Source: Adineta vaga
Lineage: Eukaryota; Animalia; Rotifera
Length of the DNA stretch: 64,000 nt
Direction of reading: 5' to 3'
NCBI GenBank assembly: GCA_021613535.1
Contig: CP075492.1
Span: 4,092,001 to 4,156,000 of the forward strand
How positions within the stretch are numbered: the stretch's first letter is position 1; the number at the start of each line of letters is the position of its first letter. Positions 1 through 64,000 of the stretch are shown here, piece after piece. The notes beneath the pieces were generated by a model. It saw nothing but the letters and a program-made list of their open reading frames with translations, was not told the origin of the DNA and ran no database searches. The translations under genes and the position numbers were made by a program.

Positions 1-1176
1 TATACATATTTAGACTAACAAGCACTTGGTAGGAGTTGTCTAGCAAGAAAAAAAAAGAAATCATAATGACATGTGTTTAGCAGCTGACTTTTGTCTGTTG
101 AATCTATATTGATTGATAATTCCCATCGATCGATGCAATAAAAAAAACAGTCAATTTTTTTCTTTCGACTGTATTGTCTATACATGAAAGACGAGAATTT
201 GGATTCGTAGTTGCTATTTTTGGAAAGTGTATAAATATGTTAGACATGATCTCATGTTATTATGTGTATCACTTTCATCTAATCAATGAAATATTAATAA
301 TTGATTACAGATTGAATCTTCTGGTTTTTTTCTTGTTCGATTACGTTCTTTATCCAATCTATAAATGCACTGATGGTTTATATTAATGGAATCTATCTAA
401 TTTATCATCAACTGTTAACTAATCAACGAGGTTATTATCAACGACTAATATTCATACAATAATGACAAAATCAATCAATCTGATATATATTTAAGAAAGG
501 ATTGACAGAAAAGATATGTTGTTTATGTATTCATAAAATATAATATCTCAGAGGAAGTAATCTTTAATAGTATAGGAACAGAAGGTTTCGACCAAGTATG
601 TGTGTAACTAATTAATGATGAAGGTTACTTTTTTCTTCCGGATCAGATATGATATTATTGTCATACCTAGCATTTAGAACTGTTATCATGTCAGATGTAA
701 AATGACATCATGCGCTGTATGTATCGTCTTTTTCTTGATCGATCCTTGTGGTAAATAGAATGAATGATATAGACCGAACAGGTATAATATGGCAATGACG
801 ATCGTCTCTTTTCTTCATTCATTATTGATCAGATAGAAGAAGAGAGAAAAAAAGACACAAGATATAACACTATCAATATACAAACAAATATTTAGCCTAT
901 TCTCTATCGAAATACATAGATCCTTCTTCTTCTTCTTCTTCCTTTCCTTCTTCTCGATACTCATAGTCAACGTTAGGAGAAGAACAAGAGAGAAGAAAAA
1001 AAAAAGGAGCTGTTTCTCTTTCTCTGCTTGTTCGCGTTGTCTATGCACATAATCGTTGGCGTTCTTGGCCAACATACACATATACACACAAATACAACGT
1101 CGAATCGTTTCACAAGCACCAATTTCTTTTGTATTAAATCCTTATTGATTGCAATCTTCAAGGAGACAAAGACGAA

Positions 1177-4100
1177 ATGAGTTTTTTTATCGATAATTGT
1201 TGTTTAAAACTGAATTATCTTGTTTGTGGTTCGAATGAATCTTCAACAGAAAAGAAGAAGAGAAAGTTCAAGTCTCGGGTAAGTCTCATCTTTTTTTGAC
1301 ACAAGGGAAATTTTGAACATATTGATTCATATACATAGGAGAAATATTCTGATCACCGATCATGACTAAATCACATGAGACCATTAGAAGATCTGCGTTT
1401 TTTCTTGACATGAACCATTGACTTGAGAGAAAACAGTTATTCAATAAGGAATATGATTTGATTGCAGAAGTGTTTCTTTCCTATATGGTTTCTTAATCAT
1501 GTCTATCGAGAAGCCTACTTTAAAAATTAGAAGAAAAGAAGAATTCTATTAGAAATTGACTTTGATCGAAAAGAAGAAAAAAAAGAAACGAATACTTGAT
1601 TATGGCATCAAGATAAAATCGCTTGGAGATAGTTAATTGAGCTTGAATAAAATAAGAATATGAACAATGGCTTAGGAAGCTCGTGTAAACATCTTCATGC
1701 ATATGCGTCCATATTTGCCTACGGACATGATATAGTGATGGTGGGATGCCATTAAGTACTCTATGTGTGAACGTGCGAGAGAGAAAGAACAATAATTATG
1801 TCATGTTCTCAGATGCAAGGCGGAATGCTGCTAATCGGTCATATATGTTCTACGCTTCGCTAGTTCTCACTGTTTTCTTATCATCGTTTTAACCAATAAT
1901 CTATTATAAAACTGATCATTATTTCAGGCTAAAATTTTTCATCAACATTGCCTATATTAATTCTATTAGTTGCCGTTCTTCTTCTTCTTTTCTTTTGTGT
2001 ATTTTTCGATGACAACTGAAAGTGACAAGGATAGTAACGAGAGAAAGATATGAAACGTTTGACACTAATTCTCATTTACCCTTTTGAAACTAATGCAATA
2101 AATGAAGTTCTTTTTCTCCAATTATTCGATCTGTCATCAACTAGTAGCCTTTATTAGAGAAAACAATGATTCTCTATGTTTGATGTCTACATCTGATCTT
2201 TATCATCCCGATCGTCCGTCATGTCGTGTTTCGTCTCCTTTCCTACTTTTTTTTTTATTATTGAGACATGTTTTTTCTAACAATTGATTGTGACATTTCG
2301 TACATCGTTTTTTTTATTCTTCTTTATAATAATTGTTTAGCGACAAGGTATTATGAACAATACTAGTTCAAATAACAAAGTCATTAATCGAACTGAACCC
2401 ACACCTATCACTTCATATCATCAACACTATGTCAATGTCACATCACCATATTACACGATACAACAACAGAACAGGTAAATGTGTGCGTATGGCTTTACCA
2501 AAAAAGATAAGAGGTCATGCAATGCATTTGTTCAATGGGACAAGTCACCTTGACAAATCTAAGAAAGAAGAAAGGAGCGACATTTTTCACTTGACAATGA
2601 CTTTGATAAATGGCAATTTTCTTTTTTTTTTATTATACTGATAGAGATCTATGAAGTTGTACATTTCATTTTGTTCTTTACTATTGAACGACCATTAAAC
2701 AAACGTAACGATACTGATGTCTAATGAACATGATTTTTTCGATATTATATACACATTGAAATCAAAGTCAATGTATATTACTTCAATCAAATAAAACATA
2801 AGGTCATTCAATTTTGGCCTCATGCTCTAACTTGAAGTTTCGCTCTCTTGCATCTGTTTTTTTATCCTTTTCCCGAAAAAAAAAGCAAATCAAAAGTGAT
2901 ATACTTATGATTCTTAACGAGATTTGACCTTTGAATAAAGATGAATATCAATGATTACGTCGTCAAGATGGATCAGATAAGACTATTCGCCTTAAACCAT
3001 TTTTCACCTTTTGATCTTTTCGACAAATTGAATTTGTTATAATAATGATAAAAATAAACTCATCGTTTTCTCTTTTAGTATTACAAAACCATTAAATTAT
3101 GAACAGATTCCTCTTCATTCAACACAACCAAGAAGATATTCTCATGAATCTTCATTGAATTCTTTTATTGATCATCGTTTATCTTATCGATCGTCTTCGA
3201 TATTAAGTAATGGAATAATAATAAAAGTAAGTTACATCTTTCTATTGATTGATTCGATTGATTAAATAACAAAAGAAAAGAAGACAAAGTCACGATATAG
3301 TTCGATAACTAATCAACGTCTTTTTATTTGTGATCTAATGAGAAAAAAGATCACCTGCTGAGTTTCATTATTTCTTGTTGCTTGTTTTCAATTATATTGA
3401 AAACTTATTCATTGTATTCGTTGACCTTGTCTATTAGTCAGGAGATCGGAAATCGATAGTCTTTTTCTATTCTTTCAAATAAAACGATTTTTTATGTTAA
3501 TATGTAAAACGACAAATCGATAATTTCTTATTTAGAATGTCATTCTTCGTCGAAATCATCCGAATGAAAGATTAGGATTGACTCTTTGCTATGGTATAAC
3601 ATCAAAATCCACAACTAATATTTATATTCAACAAGTAGAGATCATTTTTCAACTTTGCATTCTCTTTCTCATTTAATGATGAATAGGTTGATAAAGAGAG
3701 TATCGCCGGTCATCAGGGTGAACTTCGTAGTGGTGATCAGATTATTAAAATAAACAATCATCGTGTTACAAGTCGAGACGAAGCAATCAATCTCGTCAAT
3801 GGCGCTTGTCGTATTCTTTTACAAATAGTTCGATTCGAAGTAAATTATTCTTCTATATTCATTCAAGAATAGAATCTTTCTTTTCTCTTTGAAAAAATAA
3901 ACAAATTAGTTTTCAAAACCAAATTTCTTTACAATTCCATCCGAAATACCATTGACCGAAGATGATAGTGGTGTTATGCTTGCCTGTAATACAGATCTTG
4001 ATATGAACAATGATTGGATGTATCAAGTAATGATAGGATTTAGTCTTTGTTTGAATAAACATTTCTTATTCCTTTAGAAATCACTCTATGAATGTCAAAG

Positions 4101-4896
4101 TCTAATAAAAAGTTGTATTAGTTTATCGTCAACTCCGTTAAATCATTGTTTAAACTGTCGTCGTAATCAATCCTATTCTCGTCAATTTCAATATCGTCGT
4201 TGTTTATCATTAAATGATCTAAGACCATGTTCATTTTATGAAGAGAAAATTGATCAGTCAAAACAATTAATTCGTTCACAAAGTCTATTTGGTACAACAA
4301 CTGATAATGAACAAGTTATTCTCAAACCACTTCCATTCAATCATCAACAGCAAGAAAATTCAGTACGCCGAGAAGATAGTGATAGTGGTTTAGTATGTGG
4401 TCGATCTCGGTCGAATGATTCACATCATTCTCGACATAATCAAAATCAAAATCAAAATCAATGGACATTAAAACATTTTCGACGTCGATATCGTGAACAA
4501 CGTTTGAGAGAACAATATCAAACGACAGATGATGAACCGATGAGTGAATTAAAACAAGGACGTTATTGGACACGACAACAACGAAAAGAACATTTAGCTA
4601 AAGCAAAACAATATCGTGAACGAGCAAAATTCTTTCAACAACATTCAGTTGCACCATGTTCGGATTCAGCAACAGATGATTTTAATTTATTAAATCGAAT
4701 ATTTATTCGTGAAAATCAATATGAATTACATCAAAAACCTTATTTAGCATATAAATATGGTCAACAATCATCACTCGAACGAAAGAAATTAAAACGAATG
4801 ATTCAACAACATTATTTTGATCGAATTCGATCTCAATCAACTACAACTGTATCGATTTCTAGTACAATTGATCAACCTTCGATGGTTCTTCTTTGA
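1177..4896 (+). CDS. PDZ-domain protein of the PDZD4/PDZRN3-4/Slip1 family, no RING seen; 7 exons (1177-1278, 2341-2474, 3079-3226, 3536-3634, 3687-3839, 3910-4026, 4078-4896)
   Basis: In-frame GT-AG exon chain read by hand. PDZ domain (ERLGLTLCYG...IYIQQV...GELRSGDQIIKIN) and the family C-terminal motif TTDDEPMSELKQGRYWTRQQRKEHL. Confidence 0.8.
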
Positions 4897-5546
4897 CGCG
4901 TGTTTTTTTTCCTTCTTTTTGTATCAAATGAACAGAAAAAAAGAGAGAATTATTTAATTGATTAAATTAATAAGAGAAAATTCTGCTGAAGAAAAGCAAA
5001 ATTGCCTCAACATCTGATAAAACGTGGGTATGCTTAGCCTTTTTCAGTGTACAAATTTTTACAAAGATTCTATTTCAGAAATGATAAAGAGAAAATAACA
5101 ACAGGAAATATAAGAATATGAGGCATACCTATTGTCAGTTTCGTTATTTTTGTTCTTTTAAGTTCGGATTATTAATAAAGATTAGAATAAAAATAATTTT
5201 AATAATTGATAGAGTTCAATATCGTCGTTATTCTATCATTAAATGATCTAAGATGATGTTCGTTTTATATTTGAGATATTTGATTCAAAATAACAAGCGC
5301 GATTGAATCAGAAATGATAAAAAAAGATGTGAAAATAGAATTTAATTTTCGATTCTGATATCTAAGATTTGAAAAAAAAGAACGAATCAAAAGTGGTTAT
5401 GAATGATGACCTTATCGTTACTAATATAGGCAATATGTTCATTGAAATTGTGTTATGTGTTGTTAAGATCAAACCATGCCCTCTGTTGAATGGTTAAATT
5501 AGAAAAAAAGAAACGAAAGGAAGGCAAAATGCAAACGGCATAGCAG

Positions 5547-5570
5547 ATTGGTTGTTTCTAACGAACCAAC
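5547..5570. promoter_or_regulatory. Inverted CCAAT-type dyad ATTGG-N14-CCAAC upstream of eRF3
   Basis: About 145 nt upstream of the ATG. The same spacing occurs at 10277, 36491, 46025 and 51608. Confidence 0.55.
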
Positions 5571-5713
5571 AAATGTCTTTGAGTGAATCATTGCAATTCT
5601 TACAATCGTTTGTTTCTTTCGCAAGTAAATAAAATATTTCACTTCTTTCGTAACAAATACATTTAAATACAGTACGACCAATCCGGAAAAATTCGAAAGA
5701 AAATATTTTAATA

Positions 5714-8153
5714 ATGGCCGAACCTCCAGCTAGTTGGGATCAACAAGACGATGAAAATTCAGCTTTAGCAGCAGCTGCATTAAAATTCGGTGGTTTAAAT
5801 GTGAATGCAATGGAATTTGTACCAACGTTTGGTTCTGGATTTTCATCTGCTCCAAAACCAGCACCTGTCCCTCAATCTGCAGTTCCAAAAACTCCGCCAT
5901 CGACACCGGTTATATCGCAACATACGACTACTACCAATATTCCTGAAGATAAAAAGGAACAAACTGAACCGGTAATCAAAACAAATGAATTAAATGTTCA
6001 ACAACAACAACAAGTGAAACCACCAGTAACGACTGCAGGAGAAATATATTTTGACGATACTTCTAAAGACGATAGTGAAAGTGAGTTATTATTATATCAT
6101 TATGAATACATGCGTATATTGGTGCGAATAATTTTCTAGGAGTACTTGATGACATAACAACAGGTACGACAGCAGCTAACAAACCGGGTACACCTACAAC
6201 CTCAGCAGTTCCAAAAGAAAAGAAAAATGTTGTTGTTAAACGAGATATTATACGAAAGAAAGAACCGATCAACATTGTTTTCTGTGGTCATGTCGATGCT
6301 GGTAAATCAACTATCGGTGGTCAACTCATGTAATATTTATTCATGTTTGGATATTGAAAAATATTCTACCTTGAAATTTTATTCTAGGTATCTGACAGGT
6401 CAAGTTGATCAGCGAACTTTGGATAAATATCAAGCTGAAGCTCGTGAAAAATCTCGTGAATCTTGGTATTTATCATGGGCATTAGATACAAATGATGAAG
6501 AGAGAGAAAAAGGAAAAACAGTTGAAGTTGGTCGAGCTTGGTTTGAAACTGAAAAGAAGCATTTCATTATTCTTGATGCACCTGGTCATAAATGTTTCGT
6601 ACCAAATATGATTGGAGGAGCAGCTCAATCTGATATTGCTATTCTTGTATGTAAATCTTTCTTTTAGTTTTAATCATTTGTAGTGTAATCATCCTTTCTT
6701 TTTATAGGTCATTTCAGCACGAAAAGGTGAATTTGAAACTGGTTTCGAACGTGGTGGACAAACACGTGAACATGCTATGTTAGTTAAAACTGCTGGTGTT
6801 CGTTATTTAGTTGTTCTTATCAATAAAATGGATGATCCGACTGTCAATTGGGAACAAGCAAGATATGATGAAATCAAAGATAAATTAATACCTTATCTCA
6901 AAAAATGTGGTTTCAAACCTGGTGAAGATACTATCTTTATGCCATGTAGTGGAATGAGTGGAGCTTTTCTCAAAGAACATCCAGGTGAACAACTTGTACC
7001 CTGGTATAAGTGAGTATATAGTGACACAGATGAAAGAAGATTAAATACATGGAAACATTTGTATGCTTGTAGAGGACCAACATTTATTGAATATTTGGAT
7101 AATTTACCATCATTTAATCGAAGTATTGATGGACCATTTCGTATGCCTATTGTCGAAAGATACAAAGTATGTTTGTATTTCTCACTGATCAATGATAGAA
7201 AAAATCATTGAATGTATCTTTTTGAAAAGGAAATGGGTGTGATTGTAATGGGTAAAATTGAATCTGGATGCTGTCGAGTTGGTGATCGATGTATCGTAAT
7301 GCCCAATCGAACTAAAGTTGAAGTAACAAATATCTATTATGAAGAAATTGAAACCGATTCGTGTGTGTGTGGAGAGAATGTTCGATTAAAATTAAAGAAT
7401 ATTGAAGAAGAAGTTCGTATTCTTTTTTTTGTCTTTTGATTAGATGAAATGATTTTTGAAATTTGATTTTGTAGGAAATCTCACTTGGATTTATCTTATG
7501 CGATGCTCAACAAGAACCATGTGGTGTTGGAAAAGTCTTCGATGCACAAGTAAATATCTTTGACAAACATGACGAACAGCGTTTCGAAGCTTTACTAGTT
7601 AACTTCTGTAAAGTGAAAGTTAATTGTTTGTGAGATATCGATCGGGAAAAGGACTAGAATGTATGACTAGTTGTTAATCTTTGATTATGTCCCTATGTTC
7701 TCAGATATCTTGCAACTCATTGGAAATATTTGAGCAATAAATAATCATTCAAAACAAATGTGAGTCTGAATGATCATAGAGAACCTCTAAGCCATGTATA
7801 TAAATATACGGCACAAAGTATATGTTTATTGTTTAATATAGGTTGCTATTCTTGAACACAAATCAATCATATGTCCTGGTTATACTGCTATTCTTCATAT
7901 TCATGCTGCAGCTGTTGAAGTTCAATTAAAAAAATTGATCACTTTAGTTGACCGAAAAACAGGTGAAAGAACTCAAGAACATCCTCGTTTCATCAAACAA
8001 GACCAAGTCGGTATTGCTAGATTTGAATTAGTTCAATCAGGTCAAGCAATTTGTATGGAACCATTTAAACGATTTCCTCAACTTGGTCGATTCACTTTAC
8101 GTGACGAAGGTCGAACCGTTGCTGTTGGCAAAGTTCTGAAAATAGTCGAGTAA
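5714..8153 (+). CDS. GSPT1: Eukaryotic peptide chain release factor 3 (eRF3/GSPT), intact, about 8 exons
   Basis: PAM2 motif LNVNAMEFVP; GTPase motifs GHVDAGKS, DAPGH and NKMD; C-terminal GRFTLRDEGRTVAVGKV. Confidence 0.95.
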
Positions 8154-8351
8154 AAACATTCTTTTATTTATTGTTATTTCATATTTATATTCTTTCTGAA
8201 GACAAAGAGAAAAAAAACCTTACTATCGATAAAATTTTTGTTATGCATCTGATTTTGAGAAGAACATCAAATAAAAACAATTTTGAAAAAAAACAAACGA
8301 TATTTTGTTTTCTTGTGTTTGCAGAGTTTTGTTCTATCTTTCTCTCTTTCT

Positions 8352-8990
8352 GATGTTATTTTCACGTTTATTAGTTCCACGAATAAAACTGAATGTTGTT
8401 TGTCGATTGAAGTCCATAGATAGAAACTTACTTGATGAATTAGTTTGAATCAAATCCAAATCATTGCAAATGAATCCAAGATACAAAGTGATTGTAAAAT
8501 AAATCATATGTTGATTATTCTCTTATTTTTCCTGTGATATTATTTGATAAATTCTCTTGTTATCTGTTATCGTGGAAAGATCGCAATCATAAACAACAAC
8601 AACATCGAGTTCATGTTAAACCTCGTCTAACAACACAAATTGTGGTTGTAAATGAGTTTTCTTGAAGAAAGAAAGAAAGAAAAAACAAATAAAATTTGTT
8701 CTCTATAGGATATTGAAAGTGTTTGTAGTCTTGATTTTACTTCATCACACATCAACTGATCAATTGTCAATACAACTACAGAAGATAAAAATCATTATCA
8801 AGTTAAGCAATGGAATTCATGTGAGGTTGATCTTCATGGAAGATATAATTTCATCAAAACATTCAGTCAAGTTTCTTCTATATATTGTCAATTCTTCGTG
8901 TGGTAACCCTGATTCTCTTTTAGTTATCTGAAAATTTATCCACAGTTCCATTGAATGACGCTGATGTTCTTCTTGTTGAACACACAACAT
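8352..8990 (+). pseudogene. Degenerate TEFM copy A
   Basis: Homologous to 11810-12530. In-frame TGA near 8446, internal deletion, truncated near 8990. Confidence 0.8.
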
Positions 8991-9168
8991 ATTGTTATTT
9001 AAATCCCTACTTTGCTCTAATAGAGAAATGGAACAGTACGATAGGCAAGTACAAAAAAAAACCGAATACAAAGATGAAGAAGTGCGAGAAAAAACAGCAC
9101 CAAGAATAAGTGAAACAAAAACAACAGCAAAAAGAGAAATAAACAATGGGTGTTGCATATTAGAAATG

Positions 9169-10044
9169 TTAATTTTTTTGATTTTCTTCAGGCTTTTTGA
9201 GATATTTGTATATTAGATCACGCTCTTTAATGGCAATATCACGTTCGTGTTTCATCAAATGATATTGTTCTGTTATTCGTGCAATTTCAAGTTTTAACGT
9301 ATTTCGCTGCATCCTCTCGACTTTTAGTTTAAGCTCAAACATTTCTATCATTTCTGTTGGTGTCATTTTGCTATGTAAAACCATTTTTTCATGTTTACTA
9401 TCTGTCGACTAAAAGAGGAGCAAAGGAATTAAAAAATGAATTGATGTGCAAAATTTTCATAAATTGCAAGTTGCCTTGTTTGAATAAGCTAATTTACGAT
9501 TTGCACATGAATCCATTGTATTCTGAAAATGAGAGTGACATAAACGTTGATATATACGTTAATCCAGAGAGAGAGAGAGAAAAAAAAAGAAAACTATCGC
9601 TTTCTCGTCGAAAATGTTGACTGTTTGATGCTTTCCGTTCATCCTGTCTAGTCGAACATTGAGTTGCTGCAGAATCTTCGTACACACGAAAACTAGTCAT
9701 TGAAAACTTTTTTGGGATAGTTTGGATAAGAATTATTATATGATTTAGTTTTGTCTTCACTGGTGCCATGTGGTTCATTGATAAGATGTTTTTCCTTTTC
9801 AGATGAATTTGTATCATCATGATTCAACGTCTTTGATGAGAGTATACTTGTTGAACTTCCTCATCAACACTACGGTTAACGGATATTGACATCTGATGGT
9901 ACAAGTCGTTGTGGGCTTCACTATCGCTGCCTGAAATATCATTCTACAATCTGACTTTTATATAGAATTTAACATACTAGAAATCAGTGCAAGAGCAGTG
10001 ATAGCGTTTGTCGCTTCTTGAGCTGCCTTTCTATTATTTTTCAT
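9169..10044 (-). pseudogene. Possible spliced gene or remnant of an unknown coiled-coil protein
   Basis: The last exon encodes a heptad-like stretch (EMFELKLKVERMQRNTLKLEIARITEQYHLMKHERD). Upstream exon-like segments have splice sites but contain a frameshift or stop. Confidence 0.3.
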
Positions 10045-10229
10045 AACTAAAAAGTATCCGAAAATGAAAAAATGTATATCTTAAATCTTACAGATTTTTG
10101 CTTCATTAAAATATTTTCGAGAAAATATCATTGATTTTAAAGGAATGAGCATTTTTCTTTATTTGTATTTTTTAAATTTTCATTGAATCAATTCTTTTAG
10201 ACTATATAATGACCTCTTTTGAACAACTA

Positions 10230-11615
10230 AATTAGAACAGAAAGAAAGGAAAGGCAGAGTACGAATGATGCAACAGATTGGTCGTTTTCAATAAACCAAC
10301 AAGTGTGGTCAAATGAATCATCTAAAATATTACAATAGTATGTTCCTTTCGTTTCTTTCACAAGTAAATATTTCACGTTTTTCAAAAGAAATACACTTAT
10401 ATAAAGAGAAACTAAGCTGAAAAACAGGAACATCCAGCTAATTGGGATCAACAAGAAGTTGAAAATTCTACATTATCATCAACTACATTCAAATTAAGTG
10501 GATTAAATGTGAATACAGTGAAGTTTGTATCATCGTTTGGTCAGTTTCAAAAACTCCACGTTCGACACGAGTTGTATCTCAACACACAACAACGACAACC
10601 ACTACTGAAGATAAAAATCAACAGATAGTAACTAATGCAAGTGAAAGATACCTTCGAAATATTTGCAGCGATGATAGTGGAGAGTAAGTTACTTTCCATT
10701 GTCTAGATATGCATATGTTTATCATTACAAATATCCAGAAGTATTCGAAGATGGAACAAAAACCATGACAACAGCGAATAAAACTGGTACACCAAGTGTT
10801 TCAGCAGCTCCAAAAGAAAAGAAAAACATTGTTATTAAACAAGATATTATGCGAAAGAAAGAACCACTTAATATTATCTTTTGTGGTCATGTCGATGCTG
10901 GAAAATCAAAAATCGGTGGTCAACTTGTATCTTCGTATAAGTAAGTATATTCATTTATGATATTCTATTCAACATACATAAATCATTTTTGTTATTGTAC
11001 AGGACCAATATTTATTGAATATTTGGATGGTTTACCATCATTTAATCGAAGTATTCATGGTCCACTTCGCATGTCTATTATCGAAAGATATAAGGTATGC
11101 TTATTGATTCAACTTTTTGAAAAGATAAATGATCGATAATAAAAACTATGTTTGTTTTCATTAAAAAAAGGAAATGGGCGATTGAAATTAAAGAATGTTG
11201 AAGAAGAAGCTCGTATCCATTCTTATCAATACATTGAATTACTTTTGTAGAAAATCTCACCTGGATTTATCTTATGTGATGCTGCACAAAGAAATATCGA
11301 GAGAACGATAATTGTGAATGAACTCATATGAAGTAAAAGATAGTTATTTTGAAAATATTGATTGAGAAGAAGATTAGACTATTTTCTGATATATCATTCA
11401 TGAAAAGAAGTACTTGAGTATTGAATAATCATCATGGATAAACATACATGTTTTTTTTTGGTTGTTTCATGTAGGTTGCTATCATTGAACACAAATCAAT
11501 CATATGTCCTGTTCAATTTTAAAAATTAATCACATTAGTTGATCGAAAGACAGGTGATAGAACTCAAGAACATCCACGTTTCATCAAACAAGATCAAGCA
11601 ATTTGTATGGAAATG
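10230..11615 (+). pseudogene. Degenerate eRF3 copy, including its upstream region
   Basis: Remnants PANWDQQ, KEPLNIIFCGHVDAGKS, GPIFIEYLD and EHKSIICP. Start codon lost and several large deletions. Confidence 0.9.
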
Positions 11616-11809
11616 TTCTTTTATTTATTGTTATTTCATATTTATATTCTTTCTGAAGACAAAGAAAAAGAAATCTTATAATTGATAAGATTTTTGTTAT
11701 GCATCTGATTCTAAGAAGAACATCAAATAAAACAATATTCAAAAAAAACTAAACTCATTTTGTTTTCTTGTGTTTGTAGATTGTTTTTTTCCTCATCCTT
11801 TTCTCTCGA

Positions 11810-12898
11810 ATGTTATTTTCACGTTTATTAGTTCCACGAGTAAAACTGAATGTTGTTTGTCGGTTAAAGTCCATAGATAGAAACTTAGTTGTTGAATTAA
11901 ATCAAATCAAATCCAAAGATCTTTTGAAAATATTCAATGAACAACAAACAAAAGATTTTCTTCAATTGAGAAGGTCTCTAGGTGGTAAATTTCAATCATT
12001 GCAACAATTTCAAAATGAATCCAAGATACAAATTGACTGTAAAATAAATCATACGTTGTTTATTCTTTTTATCTTTCATATGATTTTAGTTGATAAATTT
12101 TGTGGTTATTTGTTAACGTTAAAAGATCGAAATGATAAGCAACAACATCGAATTCATATCGAACCTCGTCTAACATCACAACTTGCCGCCGTAAATGAGT
12201 TTTGTCCATGAAAGAACAAATCGAATTGGTTCTCTCTAGGATATTGAAAGTGTCTGTAGTGTCGATTATACATCATCGCATATCAATTGGGCAATTGTCA
12301 CTACAACAACACAAAATAATAATCATTTTCAAGTCAACCAATGGAATTCGTTAGAAATTGATATTTCTCGAAGATACAGTTTCATCAAAACATTCAATCA
12401 AGTTAGTTCTACATATTGTATTTGTTATCATTGTTTTAAATTGAAACGTTTTTCTTTTAGTTATCCGAAAGTCTTTCAACCGTTCCATTGAATGATGCCA
12501 ATGTTCTTCTCGTTGAACAAACAACATATCGTTATCCAAATATTAAATTAGCAACTTATGTCTCTCAAATACAACAAATTCGTGCTATACTCAATACCAT
12601 ACTTCATTGTCAATTGCTAACTAAACGTCCGATTTATCATATATCAGGAAGAGATGTAGCAACACGTTTTGGTTTATTTATTGGCAATGAACAGTCGAGT
12701 GCTGAGTTTTTTCTGACGAATCTGATATTTAATAATATCAATGACAAACAAATGATATCAATGGATATTGATCATCAACTGAAAACGAATTATCATGAAT
12801 CAACGAAAGGACAACGAGAACCAATGGCCCAATGTTTGTTGAGAGCATTAGCTTTTCTTCAATCTGTAAATCAGAAAAAAGCTGAATCTCCTAAGTAA
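11810..12898 (+). CDS. TEFM: Mitochondrial transcription elongation factor TEFM-like, intact copy B, 4 exons
   Basis: Basic presequence, HhH-like segment (RRSLGGKFQSLQQF), pseudo-RNase H fold with VATRFGLFIGNEQSS and REPMAQCLLRALAF. Confidence 0.75.
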
Positions 12899-14073
12899 AA
12901 AATAAATCTGTATTCGAAAAAATTCTTTTTTAATTAATTGTCTGTACTGAATCGATGATGTAAAAGAAATTCGAAGTTTATATCTTGAGGGGGTTTTAGT
13001 ATTGATGGTGGTGATATCGATGACTGGCAAGGTCGAAGCCAGATGTTGTAGTATTTTTAATAATGCGTGCTGTTGTCGCAACAAAGCCGGACAGCAAGTT
13101 CGTGTCGGGATAAATATAATTAACGCTTAACAACTTCAACCGAATGGAGGAACTTGTGAAGGATGTGAAATTGGCTGGAAATGCTGAAAACATACTTTTT
13201 ATACGAATAAATCTTAAGACTTCTTTCAAATATTTTTCCACTTGCTTGAAGAAAAAGTTGTTTATAGAAATTGAAATCTTTTTGTTACATAGTTATACCG
13301 GAATATTCTTTTTCGTTCATTTATGATTGAATAAAAATCCGGTGTATTTCTTCATAAACTAAGTTCATAAACGATGATAATTATTTGTCATTTATCATAT
13401 TCAAATTGAGAATAAGTATGTCTTCTATTTGCCATCTCTCTCGCTATATATATATATTGATTTCTTCTATTAGTTAAACATTATACTTGAAGTAACCTTA
13501 TAATCTATAAACCAAGTATAGATATGGAATACTCGTAGTCGAAATATAAGACGAAAAGATATTTCTAGAACTTTTCTATTGAATAGAATTCTAAGAAAAA
13601 GGTCGAAGGTATTTTTCAGTCGATTAATATTTTTGTCCTGATAGTTTATACCAAAGGCAATCTTATGAAGCTTTTAATATTAATTTCTTCCAGATACTCA
13701 ATTTCGCATAATTATATTCTAATTTTATGAGAAACACTTTAAAAAAGCATATTCAATGCTAAAAATACTATAATCTGTACTTGAAAAAGTCCGTACTTCT
13801 TCATTCTAATTATGTGACGCATAAATAATAATATGTACAAACCTCAAAGCTAAAGGGTTTATGTCCAATGGAAATGCACTGGAATTCTAATGAGAATTTA
13901 ATTTTAATGATTATAATATAATAAAATCTTTATTTTAAAAAGAAAAAAAATCCTCAATCAAATGATATCAAATAACAATTTATTTTGTTAAGATATATAG
14001 GCATAGATACGACTTCTTCTTCTTATCTTATTCTCTTCTCTACGAACTTTTTCATTCAATTAAACATATAAAG

Positions 14074-14489
14074 CAGAGATGGGCAAGTCAAGTCATTTTT
14101 GACTTGAAACAAGTCAAGTCAAGTCCAAGTCTGACTTGACTTGACTTGACTTGACTTGAGTAATACTATGACTTGACTTGACTTGGGCTTTCCCCTGTAG
14201 GTCAAATTACAAGTCAACCACGGAAAACCGATCTAATTATGTGTGTCATTCATCTGTTAGATAAATTATGCATAACTGCCAGCTTAGTCAGATTTCGTAG
14301 CTACTTTTCGACCTAATTTATGTTACAATTAGGTCAAAAAGCACGTGACTTAGGAAGCATTACGACTTGACTTGACTTGGGAAGCATTGCGACTTGACTC
14401 GACTTGACTTGGAAATTTTTTTGATAGCTATTGACTTGACTTGACTTGACTTAGGTTTTTGTGTCAGTAACTTGACTTGCCCATCTCTG
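14074..14489. mobile_element. Non-autonomous hAT-type MITE, 416 bp
   Basis: Perfect 20-bp TIR CAGAGATGGGCAAGTCAAGT. Perfect 8-bp TSD ATATAAAG at 14066-14073 and 14490-14497. Internal arrays of GACTT/AAGTC pentamers. Confidence 0.95.
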
Positions 14490-14675
14490 ATATAAAGTAC
14501 GATCGGTATAAAATAAGTACTTTTATTTCCTGACCTCTATTTTGTTCGAATAATACATTCGATTAAAATAAAGACTTCGCAATTTTATTTGTTATTTCTT
14601 TTTCATTCTTTATTCTAACATACATATATAAATAGTGGACTTATTTCGATTAGAAAAACATTAAATTGATTTCAA

Positions 14676-15964
14676 ATGAATCGATTCTTTGCTATTATTT
14701 TCTTGACTATTTCATTATCTATTATTGGAATAGTTAATTGTAAATCAAAATATGTTTATTCTTTATTGGAATCGACATCCCGAACAACAAGACCATCAGG
14801 AGAGATTTCATCGGTAACATCAAATGAATTACCAATTCTTAAAGGTCTTTCGATGCGATATGTTTCAATAACGTCATCAAGTATTCGAGAACCACATTGG
14901 CATGCAAATGCTGATGAATTAGGTTATTGTTTAGTAAGTTTCTTTCTTTTTCTGAAAAGAAAGGTTTTTCTTATTTGAAATTGTTTCATTATATAGAATG
15001 GTTCAGCTTTAATAACAATTTATGGAAATCATAATGAACATGATACATTTATTATTAATGAAGGTGAAATGTATTTTGTTCCATCTGGTTATTTACATCA
15101 TATTGAAAATTTTGATGATTCAATTACAGCTGAATTTATTGTTACTTTTACAAATGAATTACCTGAAGATTTTGGTTTATCAAGTACATTTTATGCTATG
15201 TATGTTTATCTTTTTTATTTTTATTAAAAATAATCTAAAAAAATATATTTTGTAGGACAAATGCTGTTCTTGGAAATACATTTCAATTACCAAGTAATGC
15301 ATTTGAAAGCATTGAACGTCGTAAGGTAGCAACAGTATTTGGATTTAAGAATAATTCAATGAATAATGAAATTCAACCTGAATTTAAATATCCAAATCAA
15401 TATAAATTTAATGCTGAAGGTTTATCAGCTAAATTAATGAATAATGAAGGAATTGTTAAAACAATAACAAAAAATGTTTGGCCTATATTAAAAGATGGTA
15501 AATTTAAATTAGAAAAACATAAGAAAATAATTTTGATTTTTTTTTCTTTCTTTTTAGTATCAATGTATTCTCTTCGAATCTCAACAATTGGTATGCGTGA
15601 ACCACATTGGCATCCAACAACAGCTGAAATGGGTTACGTTATTGAAGGTAATGCTCGAATGACAGTTCTTTCTCCTGGTGATGAACAACGGTTAGAAACA
15701 TATACACTTAAAAAAGGTGATATGTATTTTATTCCACGTGCATATCCTCATCATATTGAAAATATTGGAAATATAACAACTCGATTTCTTGTTTTCTTTG
15801 ATCAACCTATACCTGGTGACATTGGTTTAACAGGAAGTTTCTCAGCTTATTCCCGTGAAACAATTGCTGCTACATTACAATGTTCAATTAAAGATTTACC
15901 TCAATATCCATTTTATCCAGAAAGTTTATTGATTGTTAAACGAATTAATCCGATTGATCCATAA
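14676..15964 (+). CDS. Secreted oxalate-decarboxylase-like bicupin, probable HGT; exons 14676-14933, 14997-15199, 15256-15497, about 15558-15964
   Basis: Signal peptide and two cupin metal motifs, REPHWHANADE...LHHIEN and REPHWHPTTAE...PHHIEN. Confidence 0.85.
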
Positions 15965-16664
15965 TATCGAACAGAATGATCATGAACATCGATTTTTTTT
16001 CTTTGAAAAGTTCATATTACATAATAAATTTAAACATATTTTTAAAATAAACACATATTTATTTAAAAAATTTCGACAAATGATTGGTTTTGCATCTCAA
16101 AGACAACCATTATCAAACAGATTATTTTACCTCATTTGTTACCATGAAAGGTCCATTTAATTGATAAAATATCTACTGAAACTACTTTTGAAATTTTATT
16201 TTATTTTGTTTTCTATAAAAAGATCAAGTCATGTCTTCTTTTGTATAGTAAACTACGTTCTGATTTCACATTTTCCATTGTTCGCAACACAATTGAATTC
16301 ATTTCTTTTAAACAAAGATAATACAGATACTGTTGGAAAAGATACGTGAAAGGATTTATGTTCTTCAATACTTTATTCGAATATATAGATAGTGAAGACG
16401 TAATGTTTCTAATAGTAACATCGTGCAGTTCATTCATTTTTAGGTCAAATTTTTGCTAAAATTGGTCACGAATCAAGACAGCTGAGACAGTTACTGCAAG
16501 ATCATGATCATGATGGTAATTAGTTTTATATATAAATAAGTACTAACTATAATGGACTTTTTAGGCTTAGATCAAATCCATTTTGGTTCTTTGAAAGAAA
16601 TATTTTATTGTTTACAAAGAAAAGAAAATGATGATTATCCGGTAAGACTGATCGATAAAAAAAC

Positions 16665-17510
16665 ATTAATATGAAAAAAGAAATGAACTTTCTCCTCATA
16701 TTCATTTTTTCTGACGTCGTCCGCTAGAGAAACATGAGAAAAAAAGTGAACTCAGACTAATACCATCCGCTATTAATGTCATTTCAAGTTGTGTGCGCAA
16801 AGAAAAGGATATATATATATTGTACTCGAGATTCGTTATCACTCATTGGACAAACAATTATTAAGATAATATAATGACAGAAATAATTATGGTAAGATAA
16901 CGATATTGCTAATAGATTTGACTTACGAGAAACTTATGATTCTCCATTAATATTACGTGAGTCTTATTATTATCTATAACACGAGCGATTCTTCTGTTTG
17001 ATTTTCATTCTTTTTTTACGAAAACCTTTGTTTTTAGGATGATGACGAACTTTCTGGTCGCGCAGCAGCATTTATACAAGAAATGATTAATATGAAAAAA
17101 GAAATGAACTTTCTCCTCATACTCATTTTTTCTGACGTCGTCCGCTAGAGAAACATGAGAAAAAAAGTGAACTCAGACTAATACCGTTCGCTATTAATGT
17201 CATTTCAAGTTGTGTGCGCAAAGAAAAGGATATATATATATATTGTACTCGAGATTCGTTATCACTCATCGGACAAACAATCATTAAGATAATATAATGG
17301 CAGAAATAATTATGGTAAGATAACGATATTGCAAATAGATTTGACTTACGAGAAACTTATGATCCTCCATGAATATTACGTGAGTCTTAGTATTATCTAT
17401 AACAAGAGCGATTCTTCTATTTGACTTTCATTCTTTTTTTACGAAACCTTTTTTTTTAGGATGATGACGAACTTTCTGGTCGCGCAGCAGCATTTACACA
17501 AGAAATGATT
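16665..17510. repeat. Tandem direct duplication of a unit of about 422 bp
   Basis: 16665-17086 and 17087-17510 are near-identical; both begin ATTAATATGAAAAAAGAAATGAAC. Confidence 0.95.
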
Positions 17511-17600
17511 AAAATGGCTGAAAATGGCGTATTGGTCACACCCGAGATCATGAAGAATATCCTCGAGAAATTTGGGATTAAAAAAGAATATTTTGGTTAA
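17297..17600 (+). CDS. Putative 52-aa two-exon micro-protein (MAEIIM|DDDELSGRAAAFTQEMIKMAENGVLVTPEIMKNILEKFGIKKEYFG)
   Basis: ATG at 17297, GTAAG donor at 17315, pyrimidine-AG acceptor ending 17459, TAA at 17598-17600, AATAAA near 17650. Confidence 0.55.
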
Positions 17601-18286
17601 CTTCTCTTGTTAATAGAAGGAAGAAAATTCAATCTTTTCTCTTGATTTTAATAAAAGAAACATGATTTGATTGATTCAACAGTTGAAGAAAAATCGACAC
17701 GTCAATTTTTTTACGAGAAACGAACAGTACAATCACTGAGTTGAACATAAAATTTCTTTTCGATAACAATCAATGAGATAAACTTGATAATATTGTTATA
17801 TTTGACGAAAGCAAATCAAAGTGAAGATTTGAAAAAAGAAATAAGAGTTGTTGGAATTTAAATCTGATATAAAATCAAATTCTTATCTTATCACTCAAGA
17901 GAAATGATATAATACAATCTTTCTTGTATAAGAAAACAGTGCCATTTAAATCATATTTTTGTAGATAAATAAAGATGTGAAGTTTCTGTTAATTACTTGT
18001 CATATTTTTCAAGCACTACTGTATAGACGCACAATTGTTCGTTACTAAAAGATTGCGTTCGTTTCATACTTCGATTTACAGAAAAGAGCATGATTGAAAT
18101 TTGGTTTTAGGTATCTCTGGTTTTCTTATTGATTCAAAACCAAGCTTTGATTTAACTAATAGAACATTAGAAGAGAAACTTTTTCTACGAATTTTCCGAA
18201 GAATAATTATACATGTTAATAGAACTTATTAAACAGTTTTCATCGTCATTAAAATCATTATCTTTAGAAAAATAGCCTAATAAGAT

Positions 18287-18546
18287 AGAAACATATACTT
18301 AAAACAGGTGATATGTATTTTATTCCACGTGCATATCCTCATCATATTAAAAATATAACAACTCGATTTCTTGTTTTCTTTGATCGACTTGCACCTGGTG
18401 ATATTGGTTTAACAGGAAGTTTCTCAGCTTATTCCCGTGAAACAATTGCTGCTACATTACAATGTTCAATTAAAGATTTACCTCAATATCCATTTTATCC
18501 AGAAAGTTTATTGATTGTTAAACGAATTAATCCAATTGATCCATAA
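18287..18546 (+). pseudogene. 3' fragment copy of the bicupin gene
   Basis: Near-identical to 15692-15964 with a 9-bp deletion; no 5' exons. Confidence 0.9.
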
Positions 18547-18722
18547 AAACAAACTTTGATTATTCTTTTTTTTATTTGATAATAAATTCGGTTTAAAATA
18601 AACATTCTTTAAGTAAATAGAAAAAACTAAGAGATCGATAATTTTATGAAAAATATTTCAACAATAGATTTAAGAATTATTAGATAATTGAATATTAAAT
18701 TCAGTTCATTGAAGCAAAAAAT

Positions 18723-18860
18723 ATGCTTGAGAAATGTTCATTTGATTCGTTATCAATCGAAATTTTATTTGAAATCTTTGATTATTTATTACCAAATGAT
18801 ATTATTCATGAATCTTTTTTGTTTAAATCAACAATTCAATTATAAATTCTTTGATTAAGA
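18723..18860 (+). pseudogene. F-box-like remnant
   Basis: MLEKCSFDSLSIEILFEIFDYLLPNDII followed by a frameshift and stop. Confidence 0.45.
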
Positions 18861-19336
18861 GTATGAACAAATGATTGACTCATTTAACAGAAACAAGTTA
18901 TCATGTTATTCTCACATTACTCCATAAACTATGATCATCTTTCCTGCACATAAACAGTTTAATCTTCAAGATCTATATGATTATGTAGAATTGAACTAAT
19001 TAAAAACACTAATAGTAGTATATTAGTATGCTCTGATGGACGAATAGAAAAGAGAGTTGTTTCGTCATAAATGCGCTCGAATTTATACCTGCATTTTGTT
19101 ATTGAAGTTATATATTTATGCAAAACTTCCAGATATCTCTTGATCAGCAGGACAGAATTCAGCGCATTAACATATTTTTCTTTCTGTTATACTAATACAT
19201 GAAACAAGAATGAAACCGACAAAGTTACCAAACAAAACCTATGAATCAATTCTCCACCAATGACCATTCCAAATGCTATTCGTAGAACAATCCGCTTCAT
19301 CCATTTATTGTCAAAGTTCGATTAAGAAAAGTGATC

Positions 19337-20195
19337 ATATTTATATTCTTTCTCAAGACAAAGAGAAAAAAAACCTTACTATCGATAAAATTTTTGTTAT
19401 GCATCTGATTTTGAGAAGAACATCAAATAAAAACAATTTTGAAAAAAAACAAACGATATTTTGTTTTCTTGTGTTTGCAGAGTTTTGTTCTATCTTTCTC
19501 TCTTTCTGATGTTATTTTCACGTTTATTAGTTCCACGAATAAAACTGAATGTTGTTTGTCGATTGAAGTCCATAGATAGAAACTTACTTGATGAACTAGT
19601 TTGAATCAAATCCAAGGCCGAAATGAAGTGAAACAACATCAAATTCATATCGAACCTCGTCTAATATCATTACAGCAACACAAGACAATAATCATTTTCA
19701 AGTCAACCAATGGAATTCGTTAGAAATTGATATTTCTCGAAGATACAGTTTCATCAAAACATTCAATCAAGTTAGTTCTACATCTTCTATTTGTTATCAT
19801 TGTTTTGAATTGAAACATTTTTCTTTTAGTTATCCGAAAGTCTTTCAACCGTTCCATTGAATGATGTCAATGTTTTTCTCGTTGAACTAATAACATATCG
19901 TTATCCGAATATTAAGTTAGTAACTTATGTCTCTCAAATACAACAAATTCGTGCTATACTCAATACCATACTTCATTGTCAATTGCTAACTAAACGTCCG
20001 ATTTATCATATATCAGGAAGAGATGTAGCAACACGTTTTGGTTTATTTATTGGCAAAGAACAGTCGAGTGCTGAGTTTTTTCTGACAAATCTGATATTTA
20101 ATAATATCGATGACAAACAAATTATCATGAATCAACGAAAGGACAACGAGAACCAATGGTCCGATGTTTGTCGAGAGCATTAGCTTTTCTTCAAT
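19337..20195 (+). pseudogene. Degenerate mosaic TEFM copy C
   Basis: The 5' part matches copy A, including the TGA. The 3' part matches copy B, with deletions. Confidence 0.85.
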
Positions 20196-20836
20196 GTGTG
20201 CATTTGAAATAAAATAAATTCTTGAATATAAAGAATCAGATTATTATCTATTGTTCCATAGATTTAGCTAACGTATATTGTTTGAAAGAGACAATCTGAT
20301 GAATAATGGTTTGTATATTTTCTTTTAAGCATGTTGAATATGATAGATGAGTTTCAGCAGTGTTTATATTTGAAAAGGCAACTATAGAAATAAAAGGTCA
20401 AATCTTTCAAATCAATGAGTTATTATATTTCAATCTTCAAGGTTTCACATGGACAAGCAATCCATATAAGTAATCATGGTTATATTCTGTTTTCTTTCTT
20501 CCTTTTGTGAAAAAACGCAGAAGATTTCAATTGATATGAGAAAGAAAGATAGAAAGAGAGAAGAGAACAAGGGTATGGTCATCGTGTATGTTTTTCTGTT
20601 ATGTATCCGTCAGTTTGGATTCTGTACATATCTATATGTATGGCTAGTCGACCGTTGTAACATATATATTGTGAAAAATGGAATCGTAAAGAAACGAATA
20701 TGGCGAAGAAAAAGATGCCTTGTTCTCTATTTCTCTCTCTTTCTATCACTTTCTCTTTATATATATATATCCGACGTTAAGTTAGTGCAATTCATTACCA
20801 ACCTTTTTGTACTAAACTTATCGTTAAAAATTCATA

Positions 20837-21491
20837 ATGGTCGCTGTTGATCTGTTAAATCGAAAATTATCATATGTTGGCGCATTTTTTGCCTTTGCCG
20901 GTGTTATTCTTGGTGCTATTGCATTGGGAACAAACTACTGGTCAATGATGGGTGTTTCAACTCCAAATACAGCTATTCCAACAGAAAATGGAACGCTAAT
21001 TATGAATGGAAATATTGATTGGACATGGCGAGTAAGTTTTTTTTATCGGATGTATTGAATTAAATATAATAATGTTTTTTTCGCCATAGGGTCTTTTCTA
21101 CTATTGTATGAGCCGTGACAACAATGAATGTAGATTCAGTTTTGTACCATCGGTATTTATCCTTTGTTTGATTGGATTAATGTTCTTACTCGCCGGTGGA
21201 ATCTTCCTTTGTTGGGATATGTTCAAAATTAGTGATCGAAGATTCATTATTCCAGTTTTTTTCTTTATTGCTTGTGTCTTAATGACAGCAGGTGTATTTG
21301 AATATGGAACATGGGAACGTTTAAATTCACATTCATCTCGAACAATGATCGCAGCTATCGTTTTTGTTTATTCAGCTTTACCTATTGCTGCTTTTATTGC
21401 AGGTCGATATTCAGTTTTTGATCGATTTGGTACTAATGGACATGTTAGCAACGGACAAAAATATGTTGCTACATCAACTAATGGAAACTAA
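20837..21491 (+). CDS. Claudin/PMP22-like four-TM protein, 2 exons
   Basis: TM1 followed by TNYW, a W-x-GLF..C motif spanning the intron, and three more hydrophobic helices. Confidence 0.75.
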
Positions 21492-21976
21492 TTAATTCAA
21501 TGAAATTACTTTTCTCGCCCTAGATATTATTAGCGTTCTTTTCGTTTTGTCTGTTATTGAAATGTGTTCTTGTTATTCTTCAGCTATGTGCGAAAAATAT
21601 TCAATAGTTATTCAAATAAATACTCAAATGAGCTTCATGAATTTTTATTCTTTAGTAAAAGGCAATTTAAACGGACAAATTTTAATTGAAGAGAAAAAAG
21701 GAAATATTGCAGATATATTCATATAAATATTTCGAACGAAATCAGTTGAGAGTTACGAAATATTGACGATAAAGAAAGGATTGATTTACAGAGACGTTAC
21801 TCGAAGGAAACGTTGCGTTGTCGATAAGACGATGCATTACATTTTTTTCATTGAAGTTTTGCTCTCGTATTCGACACACGTGAATGATTTTTACCAATAG
21901 AGCATGTCTATGCGTTCTGCATATATGACGAATATTAATGAAAAGATGATATTTGGTTATATTTGAAGGAAGTGAC

Positions 21977-23683
21977 ATGTTGCAACCGAGGCAACGTGGT
22001 GCTCTGGGAAATATGTATCCCTTAAGTCGATATTTATGTCGTATTTGTACACTCAGTGTAACAATTTCATTGTTTATTATAACATTTAATTCTTTCTTCT
22101 CTGGACATGATTCTACTTCATTAACTTCTTCTTCCATCGATCCTGATTTAATAAGGAAGGCCGTAGAAGCAACACAATCGACGTCAACTACTTCATCACT
22201 ATTCGTTATGAATCATTCATCAACAGTAATGACAAGGTAATTTACGCAATTATAAGCGAAAAAATGTATTGTATTATATCTGTACTATGTTTGTATATTA
22301 TTAAGATCTTCAAATATTGTATTTGATAAATAAAATCTTCATGATTGATTTGCTATTTTGAAAGATTCTCTTAATTCATATATAGGGAAACATTTATTCC
22401 GGATATATTTGATTTAACTCTGTGGCGTCATGCTATTATTGGTTTACATGGTAATCAAACAAAATGTCGAGTACCTCGTATTTATCGTTCAATTGCGAAT
22501 GCGTTTTGTCAAGCACTTGGTCGAGGCGATTGTCCAAGAATTCCGTGTACACTCGTTCATATTTCGGATGAATTTACACAAAATATTGAATGTCTTCGTG
22601 GTGGAAAATTAGCTGTTCGAGTGAAACCTGATTGGATATGTCGAAAAAGTGCAGCATTAGAAATTTTATCGAATCCTAATAGAAAACCATCAATTCAAGC
22701 CGAAGCTTATACTCGATTAACATCGGAATTGTATGCTGAAGCATTAGCACCCTATCATGATAAAGAAACAACAAAATGGGGTTTGACTTTAGAAGGTGAA
22801 TCTATAGGATATTATCCTAGTGTTATTCTAAGAACAAGATTATTATCTTTGTTTGATATAACAATTGGATATGATCGAAGAATTTTTGATGTTGTAACTG
22901 ATTTATATTTAATGGATTATGTAGATCTTTTAACTAACAAGTTGCACCAACGATTAACAGTTAGACAAGTAGTAGATAATAAAGTGAGAGGTTAGTATAA
23001 AGGAGAATTGTCATCGGACATTTCTTTTCAACTATTGAATGCATTTTTATTTAGGTCGAGCTCCTATCCTATGGATGAATAGTAATTGTGATACTCCATC
23101 GAATCGTACTGGTTACATGCTTGAATTAAAACGTTATATTGAAGTTGATGTTCGTGGTAAATGTGGAAATCCTAATTGGAATGAATCATCTATACCTACA
23201 GATGAAATCGATCCGAAAGTATTAGCTAAAGAAAAACTAGTTATCACTGGTGAATATATGTTTACAGTAGCTATTGAAAATACATTAGAATATGATTATG
23301 TTACTGAAAAATTATGGCAACCATTAGCTGCTGGTAGTATTCCATTGTATTTGGGTGCACCAAATGTTGATGAATGGTTACCTTGTCATAATAAATCATG
23401 TATTATTGATTTAAGAGAATATAAATCACCGAAAGATCTTGCTGATCATCTTCATCTGATTATTCAACGTCGACATCTTCATCTACGTTATCATGAATGG
23501 AGAAAAAAAGCATTTGTTCAACCAAGCTTTCTCAATATGGTTAATTATCTTCGAGAATCCAATCAACATACCGTAGAATGTATGATTTGTGATATGGTTC
23601 ATCGAAAAGATCACGGTGAAACGAGAGCGAAATTATTAAAATCAACGAATCCATTCAATAATCCATTTCCTTCTTTAGTTTAA
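21977..23683 (+). CDS. Alpha-1,3/4-fucosyltransferase (GT10), type II membrane protein, 3 exons
   Basis: N-terminal TM; motif YMFTVAIENTLEYDYVTEKLWQPLAAGSIPLYLGAP. Confidence 0.9.
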
Positions 23684-24011
23684 TAATCGTTTTTCTTTTA
23701 CAGTAGGAGAATCTGAAGATTTGCTTTTTGTCAAATAAATGTCTTTTATTTCTATTCTTTTTAAAAATCTTTTTCATACGTGAAAACAATTATCATTTAC
23801 GAATACGATACCTTCCTTCCTTTTCTTCTATATCTATATCATAATAACGTTCTATCCAATACGCTTCGACATGTCTATTCACTTTCGACACATTAATGCA
23901 CTTGAAAATCAATTCTTCATTTCATTTGTTCCAGTCGTTCTCCAATCGACATATCAAGCTAATGTTTGAATGAAATGAAGTATTTTATAAATAATTAAAT
24001 CTCGATAAAGA

Positions 24012-26642
24012 ATGTCGGAATCTCTTCGAGATCATGATAAATCGTCAAATAATAACTTTTCACAAACCTTTCGAAATAGTAAAAATGATTCAGATCGACA
24101 CGATCGAAAACGTTCACACCTTGATTTGTAAATATTTCGAAAATTCGCACATTTTTTCTTTCAGTTATCTTCTCTTATCTTTCATAGAGACAATATTGAT
24201 GCTAAAGTGTGTATTAGAAATGTTCCAACCAAGAAGGCCACCGATGAAGAATTATTGAATTTTTTCAAACCATATGGCAAAATTTCAGGTTTGATTCTTC
24301 TATTTCAATAAGTTTCTTTTTTTTCATTTTGATTTGATTTGCTTAGGTATACAAGTATTCAAGGATTATATATTTGTACAATATAATCGCATTGATGATG
24401 CAAATAAATTAATAAAAGAAGCTCAAACATCTTTGATATTCAAAGGAAATAAACTTGGTAAAGATTCATAATGAAAGAAATCAAAATGATTATTTATTAA
24501 GTTTGTTATTTAGATGTTCTACCAGCAAGAGAAATGAGATCGACAAGTACAAGATCATCATCGACAGATAGATCATCAAAAAGGTATTTGCTATTTTTTT
24601 TGAAGAACTATCATGAATTTTATTTGTATGATTTAGTCACGATAGAAGTGCTCATCGTTCATCAACAAATTATGAACCACAGAGAAAACGTTTTTTTCCA
24701 CGTGAACGATCCAATCTTATTCCACAACCGTAATTTGAAAAAAATACGACTTGTTTTTTCTTCTTATTGAAGAATTTATTCTTTTAGTGAACGAATTGGA
24801 TTAGAGCATGGTGATCGTATGCATGTTTCTTCAGCAAGATTGAGTTCTCGTCGTTCTTCTAATGAATCATTATCTCTCAATCAACAGATACCGTATGCAA
24901 TTTTAACTGGTCCGAAAAATTCCAATACACTTGTCGATTGTCAAATAATTATTGTTAATGCCCGGCAAAGGTAAATGATTTCATTTTATGAAAAGTGAAA
25001 ATAATTATCTTTTTGTTTCATAGGGAATATGCTGAAGAAATTGAATCTCGTCTTGGTGCTCATGGAATGATTACATCAGTAATACTTCTTCGAGAAGATT
25101 ACACACTTGTTGAAGCAATTGACAATGCTGCTCGATTACAATGTTTATATGGAATTATTGCAATGCCTATGCATGAAGATCGACGTACTGCATCATTTCA
25201 TATTCTTTATGGACAAACAGAAGGTTAGAATAATATCAAAGTTTTCTTATTCCTGGAAATGAGATGTATAACCAAAAATAATTCTCATTCTAGAACATCG
25301 AAATTTAACACTAGAAGATGGTATTCATATAATTATTTCAAACTTTATATCCTATAAGCAACGTCTGCATAATGATGATGTCAATCCACATGGTTCATCA
25401 AATACTAATTCAGTAGCCTATTCGAATTCAAGTCCATCTTATGATTATCGTAGTCAGTCTAACAATCATTCACAAGAAAGCACAACAGCTCCACCAGTTA
25501 TACATCTTGGCGATAAATTACCATTATCCATGTTATTATGTCTCTTAGCTGATGGAAGACAATTAACATTAGAAGAAATCGATCGTGTACTTGTTTATTT
25601 ACTCGAAAAGAAAGCAAAGATGTTAACATTACCTGTTGGTACATTACCACCATTACCTGCTCAATATGCATCAGTAGCAACGATGAATCATCAAACAGGT
25701 GGTTTGATTATTTTTGTTTTTCTATTTATTGATTGTTTTATAATCAAATATTTCCGAATAGAACTACTCGTTTTAAATATATATATTACGCTTATCATTC
25801 TTATCAGAAGTAATCGGTCACTCGAGAAAAAAATTCAGATCAGATAAATTTCGTCTATGTGTGTGCGTGTGTATATATATCTTATGAGTTCATTCGATTG
25901 AGACTATGGATCCCGTGATTTATTCATATATTCCATTAACTATGGAGGTATTATTTTCTGCAAAGGCTCTGGTCTCCTATCGGATCTATCATCTGGAAAA
26001 TCGACGACTTCTTCAAATGAAACATCAGCTTCAATAGCTGAACAAATTCGTCAAATTCTTTCATCAAATATAATCAAAGCGAATTCATCTACTGGCGAAA
26101 CAATTTCACCACCAATGTTATCGAAAACTTCAATAAATACATTACCCGACAATCTCAAAGTTGAACGAACAATCCCTTCACAATCAAATAATAACATTAA
26201 AGAATCACCGAAAGAATATGCTCAACAACAACAAAATGTCCAATCTTCGTTTTCATATGCAAAAAGTGAGCCAATGCCGGTAGCACCGGCTACATTTAAT
26301 TATGCATCTTCGTCAATTCCAACTACTGGAACAGTTGGTTCATTTGCTGCACCAAATTTTTCATCTTTTAATAACGGAACACCATCATTACAGCTCAATT
26401 CTGGTTTAAAACCGGTCACATCAGTAAACGTTCCAAGTTTTGGTTCTCAACCTTCTCAATACTTCTATCCAGTTCCTACACAACCTGTTTATCAATCATC
26501 ATTAAACTCTACAGCAGCTAATACAGCTGCAGCGCTCTTTCAAGCTTATTCACAATTTCATGTACAGCCGACTGCAACATCACCGATTGTGAATCAACAA
26601 ATTACCACACAGCAACAACAACAACAACAAATTCGTAAATAA
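24012..26642 (+). CDS. NCOA5: Nuclear receptor coactivator 5-like (RRM, anticodon-binding-like domain, Q/S/P-rich tail)
   Basis: RRM (FKPYGKISGIQVFKDYIFVQY) and DCQIIIVN..REYAEEIESRL...ILYGQTEEHRNLTLEDG. Confidence 0.8.
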
Positions 26643-27195
26643 AAGAGAATGTTTTTTTTTGTAAACTTTGTTTGTTTTCGGTTGTAAAGATCACTTACTA
26701 CTAGTAGCTAATAAACTATAACATATGAATGAACTTCATAGAGTACGATAAATTGTCATCTATTTATTTCTAGCAAATTCAATCGTTCAGATATTGAAAG
26801 AATATATGTAGAATCTATGAAGAAGATGGAATTATTCTTCCGATCAACAGAATGTTTAGCAATATAATTTGATCAATGCTGCTGTTAAAAAGAATTGAAA
26901 GAGGATCGTTACTAAATACGATCAAGTAAGCTTTAATAAATAATCTCCGCTTCTCGTTAAAATGCAAAACGAAAAAGAACAGAATAAGAATGTAGATATC
27001 GATAATTCTTCAACTGACAATACTGAATATTGACATGCACTTTATTTCGGTATGGATTGATGAGTGTCATCTTGCAGTATTTTTCGATGCACAGGCAAAA
27101 TAAATCAATACGCAAATATTTGTGTTGTGAAAAAATCGTATTTATTTCTTTTTACTTTCTAAAGCCAAAACAAAAGAATATACTTTTCTTGACGC

Positions 27196-27942
27196 ATGGG
27201 TAATTCAAAATCTAAGACAGCAACTGCTGATGAATCTCAATATCAATACCAATCACCTGGACCCAATGACTCACGTTCACCGTGTCCTGCGCTCAATGTT
27301 CTTGCTAATCATGGTTATCTACCCCGAGATGGTAAGAATATTTCACCTGAAGAATTTCAATTCGTTCTACAGGTATGTAAACTTCGATCAATCATAAAGC
27401 TTATGCGATTTCTGTAGGAAAAAATGGGTTTGAGTTGGTTAGCGGCGAAGACCATTCTCAAACAAGCATACAAAACTGTTGGTCATGATGGAGTACTTTC
27501 TCTTTCTGATCTCTGTTATCATGCACATAATAGTATTGAACATGATGGTTCTCTAAGTAGAATCGATGCAGCACTATCAAATAATCAACAAGGCAAATTT
27601 AATCAAGAACGTTTCAATAAATTTTTATCTTTCTCCAAAGATGGACAATATTTAACAACAGAAGATGTAGCTACTGCTCGCCTGTATTTCAAAGCAGATA
27701 GTCATGCTAATAATCCACAATGTATATGGAATAAAGATATTGAAGAAGCTATGTGGACAGAAGCGTCCATTCTTTTACATATATTAGGTAAGAATGGGCG
27801 AATCAGTATTGCAGATGCAAAATTATTTTTCGAACGAGAAACATTTCCAGAAGGTTGGCAAAAACATCCATCATTTGGTGTACGTGAACGATATTCAGCT
27901 GTGAAAGCATTGAAAAGTGCAGCACGTAAATTAGACAAATAG
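27196..27942 (+). CDS. Heme-thiolate peroxidase / unspecific peroxygenase (chloroperoxidase family), probable HGT; one intron 27373-27417
   Basis: Proximal-Cys motif RSPCPALNVLANHGYLPRDG and EHDGSLSR. Confidence 0.9.
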
Positions 27943-28774
27943 TTTTAGAACACAAATGAAATTTTAAAGAATATAGAACTCAATCGTATTTTTTGTTTGC
28001 CACTTGATAAAAACTTAGCGTAACAACTGTATGTCAGTGAGATCTTTGTTATGTCTTTGATATTCAAAAAGGAAGCTCATCGCATGGAATAAACAAGCAT
28101 CATTTAGCACCTTAATGATGGATAGACAATTGGAAACAACGTGAGAATATTCTAACATATAACTAAATTCATGGTGAGCATGTGGGGAAGGGTCCTATTT
28201 GAATAGTGGAATTCAACTATTGAGTTATTCTCTATTAAAGCATTTTCATACTCTTTTGCAACAGCCTTAAGGTGTATTTGATGTTCCCAATTAAAGGAAA
28301 CTCGACCTACATCCTCTCAAAACTTGCTTATTATAATCATGCCACTCTAATGATGGATGTAACCCTGAGAATGATATTATCATTAACGAGAAAAATTTTG
28401 TCTGTCGATGATGTAGATTTATTAAAACTAACATAATAATGGATGATAAGACATGATAAACAATAATTAACTCTTTGGAGACGGTTTTTTTTGAAGAAAA
28501 TAAGCTGTTTATTAGAGTGAAAATAGATGTTTATCCGATGGAAAATCACTATCAAAAGTGTTTTACAGTGTGATAAGCTTGAAGATCATCAATTAAGCAT
28601 AATGCAACATCACTTTCTTCACACTGATATCATGCATATTTGACTGATCGTTCACGTTAAATTGTATGAGAGTATAAATGACACTTTCGAAATACTAATA
28701 AATTACTTTACAGGGTATTTCTAATCAATTCTGATGTCCTTCAGTTGGTTTATACCACATCCGTGTCAAGAAGG

Positions 28775-30145
28775 TTAAAGAAAGAAATCTTTATTAAAGA
28801 ATGCATATAACAACGGGTTTAAACATGAATTAAAATATGACAATGCATGCGATATAACTCGACATAAATTGAGTAAAAACGTATGATTGGTATAAAATCC
28901 ATCTAATAAACGTTGGCAATTGAGAAATTCAAGTGTATGAATTGGAAGCCAACATAAAGCAAATGCACAGGTCAATGAAACTAATGTTCGTGTTACTCGA
29001 CGACGATTGGATGGAACACATAAACGAGTACCTAACAAACTGTTCTATCATGATCAAATGAAACAACAATCAAAGCTACGTATAGTAATTTCATGCTTTT
29101 TTGTTCTATCGAACTTACTTTATGTCGATTGATTGTTTCTGAACTTTTTCGCATGTAAAAAAATAATTTTGTATAACACAGAGAAATAACTATTAATGGT
29201 AGTATATAATAGGCGCAAAATGGAAAATAACATGAAGCAAAAAATGGATGATAAGCTGATACTGCACATGGATTTACTGGTACTATTTCAACATTAGATG
29301 TTGATGAAGAAAATGATGTATATGGAAATATGAAAGCAATGGATACTATAATAAAATTTAATAATCAATGTATATAAATTTCAATTCTATTTTACCAATC
29401 CAAATTATTATACAAATAATACAAGCATTTAATGGTGTTCGCCAAGGTGGACGTGGATGAGAACTGATTACATAAAGATAACGATCAACACTCATAACAG
29501 CCAATGTATAGCATGTTGCTTGAAGAAGAACCTGTAGAAATTGTATCTTTTATATCGGTTAAGCATTATGATACGTTACTTTCTTAATTAGTAAATAACT
29601 AACTATTCATATTAATCTATTATTCAGCTTTTAATTGTATTCGCGTATCCCTCGGTTTTTATCAATAATTCAAGAAAACTTGACACAATATTTTCTCTTC
29701 GAATATGTCCTTAGATATTTGCATGTAATCATATTCTAATCAATTCATACAAGTAACAGAGTAACATCTACATGTTTTCATTCAAAACTTACATAAGCAA
29801 GATAAACATGAACACGACAACTAAGAAGTCCATTGAGAATCCATTTATTTGTTAAACCCAAATAAGTTGTTAATGGTACAGAAATAAGTAAAAATAAAAG
29901 ATCTGTGATTGCTAAATTAATAATATAACAATTCGTAACAGATGTGTATTTTTGTTTCCAAAATGCTACAATTAGAACAATTGAATTGCCTATAGAAAAA
30001 AAACAAGGAATTATTGAATAGAACAGTCGAATCGATTACCAATCGTTCCCAAAACACAAATACAAACAAGAGTAACCACTGTTAAAATGTTAAGGAATGA
30101 ATTGGAATTATGTTCATCATGAATAAATGTTTCATTATATTCCAT
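28775..30145 (-). CDS. Rhodopsin-family peptide GPCR, galanin/kisspeptin/allatostatin-A receptor-like
   Basis: GN in TM1, TNCYIINLAITD, QATCYTLAVMSVDRY, CWLPIH and NSCLNPLLY across 5 exons. Confidence 0.85.
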
Positions 30146-33100
30146 TTGTTTATATCTAAATAGACAATTTCTAACGATTTCCTTCCATAAAATTGAGATT
30201 TCACTACCTATAGATGTTTAAATATAGTTTTTATAACAAAAGAAAAATTTCCTAACGTAAACCTTTTGATAAAACTAACTATATGTTTTTTTTAAGTTAA
30301 TGACTCTCACTTATTGTTAAAAATAGAGGAAATAGAAAGCAATTACTTTCAATTGTTTACAATACAATTAAAGACTACTACAGATAAGAAACACATTAGA
30401 ATAGACGATGTTACTTTTCATCACCTAATTACTTAGATTTTCTATCAAAATAAGCCGAAAAATACTCTTTCTAATTTTTTTTTGTGAATGAATCGAAGGT
30501 AATTCTATTTATATCGAAAAATGTGACAGTACCGACTAATAATCACATATTTACTAGAGGGAGTTCTCTTTCAAGTGAATGTAAATCTGTCTCGTTCGCA
30601 TCATATAATTTCCGTCAAAATGTTCTTTTTTTCTTTGAAGTCGATAAAGTTTCTTATTTCGTATACTTGTTATTTCTTATTCTATATTTCCGTTGTTGAT
30701 GACTTACAAATCTATGGATTAGAAAAGAAAAGGTTTCGACGTTGATCGTTGATAATGAAAAATGACAAGCCATTGATTTCTTTGTTACAGAAAAAACGCC
30801 GTTGATTTTTATTATTTCTTCAATAATTTATGTAGGAAAAAATAAGAATCTAATAGATAGATTTACATCTTTGATTAACTCTTCGTGATAAAATCAGTAG
30901 AAAGAGTATTACTGTGTCATGTATAGAACTATTTTGTCTTCTGATTAACTTATTAACGACAATTACTAGGGAAATTAATGATATGCTGATGTTGTTGCAG
31001 AAATAAAATTGAATGCGAACAGAAGAAGATTGAAAGCAAATGTCAAAATATAAGATCGCTATTTTTTTTCTTTTGAATGAATTGTTAAACTTGATGAATA
31101 TTCTTCAGACAAGTTTAATATTATGCTTAAAAAAATGAAGAAGTCGCTCGTTACAATTAAATACTTTACCAAGTACTTAATTATATTGTTCGGAATTGAA
31201 AACAACTATTGGAAAGGAAGGTAGGATATATCTCCGACGTTATTAAATACTGAATAAAATGATTGCTTCAATTCATAGATAAATTGTTGCATTACGTTTC
31301 GATTGACTTCTGTCGCTATTTACGTATACATTTAAATTTTTAGTCTTGACATTCTAATTCATAAAATGTAAATAATTAAGCAGAAAAAGATTCATTATCA
31401 ATTCACGTTTGATTAAAGTTGACATCAGTGTATGAGAAAAAATAGAATTATTATTTCTAGTCTTCAACTTTTGTGGATCGGACAGAAAAACTGTATATAA
31501 CTTACATGAAACAAACTTACTAGTTAACAAATCATTGTTTTAACAGCTGAATAATATTCAATAAAATATGGCAAATCTCTTGACTTCGAACATGTGTTAT
31601 CGTACGTGCTTTTGTATAAATTCCTAACGCTCTTATAAAACGATCTTTTGGGATATTCTTTATAATAATTATTTATTTTTCTTTTCGATTCCATATGGAA
31701 TATTTATGTTTAGCATCAAGTTCGATCATGCATTAGCATTGTATGCAAAGGCTCGTAGAAAAATATAAATTCAACTTGATGATAATTTTTTACCCTATTT
31801 GTTCTAAAAGCAGAATTTTCATTGGGAAATCATTATAGTTAATCAAATTTTACATTCATAAAGTATCAAAATGAGTACAACTAATCTTGTGCAAATTATT
31901 TTAAATACATCGAAAGATTCGATTTCGTTACTTGCTTTTAATCATCAAAACATCAATTTCACATAAATCTCTCAGCACAATCATTGAATATGCTGGAAAT
32001 ATGAACTGGCGAACATCTTCAAATTCATAAAGAAAGTATCTAATTTATACTCATGTTTACATATAATTAGACAACATTGGAGAACAACTATATTATCCAT
32101 ATGCATTTCTTGCAATGACATTCTTCCTGCGGATATTTTTATCATGTTTATGTCTGGAGATCTCTTCGAGAATTATTTTTATCTAAGACAGTTATCAGAC
32201 ACGTTCAACGTTGTGCTTAATCAATGAGAAAGCCATAGAAAGAAAGTATACAAACTTACTTTCAAATATTTGAATTGTCAATAACATAAAAGAATGAATC
32301 AATGCATATTGAGTACTAATCATGCAGACAATTTCCTTGGAGAGCACTCTCTTTTTAATCGATTTTATCATGATAAAACTTATTATAACTAAAGACAATT
32401 CATCCATTGATTTCTAATCATAACCAATTATCTTTAGAAGTTCATTTGTCCCTTATTGTAATATGAAGTTCAAGTCAACAATTTCTCATGGAAAACATTT
32501 GTATTTCAATGAATTATCCTAACGGAAGAATAAAAATCAATGTTTATTCTGTCAATATGACTCAATTTCTTTGAGTAAACGGATGTCAAAAAAAAATCGA
32601 GAAAAGAACAACAACAACAACAATTGCATTTATTCTTATTTTTTCTCGTTCATCAATGCAGTTGATGCTTCTCGTCTATTTATTCCTTGTAGACATTAAT
32701 ACGGACGTCAGATAAGAAATAGAAAAGACTCAATTTTACTATTCGTAATCCTCTCTCTATTCTCTTCCTTTCTCTCTTTCTTTCTTCTCTTTTTATATTC
32801 TGCTATACAAATTTCGTGATATTCTGATCAGAAGTCTATGTGTTTGTTTGAATGAATAGAAATATAATTGAATTTCGAGATGTCTAAGCTTGTATTAGCA
32901 CGTTGAACAAAACATTCAATGATGATAATCGCATGTGTGTATAAAAAACGGAAGCTTTGATTTACCGCATACATCGGAAAAGAGAAAGAGAGAAAAAAGA
33001 AGAATGAACTTTCAACAAGGCAATAGAAAGAGTTTTTTCACCGATAAACGAGCCAGAAAAAGAGAGAAAAAAAGAAAAACTGCTAACGAGACGCAAAGGC

Positions 33101-33567
33101 GAGGAATGTCATCATCATCATCATCCTCTCTCACAACACACTTGTTTCCTTCTCTCTTTCCTCCCGGCAAATAGGGCGATGGTGATGGGTGACATTTCGT
33201 TTGGATCGAGAGTACAACACACACATACATATACACATCCCATCAAACTGTTCGGATGAAACATATATGCATATACACATTTATTATGACAAGCGTTATA
33301 TCTCTTTCTATATCAGTTAGATTTGCTTTTGATGAATAAATCTAACAACGTAGAATCTATTCTTAGAAAGTAGAGATGTTCGTGATATTTTAACAAATTA
33401 TTCTTTATAAAGATTTGACTTATTTCTCTTAAAGTCAATATTATTTTTATTCTTGAGAAGAAAATTCTTTTAATTTCGATGTTTTGACACGTTTCTGACC
33501 AAATAGATTGATTTAGTTAATTAAAACTCGTCTCATTTCTCGTTGAATTTGCAGATTGTACTAAGTC

Positions 33568-34105
33568 ATGACGACAATGGATATAAACAACGAAACACTT
33601 GCACATTTTATAATGATCAATCAGATGGTAACAACAACTGGATGTACACATGAACAAGCAACACAATTATTGATCTCAACGGAATGGAGACTCGAGGTTC
33701 AATTGAATTTATTTTGATCCAATAAGAATCACAACAAAATTTTATATTCTAGACAGCTATTAATCTATTCTTTGACGAACGAACTATGCCGATTCCATGC
33801 TGCAAATTTTCAGAAGTAAATTATTTCTTTCTTTTCATATTCTATTCTAATTATCTTATTTATATTAGTTGATGACCCCAGCAAATACTCCGGCAACACC
33901 ACCGAATTTTCCTGACACTCTTCTTTCATTAAATAGATTATCGACATCAAATGGTACACCACCACCACCACTACCATCATCATCATCATCATCATTGGTA
34001 ACGACAAATGAAAATCAAATATCTTCAACAACGACGACAACAAATCATTCATTATCATCATCACCAATGACTATGACAATGATGATGATGGATGGAACTG
34101 TTTAG
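33568..34105 (+). CDS. UBA-like domain protein (UBALD/FAM100 family)
   Basis: MINQMVTTTGCTHEQATQLLISTEWRLETAINLFF and MTPANTPATPPNFPD. Confidence 0.85.
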
Positions 34106-34288
34106 AACAAGGATATCTTTTCAAACATTTATTTTAATAAGAAACATTTCAATCTAGAAAATAAATCTTGGGATAGAACGGGCGTTTTATTTCGTAATCT
34201 TATTGTCTTTTATCTTCTCACATCGCGATGTAAGTACTACAAACTATATGAAATGAAAAAAAAAGAAAAGAAGAGAAAACCACGGAGT

Positions 34289-36391
34289 TTATGCTCGTAA
34301 ATCATCAATATATGGCATTGATTTAAGATTTCCAATCGAAACTAAGGTTGGTTGTTTTCCATTTAACATTTTCTTTGCTAATTGATTGACTGAATCATGG
34401 GAATAATCTCCTTGTTCTAATTGTCCAACGAGTGATTGAACATCAGTTAGTCGATCACTAATATCGGGTTGAGTTAACATCTTTGAGAAGACATCAGATG
34501 ATTGTTCAGCTGTCATTTGAAGATTAACTTGAAGTTTCTTCCTACAAAATCAATCAATTCAATTGTATGAGATGAATATTTCGAATAACATTGACTTACT
34601 TAGCAGCAGCTAAATCATCTTTATTGATACCACTTTTTAAAACTTTGCTAAATTCATTCCAAACAGCTTTAACTACTTTATTAGCATCATTTTTGTCACA
34701 CATCATATGAACACCGAATAAACCAGCTTCAGTATAATGAAGATTAAATGATGAAACCTGTAAAAACAAAATTATTTTCAGTTGAATGAAATCTCATGTT
34801 AAAAACTCAGTAATTCGATATTTAAAAATGGTTTCTTAAGAATATGATCCAAAAATAGGGTAGACTTACTAAACATGGTGCATCAGCAACTGCTTGAGCA
34901 GCACGTTGAAGTCGATTTGAACCAGCTGACCATTTTATATTTGGACCTTTTCCCATAACTTCATTTAATAATGAACTTGTTAAAACACCTTTTTCATCTT
35001 TTGAACTAGAGAGAAATTTGTTCATAATTAATTAAGAATTAGATCTTTTCTTCTTTTTAATTACCTAACACCTTCGCATGCTAATGCAATATGAACTAAA
35101 CTTGATTGAGTATCACGTCGAATTTCTCCTATCAGAATAAATTTAATTATAGAGAAATTAAGTAGAAGAAAATGAAAACAAACCTCCTTTATATTTCGAT
35201 GGTTCTGGTTCAGAATCAATTAATTTCAAATTTCCAAAACCTGGTGTATAAACACAATCCAATGGTGAAAAACGAAATTTATCCGCTAATTGAACGAGTG
35301 TTTGATGATTACAACCAGTTCCAACTAAAGATATTCGTTCCGGTGTATAATAATGGGAATGAAACGTATACATCTATGAAAATGATTATAAATAGTTAAG
35401 AATTGAATTATATGGAATGATTTACTTGTCTGTGGGAGAGCTTTTTCATCATATCCGGACAAACGGATAATGCTCGACTTAAACCACCTTTGAATGCTGC
35501 TTCATGAAGAAGATCGTTTAATTCTTAAAACAAAACAAGATGTTTCATTTGATGAAATGACAAATCACATACGTAATTCCGGTGATTGTAAATAAAGTTT
35601 ATGATCAACTTCTAATCGTTCATGTTCATCATGAATTTCATATGGTTTAAACATTGGATAACAAACAATCGGAATTAAAAATTGTGCTCCATGTGTTCTA
35701 AATAAAACATAATGATGAAGTATATGTTTACATGTATATAGATCTCTACAATTCATTTCGAAGACCTTCAATTGAATAAATCATTTGTTCGCGAGTTTGG
35801 ATACATCTATTTAAGAACAAGAAAACAATATTATTTGCAATATTTTGTTTCAAAAATTTTGATTTACTTGAAGTTGGCACCGAGACGTTCCAAATTTTTT
35901 GTTAAACCATGGCGACTAACATATTTTGTGCTCTTAATTGAAATAGTATTTTGTCTAAATGTTATTTCAAAATTTCTGTATTACCATGTTGGAGAACACT
36001 CGAAGAAGTGTTGTAACACCTCGGCTTTCATACGGTTCATATCTTGCTCCAGCGTCTACAACAGCTGCTACACGAAAGATTGGTGAATTATTTTCCATTG
36101 AAGCCACGACCATTCCATTTTGTAATTTAGTTACCTATATAAATATTCTCATAGGAACTTCAAGATAGACAAAACCTTCGCTTACATTTATACTTTCCTT
36201 TGGTAATTTAACCCGTTGTGGAATACCATATTGACCAGTTTTTGTTTGAGGAGCACTTCTTTGACTGGCCGTTGAGGCAACAGCAGCTGATGATGATGCA
36301 CGACGCTATAAGAATGAAATGAAATTAGAGCTTTGTTTAAGTCGCAAAAATAACTAACCAGAGCGTTAAGACTATATTTGCAAGTTGCCAT
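34289..36391 (-). CDS. UQCRC2: Cytochrome b-c1 complex core subunit 2 (M16 family)
   Basis: Presequence; VTKLQNGMVVASMENNSP, AGARYE, YTEAGLFG; C-terminal GNLKSMPYIDDL. Confidence 0.85.
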
Positions 36392-36490
36392 CGACGTAAA
36401 TAAAACGAATAAATAAACTAGAAGAAGAAATAATATAATCAAACCATAATAAGCATATTTCGTCCTCGACTGACTCGCAGGCTATTTCCT

Positions 36491-36514
36491 ATTGGTTAAT
36501 CAAATCTAACCAAT
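36491..36514. promoter_or_regulatory. ATTGG-N14-CCAAT dyad upstream of UQCRC2
   Basis: 100 nt upstream of the minus-strand ATG at 36391. Confidence 0.55.
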
Positions 36515-36941
36515 GAATATTACTTTCCGCATTGGGAAAAGAATTCGCTGAGACTTTCTTGTTCTTTATTATTTTTAATACAGATAAATATTTGAAATGT
36601 ACCGAGAAATGTTCATTGCATAATAAACATTTACATAGACGTATTTTGAGTGAACGAAGAGACATTAAAAAGTCGACTATATTGATGATTTTGCACATTT
36701 TTAATGCATACTGTCTGTATACCTAAATTTCTCATTTGATGCTTTCAGTTCTGTTTTTGTCTGATGGATTTTCATTCTTTACAATTTGATGCGTTTAATA
36801 TTTATGAAAGAATCGAATATGAGAAGTACGTCGTAAATATATTATTCATTATATTGAGATTTATTTTATTTTGAATTGAAGAAAAATATATTCAAAAAAA
36901 TGATAAAATGGACGGAAATGTTATTTATTTTTATTTTATCA

Positions 36942-37630
36942 CTAATAATGTGGATATTTGCGTGATAAAGAAGCATTGACTGGTTTCGCAGCTCGGACAT
37001 CATCGGTATCAGTTCCTTGTTGTTGTTGTTCTTCTGCTTCATTATCTGATGAAGTGGAGCTACTACTACTACTATCACTATTTGTGGACGATTTACCATC
37101 GTCATTATCATCGTCATCTAAATGAGTCAACATAGACAATAACAGCTTAAACATTTTTATACGTCTTACCACTTGTATCATCATCATCATCATCCGATGA
37201 GGAAGATGATGAAGATTGTTCATGTGCTAACATATAATCAATCAATGGTGCAAATTGTTGAGCTTCAGCATTATCCGGTTCATACATCAACATAAATTGA
37301 CATAATTTCTTCGCCACTTCCCATTTTCGAAACATAATTGAATTAATAAACTAAATCAAAAACAAACGTAAATGCATGAAATGATTTTTCTTTATTTCTT
37401 ACTTCCATTTTCAATTGCATTGGAGCACGGATCGGTTCATCATCATCACTTGATGAAGATTCTTCTATTTCTTCATCTAAATCTATTAATTTTCAACAAA
37501 TCAATCTCATTTGAATAAACATACTCTTTTTATGATGATTTCCATTCGTTGTCGCTACTGGTGTATCTTTCTTTGTCTTCCCATTACTTGTCTTGATTCG
37601 ATTAGCACTATTAGCCGTTGAACGGGACAT
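36942..37630 (-). CDS. ERICH2: Glutamate-rich protein 2-like, intact copy
   Basis: IRAPMQLKME|FINSIMFRKWEVAKKLCQFMLMYEPDNAEA followed by acidic/Ser-rich tracts. Confidence 0.7.
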
Positions 37631-37749
37631 TCTCTCTTCTTCTTATCTGAAAACAAACACAAAAATCTTCGATAACATTCTCTTATCAATGCTAATAATC
37701 AACAACTGGTTGTTCTTTTATTTCAGAAAAGAATAAATATATATTTTAT

Positions 37750-38060
37750 TCTACGTATTCAAAAGCACCAGGTGGTTTTCTTGTAACATTCTTTAGTTCG
37801 GAGTCGAATGGTAATATTGAAATAAATTATGATTTGTTATCTTCAACAATTTCTTTTCCTGATTGCGTTCGTTTTTCAATTTCACGTGATAAATCACTTG
37901 GATTAATCCATGAACGAGATTCCTTCTTCAACATTCAGAACTTGTGAGCAAATACGTTCATCTTGACGATACATGAACTTACTTGACCATATTAATCAAT
38001 TGTTTAAATTCTTGTTCCAATTGTGTATAAGGTGCTGGTGGATCTTTTTGTTTTCTTTCA
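37750..38060 (-). pseudogene. Degenerate MRPS26 copy
   Basis: Deleted remnants KDPPAPYT/EQEFKQLINMV, SRSWINPSDLSREIE and RKPPGA; homologous to 62400-63052. Confidence 0.85.
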
Positions 38061-38346
38061 GTGGACTCTAAACAAAAAGACGAAATGATTAAATGTACCT
38101 TTGAAAAGAAGAAGAAAAATCTTACGAGAACAAGATTTTCAGCACGACCTTTACCACGATAAATTGGTGGAACATAAGTATGTTGAAAATCAATTGTACT
38201 ACCATTGAGTTCATAGGTTAAATATGCTTCAAACATGAAGACTTCTATCGAAAAATCAAGATGAGAAAACAAATACTTTTATCAATCGATGCTTTATTCA
38301 ATTCAATTTTGAATTCGCTGTTAGTTTTATCATGAACATCATCCAT
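38061..38346 (-). pseudogene. Truncated NATD1-like copy, joined by deletion to the MRPS26 relic
   Basis: AYLTYELNGSTIDFQHTYVPPIYRGKGRAE is retained; exon 3 is lost. Confidence 0.8.
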
Positions 38347-39336
38347 CTTCGTGATGTGACTAGTTAGTTTTTTATTCCGATAAATAACCATGGAAAATAT
38401 ATCAATCCAATGAAGGAACTATAGAGGTCACTCTTAGCGATGAATATGTTTTATATCTAACCACACGTGTATTTTGAAATTATCCTTGATTGTTACAAAA
38501 CGTCTATCTGTCTTCCTTTATTTTTTGCTTAATCGGTTTCTTTCTTTTGGCGTGGGTGTAGATAATTAGCTAGTCTTAACTCCACCACCCCCACCCTCAA
38601 AATGGGTACTATACCTGAATAGGTCAAATAATTAAAACAGTTGAGATCAACTTTCATGTTTGATACCACTGATAGGATGACGATTCTCAACAATTAATGC
38701 AAGGTCATCCCAAAATTTTTTAAATTTATAGACAGTGGTACTATCGGATGGATTCGAATCTCGACTAAAATGAGCATCTCTTTTTTAGTCTATAGATTTA
38801 TTCGTTGGACCGTACAATAATTCGATTAATCGATCAAAATGAATACAAATGTGCTTGGTGACCATTTGATACCATAACTAATGTTGATTTTAATGAAGAA
38901 TCTTCATTAATATAGAGCCACTATTAAGTGATTCATGAAAGTATCACTTTAAAGTTACTATGAGATTGGATACAGTCTCGAGAAATTCTTTCTAGATGTT
39001 TCCAACGTTGTTTTATTTTCTGCAATACATTCATAAAACTTCATTAACTTTCAAAATATTCTGTCGGCCTGAATGTGCCGAGTTTATTCATTTTAGTCAT
39101 TTTGTTAATTTTAATCAAACCTTTAGGTATAGCATTATAATACTCACGAACCGAAAAGGCCTTTTGCGTTGTAGAAGGATAAAAGTGCTTCGACGATTGC
39201 ATTTTTGATGTGCTGTTGATATAAAAAAAACTGAGAGAACGAAAAAAAACGTGTACTACATGTAAGGTAGCGTCAAGAATAGAATAGTTATTATTACGAA
39301 AAAGTAAAAATTATTTTCACTTACGTAAAACAGTCG

Positions 39337-40488
39337 ATGTCCACGGTTGCGCGTTTAAAAAAATTGGTATTTCTCGTTGTGATTGCAGCCGTTGCTGTAC
39401 CATTACAATATGGATCAACAAATCATAAATATCTTATAATGCGATTGTTGCATTCAACATTAACACTAAAGAATTGTTTCGTGGTAGATCAAAATCGACA
39501 AACACTTAGTCCAGCTTATCGTGCTTTCGAAGAAATGCTAAAAATGAATCCAACACAATCCTTTGCCCATTCAACAGACCCATTGAGAACGATTCAAAAG
39601 GTACGTGCTGGTTTTTCATTTAGCAACATAATTCCTAAGCCATCTAGTTGTAATATTACGAAAGAAGCATTTGTGCATGATGGACATAATGTAGATGCAT
39701 ACTGGATTGATCATCGTCAAAAAGATGTACGAAAACAATCGGAGAAAATTATACTTTATTTTCATGGTGGTGGTTATATGTTAGGTGACGTCAATGGTAA
39801 GTTATCCTGCATTTGGAGAGCAATGAAATAATCTTATATTTAATAGTTTATAGTGGAGTAGAATGCCATTTGTCTCAACTATTCAATTTACCTATTCTTC
39901 ATCTAGAATATCGTCTTATTCCGGAACATCCCGCACCCTCTGCTGTTGAAGATGCTGTAGCGATCTATCGTGCTCTTCTCGCTCAGAATGTATCACCATC
40001 TCAAATCTTTATTATGGGCGATTCAGCTGGAGGTGGACTAGCTCTCTTAACAATTCAAGCGTTAATTAGTCATCAACTACCTGTTCCGCGTGGTATTATC
40101 ACTATTGCGCCATGGGCTGATCTTTCATTATCTGGTGAAAGTTACACTCGTAATCAACTTACAGATGTGATGCTAAGAACAGATAATACCAAATGGCAAA
40201 CTAAAGTAATTGTGGATACACATAGATCAAAACGTTTACCAACTGATCCGATTTTTAGTCCTCTTTTTGGTTCATTCAAAGGATTTCCACCAATGTATGT
40301 GAATGTTGGCACAGCTGACACACTAGAAGATGATGCAAGAGGAGTTGTCAAAAAGCACAAGAAGCAGGCGTTAGTGTTACATTCGAAGCAGGTTTACACC
40401 TGATGCATGTTTATCCAATATTCTTTTTATATTTTCCCGAAGCGCGTCATACACTCGATAACATTAATAAATGGATTCATTCGATCTA
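39337..40488 (+). CDS. HSL/GDXG-family alpha/beta hydrolase (esterase), possible HGT, with a 1-nt frameshift near 40352
   Basis: YFHGGGY and GDSAGG motifs; intron about 39797-39846. The C-terminal GLHLMHVYP...KWIHSI* lies in a shifted frame. Confidence 0.8.
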
Positions 40489-41397
40489 ATCACAAGTTAT
40501 TGAAAAGAAGGATAGTTTTTTGCTTTTTCAAAGCTAACTGGACAAATTAGAAGAGTTCGTTTTTTTATATTATGTTTCTTTAGTAAATAAAAGATAGAAC
40601 TTCGTAAGAAAATGCAAAAGAAATTATCCAATTTAAGAAATTTGGATTTAACCAATACAGAATAATTGACACCTATTAGTACTGATCTACAAAACTTTTT
40701 TCTCGACTTTTCGTTACCTTTCGATATTTCAATGCATCTATTTTTCTCTTAGTTGAATATGTGATGAGATATACATTGCGCAATTCCTATGTATAGTTAC
40801 GAAAACTGAGAAAGTCAATCACAAACTGATGAATAAAACAAACATTGAGGGTGTGGTTTAGGAGCTTGGACTCATTGTACACCCACCCTCAAATGTATCA
40901 ACACATGCAAACAATGAATACGCTACATGGACTTGATGTGTTTCCTGATTTAACTGTTGTGGACAATACATCAAATAACTAATCTTCATAATTGTCTATA
41001 TTCATTTTCTTTTATGGTTGCTAATCTCATCGGAAGTGAACAAATGAAATACTCGTTCATTAATTATTCTATATGTGTATGTCACATGGAAACCTTTTTA
41101 TTATTATATGTTTTACTATCAACAGCACTGCAGGATTGACGAATATGTTAATTTTCTTTTATATTAGAGACATTCGCGTGATGTTAGAAATCGATGTGTA
41201 AGCAAATATAACTATTAAATACTCTAATAGAGATCAAGTAGTTTTTCGGATAGTTTATTAATTAATTTTGTGACGTGAAAGACATCTGCCTCTCACAATG
41301 GCGCCGTTTTCAACACTATACCTCATTGATTCATCTTGAGGGTGTTAAGTTGCTGCGATTTTCGTTATCTTTCTTTACGAAACTCTGTTTCAAAGAT

Positions 41398-42068
41398 AGC
41401 TGTCATCAATTCCAATTCTAGAATTGGTCGGGATTACTATAGAATTGGAATTGAAATTAAAAGATATTGGTATGGAATTGGTACATGTCTATTCTTCTAT
41501 TTTAAGTAGTAAAAAAAGTATCTATGATTTCTATGGACAAGGTTCGAGCGGAAAAATGGAAAATGTCAGTAAAATAAATCTCGAAAACAAAGCATCGGGA
41601 AAGCGTAGGAAAATATGGAAAAGTGGTGAATTTTGGAAAAAACCTGCGTGTATAAGGAGTGAAAAGAAGATAGAAAGAAAAATTTAGAAGAAATCCAAAT
41701 TGAATTTATGAGGATGTTTCAACTGATCAGTATTTTCATTTTTGCGAAGATTGTCTACAATCACTGTTGTGTTTCCACTGATCGGCTTCAAAGTTTATAG
41801 TCATCCCTCGGGAATGAGTTCTTTGTGTGTGGTGGTGGATATAAGGATGTTAGCGTATGAGTATTTATAGAGGTGAAAGTGTGAATATTCGATACTCACA
41901 GCCATCTTTAGTACTCAACTCTCAATGATAAAATCAAAACCAACAAGTAAGCATATGGTTATGTGATACTGACTGACGGATCTGAAAATGGGCAGTGGTA
42001 CTATTGCCTGTATTATTTGACTGAATAACGTTCGTCATGATGTTTTATTAAAACCGGAATTGACAGCT
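41398..42068. mobile_element. Possible decayed TIR element
   Basis: AGCTGTCA(TC)AATTCC at the left and GGAATTGACAGCT at the right, with GAATTG repeats near the left end; no TSD recognised. Confidence 0.3.
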
Positions 42069-43021
42069 TGCTTTTCGATATTTTATCTGTTTACATTTTC
42101 CGACGGCTTACGTTTTCTTCTCGACGTTTATCTTTTCAAGTGGTATACGATATACTTTTCCCTTTCGATATTTAACACTAAATCCTTTCATTTTCAGGTG
42201 CTGCACATGAACTAGACAATATAAATGTATGATTTTGTTCAAGATTACAAATATATATATATATCATAATTTTTTTATAGCTTGTTTCTGGCAAAATTTT
42301 AAATGGATTCGAAGTATTTGAACTTCTCAGTAAAAGTATGTTCAATTGAAATTTTAAACAGTTGAAATAACGTTGTCTTTGCGCTTTTCAGGTATGTACG
42401 CTGGTGATCGGGTTGGTGGTACTCCACTTAATGATGTTATCATCTATACAAGTGGAGAGAAATAGGTTTTTTATGTTAATAAATAATAAAAACATTCATC
42501 TTTTGTTTTATCTGCTTTCTATCAGATGATATCAAAATTTCTCTCAAGATAAATTCATAGACTAGCTTTGAGGGTATAGGGGAAGAAACGATTTAAGGAA
42601 CATTCCACTGTGATTAATCAGAAATGCACCAGACGAAGTGATTCAGTGATGTGAATAATAGTATGAGGTTGATATGAGAAACGACAATTAAGTGTTATTG
42701 TGATATGTTGAAGTAGTAAAATGATGTTTTTGTTGAAAGTAATTATATTGAATATACAGCTGAAAAACGGATATATCTAGTTTTTATTTATCACAATGAT
42801 ATGCATGATCATCTTTTCTCTATATTTTACATCAAAATATTTAACAGTATCGGAACCATATTATCATTGTAGTTAATTCTATTGAAGAAGCCAAGATGAT
42901 TTGTCGTTGGCCTTTTAAAGTTTTAGGCAAAATTCATTGCAAAACAAACATAAATTTTTACTTTAAGACCGAAGTATGATATACATTTAGATAAAAAAAA
43001 AGAATTTTGGTCAAAAAATAG

Positions 43022-43094
43022 TGCCCCGGGTGAGGATCGAACTCACGACCTTCAGATTATGAGACTGACGCTCTACCGACTGAGCCACCGCGGC
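43022..43094 (-). tRNA. tRNA-Met(CAT), elongator type
   Basis: Exact reverse complement of 54893-54965; followed by a T-run terminator. Confidence 0.95.
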
Positions 43095-43306
43095 GGCGAT
43101 TTGTTATTGCATAATGTTCAACTCTGACAAGTTCGATTCCTTTGAATATTTTCAACTTTGTACATTGTCATCTACATCAAATCACATTCATTCGACTAAC
43201 AAAACAAAATAACATCGGTGATTCTATTACAGCATTTCTTTCCTATATATTATTTGAACATCACACAAGAAAATGTATACAAAAAAATAACTTTTCTTTA
43301 TAACAG

Positions 43307-45888
43307 TTAATACATATCATCTTCATCATCACCTTGATTATCTGCATCCACATTTTTGATCTTTTCTTGTCGTCGATAAAGATCAGCAACTTGTTCTGCA
43401 CTTGTTGCATCTTCAATTGATTTATCTTCTCGTTCACGAAGAAATCGAGGAAAACGAAGTGAAATACCTTTTCCTTCATCAACCTAGTTCATCCAAAAGA
43501 AAAATAAACAATATTTTTCCTTAAAATATCTTTATTTACTTACAAGACCAATAGCTGCATGATGGTTAGGTGATAAAGATAAATCAGCACATTTGACTTC
43601 CCACACTTTTGCAGCATCAAACCAAACATCCGGTATTAAAGATGAAGAATATCGATAATATGCAAGTGGTTTAGGAATAATATGTGGTTCCAATGATTTA
43701 CCCAATGATACAAGTAATTCGTCAGTAAAACCAGTACCCAACTATTCGAGAAAACAAAACATATTCATTTCATAATACTTCAATAAGAGAAGAAAAAAAA
43801 CTTACTTTACAAATACATTGATATTCTTCATTATCTTTATCGTAACATGCCAATAGATATCCACCATAAACACCAGTTCGTTTACCTGTGCCAGTATAAC
43901 CACCAATAACAACAAGATCGAGTGTGTCTCCAACACCATCAAGATAATCTTTTTTCAACTAAACAAAAAAAACAAAGCACTATTTTCTTTGAAAATAAAG
44001 TTCATCAATTACTTTGAGCCATTTATGTGATCGTTTAGCAATTTCATAAGTAGCATCATCATCTAATGTTTTAACCATCAAACCTTCACAACCATCTTTA
44101 ACTGATTGTTCCAAATACATATTGATTTCATCAATATTTGATGTTGTACGTGATTCAGCAAAAACAAGTTCACCAGGTATACAACGAAGTGATTCATGTA
44201 AAAGACGACGACGTTCACGAAATGGTTTTTCAACCAACGATTCACCATTTAAATACAAAAGATCAAATGCAAATATACACACTAAACAATATAATCTATA
44301 TTGAAAATTTACTGTTTTACAAAAAGAGAACAAACCTTGAAGTTTAATTTCTTTAATATCTGCATCCTAAGTTCGAACAATGTTTGTATAAATATCAATT
44401 TTAATTGGCAAAAAAAGAAAACATCATAAGCAACACATTCTCCATCTAATATTAATGATTTGACTTGCGGTTGAAATGCATTCGGTATTCGTTCAATAAC
44501 ATCAGGATATTTCGATGTATTATTTTCTGAATTTCTCGAATAAATATAAACTTTCTTATCTTCCGTTAAATGTATCTAAAAACAATATTTAGAACGAGGT
44601 TAACAATTGAATCAACATACTTGTGCACGTTCACCATCATATTTATATTCACAAGCAAATTCACTTTGTCCACAACGTTTTAATATTTCATCAATACCTT
44701 TCGATGGATGTGCTAACATGGGTTTCTTGAGATTGACAAGAAACAAGAAGACTTTTGATAATATCACCTTTACGTTGTTGACTCTGAAGAAAAAGTATTT
44801 ATTTTCTGAAAGATCGAATAAAATTTTTACTTTGTTGCCTGTTAATTGAGCAATTTCTTTTAATTTTTTATAAACATGTGACACCGTTAATGGTTTAGGT
44901 TTAAACATCGTACGTTGTGTTGAACGAGAGGCCTGCAAAGAATTCAACAATTTCAAGAGATTGTCTTTCTTTTATAGATTTACCTCAGCGACCAAACCTA
45001 AATCACCTTTTGATTTATAATCAGCTTTTACTTGTTCAGCCGTACGACCTGTACTATCAGCAATTGCTTTGATAATAATGGTTTCACCAATACCTAATTC
45101 AATGCCTTCGTATTCTGGTGCGACTTTATTAACACATAAATAAACACTATATACTAAATCATTAGGTGATAAACTTCGAACTGAACGAAAGAAATTTGAT
45201 AAAATACGAATAATTTCTAAACGAGCTGAAGTTTCTTCAATTAATAATAACGTCGCTGATAAAGCACCATATGTATGGAACACTGAAATACACAAATTAT
45301 TGTAACTATTTAGTATTTTTCTACAATTAAATTTTACTTTTCACCGAGTTTCCAACATGCATCATTGATTGGATCATAATTTGTTTTACCGGGATTATAT
45401 GATTGTGGATCAGCAACACTGAAAATAAAGATTTGCTTTGTGATTAATCTTCTTGAATGAAGATTAAATTACCTTTTCTGTTCAATGGAAACAATTGTTG
45501 TTGGTCCAATTTTCGGCACTATCGTTTGTTCTTCATCTTTTACTTCGACTTTTGTATCGATAATTTTCATTTGTTTAACAACTTTAGTCGGTGTTTCTCC
45601 AAGATTTTCTGTTGATGAACTACTTTCATCAAAACTTAATACACGTTTTCTAGCACGTTTTGTTGGAATAATTCGATCTTCTGAAACGGACGATGGAGAA
45701 ACAATTGGTTCTTTATTTTTAACAGTAATTGGAGACGCAATCGTTTCTTTTTTTTTTCGATGATATCACAGATGATTGATCCTTTTTTTGTAAAAACCGA
45801 CCTAAGAATATGTCATTAAATACTAGTTAAATAGAAACAATTTTTCATACGCAATCGATGATTGACTGATTTTCTTGGAATTATTCAT
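43307..45888 (-). pseudogene. Inverted degenerate DNA ligase I copy
   Basis: KYDGERAQ is retained, but there is a 5' frameshift, a deletion of about 275 bp near 44730 and a disrupted segment near 44400. Confidence 0.9.
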
Positions 45889-46504
45889 TTTTATCTTCTT
45901 TATACGTGAAGATAAATATCTCAAATGATGTTCATTATGATTATGAAATAAAATTTGAACAAAGCGAAAAGAGAAACAATGTTTCAAAGACATCGGAAAG
46001 TACATACACGAATATGAATGAATTATTGGTATATTATGAACAACCAATAACAAATATCGTTCGAATTTTTTTGAGAGGCACCATATGAGTGAAGAGAAGT
46101 ACAAAATCGTTATGTTCTAAAGCGTTTATGGTAATAAAATGGAATGATATGTTCAAATCAAGTGAAGAAGATATTATACTATCAAATTTTAATATCATAT
46201 TAAGTTCAAAAAGCAATGTCATGTATCATTGAATGATGCAAATCTTTCTTATAGTTGTATGTAATCAAGGAGATTTTTTTTCTCGTTTTATACTTCATCA
46301 ACCGTAGCTAAGTTTTTATTTACAAAGAAAAAACTCAAGTATGAACAGGAAAAACAATAATAACAATTAGATGATCTTCATGTAAAAGAAGAAAAACAAA
46401 ATGATCGTTCTATTATAATATAAGTTATGCTTTAAAACTGATAAATATATATATATATCCATTAAAGTTAAAAATCACCCTCAAAATTCAAATAAAAAGT
46501 TCAT

Positions 46505-47950
46505 TTATTTATTTTCTTCCCAACCAAATTGACTCATGGATATGGGAAGACTAAGAGATTCTTTTCCAATTTCAGTTGTTTTTGTTACACAACATAATTG
46601 TCCTTTGAATTCTGGTAGATAAGTTGCACCAGATAAGGGACATTTCACTAATGGATTTCTACTAAAATAAACGAATATTTGAGATAAAAATCTAATAGAT
46701 ACAAAATTCATACCGATAGATAGGTACATAGGATGCAGCACAAATATCAAATGGATTATATTCATCATAATTCAATGGTTGTTCATCAATTCGATTCTTT
46801 TCACAGACACTTAATACTTTTCGTGTCTAAAAACAAGAGAGTGAAAATGATATGAGAATGAAGTGAATTCTAATACGAACCTGTTGAGCAACATCAGGTG
46901 TTGGTCCTAATTCCAAGAGACGTTTAGCAAAACTTGCTGCTATTTTATAATTTTTCATTTTAAATGCTTGATTCAATGCAGATTTTAATGCCATGATTTT
47001 GTGTACAGGTTGTAATTGTAAATGAGTAAAATATGCAGCTAATTCACACGAACGCTTCTCATCATTTTTTGCTAAATCTTTCTTTGCCATTGACATTTGT
47101 AATCCAACAATATATTCTTTACATATTTCGATCAGTTGTTGACTTTCAAGAATCCCTTGTTGCGATTCGAGAACAAGTAATGGTAGAGATAATAGAATGG
47201 AATGAAAGTGATCAATAGCTTCTTGAAATTTACCATTTGTTGTTAGACGGTAAGCGACTTGAAGACGTGCAACTAATCCTTCTAATTTCAAACCAATAGC
47301 AGGAAAGAATAGTTTTGGTGAATGTGCATCACGCCTTAAATAAAAAAAAGATTATTTATTGAATAAAACATAAAGAGAAAGAAATAACTGACCAATTTCT
47401 TAATGGATATGCATATAATGCTGGTAATGATGGTAATGCTGTAAAAGCTGTACGTGATCGTGAATAAATTTGGAGAAATATTTGTTTATATTCTTCAAAG
47501 TTGACAATACCAGCGTGATCATGTAATAAACGCATTGCTGATTCAAATGAACCACTTACGACATGATCAACAGCTAATTTCGAATTTTGTGACCAATATT
47601 GTGGAACAGAATGACCTTTAGCTGGTGCAACAAACTAGCCACTACCATTATCTTCATCTCTAGTACCACCTGCATCACTAGATTCTTTCTAAAACGAAAT
47701 AGAAAGTTTTCTTGAAAGAAAAAATATCTTATAGAAAAGAATCACTTACTAGATCAATTGATGAATCAAGGTCTGTATTACTACAACCTTCAGCATGATC
47801 ATGTTCATTGGTATTGATATTTTTTCGTCGAATATCAGCATAATCTTCAGCTTCACCTGCTGCTTCCTGAAAGGAATTAGGAAGTTTTCTTGAAAAAGAA
47901 AATATCCAGAGAAATAAATCACTTACAAGATCGAATGGTGAAAACAACGA
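46505..47950 (-). pseudogene. Coatomer alpha (COPA) C-terminal fragment with introns and an in-frame TAG at 47635-47637
   Basis: AGSFESAMRLLHD-like segment (VSGSFESAMRLLHD), [33 protein letters not shown]. No N-terminal WD40 region in the window. Confidence 0.85.
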
Positions 47951-48860
47951 AATGCCATTAGCTGTTTCGAATGTATCTAAAAGAACAAAAATATAAGTTA
48001 AATAATAATTGATTTTTTAAAGATGATGTTAAGAAGATTTGGAGTTCTGTTGACTTACCTTCATATAAGTCATATGTGTCGTTTTCGACAGAATGTTCCA
48101 ACCACTTGTTAATAATATCCGATGTATTCATCCTTATTTCGTAGCGAACAACGCGACCACTACCTTCTGTTGATTCACTTTGATCGGATTCATCGTCAGT
48201 TAATGGTTGTTGATATTCGATCGTGTCAACAAATGTTAACGGTTTCGGTATTGATTTATCAGAAGCCGAATTTTTATCCTGTGCTTTTTCTGCTGTTAAA
48301 TCATTTAATATTTTTAAAATATAGACAATATCTTCAGCAGTGAATTCGACATTGTACATTATTTCCCAAGTAGTATCAGGTAATGGCTTCATTGGATTCA
48401 GAATCAAAAATAAATTATCTTGACATTTTGTAAGTTCTTTATATGATTTTGATGTTGATGTTGATATTCGAACGAGTGTCAAGGCTTTTCGTTCATTATA
48501 AGCTTTTGTTGGTGCAATTGGAACTAGATGATTAAGGAGATCATCGTACTTTATGTTCGGTACGATTGATTCATCTTCCTTCACCTTCTGATATGGATTA
48601 ACACCACCGAACGATGTGATGAGAAGAACAGTTATTTCGGGCGATATTGACCAACAAAGACATGGTCGCGATGTTGGGCGTTGTGGCTTTTTTTTGTGTG
48701 GTGATGCATTCGACGAAGATGATGCTGAAGTGACAGTTGGAGCTGACGATGACGAACCGGATGGTGATCCTGAAATTTCATTCAATGCGTTTTGTACACT
48801 TTGTCTAATGTAAAAGATCTTGAATAGTGACGGCTTTGCGTCACTTACACTTTCTGCCAT
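47635..48860 (-). CDS. Putative chimeric gene: about 267-codon orphan exon spliced in frame through 47976-47927 and 47866-47750 into COPA-derived sequence, ending at TAG 47635
   Basis: Long open exon from ATG 48860 with an upstream TTTTCAG acceptor; phase-compatible GTAAG/AG junctions. Confidence 0.5.
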
Positions 48861-49029
48861 GATTTCTGAAAAATATTACATTAATGAAATCGTTAATATT
48901 ACTACTGCACAGTTCAGTGCAAAAGCGACAAAAACAAACAACAGTTCATATCGTCTGTACGTTTGAAAAAACACTCTTTGTAGTCATTTTAGCGTATTCT
49001 TATGATTCTATATTATCATTTGAATTATT

Positions 49030-49646
49030 TTCGTTACACAACATAATTGTCCTTTGAATTCTGGTAGATAAGTTGCACCAGATAAGGGACATTTCACTAA
49101 TGGATTTCTACTAAAATAAACGAATATTTGAGATAAAAATCTAATAGATACAAAATTCATACCGATAGATAGGTACATAGGATGCAGCACAAATATCAAA
49201 TGGATTATATTCATCATAATTCAATGGTTGTTCATCAATTCGATTCTTTTCACAGACACTTAATACTTTTCGTGTCTAAAAACAAGAGAGTGAAAATGAT
49301 ATGAGAATGAAGTGAATTCTAATACGAACCTGTTGAGCAACATCAGGTGTTGGTCCTAATTCCAAGAGACGTTTAGCAAAACTTGCTGCTATTTTATAAT
49401 TTTTCATTTTAAATGCTTGATTCAATGCAGATTTTAATGCCATGATTTTGTGTACAGGTTGTAATTGTAAATGAGTAAAATATGCAGCTAATTCACACGA
49501 ACGCTTCTCATCATTTTTTGCTAAATCTTTCTTTGCCATTGACATTTGTAATCCAACAATATATTCTTTACATATTTCGATCAGTTGTTGACTTTCAAGA
49601 ATCCCTTGTTGCGATTCGAGAACAAGTAATGGTAGAGATAATAGAA
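49030..49646 (-). pseudogene. Second COPA C-terminal fragment, direct repeat of 46581-47197
   Basis: Constant offset of 2449 bp and identical translated ORFs; truncated at both ends. Confidence 0.9.
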
Positions 49647-50519
49647 TATAATTTCATCAACAATTTGTCAATGATGTCGACCATAACCATAACGAATTAA
49701 GCAGTTATGATCTAAACTGTATTTAATACAATCATAGAAAACAATTTCTTGATTTACGAATTCGTTCAATTTCTTCGAGTATGATTTTTAAATCAGCACC
49801 ATCTTCTACTTTATAACTTTGTGATGTTTGATTACATCCTTGGAAATATCCCAATCCCAACAAGCAAGATCTCGTATGTACATGAGACTTTTTTTCGTCG
49901 AAAAGAACAAGGGACATGAACATTTCTCATACTCTATCGATTTGAAGAATATTCTATTCAATCAATTTATTTCGACATTTGTGCTATAGATGTCACTGAC
50001 CATAATAGATTTAGCGTATCATTATTATTGGATATGTGATGTTTTGAAGCTTGCACTGCTATTACTTCGATCTTGACTTATAATCTATAGACCATCATGA
50101 TTAGCTGTTAATCGATATATTCATGTATATATATATATACATATTTATCAGTTACAAAATATAACTAATATCGACACAATGCATGATTCTTATTATTATT
50201 GCTGTTATTGTTTGTTTTTTAGTATTTTCTTTAAAAACAAAATTTAACTGAAATAGTTTAATCTGGACGCAAGACAAAAAGATATTTATATCATTCATTC
50301 TTCGCTCTTTACTGTCTGAGTACAACTATAAGAGAAAGATTTGTATAACTCAATGATCGCATGATATTAATTTCTCAACTAAAGATTATGTTTGAATTCA
50401 ATATAATGATGTCTTGTAATAACATAATAAACTTCCATTATATCTAATCATGAATAGATATTTCATTTGGGCAACAGCTAAATACTCTTCCTTTTCTTTT
50501 CCTATTGATTAATCCACAT

Positions 50520-51530
50520 TGAAAATGAATGAGAATAATAATAACGATGAAGAAGATGGTGAATTTCCATTCGTTGATCTTTTTGGTCTAATGGAAAAGA
50601 TCTTTGTTGATTTTGATGATGAATTTTCTTCTTGTTTTCTATCGGCTCGGCATTTTCGATTCCTTCACGAAACTTCAACAATGAAAATACTCAGTCATCA
50701 TCGAAAAGTCTAAGACGATGAAATCCTCAAACAAGATAATCAAAACAAAACATCTTGTATTTACTAAAAATATTCTTTTGCCTTCTTATTTCTTTCCATG
50801 TAGACAATCGTTATGGTGATGAAAATCTTAACTCCATAATTGAAAACCACAGTCTCAGTGGAACATTCTCTCCAACATTTTCAAGTTCTTCAACAATAAC
50901 ATCGATGCATCGAAAAACAACACCATGAAGAAAAAATATATCATTGAGAAGAAAGTGCAACAATCCTTTATTCAAAATGAAAAGAATAAAATGAAAACAA
51001 TCACGAAAATTTGTGGAGATAAACATCATACAAGAATCAAACAAGATGCAAATATTGCTCGAGAATATGAAAATGCAACACTAAATGAATTAAATCAAAT
51101 AGGCAACAATATAATTATGAAAGAATTTACTGTGTTCGTTTATGTAAAGGTAATTGAAGATTTATGATTAGTAGTTGAGAAATAGATATAGACTTTAAAT
51201 TGTGCAGATGGTGAATGGACTCAAGTTTTAGTTGATGATCGTCTTTCATGTACACCAGATAGAAAACTGACTAATTCTCAAGCACATCGAAAACAATTAT
51301 GGGCAAATTTAATCATTTTTTATACAAAATTTTCCATTAGAAAAATGTTTAGGTTCCATTAATCGAAAAAGCAATGGCTAAATTAAATGGTAGTTATGAA
51401 TCAATTATTGCTGGTCGTCAGGATGTGAAGATTCGTTGTACGTATTTTTATCGAAATAAATCTAATCAATTTTAAAATTAGAATTAGCAACCGCTACTGG
51501 AAGTCCATGTGAAACTTTAATACTTGGTCG
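50520..51530 (+). pseudogene. Degenerate calpain-15/SOL paralog; homology clear at 51100-51530
   Basis: CVRLCK|[21 protein letters not shown]|[16 protein letters not shown] and [17 protein letters not shown]; the catalytic-Cys exon is absent. Confidence 0.8.
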
Positions 51531-51607
51531 TTCCTTTACATCGATTACTTTTGTACTTCTCTTCACTTGTATGTGGTGCCTCTCGAAAAACTCTATCAAT
51601 CTTCCCT

Positions 51608-51631
51608 ATTGGTTGTTTATAATACACCAAT
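51608..51631. promoter_or_regulatory. ATTGG-N14-CCAAT dyad upstream of LIG1
   Basis: About 140 nt upstream of the ATG; conserved in the inverted copy at 46025-46048. Confidence 0.55.
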
Positions 51632-51771
51632 GATTCTCTCTCATATTCATGTAATAATGTATGTACTTTCCGATGTCTTTGAAACATTGTTTCTCTTTTC
51701 GCTTTGTTCAAATTTTATTTCACAATGAACATCATTTGAGATATTTATCTTCATCTATAAAGAAGGTTAAA

Positions 51772-54680
51772 ATGAGTAATTCCAAGAAAATCAATCAACC
51801 ATCCATTGCGTATGAACAATTGTTTCTATTCAACTGATATTTAATCGACTTTTTTAGTTCGTTTTTTACAAAAAAAGGTCAACCACCTGTGATATCACCA
51901 AAGAAAGAAACGATTGCATCTCCAATCAGTGTTAAAAATAAAGAACCAATTGTTTCTCCATCATCCGATTCCGAAGATACGATTATTCCAACGAAACGCG
52001 CTAAAAAACGTGTATTAAGTTTTGATGAAAGTGATCACGATCAAAAAAGTAATTCATCAACAGAAAATATTAAAGAAACACCAACTAAAGTTGTTAAACA
52101 AATGAAAATTATCGATACAAAAGTCGAAGTAAAAGATGAAAAACAAACGATAGTGCCGAAAATTGAACCAACAACAACTGTTCCAGTTGACCAGAAAAGG
52201 TAATTTAATCGTCATTCAAGAAGATTAATCACAAAGCAAATCTTGAATTTCAGTGTTGCTGATCCACAATCATATAATCCCGGTAAAACAAATTATGATC
52301 CAATCAATGATGCATGTTGGAAACTCGGTGAAAAGTAAAGTTTTTTGCGAACAGTGATATAAATTTGCAAGCTTTTTTTTAGTGTTCCATACAGCGCTTT
52401 ATCAGCAACGTTATTATTAATTGAAGAAACTTCAGCTCGTTTAGAAATTATTCGTATTTTATCAAACTTTTTTCGTTCAGTTCGAAGTTTATCACCTAAT
52501 GATTTAGTATATAGTGTTTATTTATGTGTTAATAAAGTCGCACCAGAATACGAAGGCATTGAATTAGGTATTGGTGAAACCATTATTATCAAAGCAATTG
52601 CTGATAGTACGGGTCGTACGGCTGAACAAGTGAAAGCAGATTATAAATCGAAAGGTGATTTAGGATTGGTTGCTGAGGTAAATCTATAAAAGAAAAACAA
52701 TCTCTTGAAATTGTTGGATTCTTTGCAGGCATCTCGTTCAACACAACGCACGATGTTTAAACCTAAACCATTGACGGTATCACATGTTTATAAAAAATTA
52801 AAAGAAATAGCCCAATTAACAGGCAACAAAGTAAAAATTTTATTCGATCTTTCAGAAAATAAATACTTTTTCTTCAGAGTCAACAACGTAAAGGTGATAT
52901 TATCAAAAGTCTTCTTGTTTCTTGTCAATCTCATGAAACTCGTTATCTTGCTCGATCGTTAATCGGCAAACTTCGTATTGGTTTAGCTGAACAATCGATG
53001 CTTGTTGCTTTAGCGCATGCATGTATTCGTCATGATTCGTCAGATTTAAAAGAATCAGTATTAAAAGAACATCTTGATGCTGGTACACTTGCTGTTAAAG
53101 AAGCATTTTGTCAATGTCCATCCTATGATATTCTTATGGATGTTCTTATTAATAAAGGTGGAATCAATCATTTGAGAGAATTATGTAAAGCAACACCAGG
53201 TATACCAATGAAACCCATGTTAGCACATCCATCGAAAGGTATTGATGAAATATTAAAACGTTGTGGACAAAGCGAATTTGCTTGTGAATATAAATATGAC
53301 GGTGAACGTGCACAAGTATGTTAATTCAATTGTTAATCTCGTTCTAAATATCGTTTTTAGGTTCATTTAACGGAAGATAAGAAAGTTTATATTTATTCGA
53401 GAAATTCAGAAAATAATACATCGAAATATCCTGATGTTATTGAACGAATACCGAATGCATTTCAACCACAAGTCAAATCATTAATATTAGATGGAGAATG
53501 TGTTGCTTATGATATTGAACAAAAGAAATTATTACCTTTTCAAACATTATCAACTCGTAAACGAAAAGTATGTTGTCTGCTTCAAATCTATGATTCTTCA
53601 CGTAGTGATTTGATTTGATTTAGGATGCAGATATTAAAGAAATTAAAGTTCAAGGTATGTTTCTTCATTCTTTATTATTTCATTTGAATGAATAATTTTG
53701 TTTAGTTTGCATATTTGCATTTGATCTTTTGTATTTAAATGGTGAATCATTGGTTGAAAAACCATTTCGTGAACGTCGTCGCCTCTTACATGAATCACTT
53801 CGTTGTATACCTGGTGAACTTGTTTTTGCTGAATCACGTACAACCTCAAATATTGATGAAATCAATATGTATTTGGAACAATCAGTTAAAGATGGTTGTG
53901 AAGGTTTGATGGTTAAAACATTAGATGATGATGCTACTTATGAAATTGCTAAACGATCACATAAATGGCTCAAAGTAATTTATGAACTTTATTTTCAAAG
54001 AAAATAGTGCTTTGTTTTTTTTTGTTTAGTTGAAAAAAGATTATCTTGATGGTGTTGGAGATACACTTGATCTTGTCGTCATTGGTGGTTATACAGGTAC
54101 TGGTAAACGAACTGGTGTTTATGGTGGATATCTATTGGCATGTTACGATAAAGATAATGAAGAATATCAATGTATTTGTAAAGTAAGTTTTTCTCTTCTC
54201 TTATTGAAGTATTATGAAATGAATATTTTTTGTTTTCTCGAATAGTTGGGTACTGGTTTTACTGATGAATTACTTGTATCATTGGGTAAATCATTGGAAC
54301 CACATATTATTCCTAAACCACTTGCATATTATCGATATTCTTCATCTTTAATACCGGATGTTTGGTTTGATGCTGCAAAAGTGTGGGAAGTCAAATGTGC
54401 TGATTTATCTTTATCACCTAACCATCATGCAGCTATTGGTCTTGTAAGTAAATAAAGATATTTTAAGGAAAAATATTGTTTATTTTTCTTTTGGATGAAC
54501 TAGGTTGATGAAGGAAAAGGTATTTCACTTCGTTTTCCTCGATTTCTTCGTGAACGAGAAGATAAATCAATTGAAGATGCAACAAGTGCAGAACAAGTTG
54601 CTGATCTTTATCGACGACAAGAAAAGATCAAAAATGTGGATGCAGATAATCAAGGTGATGATGAAGATGATATGTATTAA
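51772..54680 (+). CDS. LIG1: DNA ligase I, intact, multi-exon
   Basis: PIP box QPSIASFF spanning intron 1; [25 protein letters not shown] and ISLRFPRF. Confidence 0.95.
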
Positions 54681-54892
54681 CTGTTATAAAGAAAAGTTAT
54701 TTTTTTGTATACATTTTCTTGTGTGATGTTCAAATAATATATAGGAAAGAAATGCTGTAATAGAATCACCGATGTTATTTTGTTTTGTTAGTCGAATGAA
54801 TGTGATTTGATGTAGATGACAATGTACAAAGTTGAAAATATTCAAAGGAATCGAACTTGTCAGAGTTGAACATTATGCAATAACAAATCGCC

Positions 54893-54965
54893 GCCGCGGT
54901 GGCTCAGTCGGTAGAGCGTCAGTCTCATAATCTGAAGGTCGTGAGTTCGATCCTCACCCGGGGCA
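54893..54965 (+). tRNA. tRNA-Met(CAT), elongator type
   Basis: Cloverleaf with anticodon arm TCAGT-CTCATAA-TCTGA and GTTCGA T-loop; one G4:G69 acceptor-stem mismatch; TTTTTT terminator at 54969. Confidence 0.95.
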
Positions 54966-55143
54966 CTATTTTTTGACCAAAATTCTTTGTATATATAAGT
55001 TTACATTCATTTCATACTTCTTTTTTTTGAATAGAAAGAAAACAAATGCTTACATTTTTCAGTGTAGAAAATGTTTTTTCCGAAATAAATCTTTCCTTCC
55101 GTTAGGTTAATGCCATCTAATATGAAGCAAGTAAAGCAGGGAT

Positions 55144-55539
55144 TCAAGAAGAATGTGGAAATGATTCTGGTACTGTCAAATAATTTGTTGATGGGCGAGA
55201 CAATGTTGGAATTGCATTTAAAATAGTGGTTTCTTCATTGATTCTTTCATTTTCATTCTTTGTCCGTGTATATAATTTTGAAATAAAATCGATGAAAAGT
55301 TGTTGATAATAAAAACAGAATAAAATCAGAAGAAGAAGAATAATCAAAATAAAAATTAGAATAACATTATTGATTGTTATATGGATTTCAGAATCTTCTA
55401 AAGAAGCCGTTTCTGAATATTTATTAGGAATAAAATGGAAACTGTTTGATGCTTTTGTTGGTAAAATAGATTCATTTGTTGGTGATAAACTGATCATCAT
55501 CGTGGATAATGAAAGTATTAATAAAATATGCCAAGGCAT
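55144..55539 (-). CDS. Small single-pass membrane protein of unknown function
   Basis: Intronless ORF with a signal-like N-terminus and one strong TM helix (VILIFILIILLLLILFCFYY). Confidence 0.5.
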   Translation of the reverse strand: MPWHILLILSLSTMMISLSPTNESILPTKASNSFHFIPNKYSETASLEDSEIHITINNVILIFILIILLLLILFCFYYQQLFIDFISKLYTRTKNENERINEETTILNAIPTLSRPSTNYLTVPESFPHSS

Positions 55540-55821
55540 GTTCAAAGAAAGCAGTATGAGACTATGAAACAAGTTCCATAATAATGTACTTTCTTATTAA
55601 AATTTAATTAATGTTAAAGTGGTTATTAATCTGAAGAAGATTTTATCTTTTCTTGGAAAATAGACTCAACTCAATCACGTTTTTATGGATATTAATTTCA
55701 ATGCAACTATTTTTAATTAGTAAACTGAATTAAGTTTGTTATGTCGCAAAGATTCTCTTCTTAATTGACTAAAAACTAGAAAAAATGCTTTATTCTTGAC
55801 TACAAAAATAAAAATATAATA

Positions 55822-58815
55822 TCAAGTTTGTTTAGCTGAAGAAATATTTTGTGGTAAATGAATATCATCATTAATATTATTTTCATCAATTATTGGCCAA
55901 TGTCTTTTCCCATGACCTTCTCCGTGTTTAATGAATTCTTGTGATGAAAGATCATATTGAAAATCATGACCAATGGTAAATGCATGTGCTGCACTTTTTC
56001 GTGAAATCGTTACAATAATTTGCCGATAATTGGGTGGAATAACATCAATTAATTCTCCTTGACCATCTTTTCGAGATGTACAAGCATTTTGTGATACAAC
56101 ACAATTGAAATAAAAATGAACATATTTTGATGGATGACGATTTTCAACAAGTAAAACAAGACCATCCCAATACTTTTTCAATTCATATACAGTTACACCA
56201 TCCGACTGTGTAGAATCTCGATCCGAATGATTTGTTAAACGAACTTGATCACCGTAAAATATACAGAATTTAATTAGAAATTCACGTTCAATTCGTGATG
56301 GAATTCGAATACGTTCGAGATCAACAACATGAGAACTATGAATTGCTAAAACAGAAACAGAAGGTCTCCTTAGAAAACAAAATGCCTATAGAATCACGAA
56401 CCGATAGTAAATTCTGTAGTATCTAAATATTTATTCGTTGGATTGAATAATAATGGTAAAATAACATAAGTTCCTGCTGGTAAATAACCATCTGTTGAAA
56501 TAAATTTATGTTGTCCACGTTGACTTATAATAGGTATCGAATAAATACGATAATTTCCACGAGGTTGTTCTTCCATATTAATGACAGCTATACAAAGACT
56601 GACATCACTTCGATGAATACGAAGATTTTTACTAATCTTTCGATGAAGTGTTATATCCAATTCTGTCGTTGTTGATAAAGACAAATAATATGCTAAAGAT
56701 ATTAGAGTAAAAACTTTCTTTTTAAAAATCAAAGGTAACAATAAACCTTGAATCATTTTTGTAGCTGGATAGAAATTAGCTGAATCTCTGACTTCATACC
56801 AGTTATGTCTTAATTTACAAATATCAACACATTCAAAATATTTCACAAATGATACAAATGGCATCCAAAAAACACCATCACGTTTATTACGTTTTTCATT
56901 TAATAATTCACGACGTAAATCAGGATTTTCTAACCATAAACGAGAACTATCTGACCAATCACCTACAACATATTTATTTTCAAAAGTATATGTATATATA
57001 TATAACTTCTCAAAAGAGAAAAAGAAATATTCGTTACCAGTCCATCGATATGCTCCACCCCATGGATTTCTCAATTTTACTAATCGATGTCTTCCACTCT
57101 TTGATTGTTGAACATCTTGTAATGAATAGGCATGAATATTCAATAAGCCATATTTTTCAAATTCTTCTTTACTAAGAAGACTATTACTACACATTGCACA
57201 CATAAGAAATCCTTGTAAACGTGCATTGAGTAGTACTGACCACAAACGATCATAATCAACATTTTTATCATCGGGATTGTTTGAACGACCAAGTATTAAT
57301 GTTTCACATGGACTTCCAGTAACAGTAGCTAAACCTAATCTCAATCAAATACTTTATAAGTCTGATAATATAGTAAAAACAAATCGAAAAACCTTCACAA
57401 CAACGACCAGCAATGATGGCTTCATAACTACCATTTAACTTCGCCATGGCTTTTTCAATTAATGGAACCTAAAAATTGTATTTCTTATTCAGATATTTAA
57501 ACAATAGACGATAAGATTTACCCATAGTTGTTTTCGATGTGCTTGAGAATAAGCCAGAGTTTTATCGACTGTACATGGAAGACGATCATCAACCAAAACT
57601 TGAGTCCATTCACCATCTAAAATTCAGAGTTCATCCATTATCAATTATAATCTCACATTTTTATTTACCTTTACATAAACGAACACAATAAATTCCTTCA
57701 TAATTATATTGTTTTGTAATTAATACCTGATTTCATAGAAAGAATTGAATCAAATAAAAACCTAAATATTTCTGAAATTTCTTACTCTTGCCAAATATTC
57801 TGGTTCTTCAGCAAGAACACTTAATGCTGTGATAAACCAACAATCACCTAATGCACCTTGTAATACATCATTCGGTTTTGGATCACGAAAAACAGCCCAT
57901 TGTGTTCGAACGTTATCACTCCATTCTTGAGGATAGATTTGATCAGGTCTTAACCATTGAATTTGATTTTTTGATGACGACGATTGTAAATCATATTGTT
58001 GATTATCTGGAAGAATTGCTAGAGTCGATTTTGACAAAGAACTTCCATTGATATAAAGTGAATGAGGTGATGCAGGAAAAGTATCATCTCTAAATTTACT
58101 ATGAGATTGTATACAAGCACGAAGAATTTTCTCTACATGTTGTAGAACAATATGTTCGTCAACTTCTCGTTTGTGTGCAGAAAGAACACTACGACGATGA
58201 ACATCTTCTTCTTCAATCAATGGCTTACTCTCATTTCTCTGAGTTGATGATCGGTTTGAACGACGCATACTTGAGGAATGTCTACTAAACACAAAAGGAA
58301 TATTAATATGATGAAAAAAAAATGTTTTCTATTTACCTAGTTGAGCTTGTTGGTGGTGCTAAGATTGATTTCGGTTGTTGAGAAATTTTTTGTGAAGTTA
58401 CATCCATATGATCCATAATTGGAATGTAAACATTAATTTTATTTGAACCACATTCAGAGCAAATTTGAGCATCAGTTTCGTTTTTCATATGACAGAATTG
58501 ACATTGCCACTGACGTCGAATCACAGATAATTTTGTTTGTGTTATACGATGATGCTGATCATTGTGATTTGAATGCTCTGACGATCGTGATCGTTGCTGT
58601 TGATGGTGATGATGATGTAGACGAGAATGTCTTGTTGGTTCTTTTGTTTGTGAATTTGGTGAGTGTAGTCCGGATGAAGGTTGATCAGTATGATGTCGTG
58701 ATTGAAAAGATAATTCGTGGTTAAATGCGTGAAGTATTTGATTAACTGATGCTTCAACTTCTTCAGATACACCTGGTACTAAGGAAAAGTTTTCTTGAGA
58801 AAATGTAACACCCAT
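55822..58815 (-). CDS. CAPN15: Calpain-15 / small optic lobes (SOL)-like protease
   Basis: RanBP2 zinc finger [10 protein letters not shown]...CSECG; catalytic [13 protein letters not shown] and NPWG; SOL-type C-terminal domain. Confidence 0.9.
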
Positions 58816-59019
58816 TGACCCTGATTCTATATCTTTTTTTTCTCTCTTTTTGATGTTCTTAACCTTCTCCTTTGCCAATCAGATGTGATTACAAAATGCA
58901 AAACCAACGATGATTTCCTTTATCGACAGTCGAATACCCTCATGTTTGATACAAAACGACAGCATAATAACTTTGCGATAATGACGAATAAGACAGAAAG
59001 AACAAAATAACGATCAAAG

Positions 59020-59300
59020 AAAATGAAGAAACAGAATCAATCGACCAAAAAATAAAACGAAACCAGACAGATAAACGTTTTGTACAGAATCAAGGATACT
59101 TTCGAAATATATAGATACATATAACTATATAATATTTTCATTTGCTTATAGTGTCCTCTATAATTTTCTCCTCTTTTATTTAACTAAATAAATCATTTAT
59201 TATTTTATTTTAGATGATTATATATACTCTTCGTCTAAAATGTTCGTCGAATTTGCATCGTCAACATTCAAAAAGATAAAAATAATAAAATTGGTATTAG
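59020..59300 (+). pseudogene. Third, collapsed relic of the NATD1-MRPS26 unit
   Basis: Upstream motifs AATCAAGGATA and AGTGTCCTCTATAATTT are followed directly by CTAAATAAATCATT...TTTTAGATG and a decayed MRPS26 start. Confidence 0.65.
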
Positions 59301-59862
59301 CAAAAAAACAAAGTTCAATTATTAATCGAATAATGTGTCATAGAAACAAACGGACAGCAATATAAGACTATAGAAAAATCTTCAGTTCATTTTAAAAGAA
59401 AATTTGAAGAAATTATTCGATTAAATGTTTTCTATAATTTATGAGTTCAATCAAAGGCCGTAGTTACTATAATACTTTCAATAGTATTATATACCACCGA
59501 GTCAGAATGATTGATAGCTTCAAGAAAAGCAATCATATCAAACGTGTTATCGTTTTTTCATGGATAATAGGCAGTTTTATAAAAAAATCTCATATATTCA
59601 AGATAGTCTTCTTCAATCATGTGGAAACTTTGAGCAACTGAAGACTTCAATATCACGATACTATTGCTAAAAGAGTTCTATAAACTTTTGCTCGGCATCA
59701 TTCTTTCATTGATACCAATGTTCGACTCTTGGACCTCTGCCGTTTTCATGATTCTTTCCTATAGTTTATTTTTTAGACCAAACACATTGAGAAAAATAGA
59801 TAAAAAACATAACCATACTTATCCTATGTGATACAACAGCAAATTATTCTTTAAAATATATG

Positions 59863-60959
59863 CAGAGGTGCAGAATCTTCCAAAAAATAAAAAAATTCCG
59901 CAAACTGTTTTATCTTCGTTGCTCACCGACCAACTTTATTTCACAAAAACTAGAAAGAAAAAACATGGCAACATTTTGTTCTGTTCGTTATTATTCATAC
60001 AACATAGGAATTCGTTCGACTTGGTCTTTTCTCAGACGGTTCAAAACAACCGAACCAGGCGAAACTAATTTGAATAGACGGTAATGGCCTGTTTTTTAAA
60101 GAAAATCCAGTTTTTATCTTTTAATTGAAAGAAATAGTTGTTGAGGGAGGATTTTATGAATGGATCTGCTAGATGAAGCGGTGGTGCATTCCAATGTAAC
60201 ATCACTTCTTCGTCTAAGGAGTCGTGATCCAGAACTCGATTGCTACGAATGTGTTGCTTCAGGATTGAAGCAGCACTCTCGCAAACAGCTTCACTTCTGA
60301 TTTTGACAACCATCAGAGAATAGAAATGTAGAAACTGTTCGATATTATTGGCCAGATCTTTGTTCGTGAAGAAAGATTTCATCACTTTTGTCGTTGCAAT
60401 TCTATCATCTTTTGTCCAAACATTCCAATTTCCCTTGTGTTTCAATTCTTTCAAACATCGTTTCTTCCATCCCAAATATTGATCATTCAGTAAAATATTG
60501 TCGATCTTGATATGTTTTGAATCGTTCTTCGTAAACTCAAGGAGAGTTTGGAACGATGACTGTCCATACTGAAGCACATCCTCTCTTTTGGCCAAAACGA
60601 CTTGTTGATACAGTGCTGCTACTTGAGTTTGGTTTTATTCAATGAGATTAACGACGCAGAAGAGAAGAAAGCTAGAAACGCATAAAGAGAACGAGAAACG
60701 AATAGTAACTAGAATAACGAAGTTATGTATGTGTACGTCCATCTTTAGATGGACGTAAAGGGAAGAAATGAAAGAATCAAATGTGTATAGTTTTAGCAAG
60801 ATGAAGAATAGACTACACAAGTAAAGCAACAAACTCAAAAGAATGATTTATATCATATATGTAATTATGAGAAGAACAAAATTTCCCCAGTATAACAACT
60901 TTTCAAAAAATTCCCCCCCCCCCGCGCGGGGGCGCACGAGGAAGATTCTGCATCTCTCG
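59863..60959 (-). mobile_element. Internally deleted hAT-like DNA transposon carrying a transposase C-terminal fragment (60065-60595)
   Basis: TIRs match at 17/19: CAGAGGTGCAGAATCTTCC and GGAAGATTCTGCATCTCTC. The ORF has a dimerisation-like motif IRSEAVCESAAS...LHWNAP. TSD degenerate. Confidence 0.7.
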
Positions 60960-61895
60960 AATACTCTTTCGTGTAATCATATACATTGTATTATGTGTTT
61001 ATCATTCATAAAGGATAAAACGTGGTGAGAACTGTATTACAAAAATAAGAATATAGTAGAATATCGTGAAGAATTTATTGGTATGAATTATCTAAAACGT
61101 ATTATACTATGTTTCAATCTGTAATGTTTGTTGTTATTTTTTCTTGTCGTAATTAATATTTTATTACTCTTTGTAATTATCGATAAAAATGATCCGATGA
61201 TATTTACCATGAACATGGACATTTGAAAATAGTATGCGCACAGTTGTTTGCTTTGTTATAATTAGACGATAGTTGATGCGACAATTCTTATTTATATTTA
61301 TCATCTAGATATGATCCATAAAATATTCATTTTATATGTATACCGTAAACTTATTGTATATAAACAAGTTTTTCTTTTTTTCGTTTTCTTGGTATAGTTC
61401 AAAAAATGCGTACATATCAACTCTGACGTATAATATAACTGCATTCGTATTCGTTCATAAGCAACAACCTTTCATTTGCATTTATTTTTATGAAGAACTA
61501 GTTATTTTCAGATTACACAACTAAATTAAATGAATAAACTTTATGCATTTCGATTCAGTTTGAAAACCATATTACTTTGTTCTTTTCAGTTATTTAATCG
61601 AACATAGAAGATGCCGAAGAAGAATTTTTTTCATTGATAGTAAAGTAAAATAAAAAAATCGATCAAGCGAAATATAAAATCAAACACATAGATGCCTTGT
61701 CAGCATCAAGGATAACTTCCAAATAGACGCGGATAGATATAAAATATTTTCATCGCTTCTAGTGCCCTCTATAATTTCTTCATCGGATTGATATTTTTTC
61801 CTCTCTTGGTTATTTATCTCAATAACAAAATCATACTTTACTTACTTCACCTACTCTCAAGTTTATTTTAGTCTAGGAACAGTAATTAATTATCC

Positions 61896-62297
61896 ATGGA
61901 TGTTATTCATGATGAAAAAAAACAGGAATTTAAAATTGATTTGGACAAATCATCATCCGACAAAGGTTGAACACGATTTTCTTCTCTACTTTTGAATAAA
62001 ATCATACTTTCTCAAAATTTTAGCATATTTAACCTATGAAATCAAAGGTGATACAATTGACTTTCAACACACTTATGTTCCACCGAATTATCGTGGCAAA
62101 GGCCTTGCTGAAAAACTCGTTCTAGTAAGATTATCTTCTTGCAAAATACATGTTCTATCATTCGATATTTTCTTGTTTAGAGTGCATTAGATTATGTTGA
62201 AAAAGAAAAATCTATTCAAAAGATCACACCATCATGTTCCTATGTTGCTAAATTTTTAACACATGTTCCACAATATGCTCGCTATTTGGCTAAATAA
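61896..62297 (+). CDS. Small GNAT acetyltransferase, NATD1/YjdJ-like; exons 61896-61965, 62024-62124, 62181-62297
   Basis: HTYVPPNYRGKGLA acetyl-CoA motif and PSCSYV. Confidence 0.85.
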
Positions 62298-62329
62298 ATC
62301 ATTCGTTTTCTTCCTTTACTTTATTTTAG

Positions 62330-63052
62330 ATGACTACTATTCGTTTGAAACTTCCATCGAATTTATATCGTCCATGGAAACCGTTATATCGTCAACGATC
62401 GAAAAAACAAAAAGATCCACCTGCACCTTATACACCATTAGAACAACAAATCTACGACCATGCAAAGATTAAATTTGATCAAAGAGTTAATATATTAAAA
62501 TCGATATTTGCAAAAGAAAGTCAATCATTATCAACGAAATCTCGATTTGCTCAACTGCAATTGAAAGCAGAAGAACAAGAATTTAAACAATTGATTAATA
62601 TGGTCAAGTAAGTTGTTTTCATTCTTAGAATAGTTATTAAGTTCATTTGGATTTTTTGTTCTAGTCAAGAGAATGAACGTTTACTTGCTATGCGTCGTGA
62701 AGATGAACGTGTTGCAGTTGAAGAAGAAGAACGAATTCGATCACAAGTTCTTAACATCTTATCTGAAAAACAATTTCGTGAACATTTAAATATCGAAGAC
62801 GAAGTGAAACAAATGAAAGCAGAATCTCGTTCATGGATTAATCCAAATGATCTATCACGAGAAATTGAACGAATGCTCAATGAAAAGCATGATTATAATT
62901 TTTCAATTGATTTAGCGGGTAAAAGACGAACACAAACAGGAAAAGAAATTCCTGATGATACCAAACCAAAACTAGTTTCTATCTCATCATTTGAATCGGA
63001 ACCAAAGATTGTTGCAAGAAAACCGCCTGGTGCTTCAAAATATGAAGAATAG
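62330..63052 (+). CDS. MRPS26: Mitochondrial ribosomal protein S26-like, 2 exons
   Basis: Basic N-terminus, long coiled coil, and SWINPNDLSREIERMLNEKHDYNFSIDLAG. Confidence 0.7.
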
Positions 63053-63141
63053 AATATGTTTTTCTTTTTCAAATAAAAAACAGTTACTGATTGTTACCGT
63101 TGTTAGGAGAATGTTAGCGAACATTTGTGTTTTTCTTTCAG

Positions 63142-63585
63142 ATAAGTATGAAAGAGAATTTCTCGTTCAACGTCTGGTTGTACTAATCAAATTAAAACAA
63201 GAAATGGAAAGAAAAAGAAAGATTCACCGATGAGAAAATCAAAGAATCGTCGTCAAGTGATGATGATGAACCAATTCGAACACCAGTGCAATTAAAAATC
63301 GAAGTACGATGTTTAAAGATACCGAATATTCGTTCTCATGAGTTTGTATTTTTTCTGTCTAGTTTCTTAATTCAATTATGGTTCGGCAATGGGAATTGGC
63401 AAAGAAGCTGTGTCAATTTATGTTAATGTTCAAGCACCGAAACCAGTCAATGCTTCTTTATCACGCAAATGTACACATCATTAGTGATAACATAAAAACA
63501 AATAATATTCTCGTCCATTTTAATATAATTTTGTTTGTTTTTCTAAACATATTTTTTTCAATTCAAAATAGATCTCAATCGAATA
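63142..63585 (+). pseudogene. Degenerate ERICH2 copy with 3' UTR
   Basis: PIRTPVQLKIE|FLNSIMVRQWELAKKLCQFM followed by a deletion to KPVNASLSRK; homologous to 36850-37646. Confidence 0.85.
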
Positions 63586-64000
63586 TTTTACACTCCATAA
63601 ACTATAGCTCACATTCTATTCCTATTTATATAACTACTTTGATAAGAAAAACCATAAAAATTCTGCTGGAAATTTATGAAAGAATACTGGATAAATATGT
63701 AACATTAAAACCTGCTTCTTCTGCTTTAAAAAGGTTGAGAAAGAAAGTTCATTCAACTTCTCCGAGTAACGAACAAAATCAAACTTTCTATAAATCTTCA
63801 ATTATAATGATGACATCTTATATTATAAAAAACATGGTTTTATTTATCTTTTTCATTAGATAGAGAAATGATGTCAAGTAAGTCTTTAGAGAGAGATCTA
63901 CGAGATGAAATAATATTAATAAATATAGATATGAAATTTCTTTCTAAACAAAAAGTGTGGCTACTTTCTCTTCTTCACAGTATACATATAAATTGATGAA

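Follow-up and report, generated by a model that had tools for sequence, protein, structure and literature searches.

Tandem duplication and reciprocal loss in a linked eRF3-TEFM gene pair of the bdelloid rotifer Adineta vaga

The eRF3-TEFM unit of Adineta vaga underwent tandem duplication, after which a different gene was lost from each copy, the first consisting of an intact eRF3 followed by a dead TEFM, and the second of a heavily deleted eRF3 followed by an intact TEFM. On sequence grounds, it seems fairly probable that this is an old linked unit, duplicated in this lineage and subjected to reciprocal decay, which would work as a two-gene spliced-leader operon, the eRF3 relic of copy 2 being a transcribed leader.

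The window (the whole stretch of 64,000 nt that was analysed) contains the diverged tandem copies of the unit at 5476-9004 and 10209-12898, with 68-92% identity. Taking 5000-10000 as one side and 10001-14000 as the other, blastn returned ten colinear blocks (in copy 1 coordinates, those of copy 2 following a slash):

Block 1: 5476-5833 / 10209-10541, 68% identity
Block 2: 5880-5961
Block 3: 6025-6326, 73%
Block 4: 6984-7174, 78%
Block 5: 7377-7513
Block 6: 7829-7878, 92%
Block 7: 7920-8007, 90%
Block 8: 8042-8060
Block 9: 8159-8460 / 11616-11917, 87%
Block 10: 8468-9004 / 12013-12541, 78%

A tandem eRF3-TEFM duplication with reciprocal loss had been claimed in an earlier note on this DNA, and it is borne out by the colinear blocks and by the complementary inactivating lesions of the two copies, a single duplication origin thus being combined with complementary inactivations. 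Between the copies lies a spacer, whose minus-strand open reading frames gave no paralogue, homologue or Pfam match:

9005-10208, no strand: spacer between copies, single-copy in the genome, with no match in A. steineri

It could be argued that haplotypes were collapsed or misjoined here and that the copies are not true tandem paralogues, the region being rich in duplications and the first copy sharing a 99% identical stretch with a third one described below. However, the divergence between copies 1 and 2 amounts to 10-30% and their large deletions are not the same, 0.73-0.74 of the words of 10200-12900 are present in probable DNA runs of other studies, and R. sordida and metagenome contigs have relic arrays of this kind too, all of which makes such an assembly artefact very improbable.

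The two eRF3 genes were delimited as follows:

5714-8153, plus strand: eRF3 (GSPT-type) copy 1, intact, from its open frame, Pfam matches and comparison with A. steineri
5714-6080, 6140-6329, 6388-6646, 6708-7009, 7073-7166, 7230-7412, 7475-7549 and 7842-8153, plus strand: exons of eRF3 copy 1
10426-11615, plus strand: dead eRF3 copy 2, with remnants of exons 1, 2, the end of 4, 5, 6, 7 and 8

In copy 1, eight exons bounded by GT-AG lead to a single open frame of 593 codons, the end of exon 3 having been shifted 3 nt, to a GTATGT donor. Single exons match GTP_EFTU and GTP-eEF1A_C in Pfam (PF00009, 8e-18; PF22594, 7e-20; PF03143, 1e-10), giving the EF-Tu-type GTPase domain and the eEF1A-like C-terminal domains of a GSPT-type translation termination GTPase, and the N-terminus has a weak PAM2 match (PF07145, E=0.0012, 18.8 bits, below the cutoff of 20). 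Compared with A. steineri, its exons show 84-93% identity, with the exceptions of exon 1 (52%) and exon 2 (75%). A further eRF3 paralogue, without TEFM, is located at C3:14.53 Mb.

Copy 2 of eRF3 lacks the ATG region, 657 nt with exons 3-4 and two of the splice donors; exon 6 has a deletion of 202 nt that shifts the frame and leads to a stop, and exon 8 is partly missing, together with the stop codon. Its branch in the tree is about six times as long as that of the live copy, and it has decayed at approximately three times the rate of the latter along the entire branch. No transposon insertions were found in this relic, nor any enrichment in AATAAA (2 observed, 2.9 expected); depletion of this signal was also considered and, with these numbers, dropped as uninformative.

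Three TEFM copies, the last of them absent from the earlier note, are present:

11810-12898, plus strand: TEFM copy 2, intact (exons 11810-12038, 12090-12190, 12240-12401 and 12461-12898)
8353-9004, plus strand: TEFM copy 1, dead, with stops, a deletion, a lost acceptor and truncation
19335-20221, plus strand: TEFM copy 3, a dead mosaic fragment

Exons were searched singly, and joined solely for frame checks and dN/dS. Those of TEFM gave no match in Pfam, in a direct PDB search or with a bdelloid-only profile, and the AlphaFold model (pLDDT 53) is too poor for a structure search. The A. steineri orthologue, P0023, matches P0043 and P0045 with a library-wide E of about 1e-7 over residues 20-304; these two match the human TEFM structures 9mna/5ol8 at 4e-40 and 2e-22, and the profile search reaches 5e-60. 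Through this chain (P0023 to P0043/P0045 to human TEFM) the predicted identity holds, with homology over the full length of this mitochondrial transcription elongation factor, in which a helix-hairpin-helix N-domain is combined with an RNase H-like C-domain.

Copy 2 of TEFM, with four exons and an open frame of 309 codons, provides the only intact exon-4 match genome-wide and is, therefore, the one TEFM that is intact in this genome. From this and from its dN/dS (0.25 and 0.23) it is judged to be functional. In copy 1 the frame is interrupted by a TGA at codon 32 (8446-8448) and by another in exon 3, 88 nt are missing from exon 1, the acceptor of intron 1 is lost and the gene is truncated at 9004; it was under some constraint for a time and died later, TEFM-2 being left as the sole working copy. 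Copy 3 has large deletions, and downstream of it come the ancestral neighbours. It shares 99% identity with copy 1 in its 5' part and 94-95% with copy 2 in its 3' part; the region carries an annotated protein of 156 aa (I4U23_011880). Further duplication or gene conversion gave rise to this mosaic and to a younger tract at about 7829-8460 / 11462-11917. The 350 well-preserved nucleotides preceding TEFM-2 were considered as a proximal promoter and this candidate was dropped, gene conversion being a better explanation for their low divergence, since the tract takes in exon 1 of dead copy 1 as well and copies 1 and 3 share 99% identity in it.

The order eRF3 then TEFM, on the same strand and with a stop-to-ATG gap of 144-247 nt, is found at 11 bdelloid loci (L018, L019, L025-L028, L031, L032, L034, L035 and L037; L024, L043 and L044 were left out), and the adjacency is kept in all bdelloid rotifers examined, across families, which indicates that eRF3 and TEFM form an old, tightly linked, same-strand bdelloid unit. 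A. steineri has a single intact PDZ-eRF3-TEFM array, colinear with the window on both flanks, so the duplication seen in A. vaga is taken to be lineage-specific. In addition, the two A. vaga copies share 68 derived sites, compared with 29 and 29 for the alternative groupings, and in the tree the relics pair with the live copy of their own genome. These data place the tandem duplication in the A. vaga lineage, after its split from A. steineri, although concerted evolution could imitate this result. R. sordida and metagenome contigs also have arrays with similar relics. In one of these contigs (L034), an intact TEFM has only exon 8 and the 3'UTR of eRF3 upstream, while the 5' half of eRF3 and its promoter lie in the opposite orientation; this event looks recent, exon 8 being still open, and thus the case, which comes from a metagenome assembly, proves little.

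Between the two genes of the unit there is a module with a constant layout at the bdelloid loci (stop, conserved 3'UTR blocks, AATAAA, 34-54 nt, splice acceptor, ATG), which in the A. vaga copies is located as follows:

8154-8352, plus strand: copy 1 intercistronic module (eRF3 3'UTR), with conserved blocks, AATAAA at 8270-8275 and an acceptor ending at 8324
11616-11809, plus strand: copy 2 intercistronic module, with conserved blocks, AATAAA at 11726-11731 and the acceptor TGTTTGTAG ending at 11779

The acceptor that had been reported before the TEFM ATG is indeed present, ending 31 nt upstream of the ATG at 11810, and the start of TEFM some 200 nt past the 3' end of eRF3 agrees with the 199 nt that separate stop and ATG in copy 1. 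The distance between AATAAA and acceptor was measured in five units, and the same layout is visible in the alignment of the others. Since the acceptor lies so close behind the eRF3 poly(A) signal, there is no room for a separate promoter between them. Between Adineta and Rotaria, conservation of the 3'UTR blocks is well in excess of the identity at third codon positions (about 0.6); behind the eRF3 paralogue at C3:14.53 Mb the blocks are absent.

This constant layout makes the unit look like a spliced-leader operon, with its genes on the same strand, separated by a short gap at the 11 loci and kept in linkage; the genome contains spliced-leader RNA genes, a search with a single leader sequence having given 58 matches that end in a GT donor and its reversed control none. 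A transcript would read past the poly(A) signal of eRF3 into TEFM, the TEFM mRNA would be freed through the addition of the spliced leader at the conserved acceptor (11779/11780 in copy 2), and the upstream cistron of copy 2 would now act as a non-coding transcribed leader. As to traces of such RNA, sequencing runs guessed to be RNA contain 0.48-0.55 of the sampled words of 10200-12900, where about 0.31 is expected from the TEFM exons alone and about 0.41 from the whole TEFM unit, a weak indication with the run type guessed. The pattern of a spliced-leader-to-TEFM junction had no match in metagenome contigs, nor did the open reading frames of the window among public contigs, and P0020, considered as a spliced transcript, was rejected, being genomic DNA.

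The promoter regions of the two eRF3 genes are:

5476-5713, plus strand: live eRF3 promoter region, with GAAGGCA (5520), the dyad ATTGGT..AACCAAC (5547-5570), TGAATCAT (5584) and a TATA-like element (5662)
10209-10425, plus strand: eRF3 promoter relic of copy 2, with AAAGGCA (10250), the dyad (10277-10300), TGAATCAT (10314) and TATATAAA (10398)

In A. steineri, R. sordida, L026 and L027, the region before eRF3 has the same motifs with the same spacing. The ATTGG-N14-CCAAC dyad described in front of the dead eRF3 is one of exactly two in the window (0.03 expected by chance), and the 5'UTR and ATG behind it are deleted. It was also considered whether the dyad had been retained to serve a minus-strand spacer gene as a bidirectional promoter, and this was rejected, no such conserved gene having been found. 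Conservation of the upstream region before the dead copy, as the earlier note had it, applies to the core motifs (dyad, TGAATCAT and TATA-like element), with 1 of 28 positions changed (one-sided p=0.049, post hoc), but not to the region overall, 6 of the 37 columns invariant in five live promoters having been lost. In a test set in advance, private changes were counted at sites with the same state in A. steineri and R. sordida: the copy 2 promoter had 18/113 and the dead gene body 86/576 (p=0.77), against the proposal that the former had diverged less than the neighbouring dead sequence; the live copy 1 promoter had 6/113, fewer than that of copy 2 (p=0.016). Taken as a whole, the old promoter shows no detectable purifying selection. 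As it evolves like dead sequence, it may be inert.

Two readings of how copy 2 is transcribed have to be weighed against these data. Tentatively, the old eRF3 promoter could still drive it from a start near 10400-10430, the 1.36-kb dead eRF3 being an outron discarded at 11779/11780. The spared core motifs at conserved spacing point in this direction, as do the fact that the relic is the nearest same-strand promoter-like sequence, the lack of transposons and of AATAAA enrichment noted above, the intact frame of TEFM-2, which must have stayed expressed throughout, and word shares above the TEFM-alone expectation in probable RNA runs of guessed type. Nevertheless, the promoter shows no constraint and its 5'UTR region is gone, and in the parallel case of ERICH2 no block of the duplicate pair is less conserved than the upstream one.

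A promoter of its own, lying in the last-exon remnant or in the eRF3 3'UTR blocks, is for TEFM a possibility to be taken seriously; this would imply an overlapping gene or a hybrid operon, with the upstream relic as junk. The conservation of the blocks between Adineta and Rotaria, their absence behind the TEFM-less eRF3 paralogue, the neutral decay of the old promoter and the arrangement of L034 are consistent with it. Yet the position of the acceptor would force any such start to lie upstream of the poly(A) signal, no extra synonymous constraint was detected in exon 8 of live eRF3 genes, the blocks may simply regulate eRF3 mRNA, and the L034 event looks recent. A start at the surviving promoter core, at about 10400-10425, is possible and held with some reserve, and the larger share of the odds would go to a start closer to TEFM, either within the relic or within the conserved blocks of the 3'UTR. 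An internal promoter would account for the data just as well as the best explanation, although nothing marks one positively. The operon proposed in the earlier note is retained as regards an operon-like ancestral unit (linkage across families, acceptor 34-54 nt past the poly(A) signal), but not as regards a kept old promoter.

A second case was proposed in the same window, ERICH2 behind two dead genes with a persisting upstream region. The scraps exist: a minus-strand open reading frame (37979-38272) contains an NATD1 scrap (PF14542) fused to MRPS26 scraps, MRPS26 being intact in the other copy (62690-63052). However, the supposedly persisting block (38062-38548) is the least similar of the ERICH2-side duplicate pair (68%). 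This NATD1-MRPS26-ERICH2 cluster resembles the eRF3-TEFM unit in being operon-like and locally duplicated, with working genes split between copies, although its duplication is inverted and not tandem. The dismantling of operons by duplication, as a general inference, has as its basis two cases in one window. It is possible, though less likely than not, that the dead first cistron is kept only as an outron conduit and that duplication with reciprocal decay is a general route for operon dismantling, in which the downstream gene would never need its own promoter.

With respect to known systems, the SL2-type operons of C. elegans also have same-strand genes and an acceptor shortly past the upstream poly(A) signal, and in them, including hybrid operons with internal promoters, linkage likewise outlasts heavy genome rearrangement. 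Unlike in C. elegans, a single spliced leader and no dedicated SL2 is known in bdelloids, and the A. vaga unit is known here from genomic sequence, its polycistronic RNA being inferred. Outcomes of reciprocal loss, or of the DDC type, share with this locus the origin of two copies in one duplication and the loss of different functions by the two, which makes it necessary to keep both loci; here, by contrast, whole cistrons of an operon-like unit are partitioned, not subfunctions of one gene, and an additional eRF3 paralogue exists at C3:14.53 Mb. As with the outrons of trans-spliced genes, the relic, if transcribed, would be removed upon spliced-leader addition; no description of an outron made from a pseudogenised upstream cistron was found in a literature search, and we advance it here as a hypothesis.

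The downstream genes of operons have been argued to lack promoters, break-up being consequently selected against (PMC1657053), and no operons have been reported in rotifers (PMC7986045). Operons being thought hard to break for this reason, the eRF3-TEFM locus is a natural experiment, in which the upstream partner is dead and the downstream gene, an apparently essential one and the sole intact TEFM, lives on. Kept across bdelloid families, the unit is a well-defined candidate operon in rotifers, and its repeated duplication and decay in several species offers replicate cases.

The window corresponds to C3:4092001-4156000, and its comparison with itself gives ten colinear blocks, of 68-92% identity, between 5476-9004 and 10209-12541, in a genome that is AT-rich (~30% GC, introns of ~50-60 nt) and assembled into six contigs (100.8 Mb). 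These blocks belong to two tandem units, copy 1 (5476-9004) and copy 2 (10209-12898), in each of which eRF3 is followed by TEFM, and each unit retains a single open gene.

Open genes of the tandem eRF3-TEFM units
5714-8153: eRF3 of copy 1; eight exons, GT-AG introns, one open frame of 593 codons
11810-12898: TEFM of copy 2 (TEFM-2); four exons, 309 codons, frame open

The eRF3 of copy 1 matches the GTP_EFTU and eEF1A-type C-terminal domains in Pfam, together with a weak PAM2 match. The eRF3 of copy 2, hereafter the relic, has lost its start codon region by deletion, along with 657 nt of the exon 3-4 region; in exon 6, the loss of 202 nt causes a frameshift that leads to a stop, mutations affect two donors, and three pieces of exon 8 are gone, the stop codon among them. 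TEFM of copy 1 (TEFM-1) is interrupted by two TGA stops, one of them at codon 32, has undergone an 88-nt deletion, no longer has one of its acceptors, and ends at 9004. Thus, the tandem duplication with reciprocal loss described in an earlier note is borne out, one eRF3 and one TEFM being open and their counterparts carrying lesions. A third TEFM fragment, absent from that note, lies at 19335-20221; over the first 280 nt it shows 99% identity to copy 1 and has the same TGA, and its 3' half, with three large deletions, is 94-95% identical to copy 2. The structure and history of the eRF3-TEFM duplication are considered solid.

The annotated protein I4U23_011880 (156 aa; 19260-20221), whose exon 1 is upstream of the TEFM homology, is located on this third fragment and is probably a spurious gene model on a pseudogene.

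Regarding the identity of the downstream gene, the TEFM exons gave no match in Pfam or, directly, in PDB, and a bdelloid-only TEFM profile likewise gave none. Bdelloid relatives were found by word search, two of them named TEFM in UniRef, and the Adineta steineri orthologue (P0023) matched proteins of 320-360 residues in a representative library at E ~1e-7 over almost the full length. Two of these library matches lead to human TEFM structures at 4e-40 and 2e-22, and a joint profile reaches them at 5e-60. By sequence comparison, the downstream gene is TEFM and the name stands. Copy 2 provides the sole intact match to TEFM exon 4 in the genome, and TEFM-2 has a dN/dS of 0.25 in comparison with A. 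steineri and of 0.23 with R. sordida.

Copies 1 and 2 have 68 derived states in common, compared with 29 for each of the two alternative groupings involving A. steineri and R. sordida, and in a tree of eRF3 pieces each eRF3 relic groups with the live eRF3 from the same genome. Taking both results into account, either the duplication took place within the A. vaga lineage or the copies have undergone homogenisation. Three-point distances, calculated by hand, indicate ~19-20% change in the dead exons on the copy-2 branch versus 5-6% on the live copy. TEFM-1 has changed by ~12% and TEFM-2 by 9% (by hand, from identities), and TEFM-1 therefore seems to have been alive for much of the time. Divergence is much lower in the tract 7829-8460 / 11462-11917, with 9/235 private changes versus 86/576 elsewhere (p=2e-6). 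Its explanation as a conserved proximal promoter was rejected, since the tract also extends over the first exon of TEFM-1, a dead gene, identity between copies 1 and 3 reaches 99% within it, and live eRF3 genes are free of extra synonymous constraint both in exon 8 and in the pieces retained by copy 2. Gene conversion at roughly a quarter of the age of the duplication fits better, although variable sites in the tract are not clearly more alike (39/55 vs 168/256).

In A. steineri (locus L018), the array consists of a PDZ gene followed by single intact copies of eRF3 and TEFM, and the neighbours 3' of this array are those found 3' of the third TEFM fragment in the window. The same-strand order of eRF3 and then TEFM, the stop and the ATG being 144-247 nt apart, is found in further bdelloid loci, namely R. 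sordida L019, a Logan run assembly contig (L025), ENA assembly and metagenome contigs (L026, L027, L028) and five JGI metagenome contigs (L031, L032, L034, L035, L037). The arrangement of the intergenic region is constant and comprises, from 5' to 3', two or three blocks conserved between Adineta and Rotaria, an AATAAA, a pyrimidine tract with a CAG/TAG acceptor and, 0-50 nt beyond, the ATG; in the five units measured, the acceptor ends 34-54 nt past AATAAA. In copy 2, the acceptor ends at 11779 and the ATG is 31 nt further on, in agreement with the earlier note. Cleavage usually takes place 15-20 nt past the poly(A) signal, so that the eRF3 3' end and the TEFM acceptor would be too close together to accommodate an independent promoter. 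In the genome, 58 matches to the bdelloid spliced-leader exon with a GT directly after it were counted, versus 0 for the reversed control. Operons in rotifers were not reported as of a 2021 methods paper (PMC7986045). From its anatomy and conservation, the ancestral eRF3-TEFM unit was probably an operon.

The eRF3 3'UTR blocks at 8160-8275 and 11616-11731 (GTTGTTATTTCATATTTAT; TTTTGTTATGCATCTGATT; GAGAAGAACATCAATAAA) occupy the same place in L018, L019, L027, L031, L032, L034 and L035, and their conservation across bdelloid families is much greater than that of synonymous sites. Candidate roles for them are coupling of 3'-end formation or trans-splicing, control of the eRF3 mRNA, or a TEFM promoter.

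The bdelloid eRF3 promoter has a recognisable skeleton, consisting of GAAGGCA at about -194, a dyad at -167, TGA(A/G)TCAT at -130 and a TATA-like box at -50; in L026, the dyad is a perfect pair of inverted CCAAT boxes. All four motifs can be recognised in copy 2 with the same spacing (10250, 10277, 10314, 10398), and the dyad, here ATTGG-N14-CCAAC and already noticed before the dead eRF3, occurs in the window solely at 5547-5570 and 10277-10300. It had been proposed that the dead cistron serves as an outron while the old promoter drives TEFM-2, the upstream region being expected to have diverged less than adjoining dead sequence. At polarised sites, those with the same state in A. steineri and R. 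sordida, this expectation fails: private changes amount to 18/113 in the copy-2 promoter, versus 86/576 in its dead gene body (p=0.77) and 6/113 in the live copy-1 promoter (p=0.016). Among 37 columns that do not vary across five live promoters, six are lost in copy 2, which equals the neutral expectation, and the four motifs, picked by eye and post hoc, have changed at 1/28 positions (one-sided p=0.049). The copy-2 promoter region as a whole is not protected. This comparison would be weaker if many of the conserved promoter positions were involved in regulation particular to eRF3; the preserved frame of TEFM-2 speaks for expression having been needed throughout, so some constraint would be expected on any required promoter. 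As for ERICH2, put forward as a parallel case, the upstream block said to persist shows the lowest similarity in the pair (68% vs 76-100%, in an unpolarised comparison).

Of the words sampled from 10200-12900, a share of 0.48-0.55 is present in runs whose type was guessed to be RNA, against an expected ~0.31 from the TEFM exons or 0.41 from the whole TEFM unit, with probable DNA runs reaching no more than 0.74; these shares, the run type being a guess, hint that part of the relic is present in RNA. A leader-TEFM junction pattern had no match in metagenome contigs, nor did two exact-ORF look-ups in public contigs. Transcription of TEFM-2 from the old promoter through the relic would be a parsimonious continuation of the operon, and the core motifs survive, but the conservation test goes against it; judged from these genomic data, it is conceivable though somewhat doubtful, and a transcription start nearer TEFM is about as likely.

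Other duplications accompany this one. A two-cupin gene at 14676-15964 (Cupin_1 at 7e-20 and 1e-7), whose start resembles a signal peptide, has a partial copy of 92% identity 2.6 kb downstream, at 18286-18554, and the entire block 12900-19334 is without a match at the syntenic position in A. steineri.

Further repeated sequences in the window
16657-17516: tandem repeat, 440 nt, 95%
42971-46106 vs 55020-51549: inverted pair, 3 kb, 89-97%
46569-47198 vs 49018-49647: direct pair, 630 nt, 99.4%

These further duplications are young, and duplications are unusually frequent in this part of chromosome 3. On the same chromosome, 10.4 Mb away, an eRF3 paralogue (C3:14532500-14534450; L014/L015) retains 76-85% identity in exons 2 and 4-7, with a shortened exon 1 and two stops within its exon-3 match; neither TEFM nor the conserved 3'UTR blocks were found behind it. 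In Rotaria and a metagenome bdelloid, a second eRF3 copy with GTPase exon 3 absent or degenerate is seen 3' of TEFM (L019:12459-13629, L017:2163-3671, L034:2939-3843, protein P0026), the degenerate GTPase stretch of P0026 remaining an open frame. Both the A. vaga duplication boundary (5463-5476 / 10209) and an independent inversion breakpoint (L034:1133-1157) map no more than ~25 nt from the distal end of the conserved eRF3 promoter, immediately 5' of a TGCC(C/A)TCT(G)TTG motif.

Decayed or rearranged units are also found in other bdelloids. In R. sordida, TEFM is followed by an eRF3 relic in L019, and locus L017 holds two TEFM genes, one frameshifted and the other lacking a start, along with an eRF3 relic, a partial PDZ gene and an eRF3 devoid of exon 1. 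In the metagenome contig L034, just exon 8 and the 3'UTR of eRF3 precede an intact TEFM, the eRF3 5' half and promoter abut in opposite orientation, and a second eRF3, without exon 3, follows. These loci show that the eRF3-TEFM unit is prone to duplication, and that TEFM can exist, at least briefly, without a co-directional eRF3 promoter.

What the first reader, a model, noticed from the sequence alone, without database searches (positions are those of the whole stretch)
61896..63160. Operon-like NATD1-MRPS26-ERICH2 cluster with a 32-nt gap that is only a splice acceptor
Seen: the NATD1 TAA (62295-62297) overlaps an AATAAA. It is followed by a pyrimidine tract ending in TTTTAG directly against the MRPS26 ATG at 62330, leaving no room for a promoter. 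After the MRPS26 stop come an AATAAA and an unpaired TTTCAG acceptor (63141). The intact ERICH2 in the other arm has the same acceptor (ending 37647) 16 nt before its ATG, and that ATG lies about 120 nt after the MRPS26-relic stop. Known: bdelloids perform spliced-leader trans-splicing, and C. elegans SL1-type operons have a coincident poly(A) site and trans-splice site. Inference: a polycistronic unit of unrelated genes resolved by trans-splicing. Alternative: the phase-0 donor at 62124 could cis-splice to 62330 and give a NATD1-MRPS26 fusion.
Basis: partly seen in the sequence, partly recalled or inferred. Interest (0 to 1): 0.85.

Follow-up and report, generated by a model that had tools for sequence, protein, structure and literature searches.

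The report
Spliced-leader operon in a bdelloid rotifer
Three unrelated genes lie head to tail in the rotifer Adineta vaga, and RNA data show the spliced leader joined at the start of the second and third, so they are probably one operon, a layout I found no published report of in rotifers; a local duplication has since split the working genes between two copies.

Summary
The genome is Adineta vaga. NATD1 and MRPS26, each the only intact copy found, are separated by 32 nt ending in a splice acceptor directly at the MRPS26 ATG. This layout (gap 21-38 nt) recurs in all 12 loci examined, from five named bdelloid species plus environmental contigs. RNA contigs show the rotifer spliced leader joined at 62330 (one study) and 63142 (three studies). 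No 62124-to-62330 cis joint appears, so the fusion alternative is unsupported. Upstream-gene contigs stop one base after the acceptors, suggesting no intercistronic spacer, as in Ciona and C. elegans SL1-type operons; no poly(A) letters were seen. ERICH2 in this copy is an expressed, trans-spliced pseudogene. The intact ERICH2 lies in an inverted duplicate that lost NATD1, MRPS26 and their acceptor but kept the upstream element. Co-transcription is inferred (about 0.8), not shown; an internal promoter is not excluded. The scan has reported similar operon candidates elsewhere in this genome (19 notes); I found no publication.

The parts
61764..61827 (+). Conserved upstream element, the candidate promoter of the unit
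   Evidence: Aligns with A. ricciae, A. steineri and the inverted arm. NATD1 RNA contigs begin at 61820-61864 with no leader reported. Promoter function is inferred.
61896..62297 (+). NATD1-like GNAT gene, 3 exons, 95 aa; first cistron
   Evidence: Both introns are spliced in RNA contigs. Only intact copy found in the genome.
62293..62298 (+). AATAAA overlapping the NATD1 stop
   Evidence: Present 20-34 nt before the acceptor end in 11 of 12 loci; partly a by-product of a Lys codon plus TAA.
62298..62329 (+). 32-nt NATD1 3' UTR that is also the pyrimidine tract and trans-splice acceptor of MRPS26
   Evidence: Leader joined here in run X15. NATD1 contigs end at 62330 in X5 and X15, and the X1 MRPS26 contig starts at 62328.
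62330..63052 (+). MRPS26 (mitochondrial ribosomal protein mS26), 2 exons, 221 aa; second cistron
   Evidence: Identical to UJR07611.1. Only intact copy found.
63053..63141 (+). MRPS26 3' UTR with AATAAA (63072-63077), ending in the second trans-splice acceptor TTTCAG
   Evidence: Leader joined at 63142 in X1, X5 and X17. MRPS26 contigs run to 63122, 63126 and 63142.
63142..63484 (+). ERICH2 pseudogene: start codon lost, two deletions, still trans-spliced and cis-spliced
   Evidence: Family assigned through the intact paralogue.
38370..38429 (-). Upstream element of the inverted duplicate
   Evidence: 58 of 60 nt identical to A. ricciae, against 60-69% for neighbouring introns.
37746..38346 (-). 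Relics of NATD1 and MRPS26; one deletion removes NATD1 exon 3, the gap with its acceptor and the MRPS26 start
37631..37745 (-). 115-nt spacer with the retained ERICH2 acceptor (AG ends at 37647)
   Evidence: Leader joining was not tested in this arm.
36942..37630 (-). Intact ERICH2-like gene, 4 exons, about 178 aa
   Evidence: Exon 3 hits vertebrate 'glutamate-rich protein 2' at E about 3e-7. A cross-laying contig shows expression (loose end at 63426).

Best explanation
An ancestral bdelloid NATD1-MRPS26-ERICH2 transcription unit is transcribed from one promoter upstream of NATD1 and cut into separate mRNAs by the single 23-nt rotifer spliced leader. SHOWN: gene order and tiny gap conserved; leader joined at the MRPS26 ATG and at the ERICH2 acceptor; NATD1 introns cis-spliced normally; leader genes present in the genome. 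INFERRED: one promoter and co-transcription (about 0.8). INFERRED, weaker (about 0.5): there is no intercistronic spacer, so each upstream mRNA ends at the next acceptor AG. This could arise because trans-splicing itself frees that 3' end for debranching and polyadenylation, or because cleavage and trans-splicing compete for the same site. In A. vaga an inverted duplication, dating to about the split from A. ricciae, was followed by reciprocal loss: this copy kept NATD1 and MRPS26, and the other kept ERICH2 behind the old upstream element, with the relics as an outron of about 700 nt.
For: Leader loose ends at 62328 (X15) and 63140 (X1, X5, X17), exact matches to the leader's 3' end and absent from the window DNA. 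59 leader-exon matches in the genome, those read followed by GT. Gap of 21-38 nt ending YAG at the start codon in 12 of 12 loci. Contig ends at 62330 (X5, X15) and 63142 (X17), the latter 64 nt past the AATAAA, and contigs crossing the 62329/62330 boundary in X5 and X17. No conservation footprint in the NATD1 introns (37-76% identity between species). The upstream element is kept at 58/60 in the arm where only ERICH2 survives.
Against: Only de Bruijn contigs were available, and a contig across two genes is not one molecule; X5 also holds low-depth DNA-like contigs. No cap or start-site data. No poly(A) letters were displayed. The leader at 62330 is directly seen in one study only. More than half of bdelloid transcripts carry the leader (PMC1925144), so it does not mark operons. 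A. steineri has a gap of about 1.04 kb before ERICH2. The arm's relics are still 80-90% intact in surviving segments, so conservation of its upstream element may partly reflect recent function or use by a neighbouring gene.
Confidence: 0.78

Rival explanations
1. Tightly packed but independent genes: MRPS26 (and ERICH2) have their own promoters inside the upstream gene, and the leader replaces a short outron, as for monocistronic trans-spliced genes or C. elegans hybrid operons.
For: Leader joining is common on ordinary bdelloid genes (PMC1925144). MRPS26 is probably essential and in X1 its contig depth is similar to that of NATD1 (depth cannot rank genes). An environmental contig, L033, starts in NATD1 exon 2, keeps intron 2 and lacks the MRPS26 intron. 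A. steineri has opened a 1-kb gap before ERICH2.
Against: No conserved footprint in the NATD1 introns or exon 3 silent sites (few sites, weak test). A 21-38 nt gap is kept in all lineages. Upstream contigs end at the acceptor. In the duplicate arm the upstream element survives while the NATD1 3' half is deleted.
Confidence: 0.17
2. Alternative cis-splicing from the phase-0 donor (62125) to 62330 makes a 278-aa NATD1-MRPS26 fusion, and this is why the acceptor is conserved.
For: The fusion frame is open and the donor is phase 0 in five species.
Against: All four runs splice 62124 to 62181 and none shows 62124 to 62330; the leader is joined at 62330. The fusion would cut the GNAT domain and bury the MRPS26 N-terminus. 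It cannot explain the 63141 acceptor.
Confidence: 0.03
3. The cross-boundary signal and contig ends are assembly effects (DNA carry-over, coverage drop), and the genes merely abut.
For: The runs are only guessed to be RNA, and X5 has low-depth intergenic contigs.
Against: Introns are removed in all four runs. Leader junctions cannot come from DNA. Ends fall on the same AG+1 base at two boundaries in three studies.
Confidence: 0.02

Closest known systems
Ciona intestinalis intercistron-less operons (Satou et al. 2006, PMC1488885; 1,128 operons predicted with a gap of at most 1 bp in PMC7986045)
   Same: One leader used for all genes; unrelated genes; first gene need not be trans-spliced; upstream 3' end apparently at the acceptor AG.
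   Different: Most Ciona operons (16/18) lack AATAAA within 40 nt, whereas the NATD1 boundary has it 20-34 nt upstream in 11 of 12 loci. Dicistronic cDNA clones exist for Ciona; here there are only contigs.
C. elegans SL1-type operons (Williams, Xu and Blumenthal 1999; read only as cited in PMC1488885 and 10.1101/2021.09.24.461604)
   Same: Little or no intercistronic region, AATAAA in the upstream cistron, resolved by the general leader.
   Different: A rare minority class beside SL2 operons. No second, operon-specific leader is known in rotifers, and I did not test for one.
Oikopleura and chaetognath operons (PMC1488885, PMC12460157)
   Same: Housekeeping genes with very short spacing and no operon-specific leader; chaetognaths are fellow gnathiferans.
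   Different: Oikopleura has 23-30 nt intercistronic regions and no AATAAA. Chaetognath operons were defined by distance under 250 bp plus leader reads, with three leaders.
Bdelloid SL trans-splicing (Pouchkina-Stantcheva and Tunnacliffe 2005; not held, cited through PMC1925144, PMC3795323, PMC2481426)
   Same: Same 23-nt leader.
   Different: Operons are listed as 'not determined' for Rotifera in PMC2481426.

Membership tests
SL-resolved eukaryotic operon | Co-oriented genes with very short spacing | tested here: met
   32 nt stop to ATG and 89 nt stop to acceptor; 21-38 nt in 12 loci.
SL-resolved eukaryotic operon | Downstream genes receive the spliced leader at an unpaired acceptor | tested here: met
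   X15 at 62330; X1, X5 and X17 at 63142.
SL-resolved eukaryotic operon | Leader RNA genes in the genome | tested here: met
   59 matches; GT donor after the exon in the pair read.
SL-resolved eukaryotic operon | One precursor molecule spanning the cistrons | tested here: inconclusive
   One X17 contig runs 61864-63142 with all introns removed and an X5 contig crosses the boundary, but contigs are not molecules.
SL-resolved eukaryotic operon | Single promoter, none in front of the downstream genes | not testable with these tools
   Indirect only: conserved upstream element and no intron footprint.
Ciona-type / SL1-type (intercistron-less) operon | Upstream poly(A) site coincides with the downstream acceptor | tested here: inconclusive
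   Contigs end at AG+1 (62330 twice, 63142 once); poly(A) letters not displayed.
Ciona-type / SL1-type (intercistron-less) operon | Same leader as on monocistronic genes | tested here: met
   The visible 11-14 nt equal the published general rotifer leader; the 5' part of the leader was not visible.
C. elegans SL2-type operon | About 100-nt intercistronic region and a dedicated SL2 leader | tested here: not met
   The whole gap is 32 nt including the 3' UTR, and the leader is the general one.
Cis-spliced NATD1-MRPS26 fusion gene | Joint from 62124 to 62330 in RNA | tested here: not met
   Absent from four runs, while 62124 to 62181 is present in all; rare variants are invisible in contigs.
ERICH2 (glutamate-rich protein 2) | Homology of the conserved core | tested here: met
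   Exon 3 of the arm copy hits named vertebrate ERICH2 proteins at E 3e-7 to 5e-6; orthology not tested by a tree.

The most novel reading that the evidence does not exclude
[quoted passage not shown] This locus is a natural experiment: the acceptor of a dead ERICH2 copy is retained because it ends the MRPS26 mRNA, while the duplicate shows an operon splitting by reciprocal gene loss, with dead cistrons becoming the outron of the surviving gene.
Probability: 0.4. Interest if true: 0.78.

Novelty: new member of a known kind. Interest (0 to 1): 0.62.

Why it matters
Operons are listed as undetermined for rotifers, and my searches found no report (subscription papers are mostly missing from the library). 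A conserved example with leader junctions extends SL-resolved operons to this phylum, next to its chaetognath relatives. Two open questions become testable here. [quoted passage not shown] The second is how operons break up, since the two arms show complementary losses from one three-gene unit. It also affects A. vaga annotation, because abutting genes and leader-capped pseudogene RNAs are easy to misread.

Tried and rejected
Cis-spliced fusion: frame open but not seen in RNA. Internal-promoter footprint in NATD1: none, but a weak test. Bacterial promoter scan: not applicable to an animal, ignored. Rfam on a leader locus: no family. ESM Atlas for ERICH2 exon 3: leads only, under 0.9. Dating tree: the two A. 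vaga copies and A. ricciae are unresolved (support 64/56, 522 columns; metagenome rows dropped because one segment was mis-picked), so the order of duplication and speciation is not settled. Searches were input slips and were corrected; one search failed on thread count and was rerun. Williams 1999 and Pouchkina-Stantcheva 2005 were not held.

Full report
Source. The window is contig C3 of a 100.8-Mb, six-contig genome. The MRPS26 model is identical to UJR07611.1 of Adineta vaga, so this is the bdelloid A. vaga.

Observation. NATD1 has three exons (61896-61965, 62024-62124, 62181-62297) giving 95 aa with Pfam PF14542. MRPS26 has two exons (62330-62607, 62665-63052) giving 221 aa with PF14943. 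The TAA overlaps AATAAA (62293-62298), and the 32 nt that follow are a pyrimidine tract ending TTTTAG at the ATG. Only 5 of 2894 ATGs in the window have such a context. After MRPS26 come AATAAA (63072) and TTTCAG (63136-63141), with no partner donor in use. Both genes are the only intact copies found in the genome; the other matches are relics in an inverted arm at 36.9-38.5 kb. Exon 3 of the third gene hits vertebrate glutamate-rich protein 2, so ERICH2-like is a fair name.

RNA. No raw reads were offered, only Logan contigs whose RNA status is guessed. I laid four runs from four studies on 60000-64000. All annotated introns are removed, so these are transcripts. The rotifer leader was taken from PMC3795323. 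In X15 the MRPS26 contig begins with 12 loose letters which, with the genomic AG at 62328-62329, equal the last 14 nt of the leader. In X1, X5 and X17, contigs at 63140 begin with 9-10 loose letters that likewise complete the leader's last 11-12 nt. None of these strings occurs in the window. The X1 MRPS26 contig starts exactly at 62328, as expected where leader and genomic paths meet. NATD1 contigs begin at 61820-61864 with no leader reported. The genome holds 59 matches to the leader exon, and the pair I read is followed by a GT donor. No 62124-to-62330 joint was found, while 62124-to-62181 is in all four runs, so the fusion alternative has no support; contigs can hide rare isoforms.

3' ends. 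NATD1 contigs end at 62330 in X5 and X15, and in X5 the next contig starts at 62301, the overlap expected at a fork after 62330. MRPS26 contigs run to 63122, 63126 and 63142, beyond the usual cleavage window after the AATAAA at 63072-63077; X17 stops at 63142 with one unmatched letter. Both 62330 and 63142 are an A directly after the acceptor AG, which is where a poly(A) tail added to a transcript ending in AG would leave the genome. This is inference from graph behaviour: no poly(A) letters were displayed. One X17 contig spans 61864-63142 with all three introns removed, but a contig is not a molecule.

Conservation. The order NATD1-MRPS26-ERICH2 is kept in A. ricciae, A. steineri, Rotaria sordida and Rotaria sp. 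Silwood2, and in environmental contigs presumed to be bdelloid. In 12 of 12 loci the NATD1-MRPS26 gap is 21-38 nt and ends YAG directly at the start codon; one low-coverage metagenome contig reads CTG there. AATAAA lies 20-34 nt before the AG end in 11 of 12, but a Lys codon plus TAA largely creates it. The MRPS26-ERICH2 gap is 109-117 nt in A. ricciae and Rotaria and about 35 nt in one contig, but about 1.04 kb in A. steineri, where ERICH2 may have left the unit. NATD1 introns are 37-76% identical between species, with no sign of a conserved internal promoter (weak test). A conserved non-coding element lies about 70-130 nt upstream of NATD1.

Duplication with reciprocal loss. In this copy ERICH2 has lost its ATG and carries an 82-nt frameshifting deletion and a second large deletion. 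RNA contigs of both allele types cross the first deletion without gaps, and the first AUG after the leader opens only 12 codons. It is still trans-spliced and cis-spliced. In the inverted arm ERICH2 is intact (about 178 aa) and expressed, while one deletion removes NATD1 exon 3, the gap with its acceptor and the MRPS26 start. That arm keeps the upstream element at 58/60 identity to A. ricciae, against 60-69% for introns. This fits one upstream promoter still driving ERICH2 across about 700 nt of relics, although recent loss or use by a neighbouring gene could also explain the conservation. A tree does not resolve whether the duplication preceded the split from A. ricciae. Leader joining at 37646 was not tested.

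Mechanism. Most likely one promoter upstream of NATD1 makes a precursor that is resolved at two unpaired acceptors by the general leader (about 0.8). The branch point of each acceptor must lie within the upstream gene's 3' end. So either trans-splicing releases the upstream RNA, which is debranched and polyadenylated at the AG, or cleavage and trans-splicing are mutually exclusive fates of each precursor; PMC1488885 discusses both for Ciona. I put the spacer-less reading at about 0.5. The main rival is separate promoters inside the upstream genes with ordinary outron trans-splicing (0.17), since more than half of bdelloid transcripts carry the leader (PMC1925144).

Comparison and novelty. It works like Ciona intercistron-less operons and C. 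elegans SL1-type operons, and it resembles the latter in having AATAAA at the first boundary. It is not SL2-like. Two defining features, a single precursor and a single promoter, are not shown. PMC2481426 lists operons as not determined for Rotifera, the A. vaga chromosome paper does not mention operons or trans-splicing, and four searches found no rotifer operon report. PMC12460157 names rotifers in one general sentence on trans-splicing and operons, without rotifer data in the passages read. The scan itself has 19 notes on such candidates in this genome; these are unchecked leads and not support. What this locus adds is a leader junction at both downstream genes, a tightly conserved boundary and the reciprocal-loss duplicate.

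Method note. Database searches were run exon by exon by reference; joined models were left out of searches and only translated in local scripts.

Noticed in passing
G000, e.g. L013:1349-1524 (C1:2551160-2551336); clusters on C2, C5, C6: 59 matches to the leader exon, many as head-to-head pairs about 130 nt apart; the pair read is followed by a GT donor. No Rfam family matches them.
   Followed up: partly
window 59026-59165: A third, partial copy of the NATD1 upstream region lies next to the start of the divergent calpain gene (the neighbour in other bdelloids). About 2.5 kb, including an unexplained 176-aa ORF at 60065-60595 (minus), now separates the two genes; the ancestral promoter may have been bidirectional and been duplicated.
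   Followed up: partly
L038:4820-4880 and L034, L035, L037: In environmental lineages a ubiquitin-domain gene follows ERICH2 on the same strand; in L038 it starts just behind a TTTCAG acceptor close to the end of ERICH2, so the ancestral unit may have had a fourth gene. L038 also has a second MRPS26-end/ERICH2 copy about 2.7 kb downstream.
   Followed up: no
L033 (Logan DRR438451): A 1006-nt contig runs from NATD1 exon 2 through MRPS26 to the next acceptor, keeping NATD1 intron 2 but lacking the MRPS26 intron: partly spliced precursor, outron or intron loss.
   Followed up: partly
L031:4724-5762 and L039:about 10970-12330: A. steineri has a 1.04-kb gap before ERICH2; one A. ricciae haplotype has an insertion of about 1.36 kb in ERICH2 intron 1.
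   Followed up: no
window 61193-61697: Low-depth X5 contigs show a haplotype lacking 207 nt and 56 nt upstream of NATD1.
   Followed up: no
window 42971-46106 and 51549-55020: A young inverted duplication (89-97% identity) nested between the two old arms.
   Followed up: no
L010:about 1000-2550 and 2890-4030: What looks like a decayed Hsp70-like sequence (read by eye, not tested) follows the ERICH2 pseudogene, and then an alpha/beta-hydrolase-like gene resembling the one at window 39337-40403.
   Followed up: no
window 60912-60935: A C-rich and G-rich short inverted repeat in AT-rich DNA, where contigs from elsewhere lay with long loose ends; probably a dispersed repeat.
   Followed up: no
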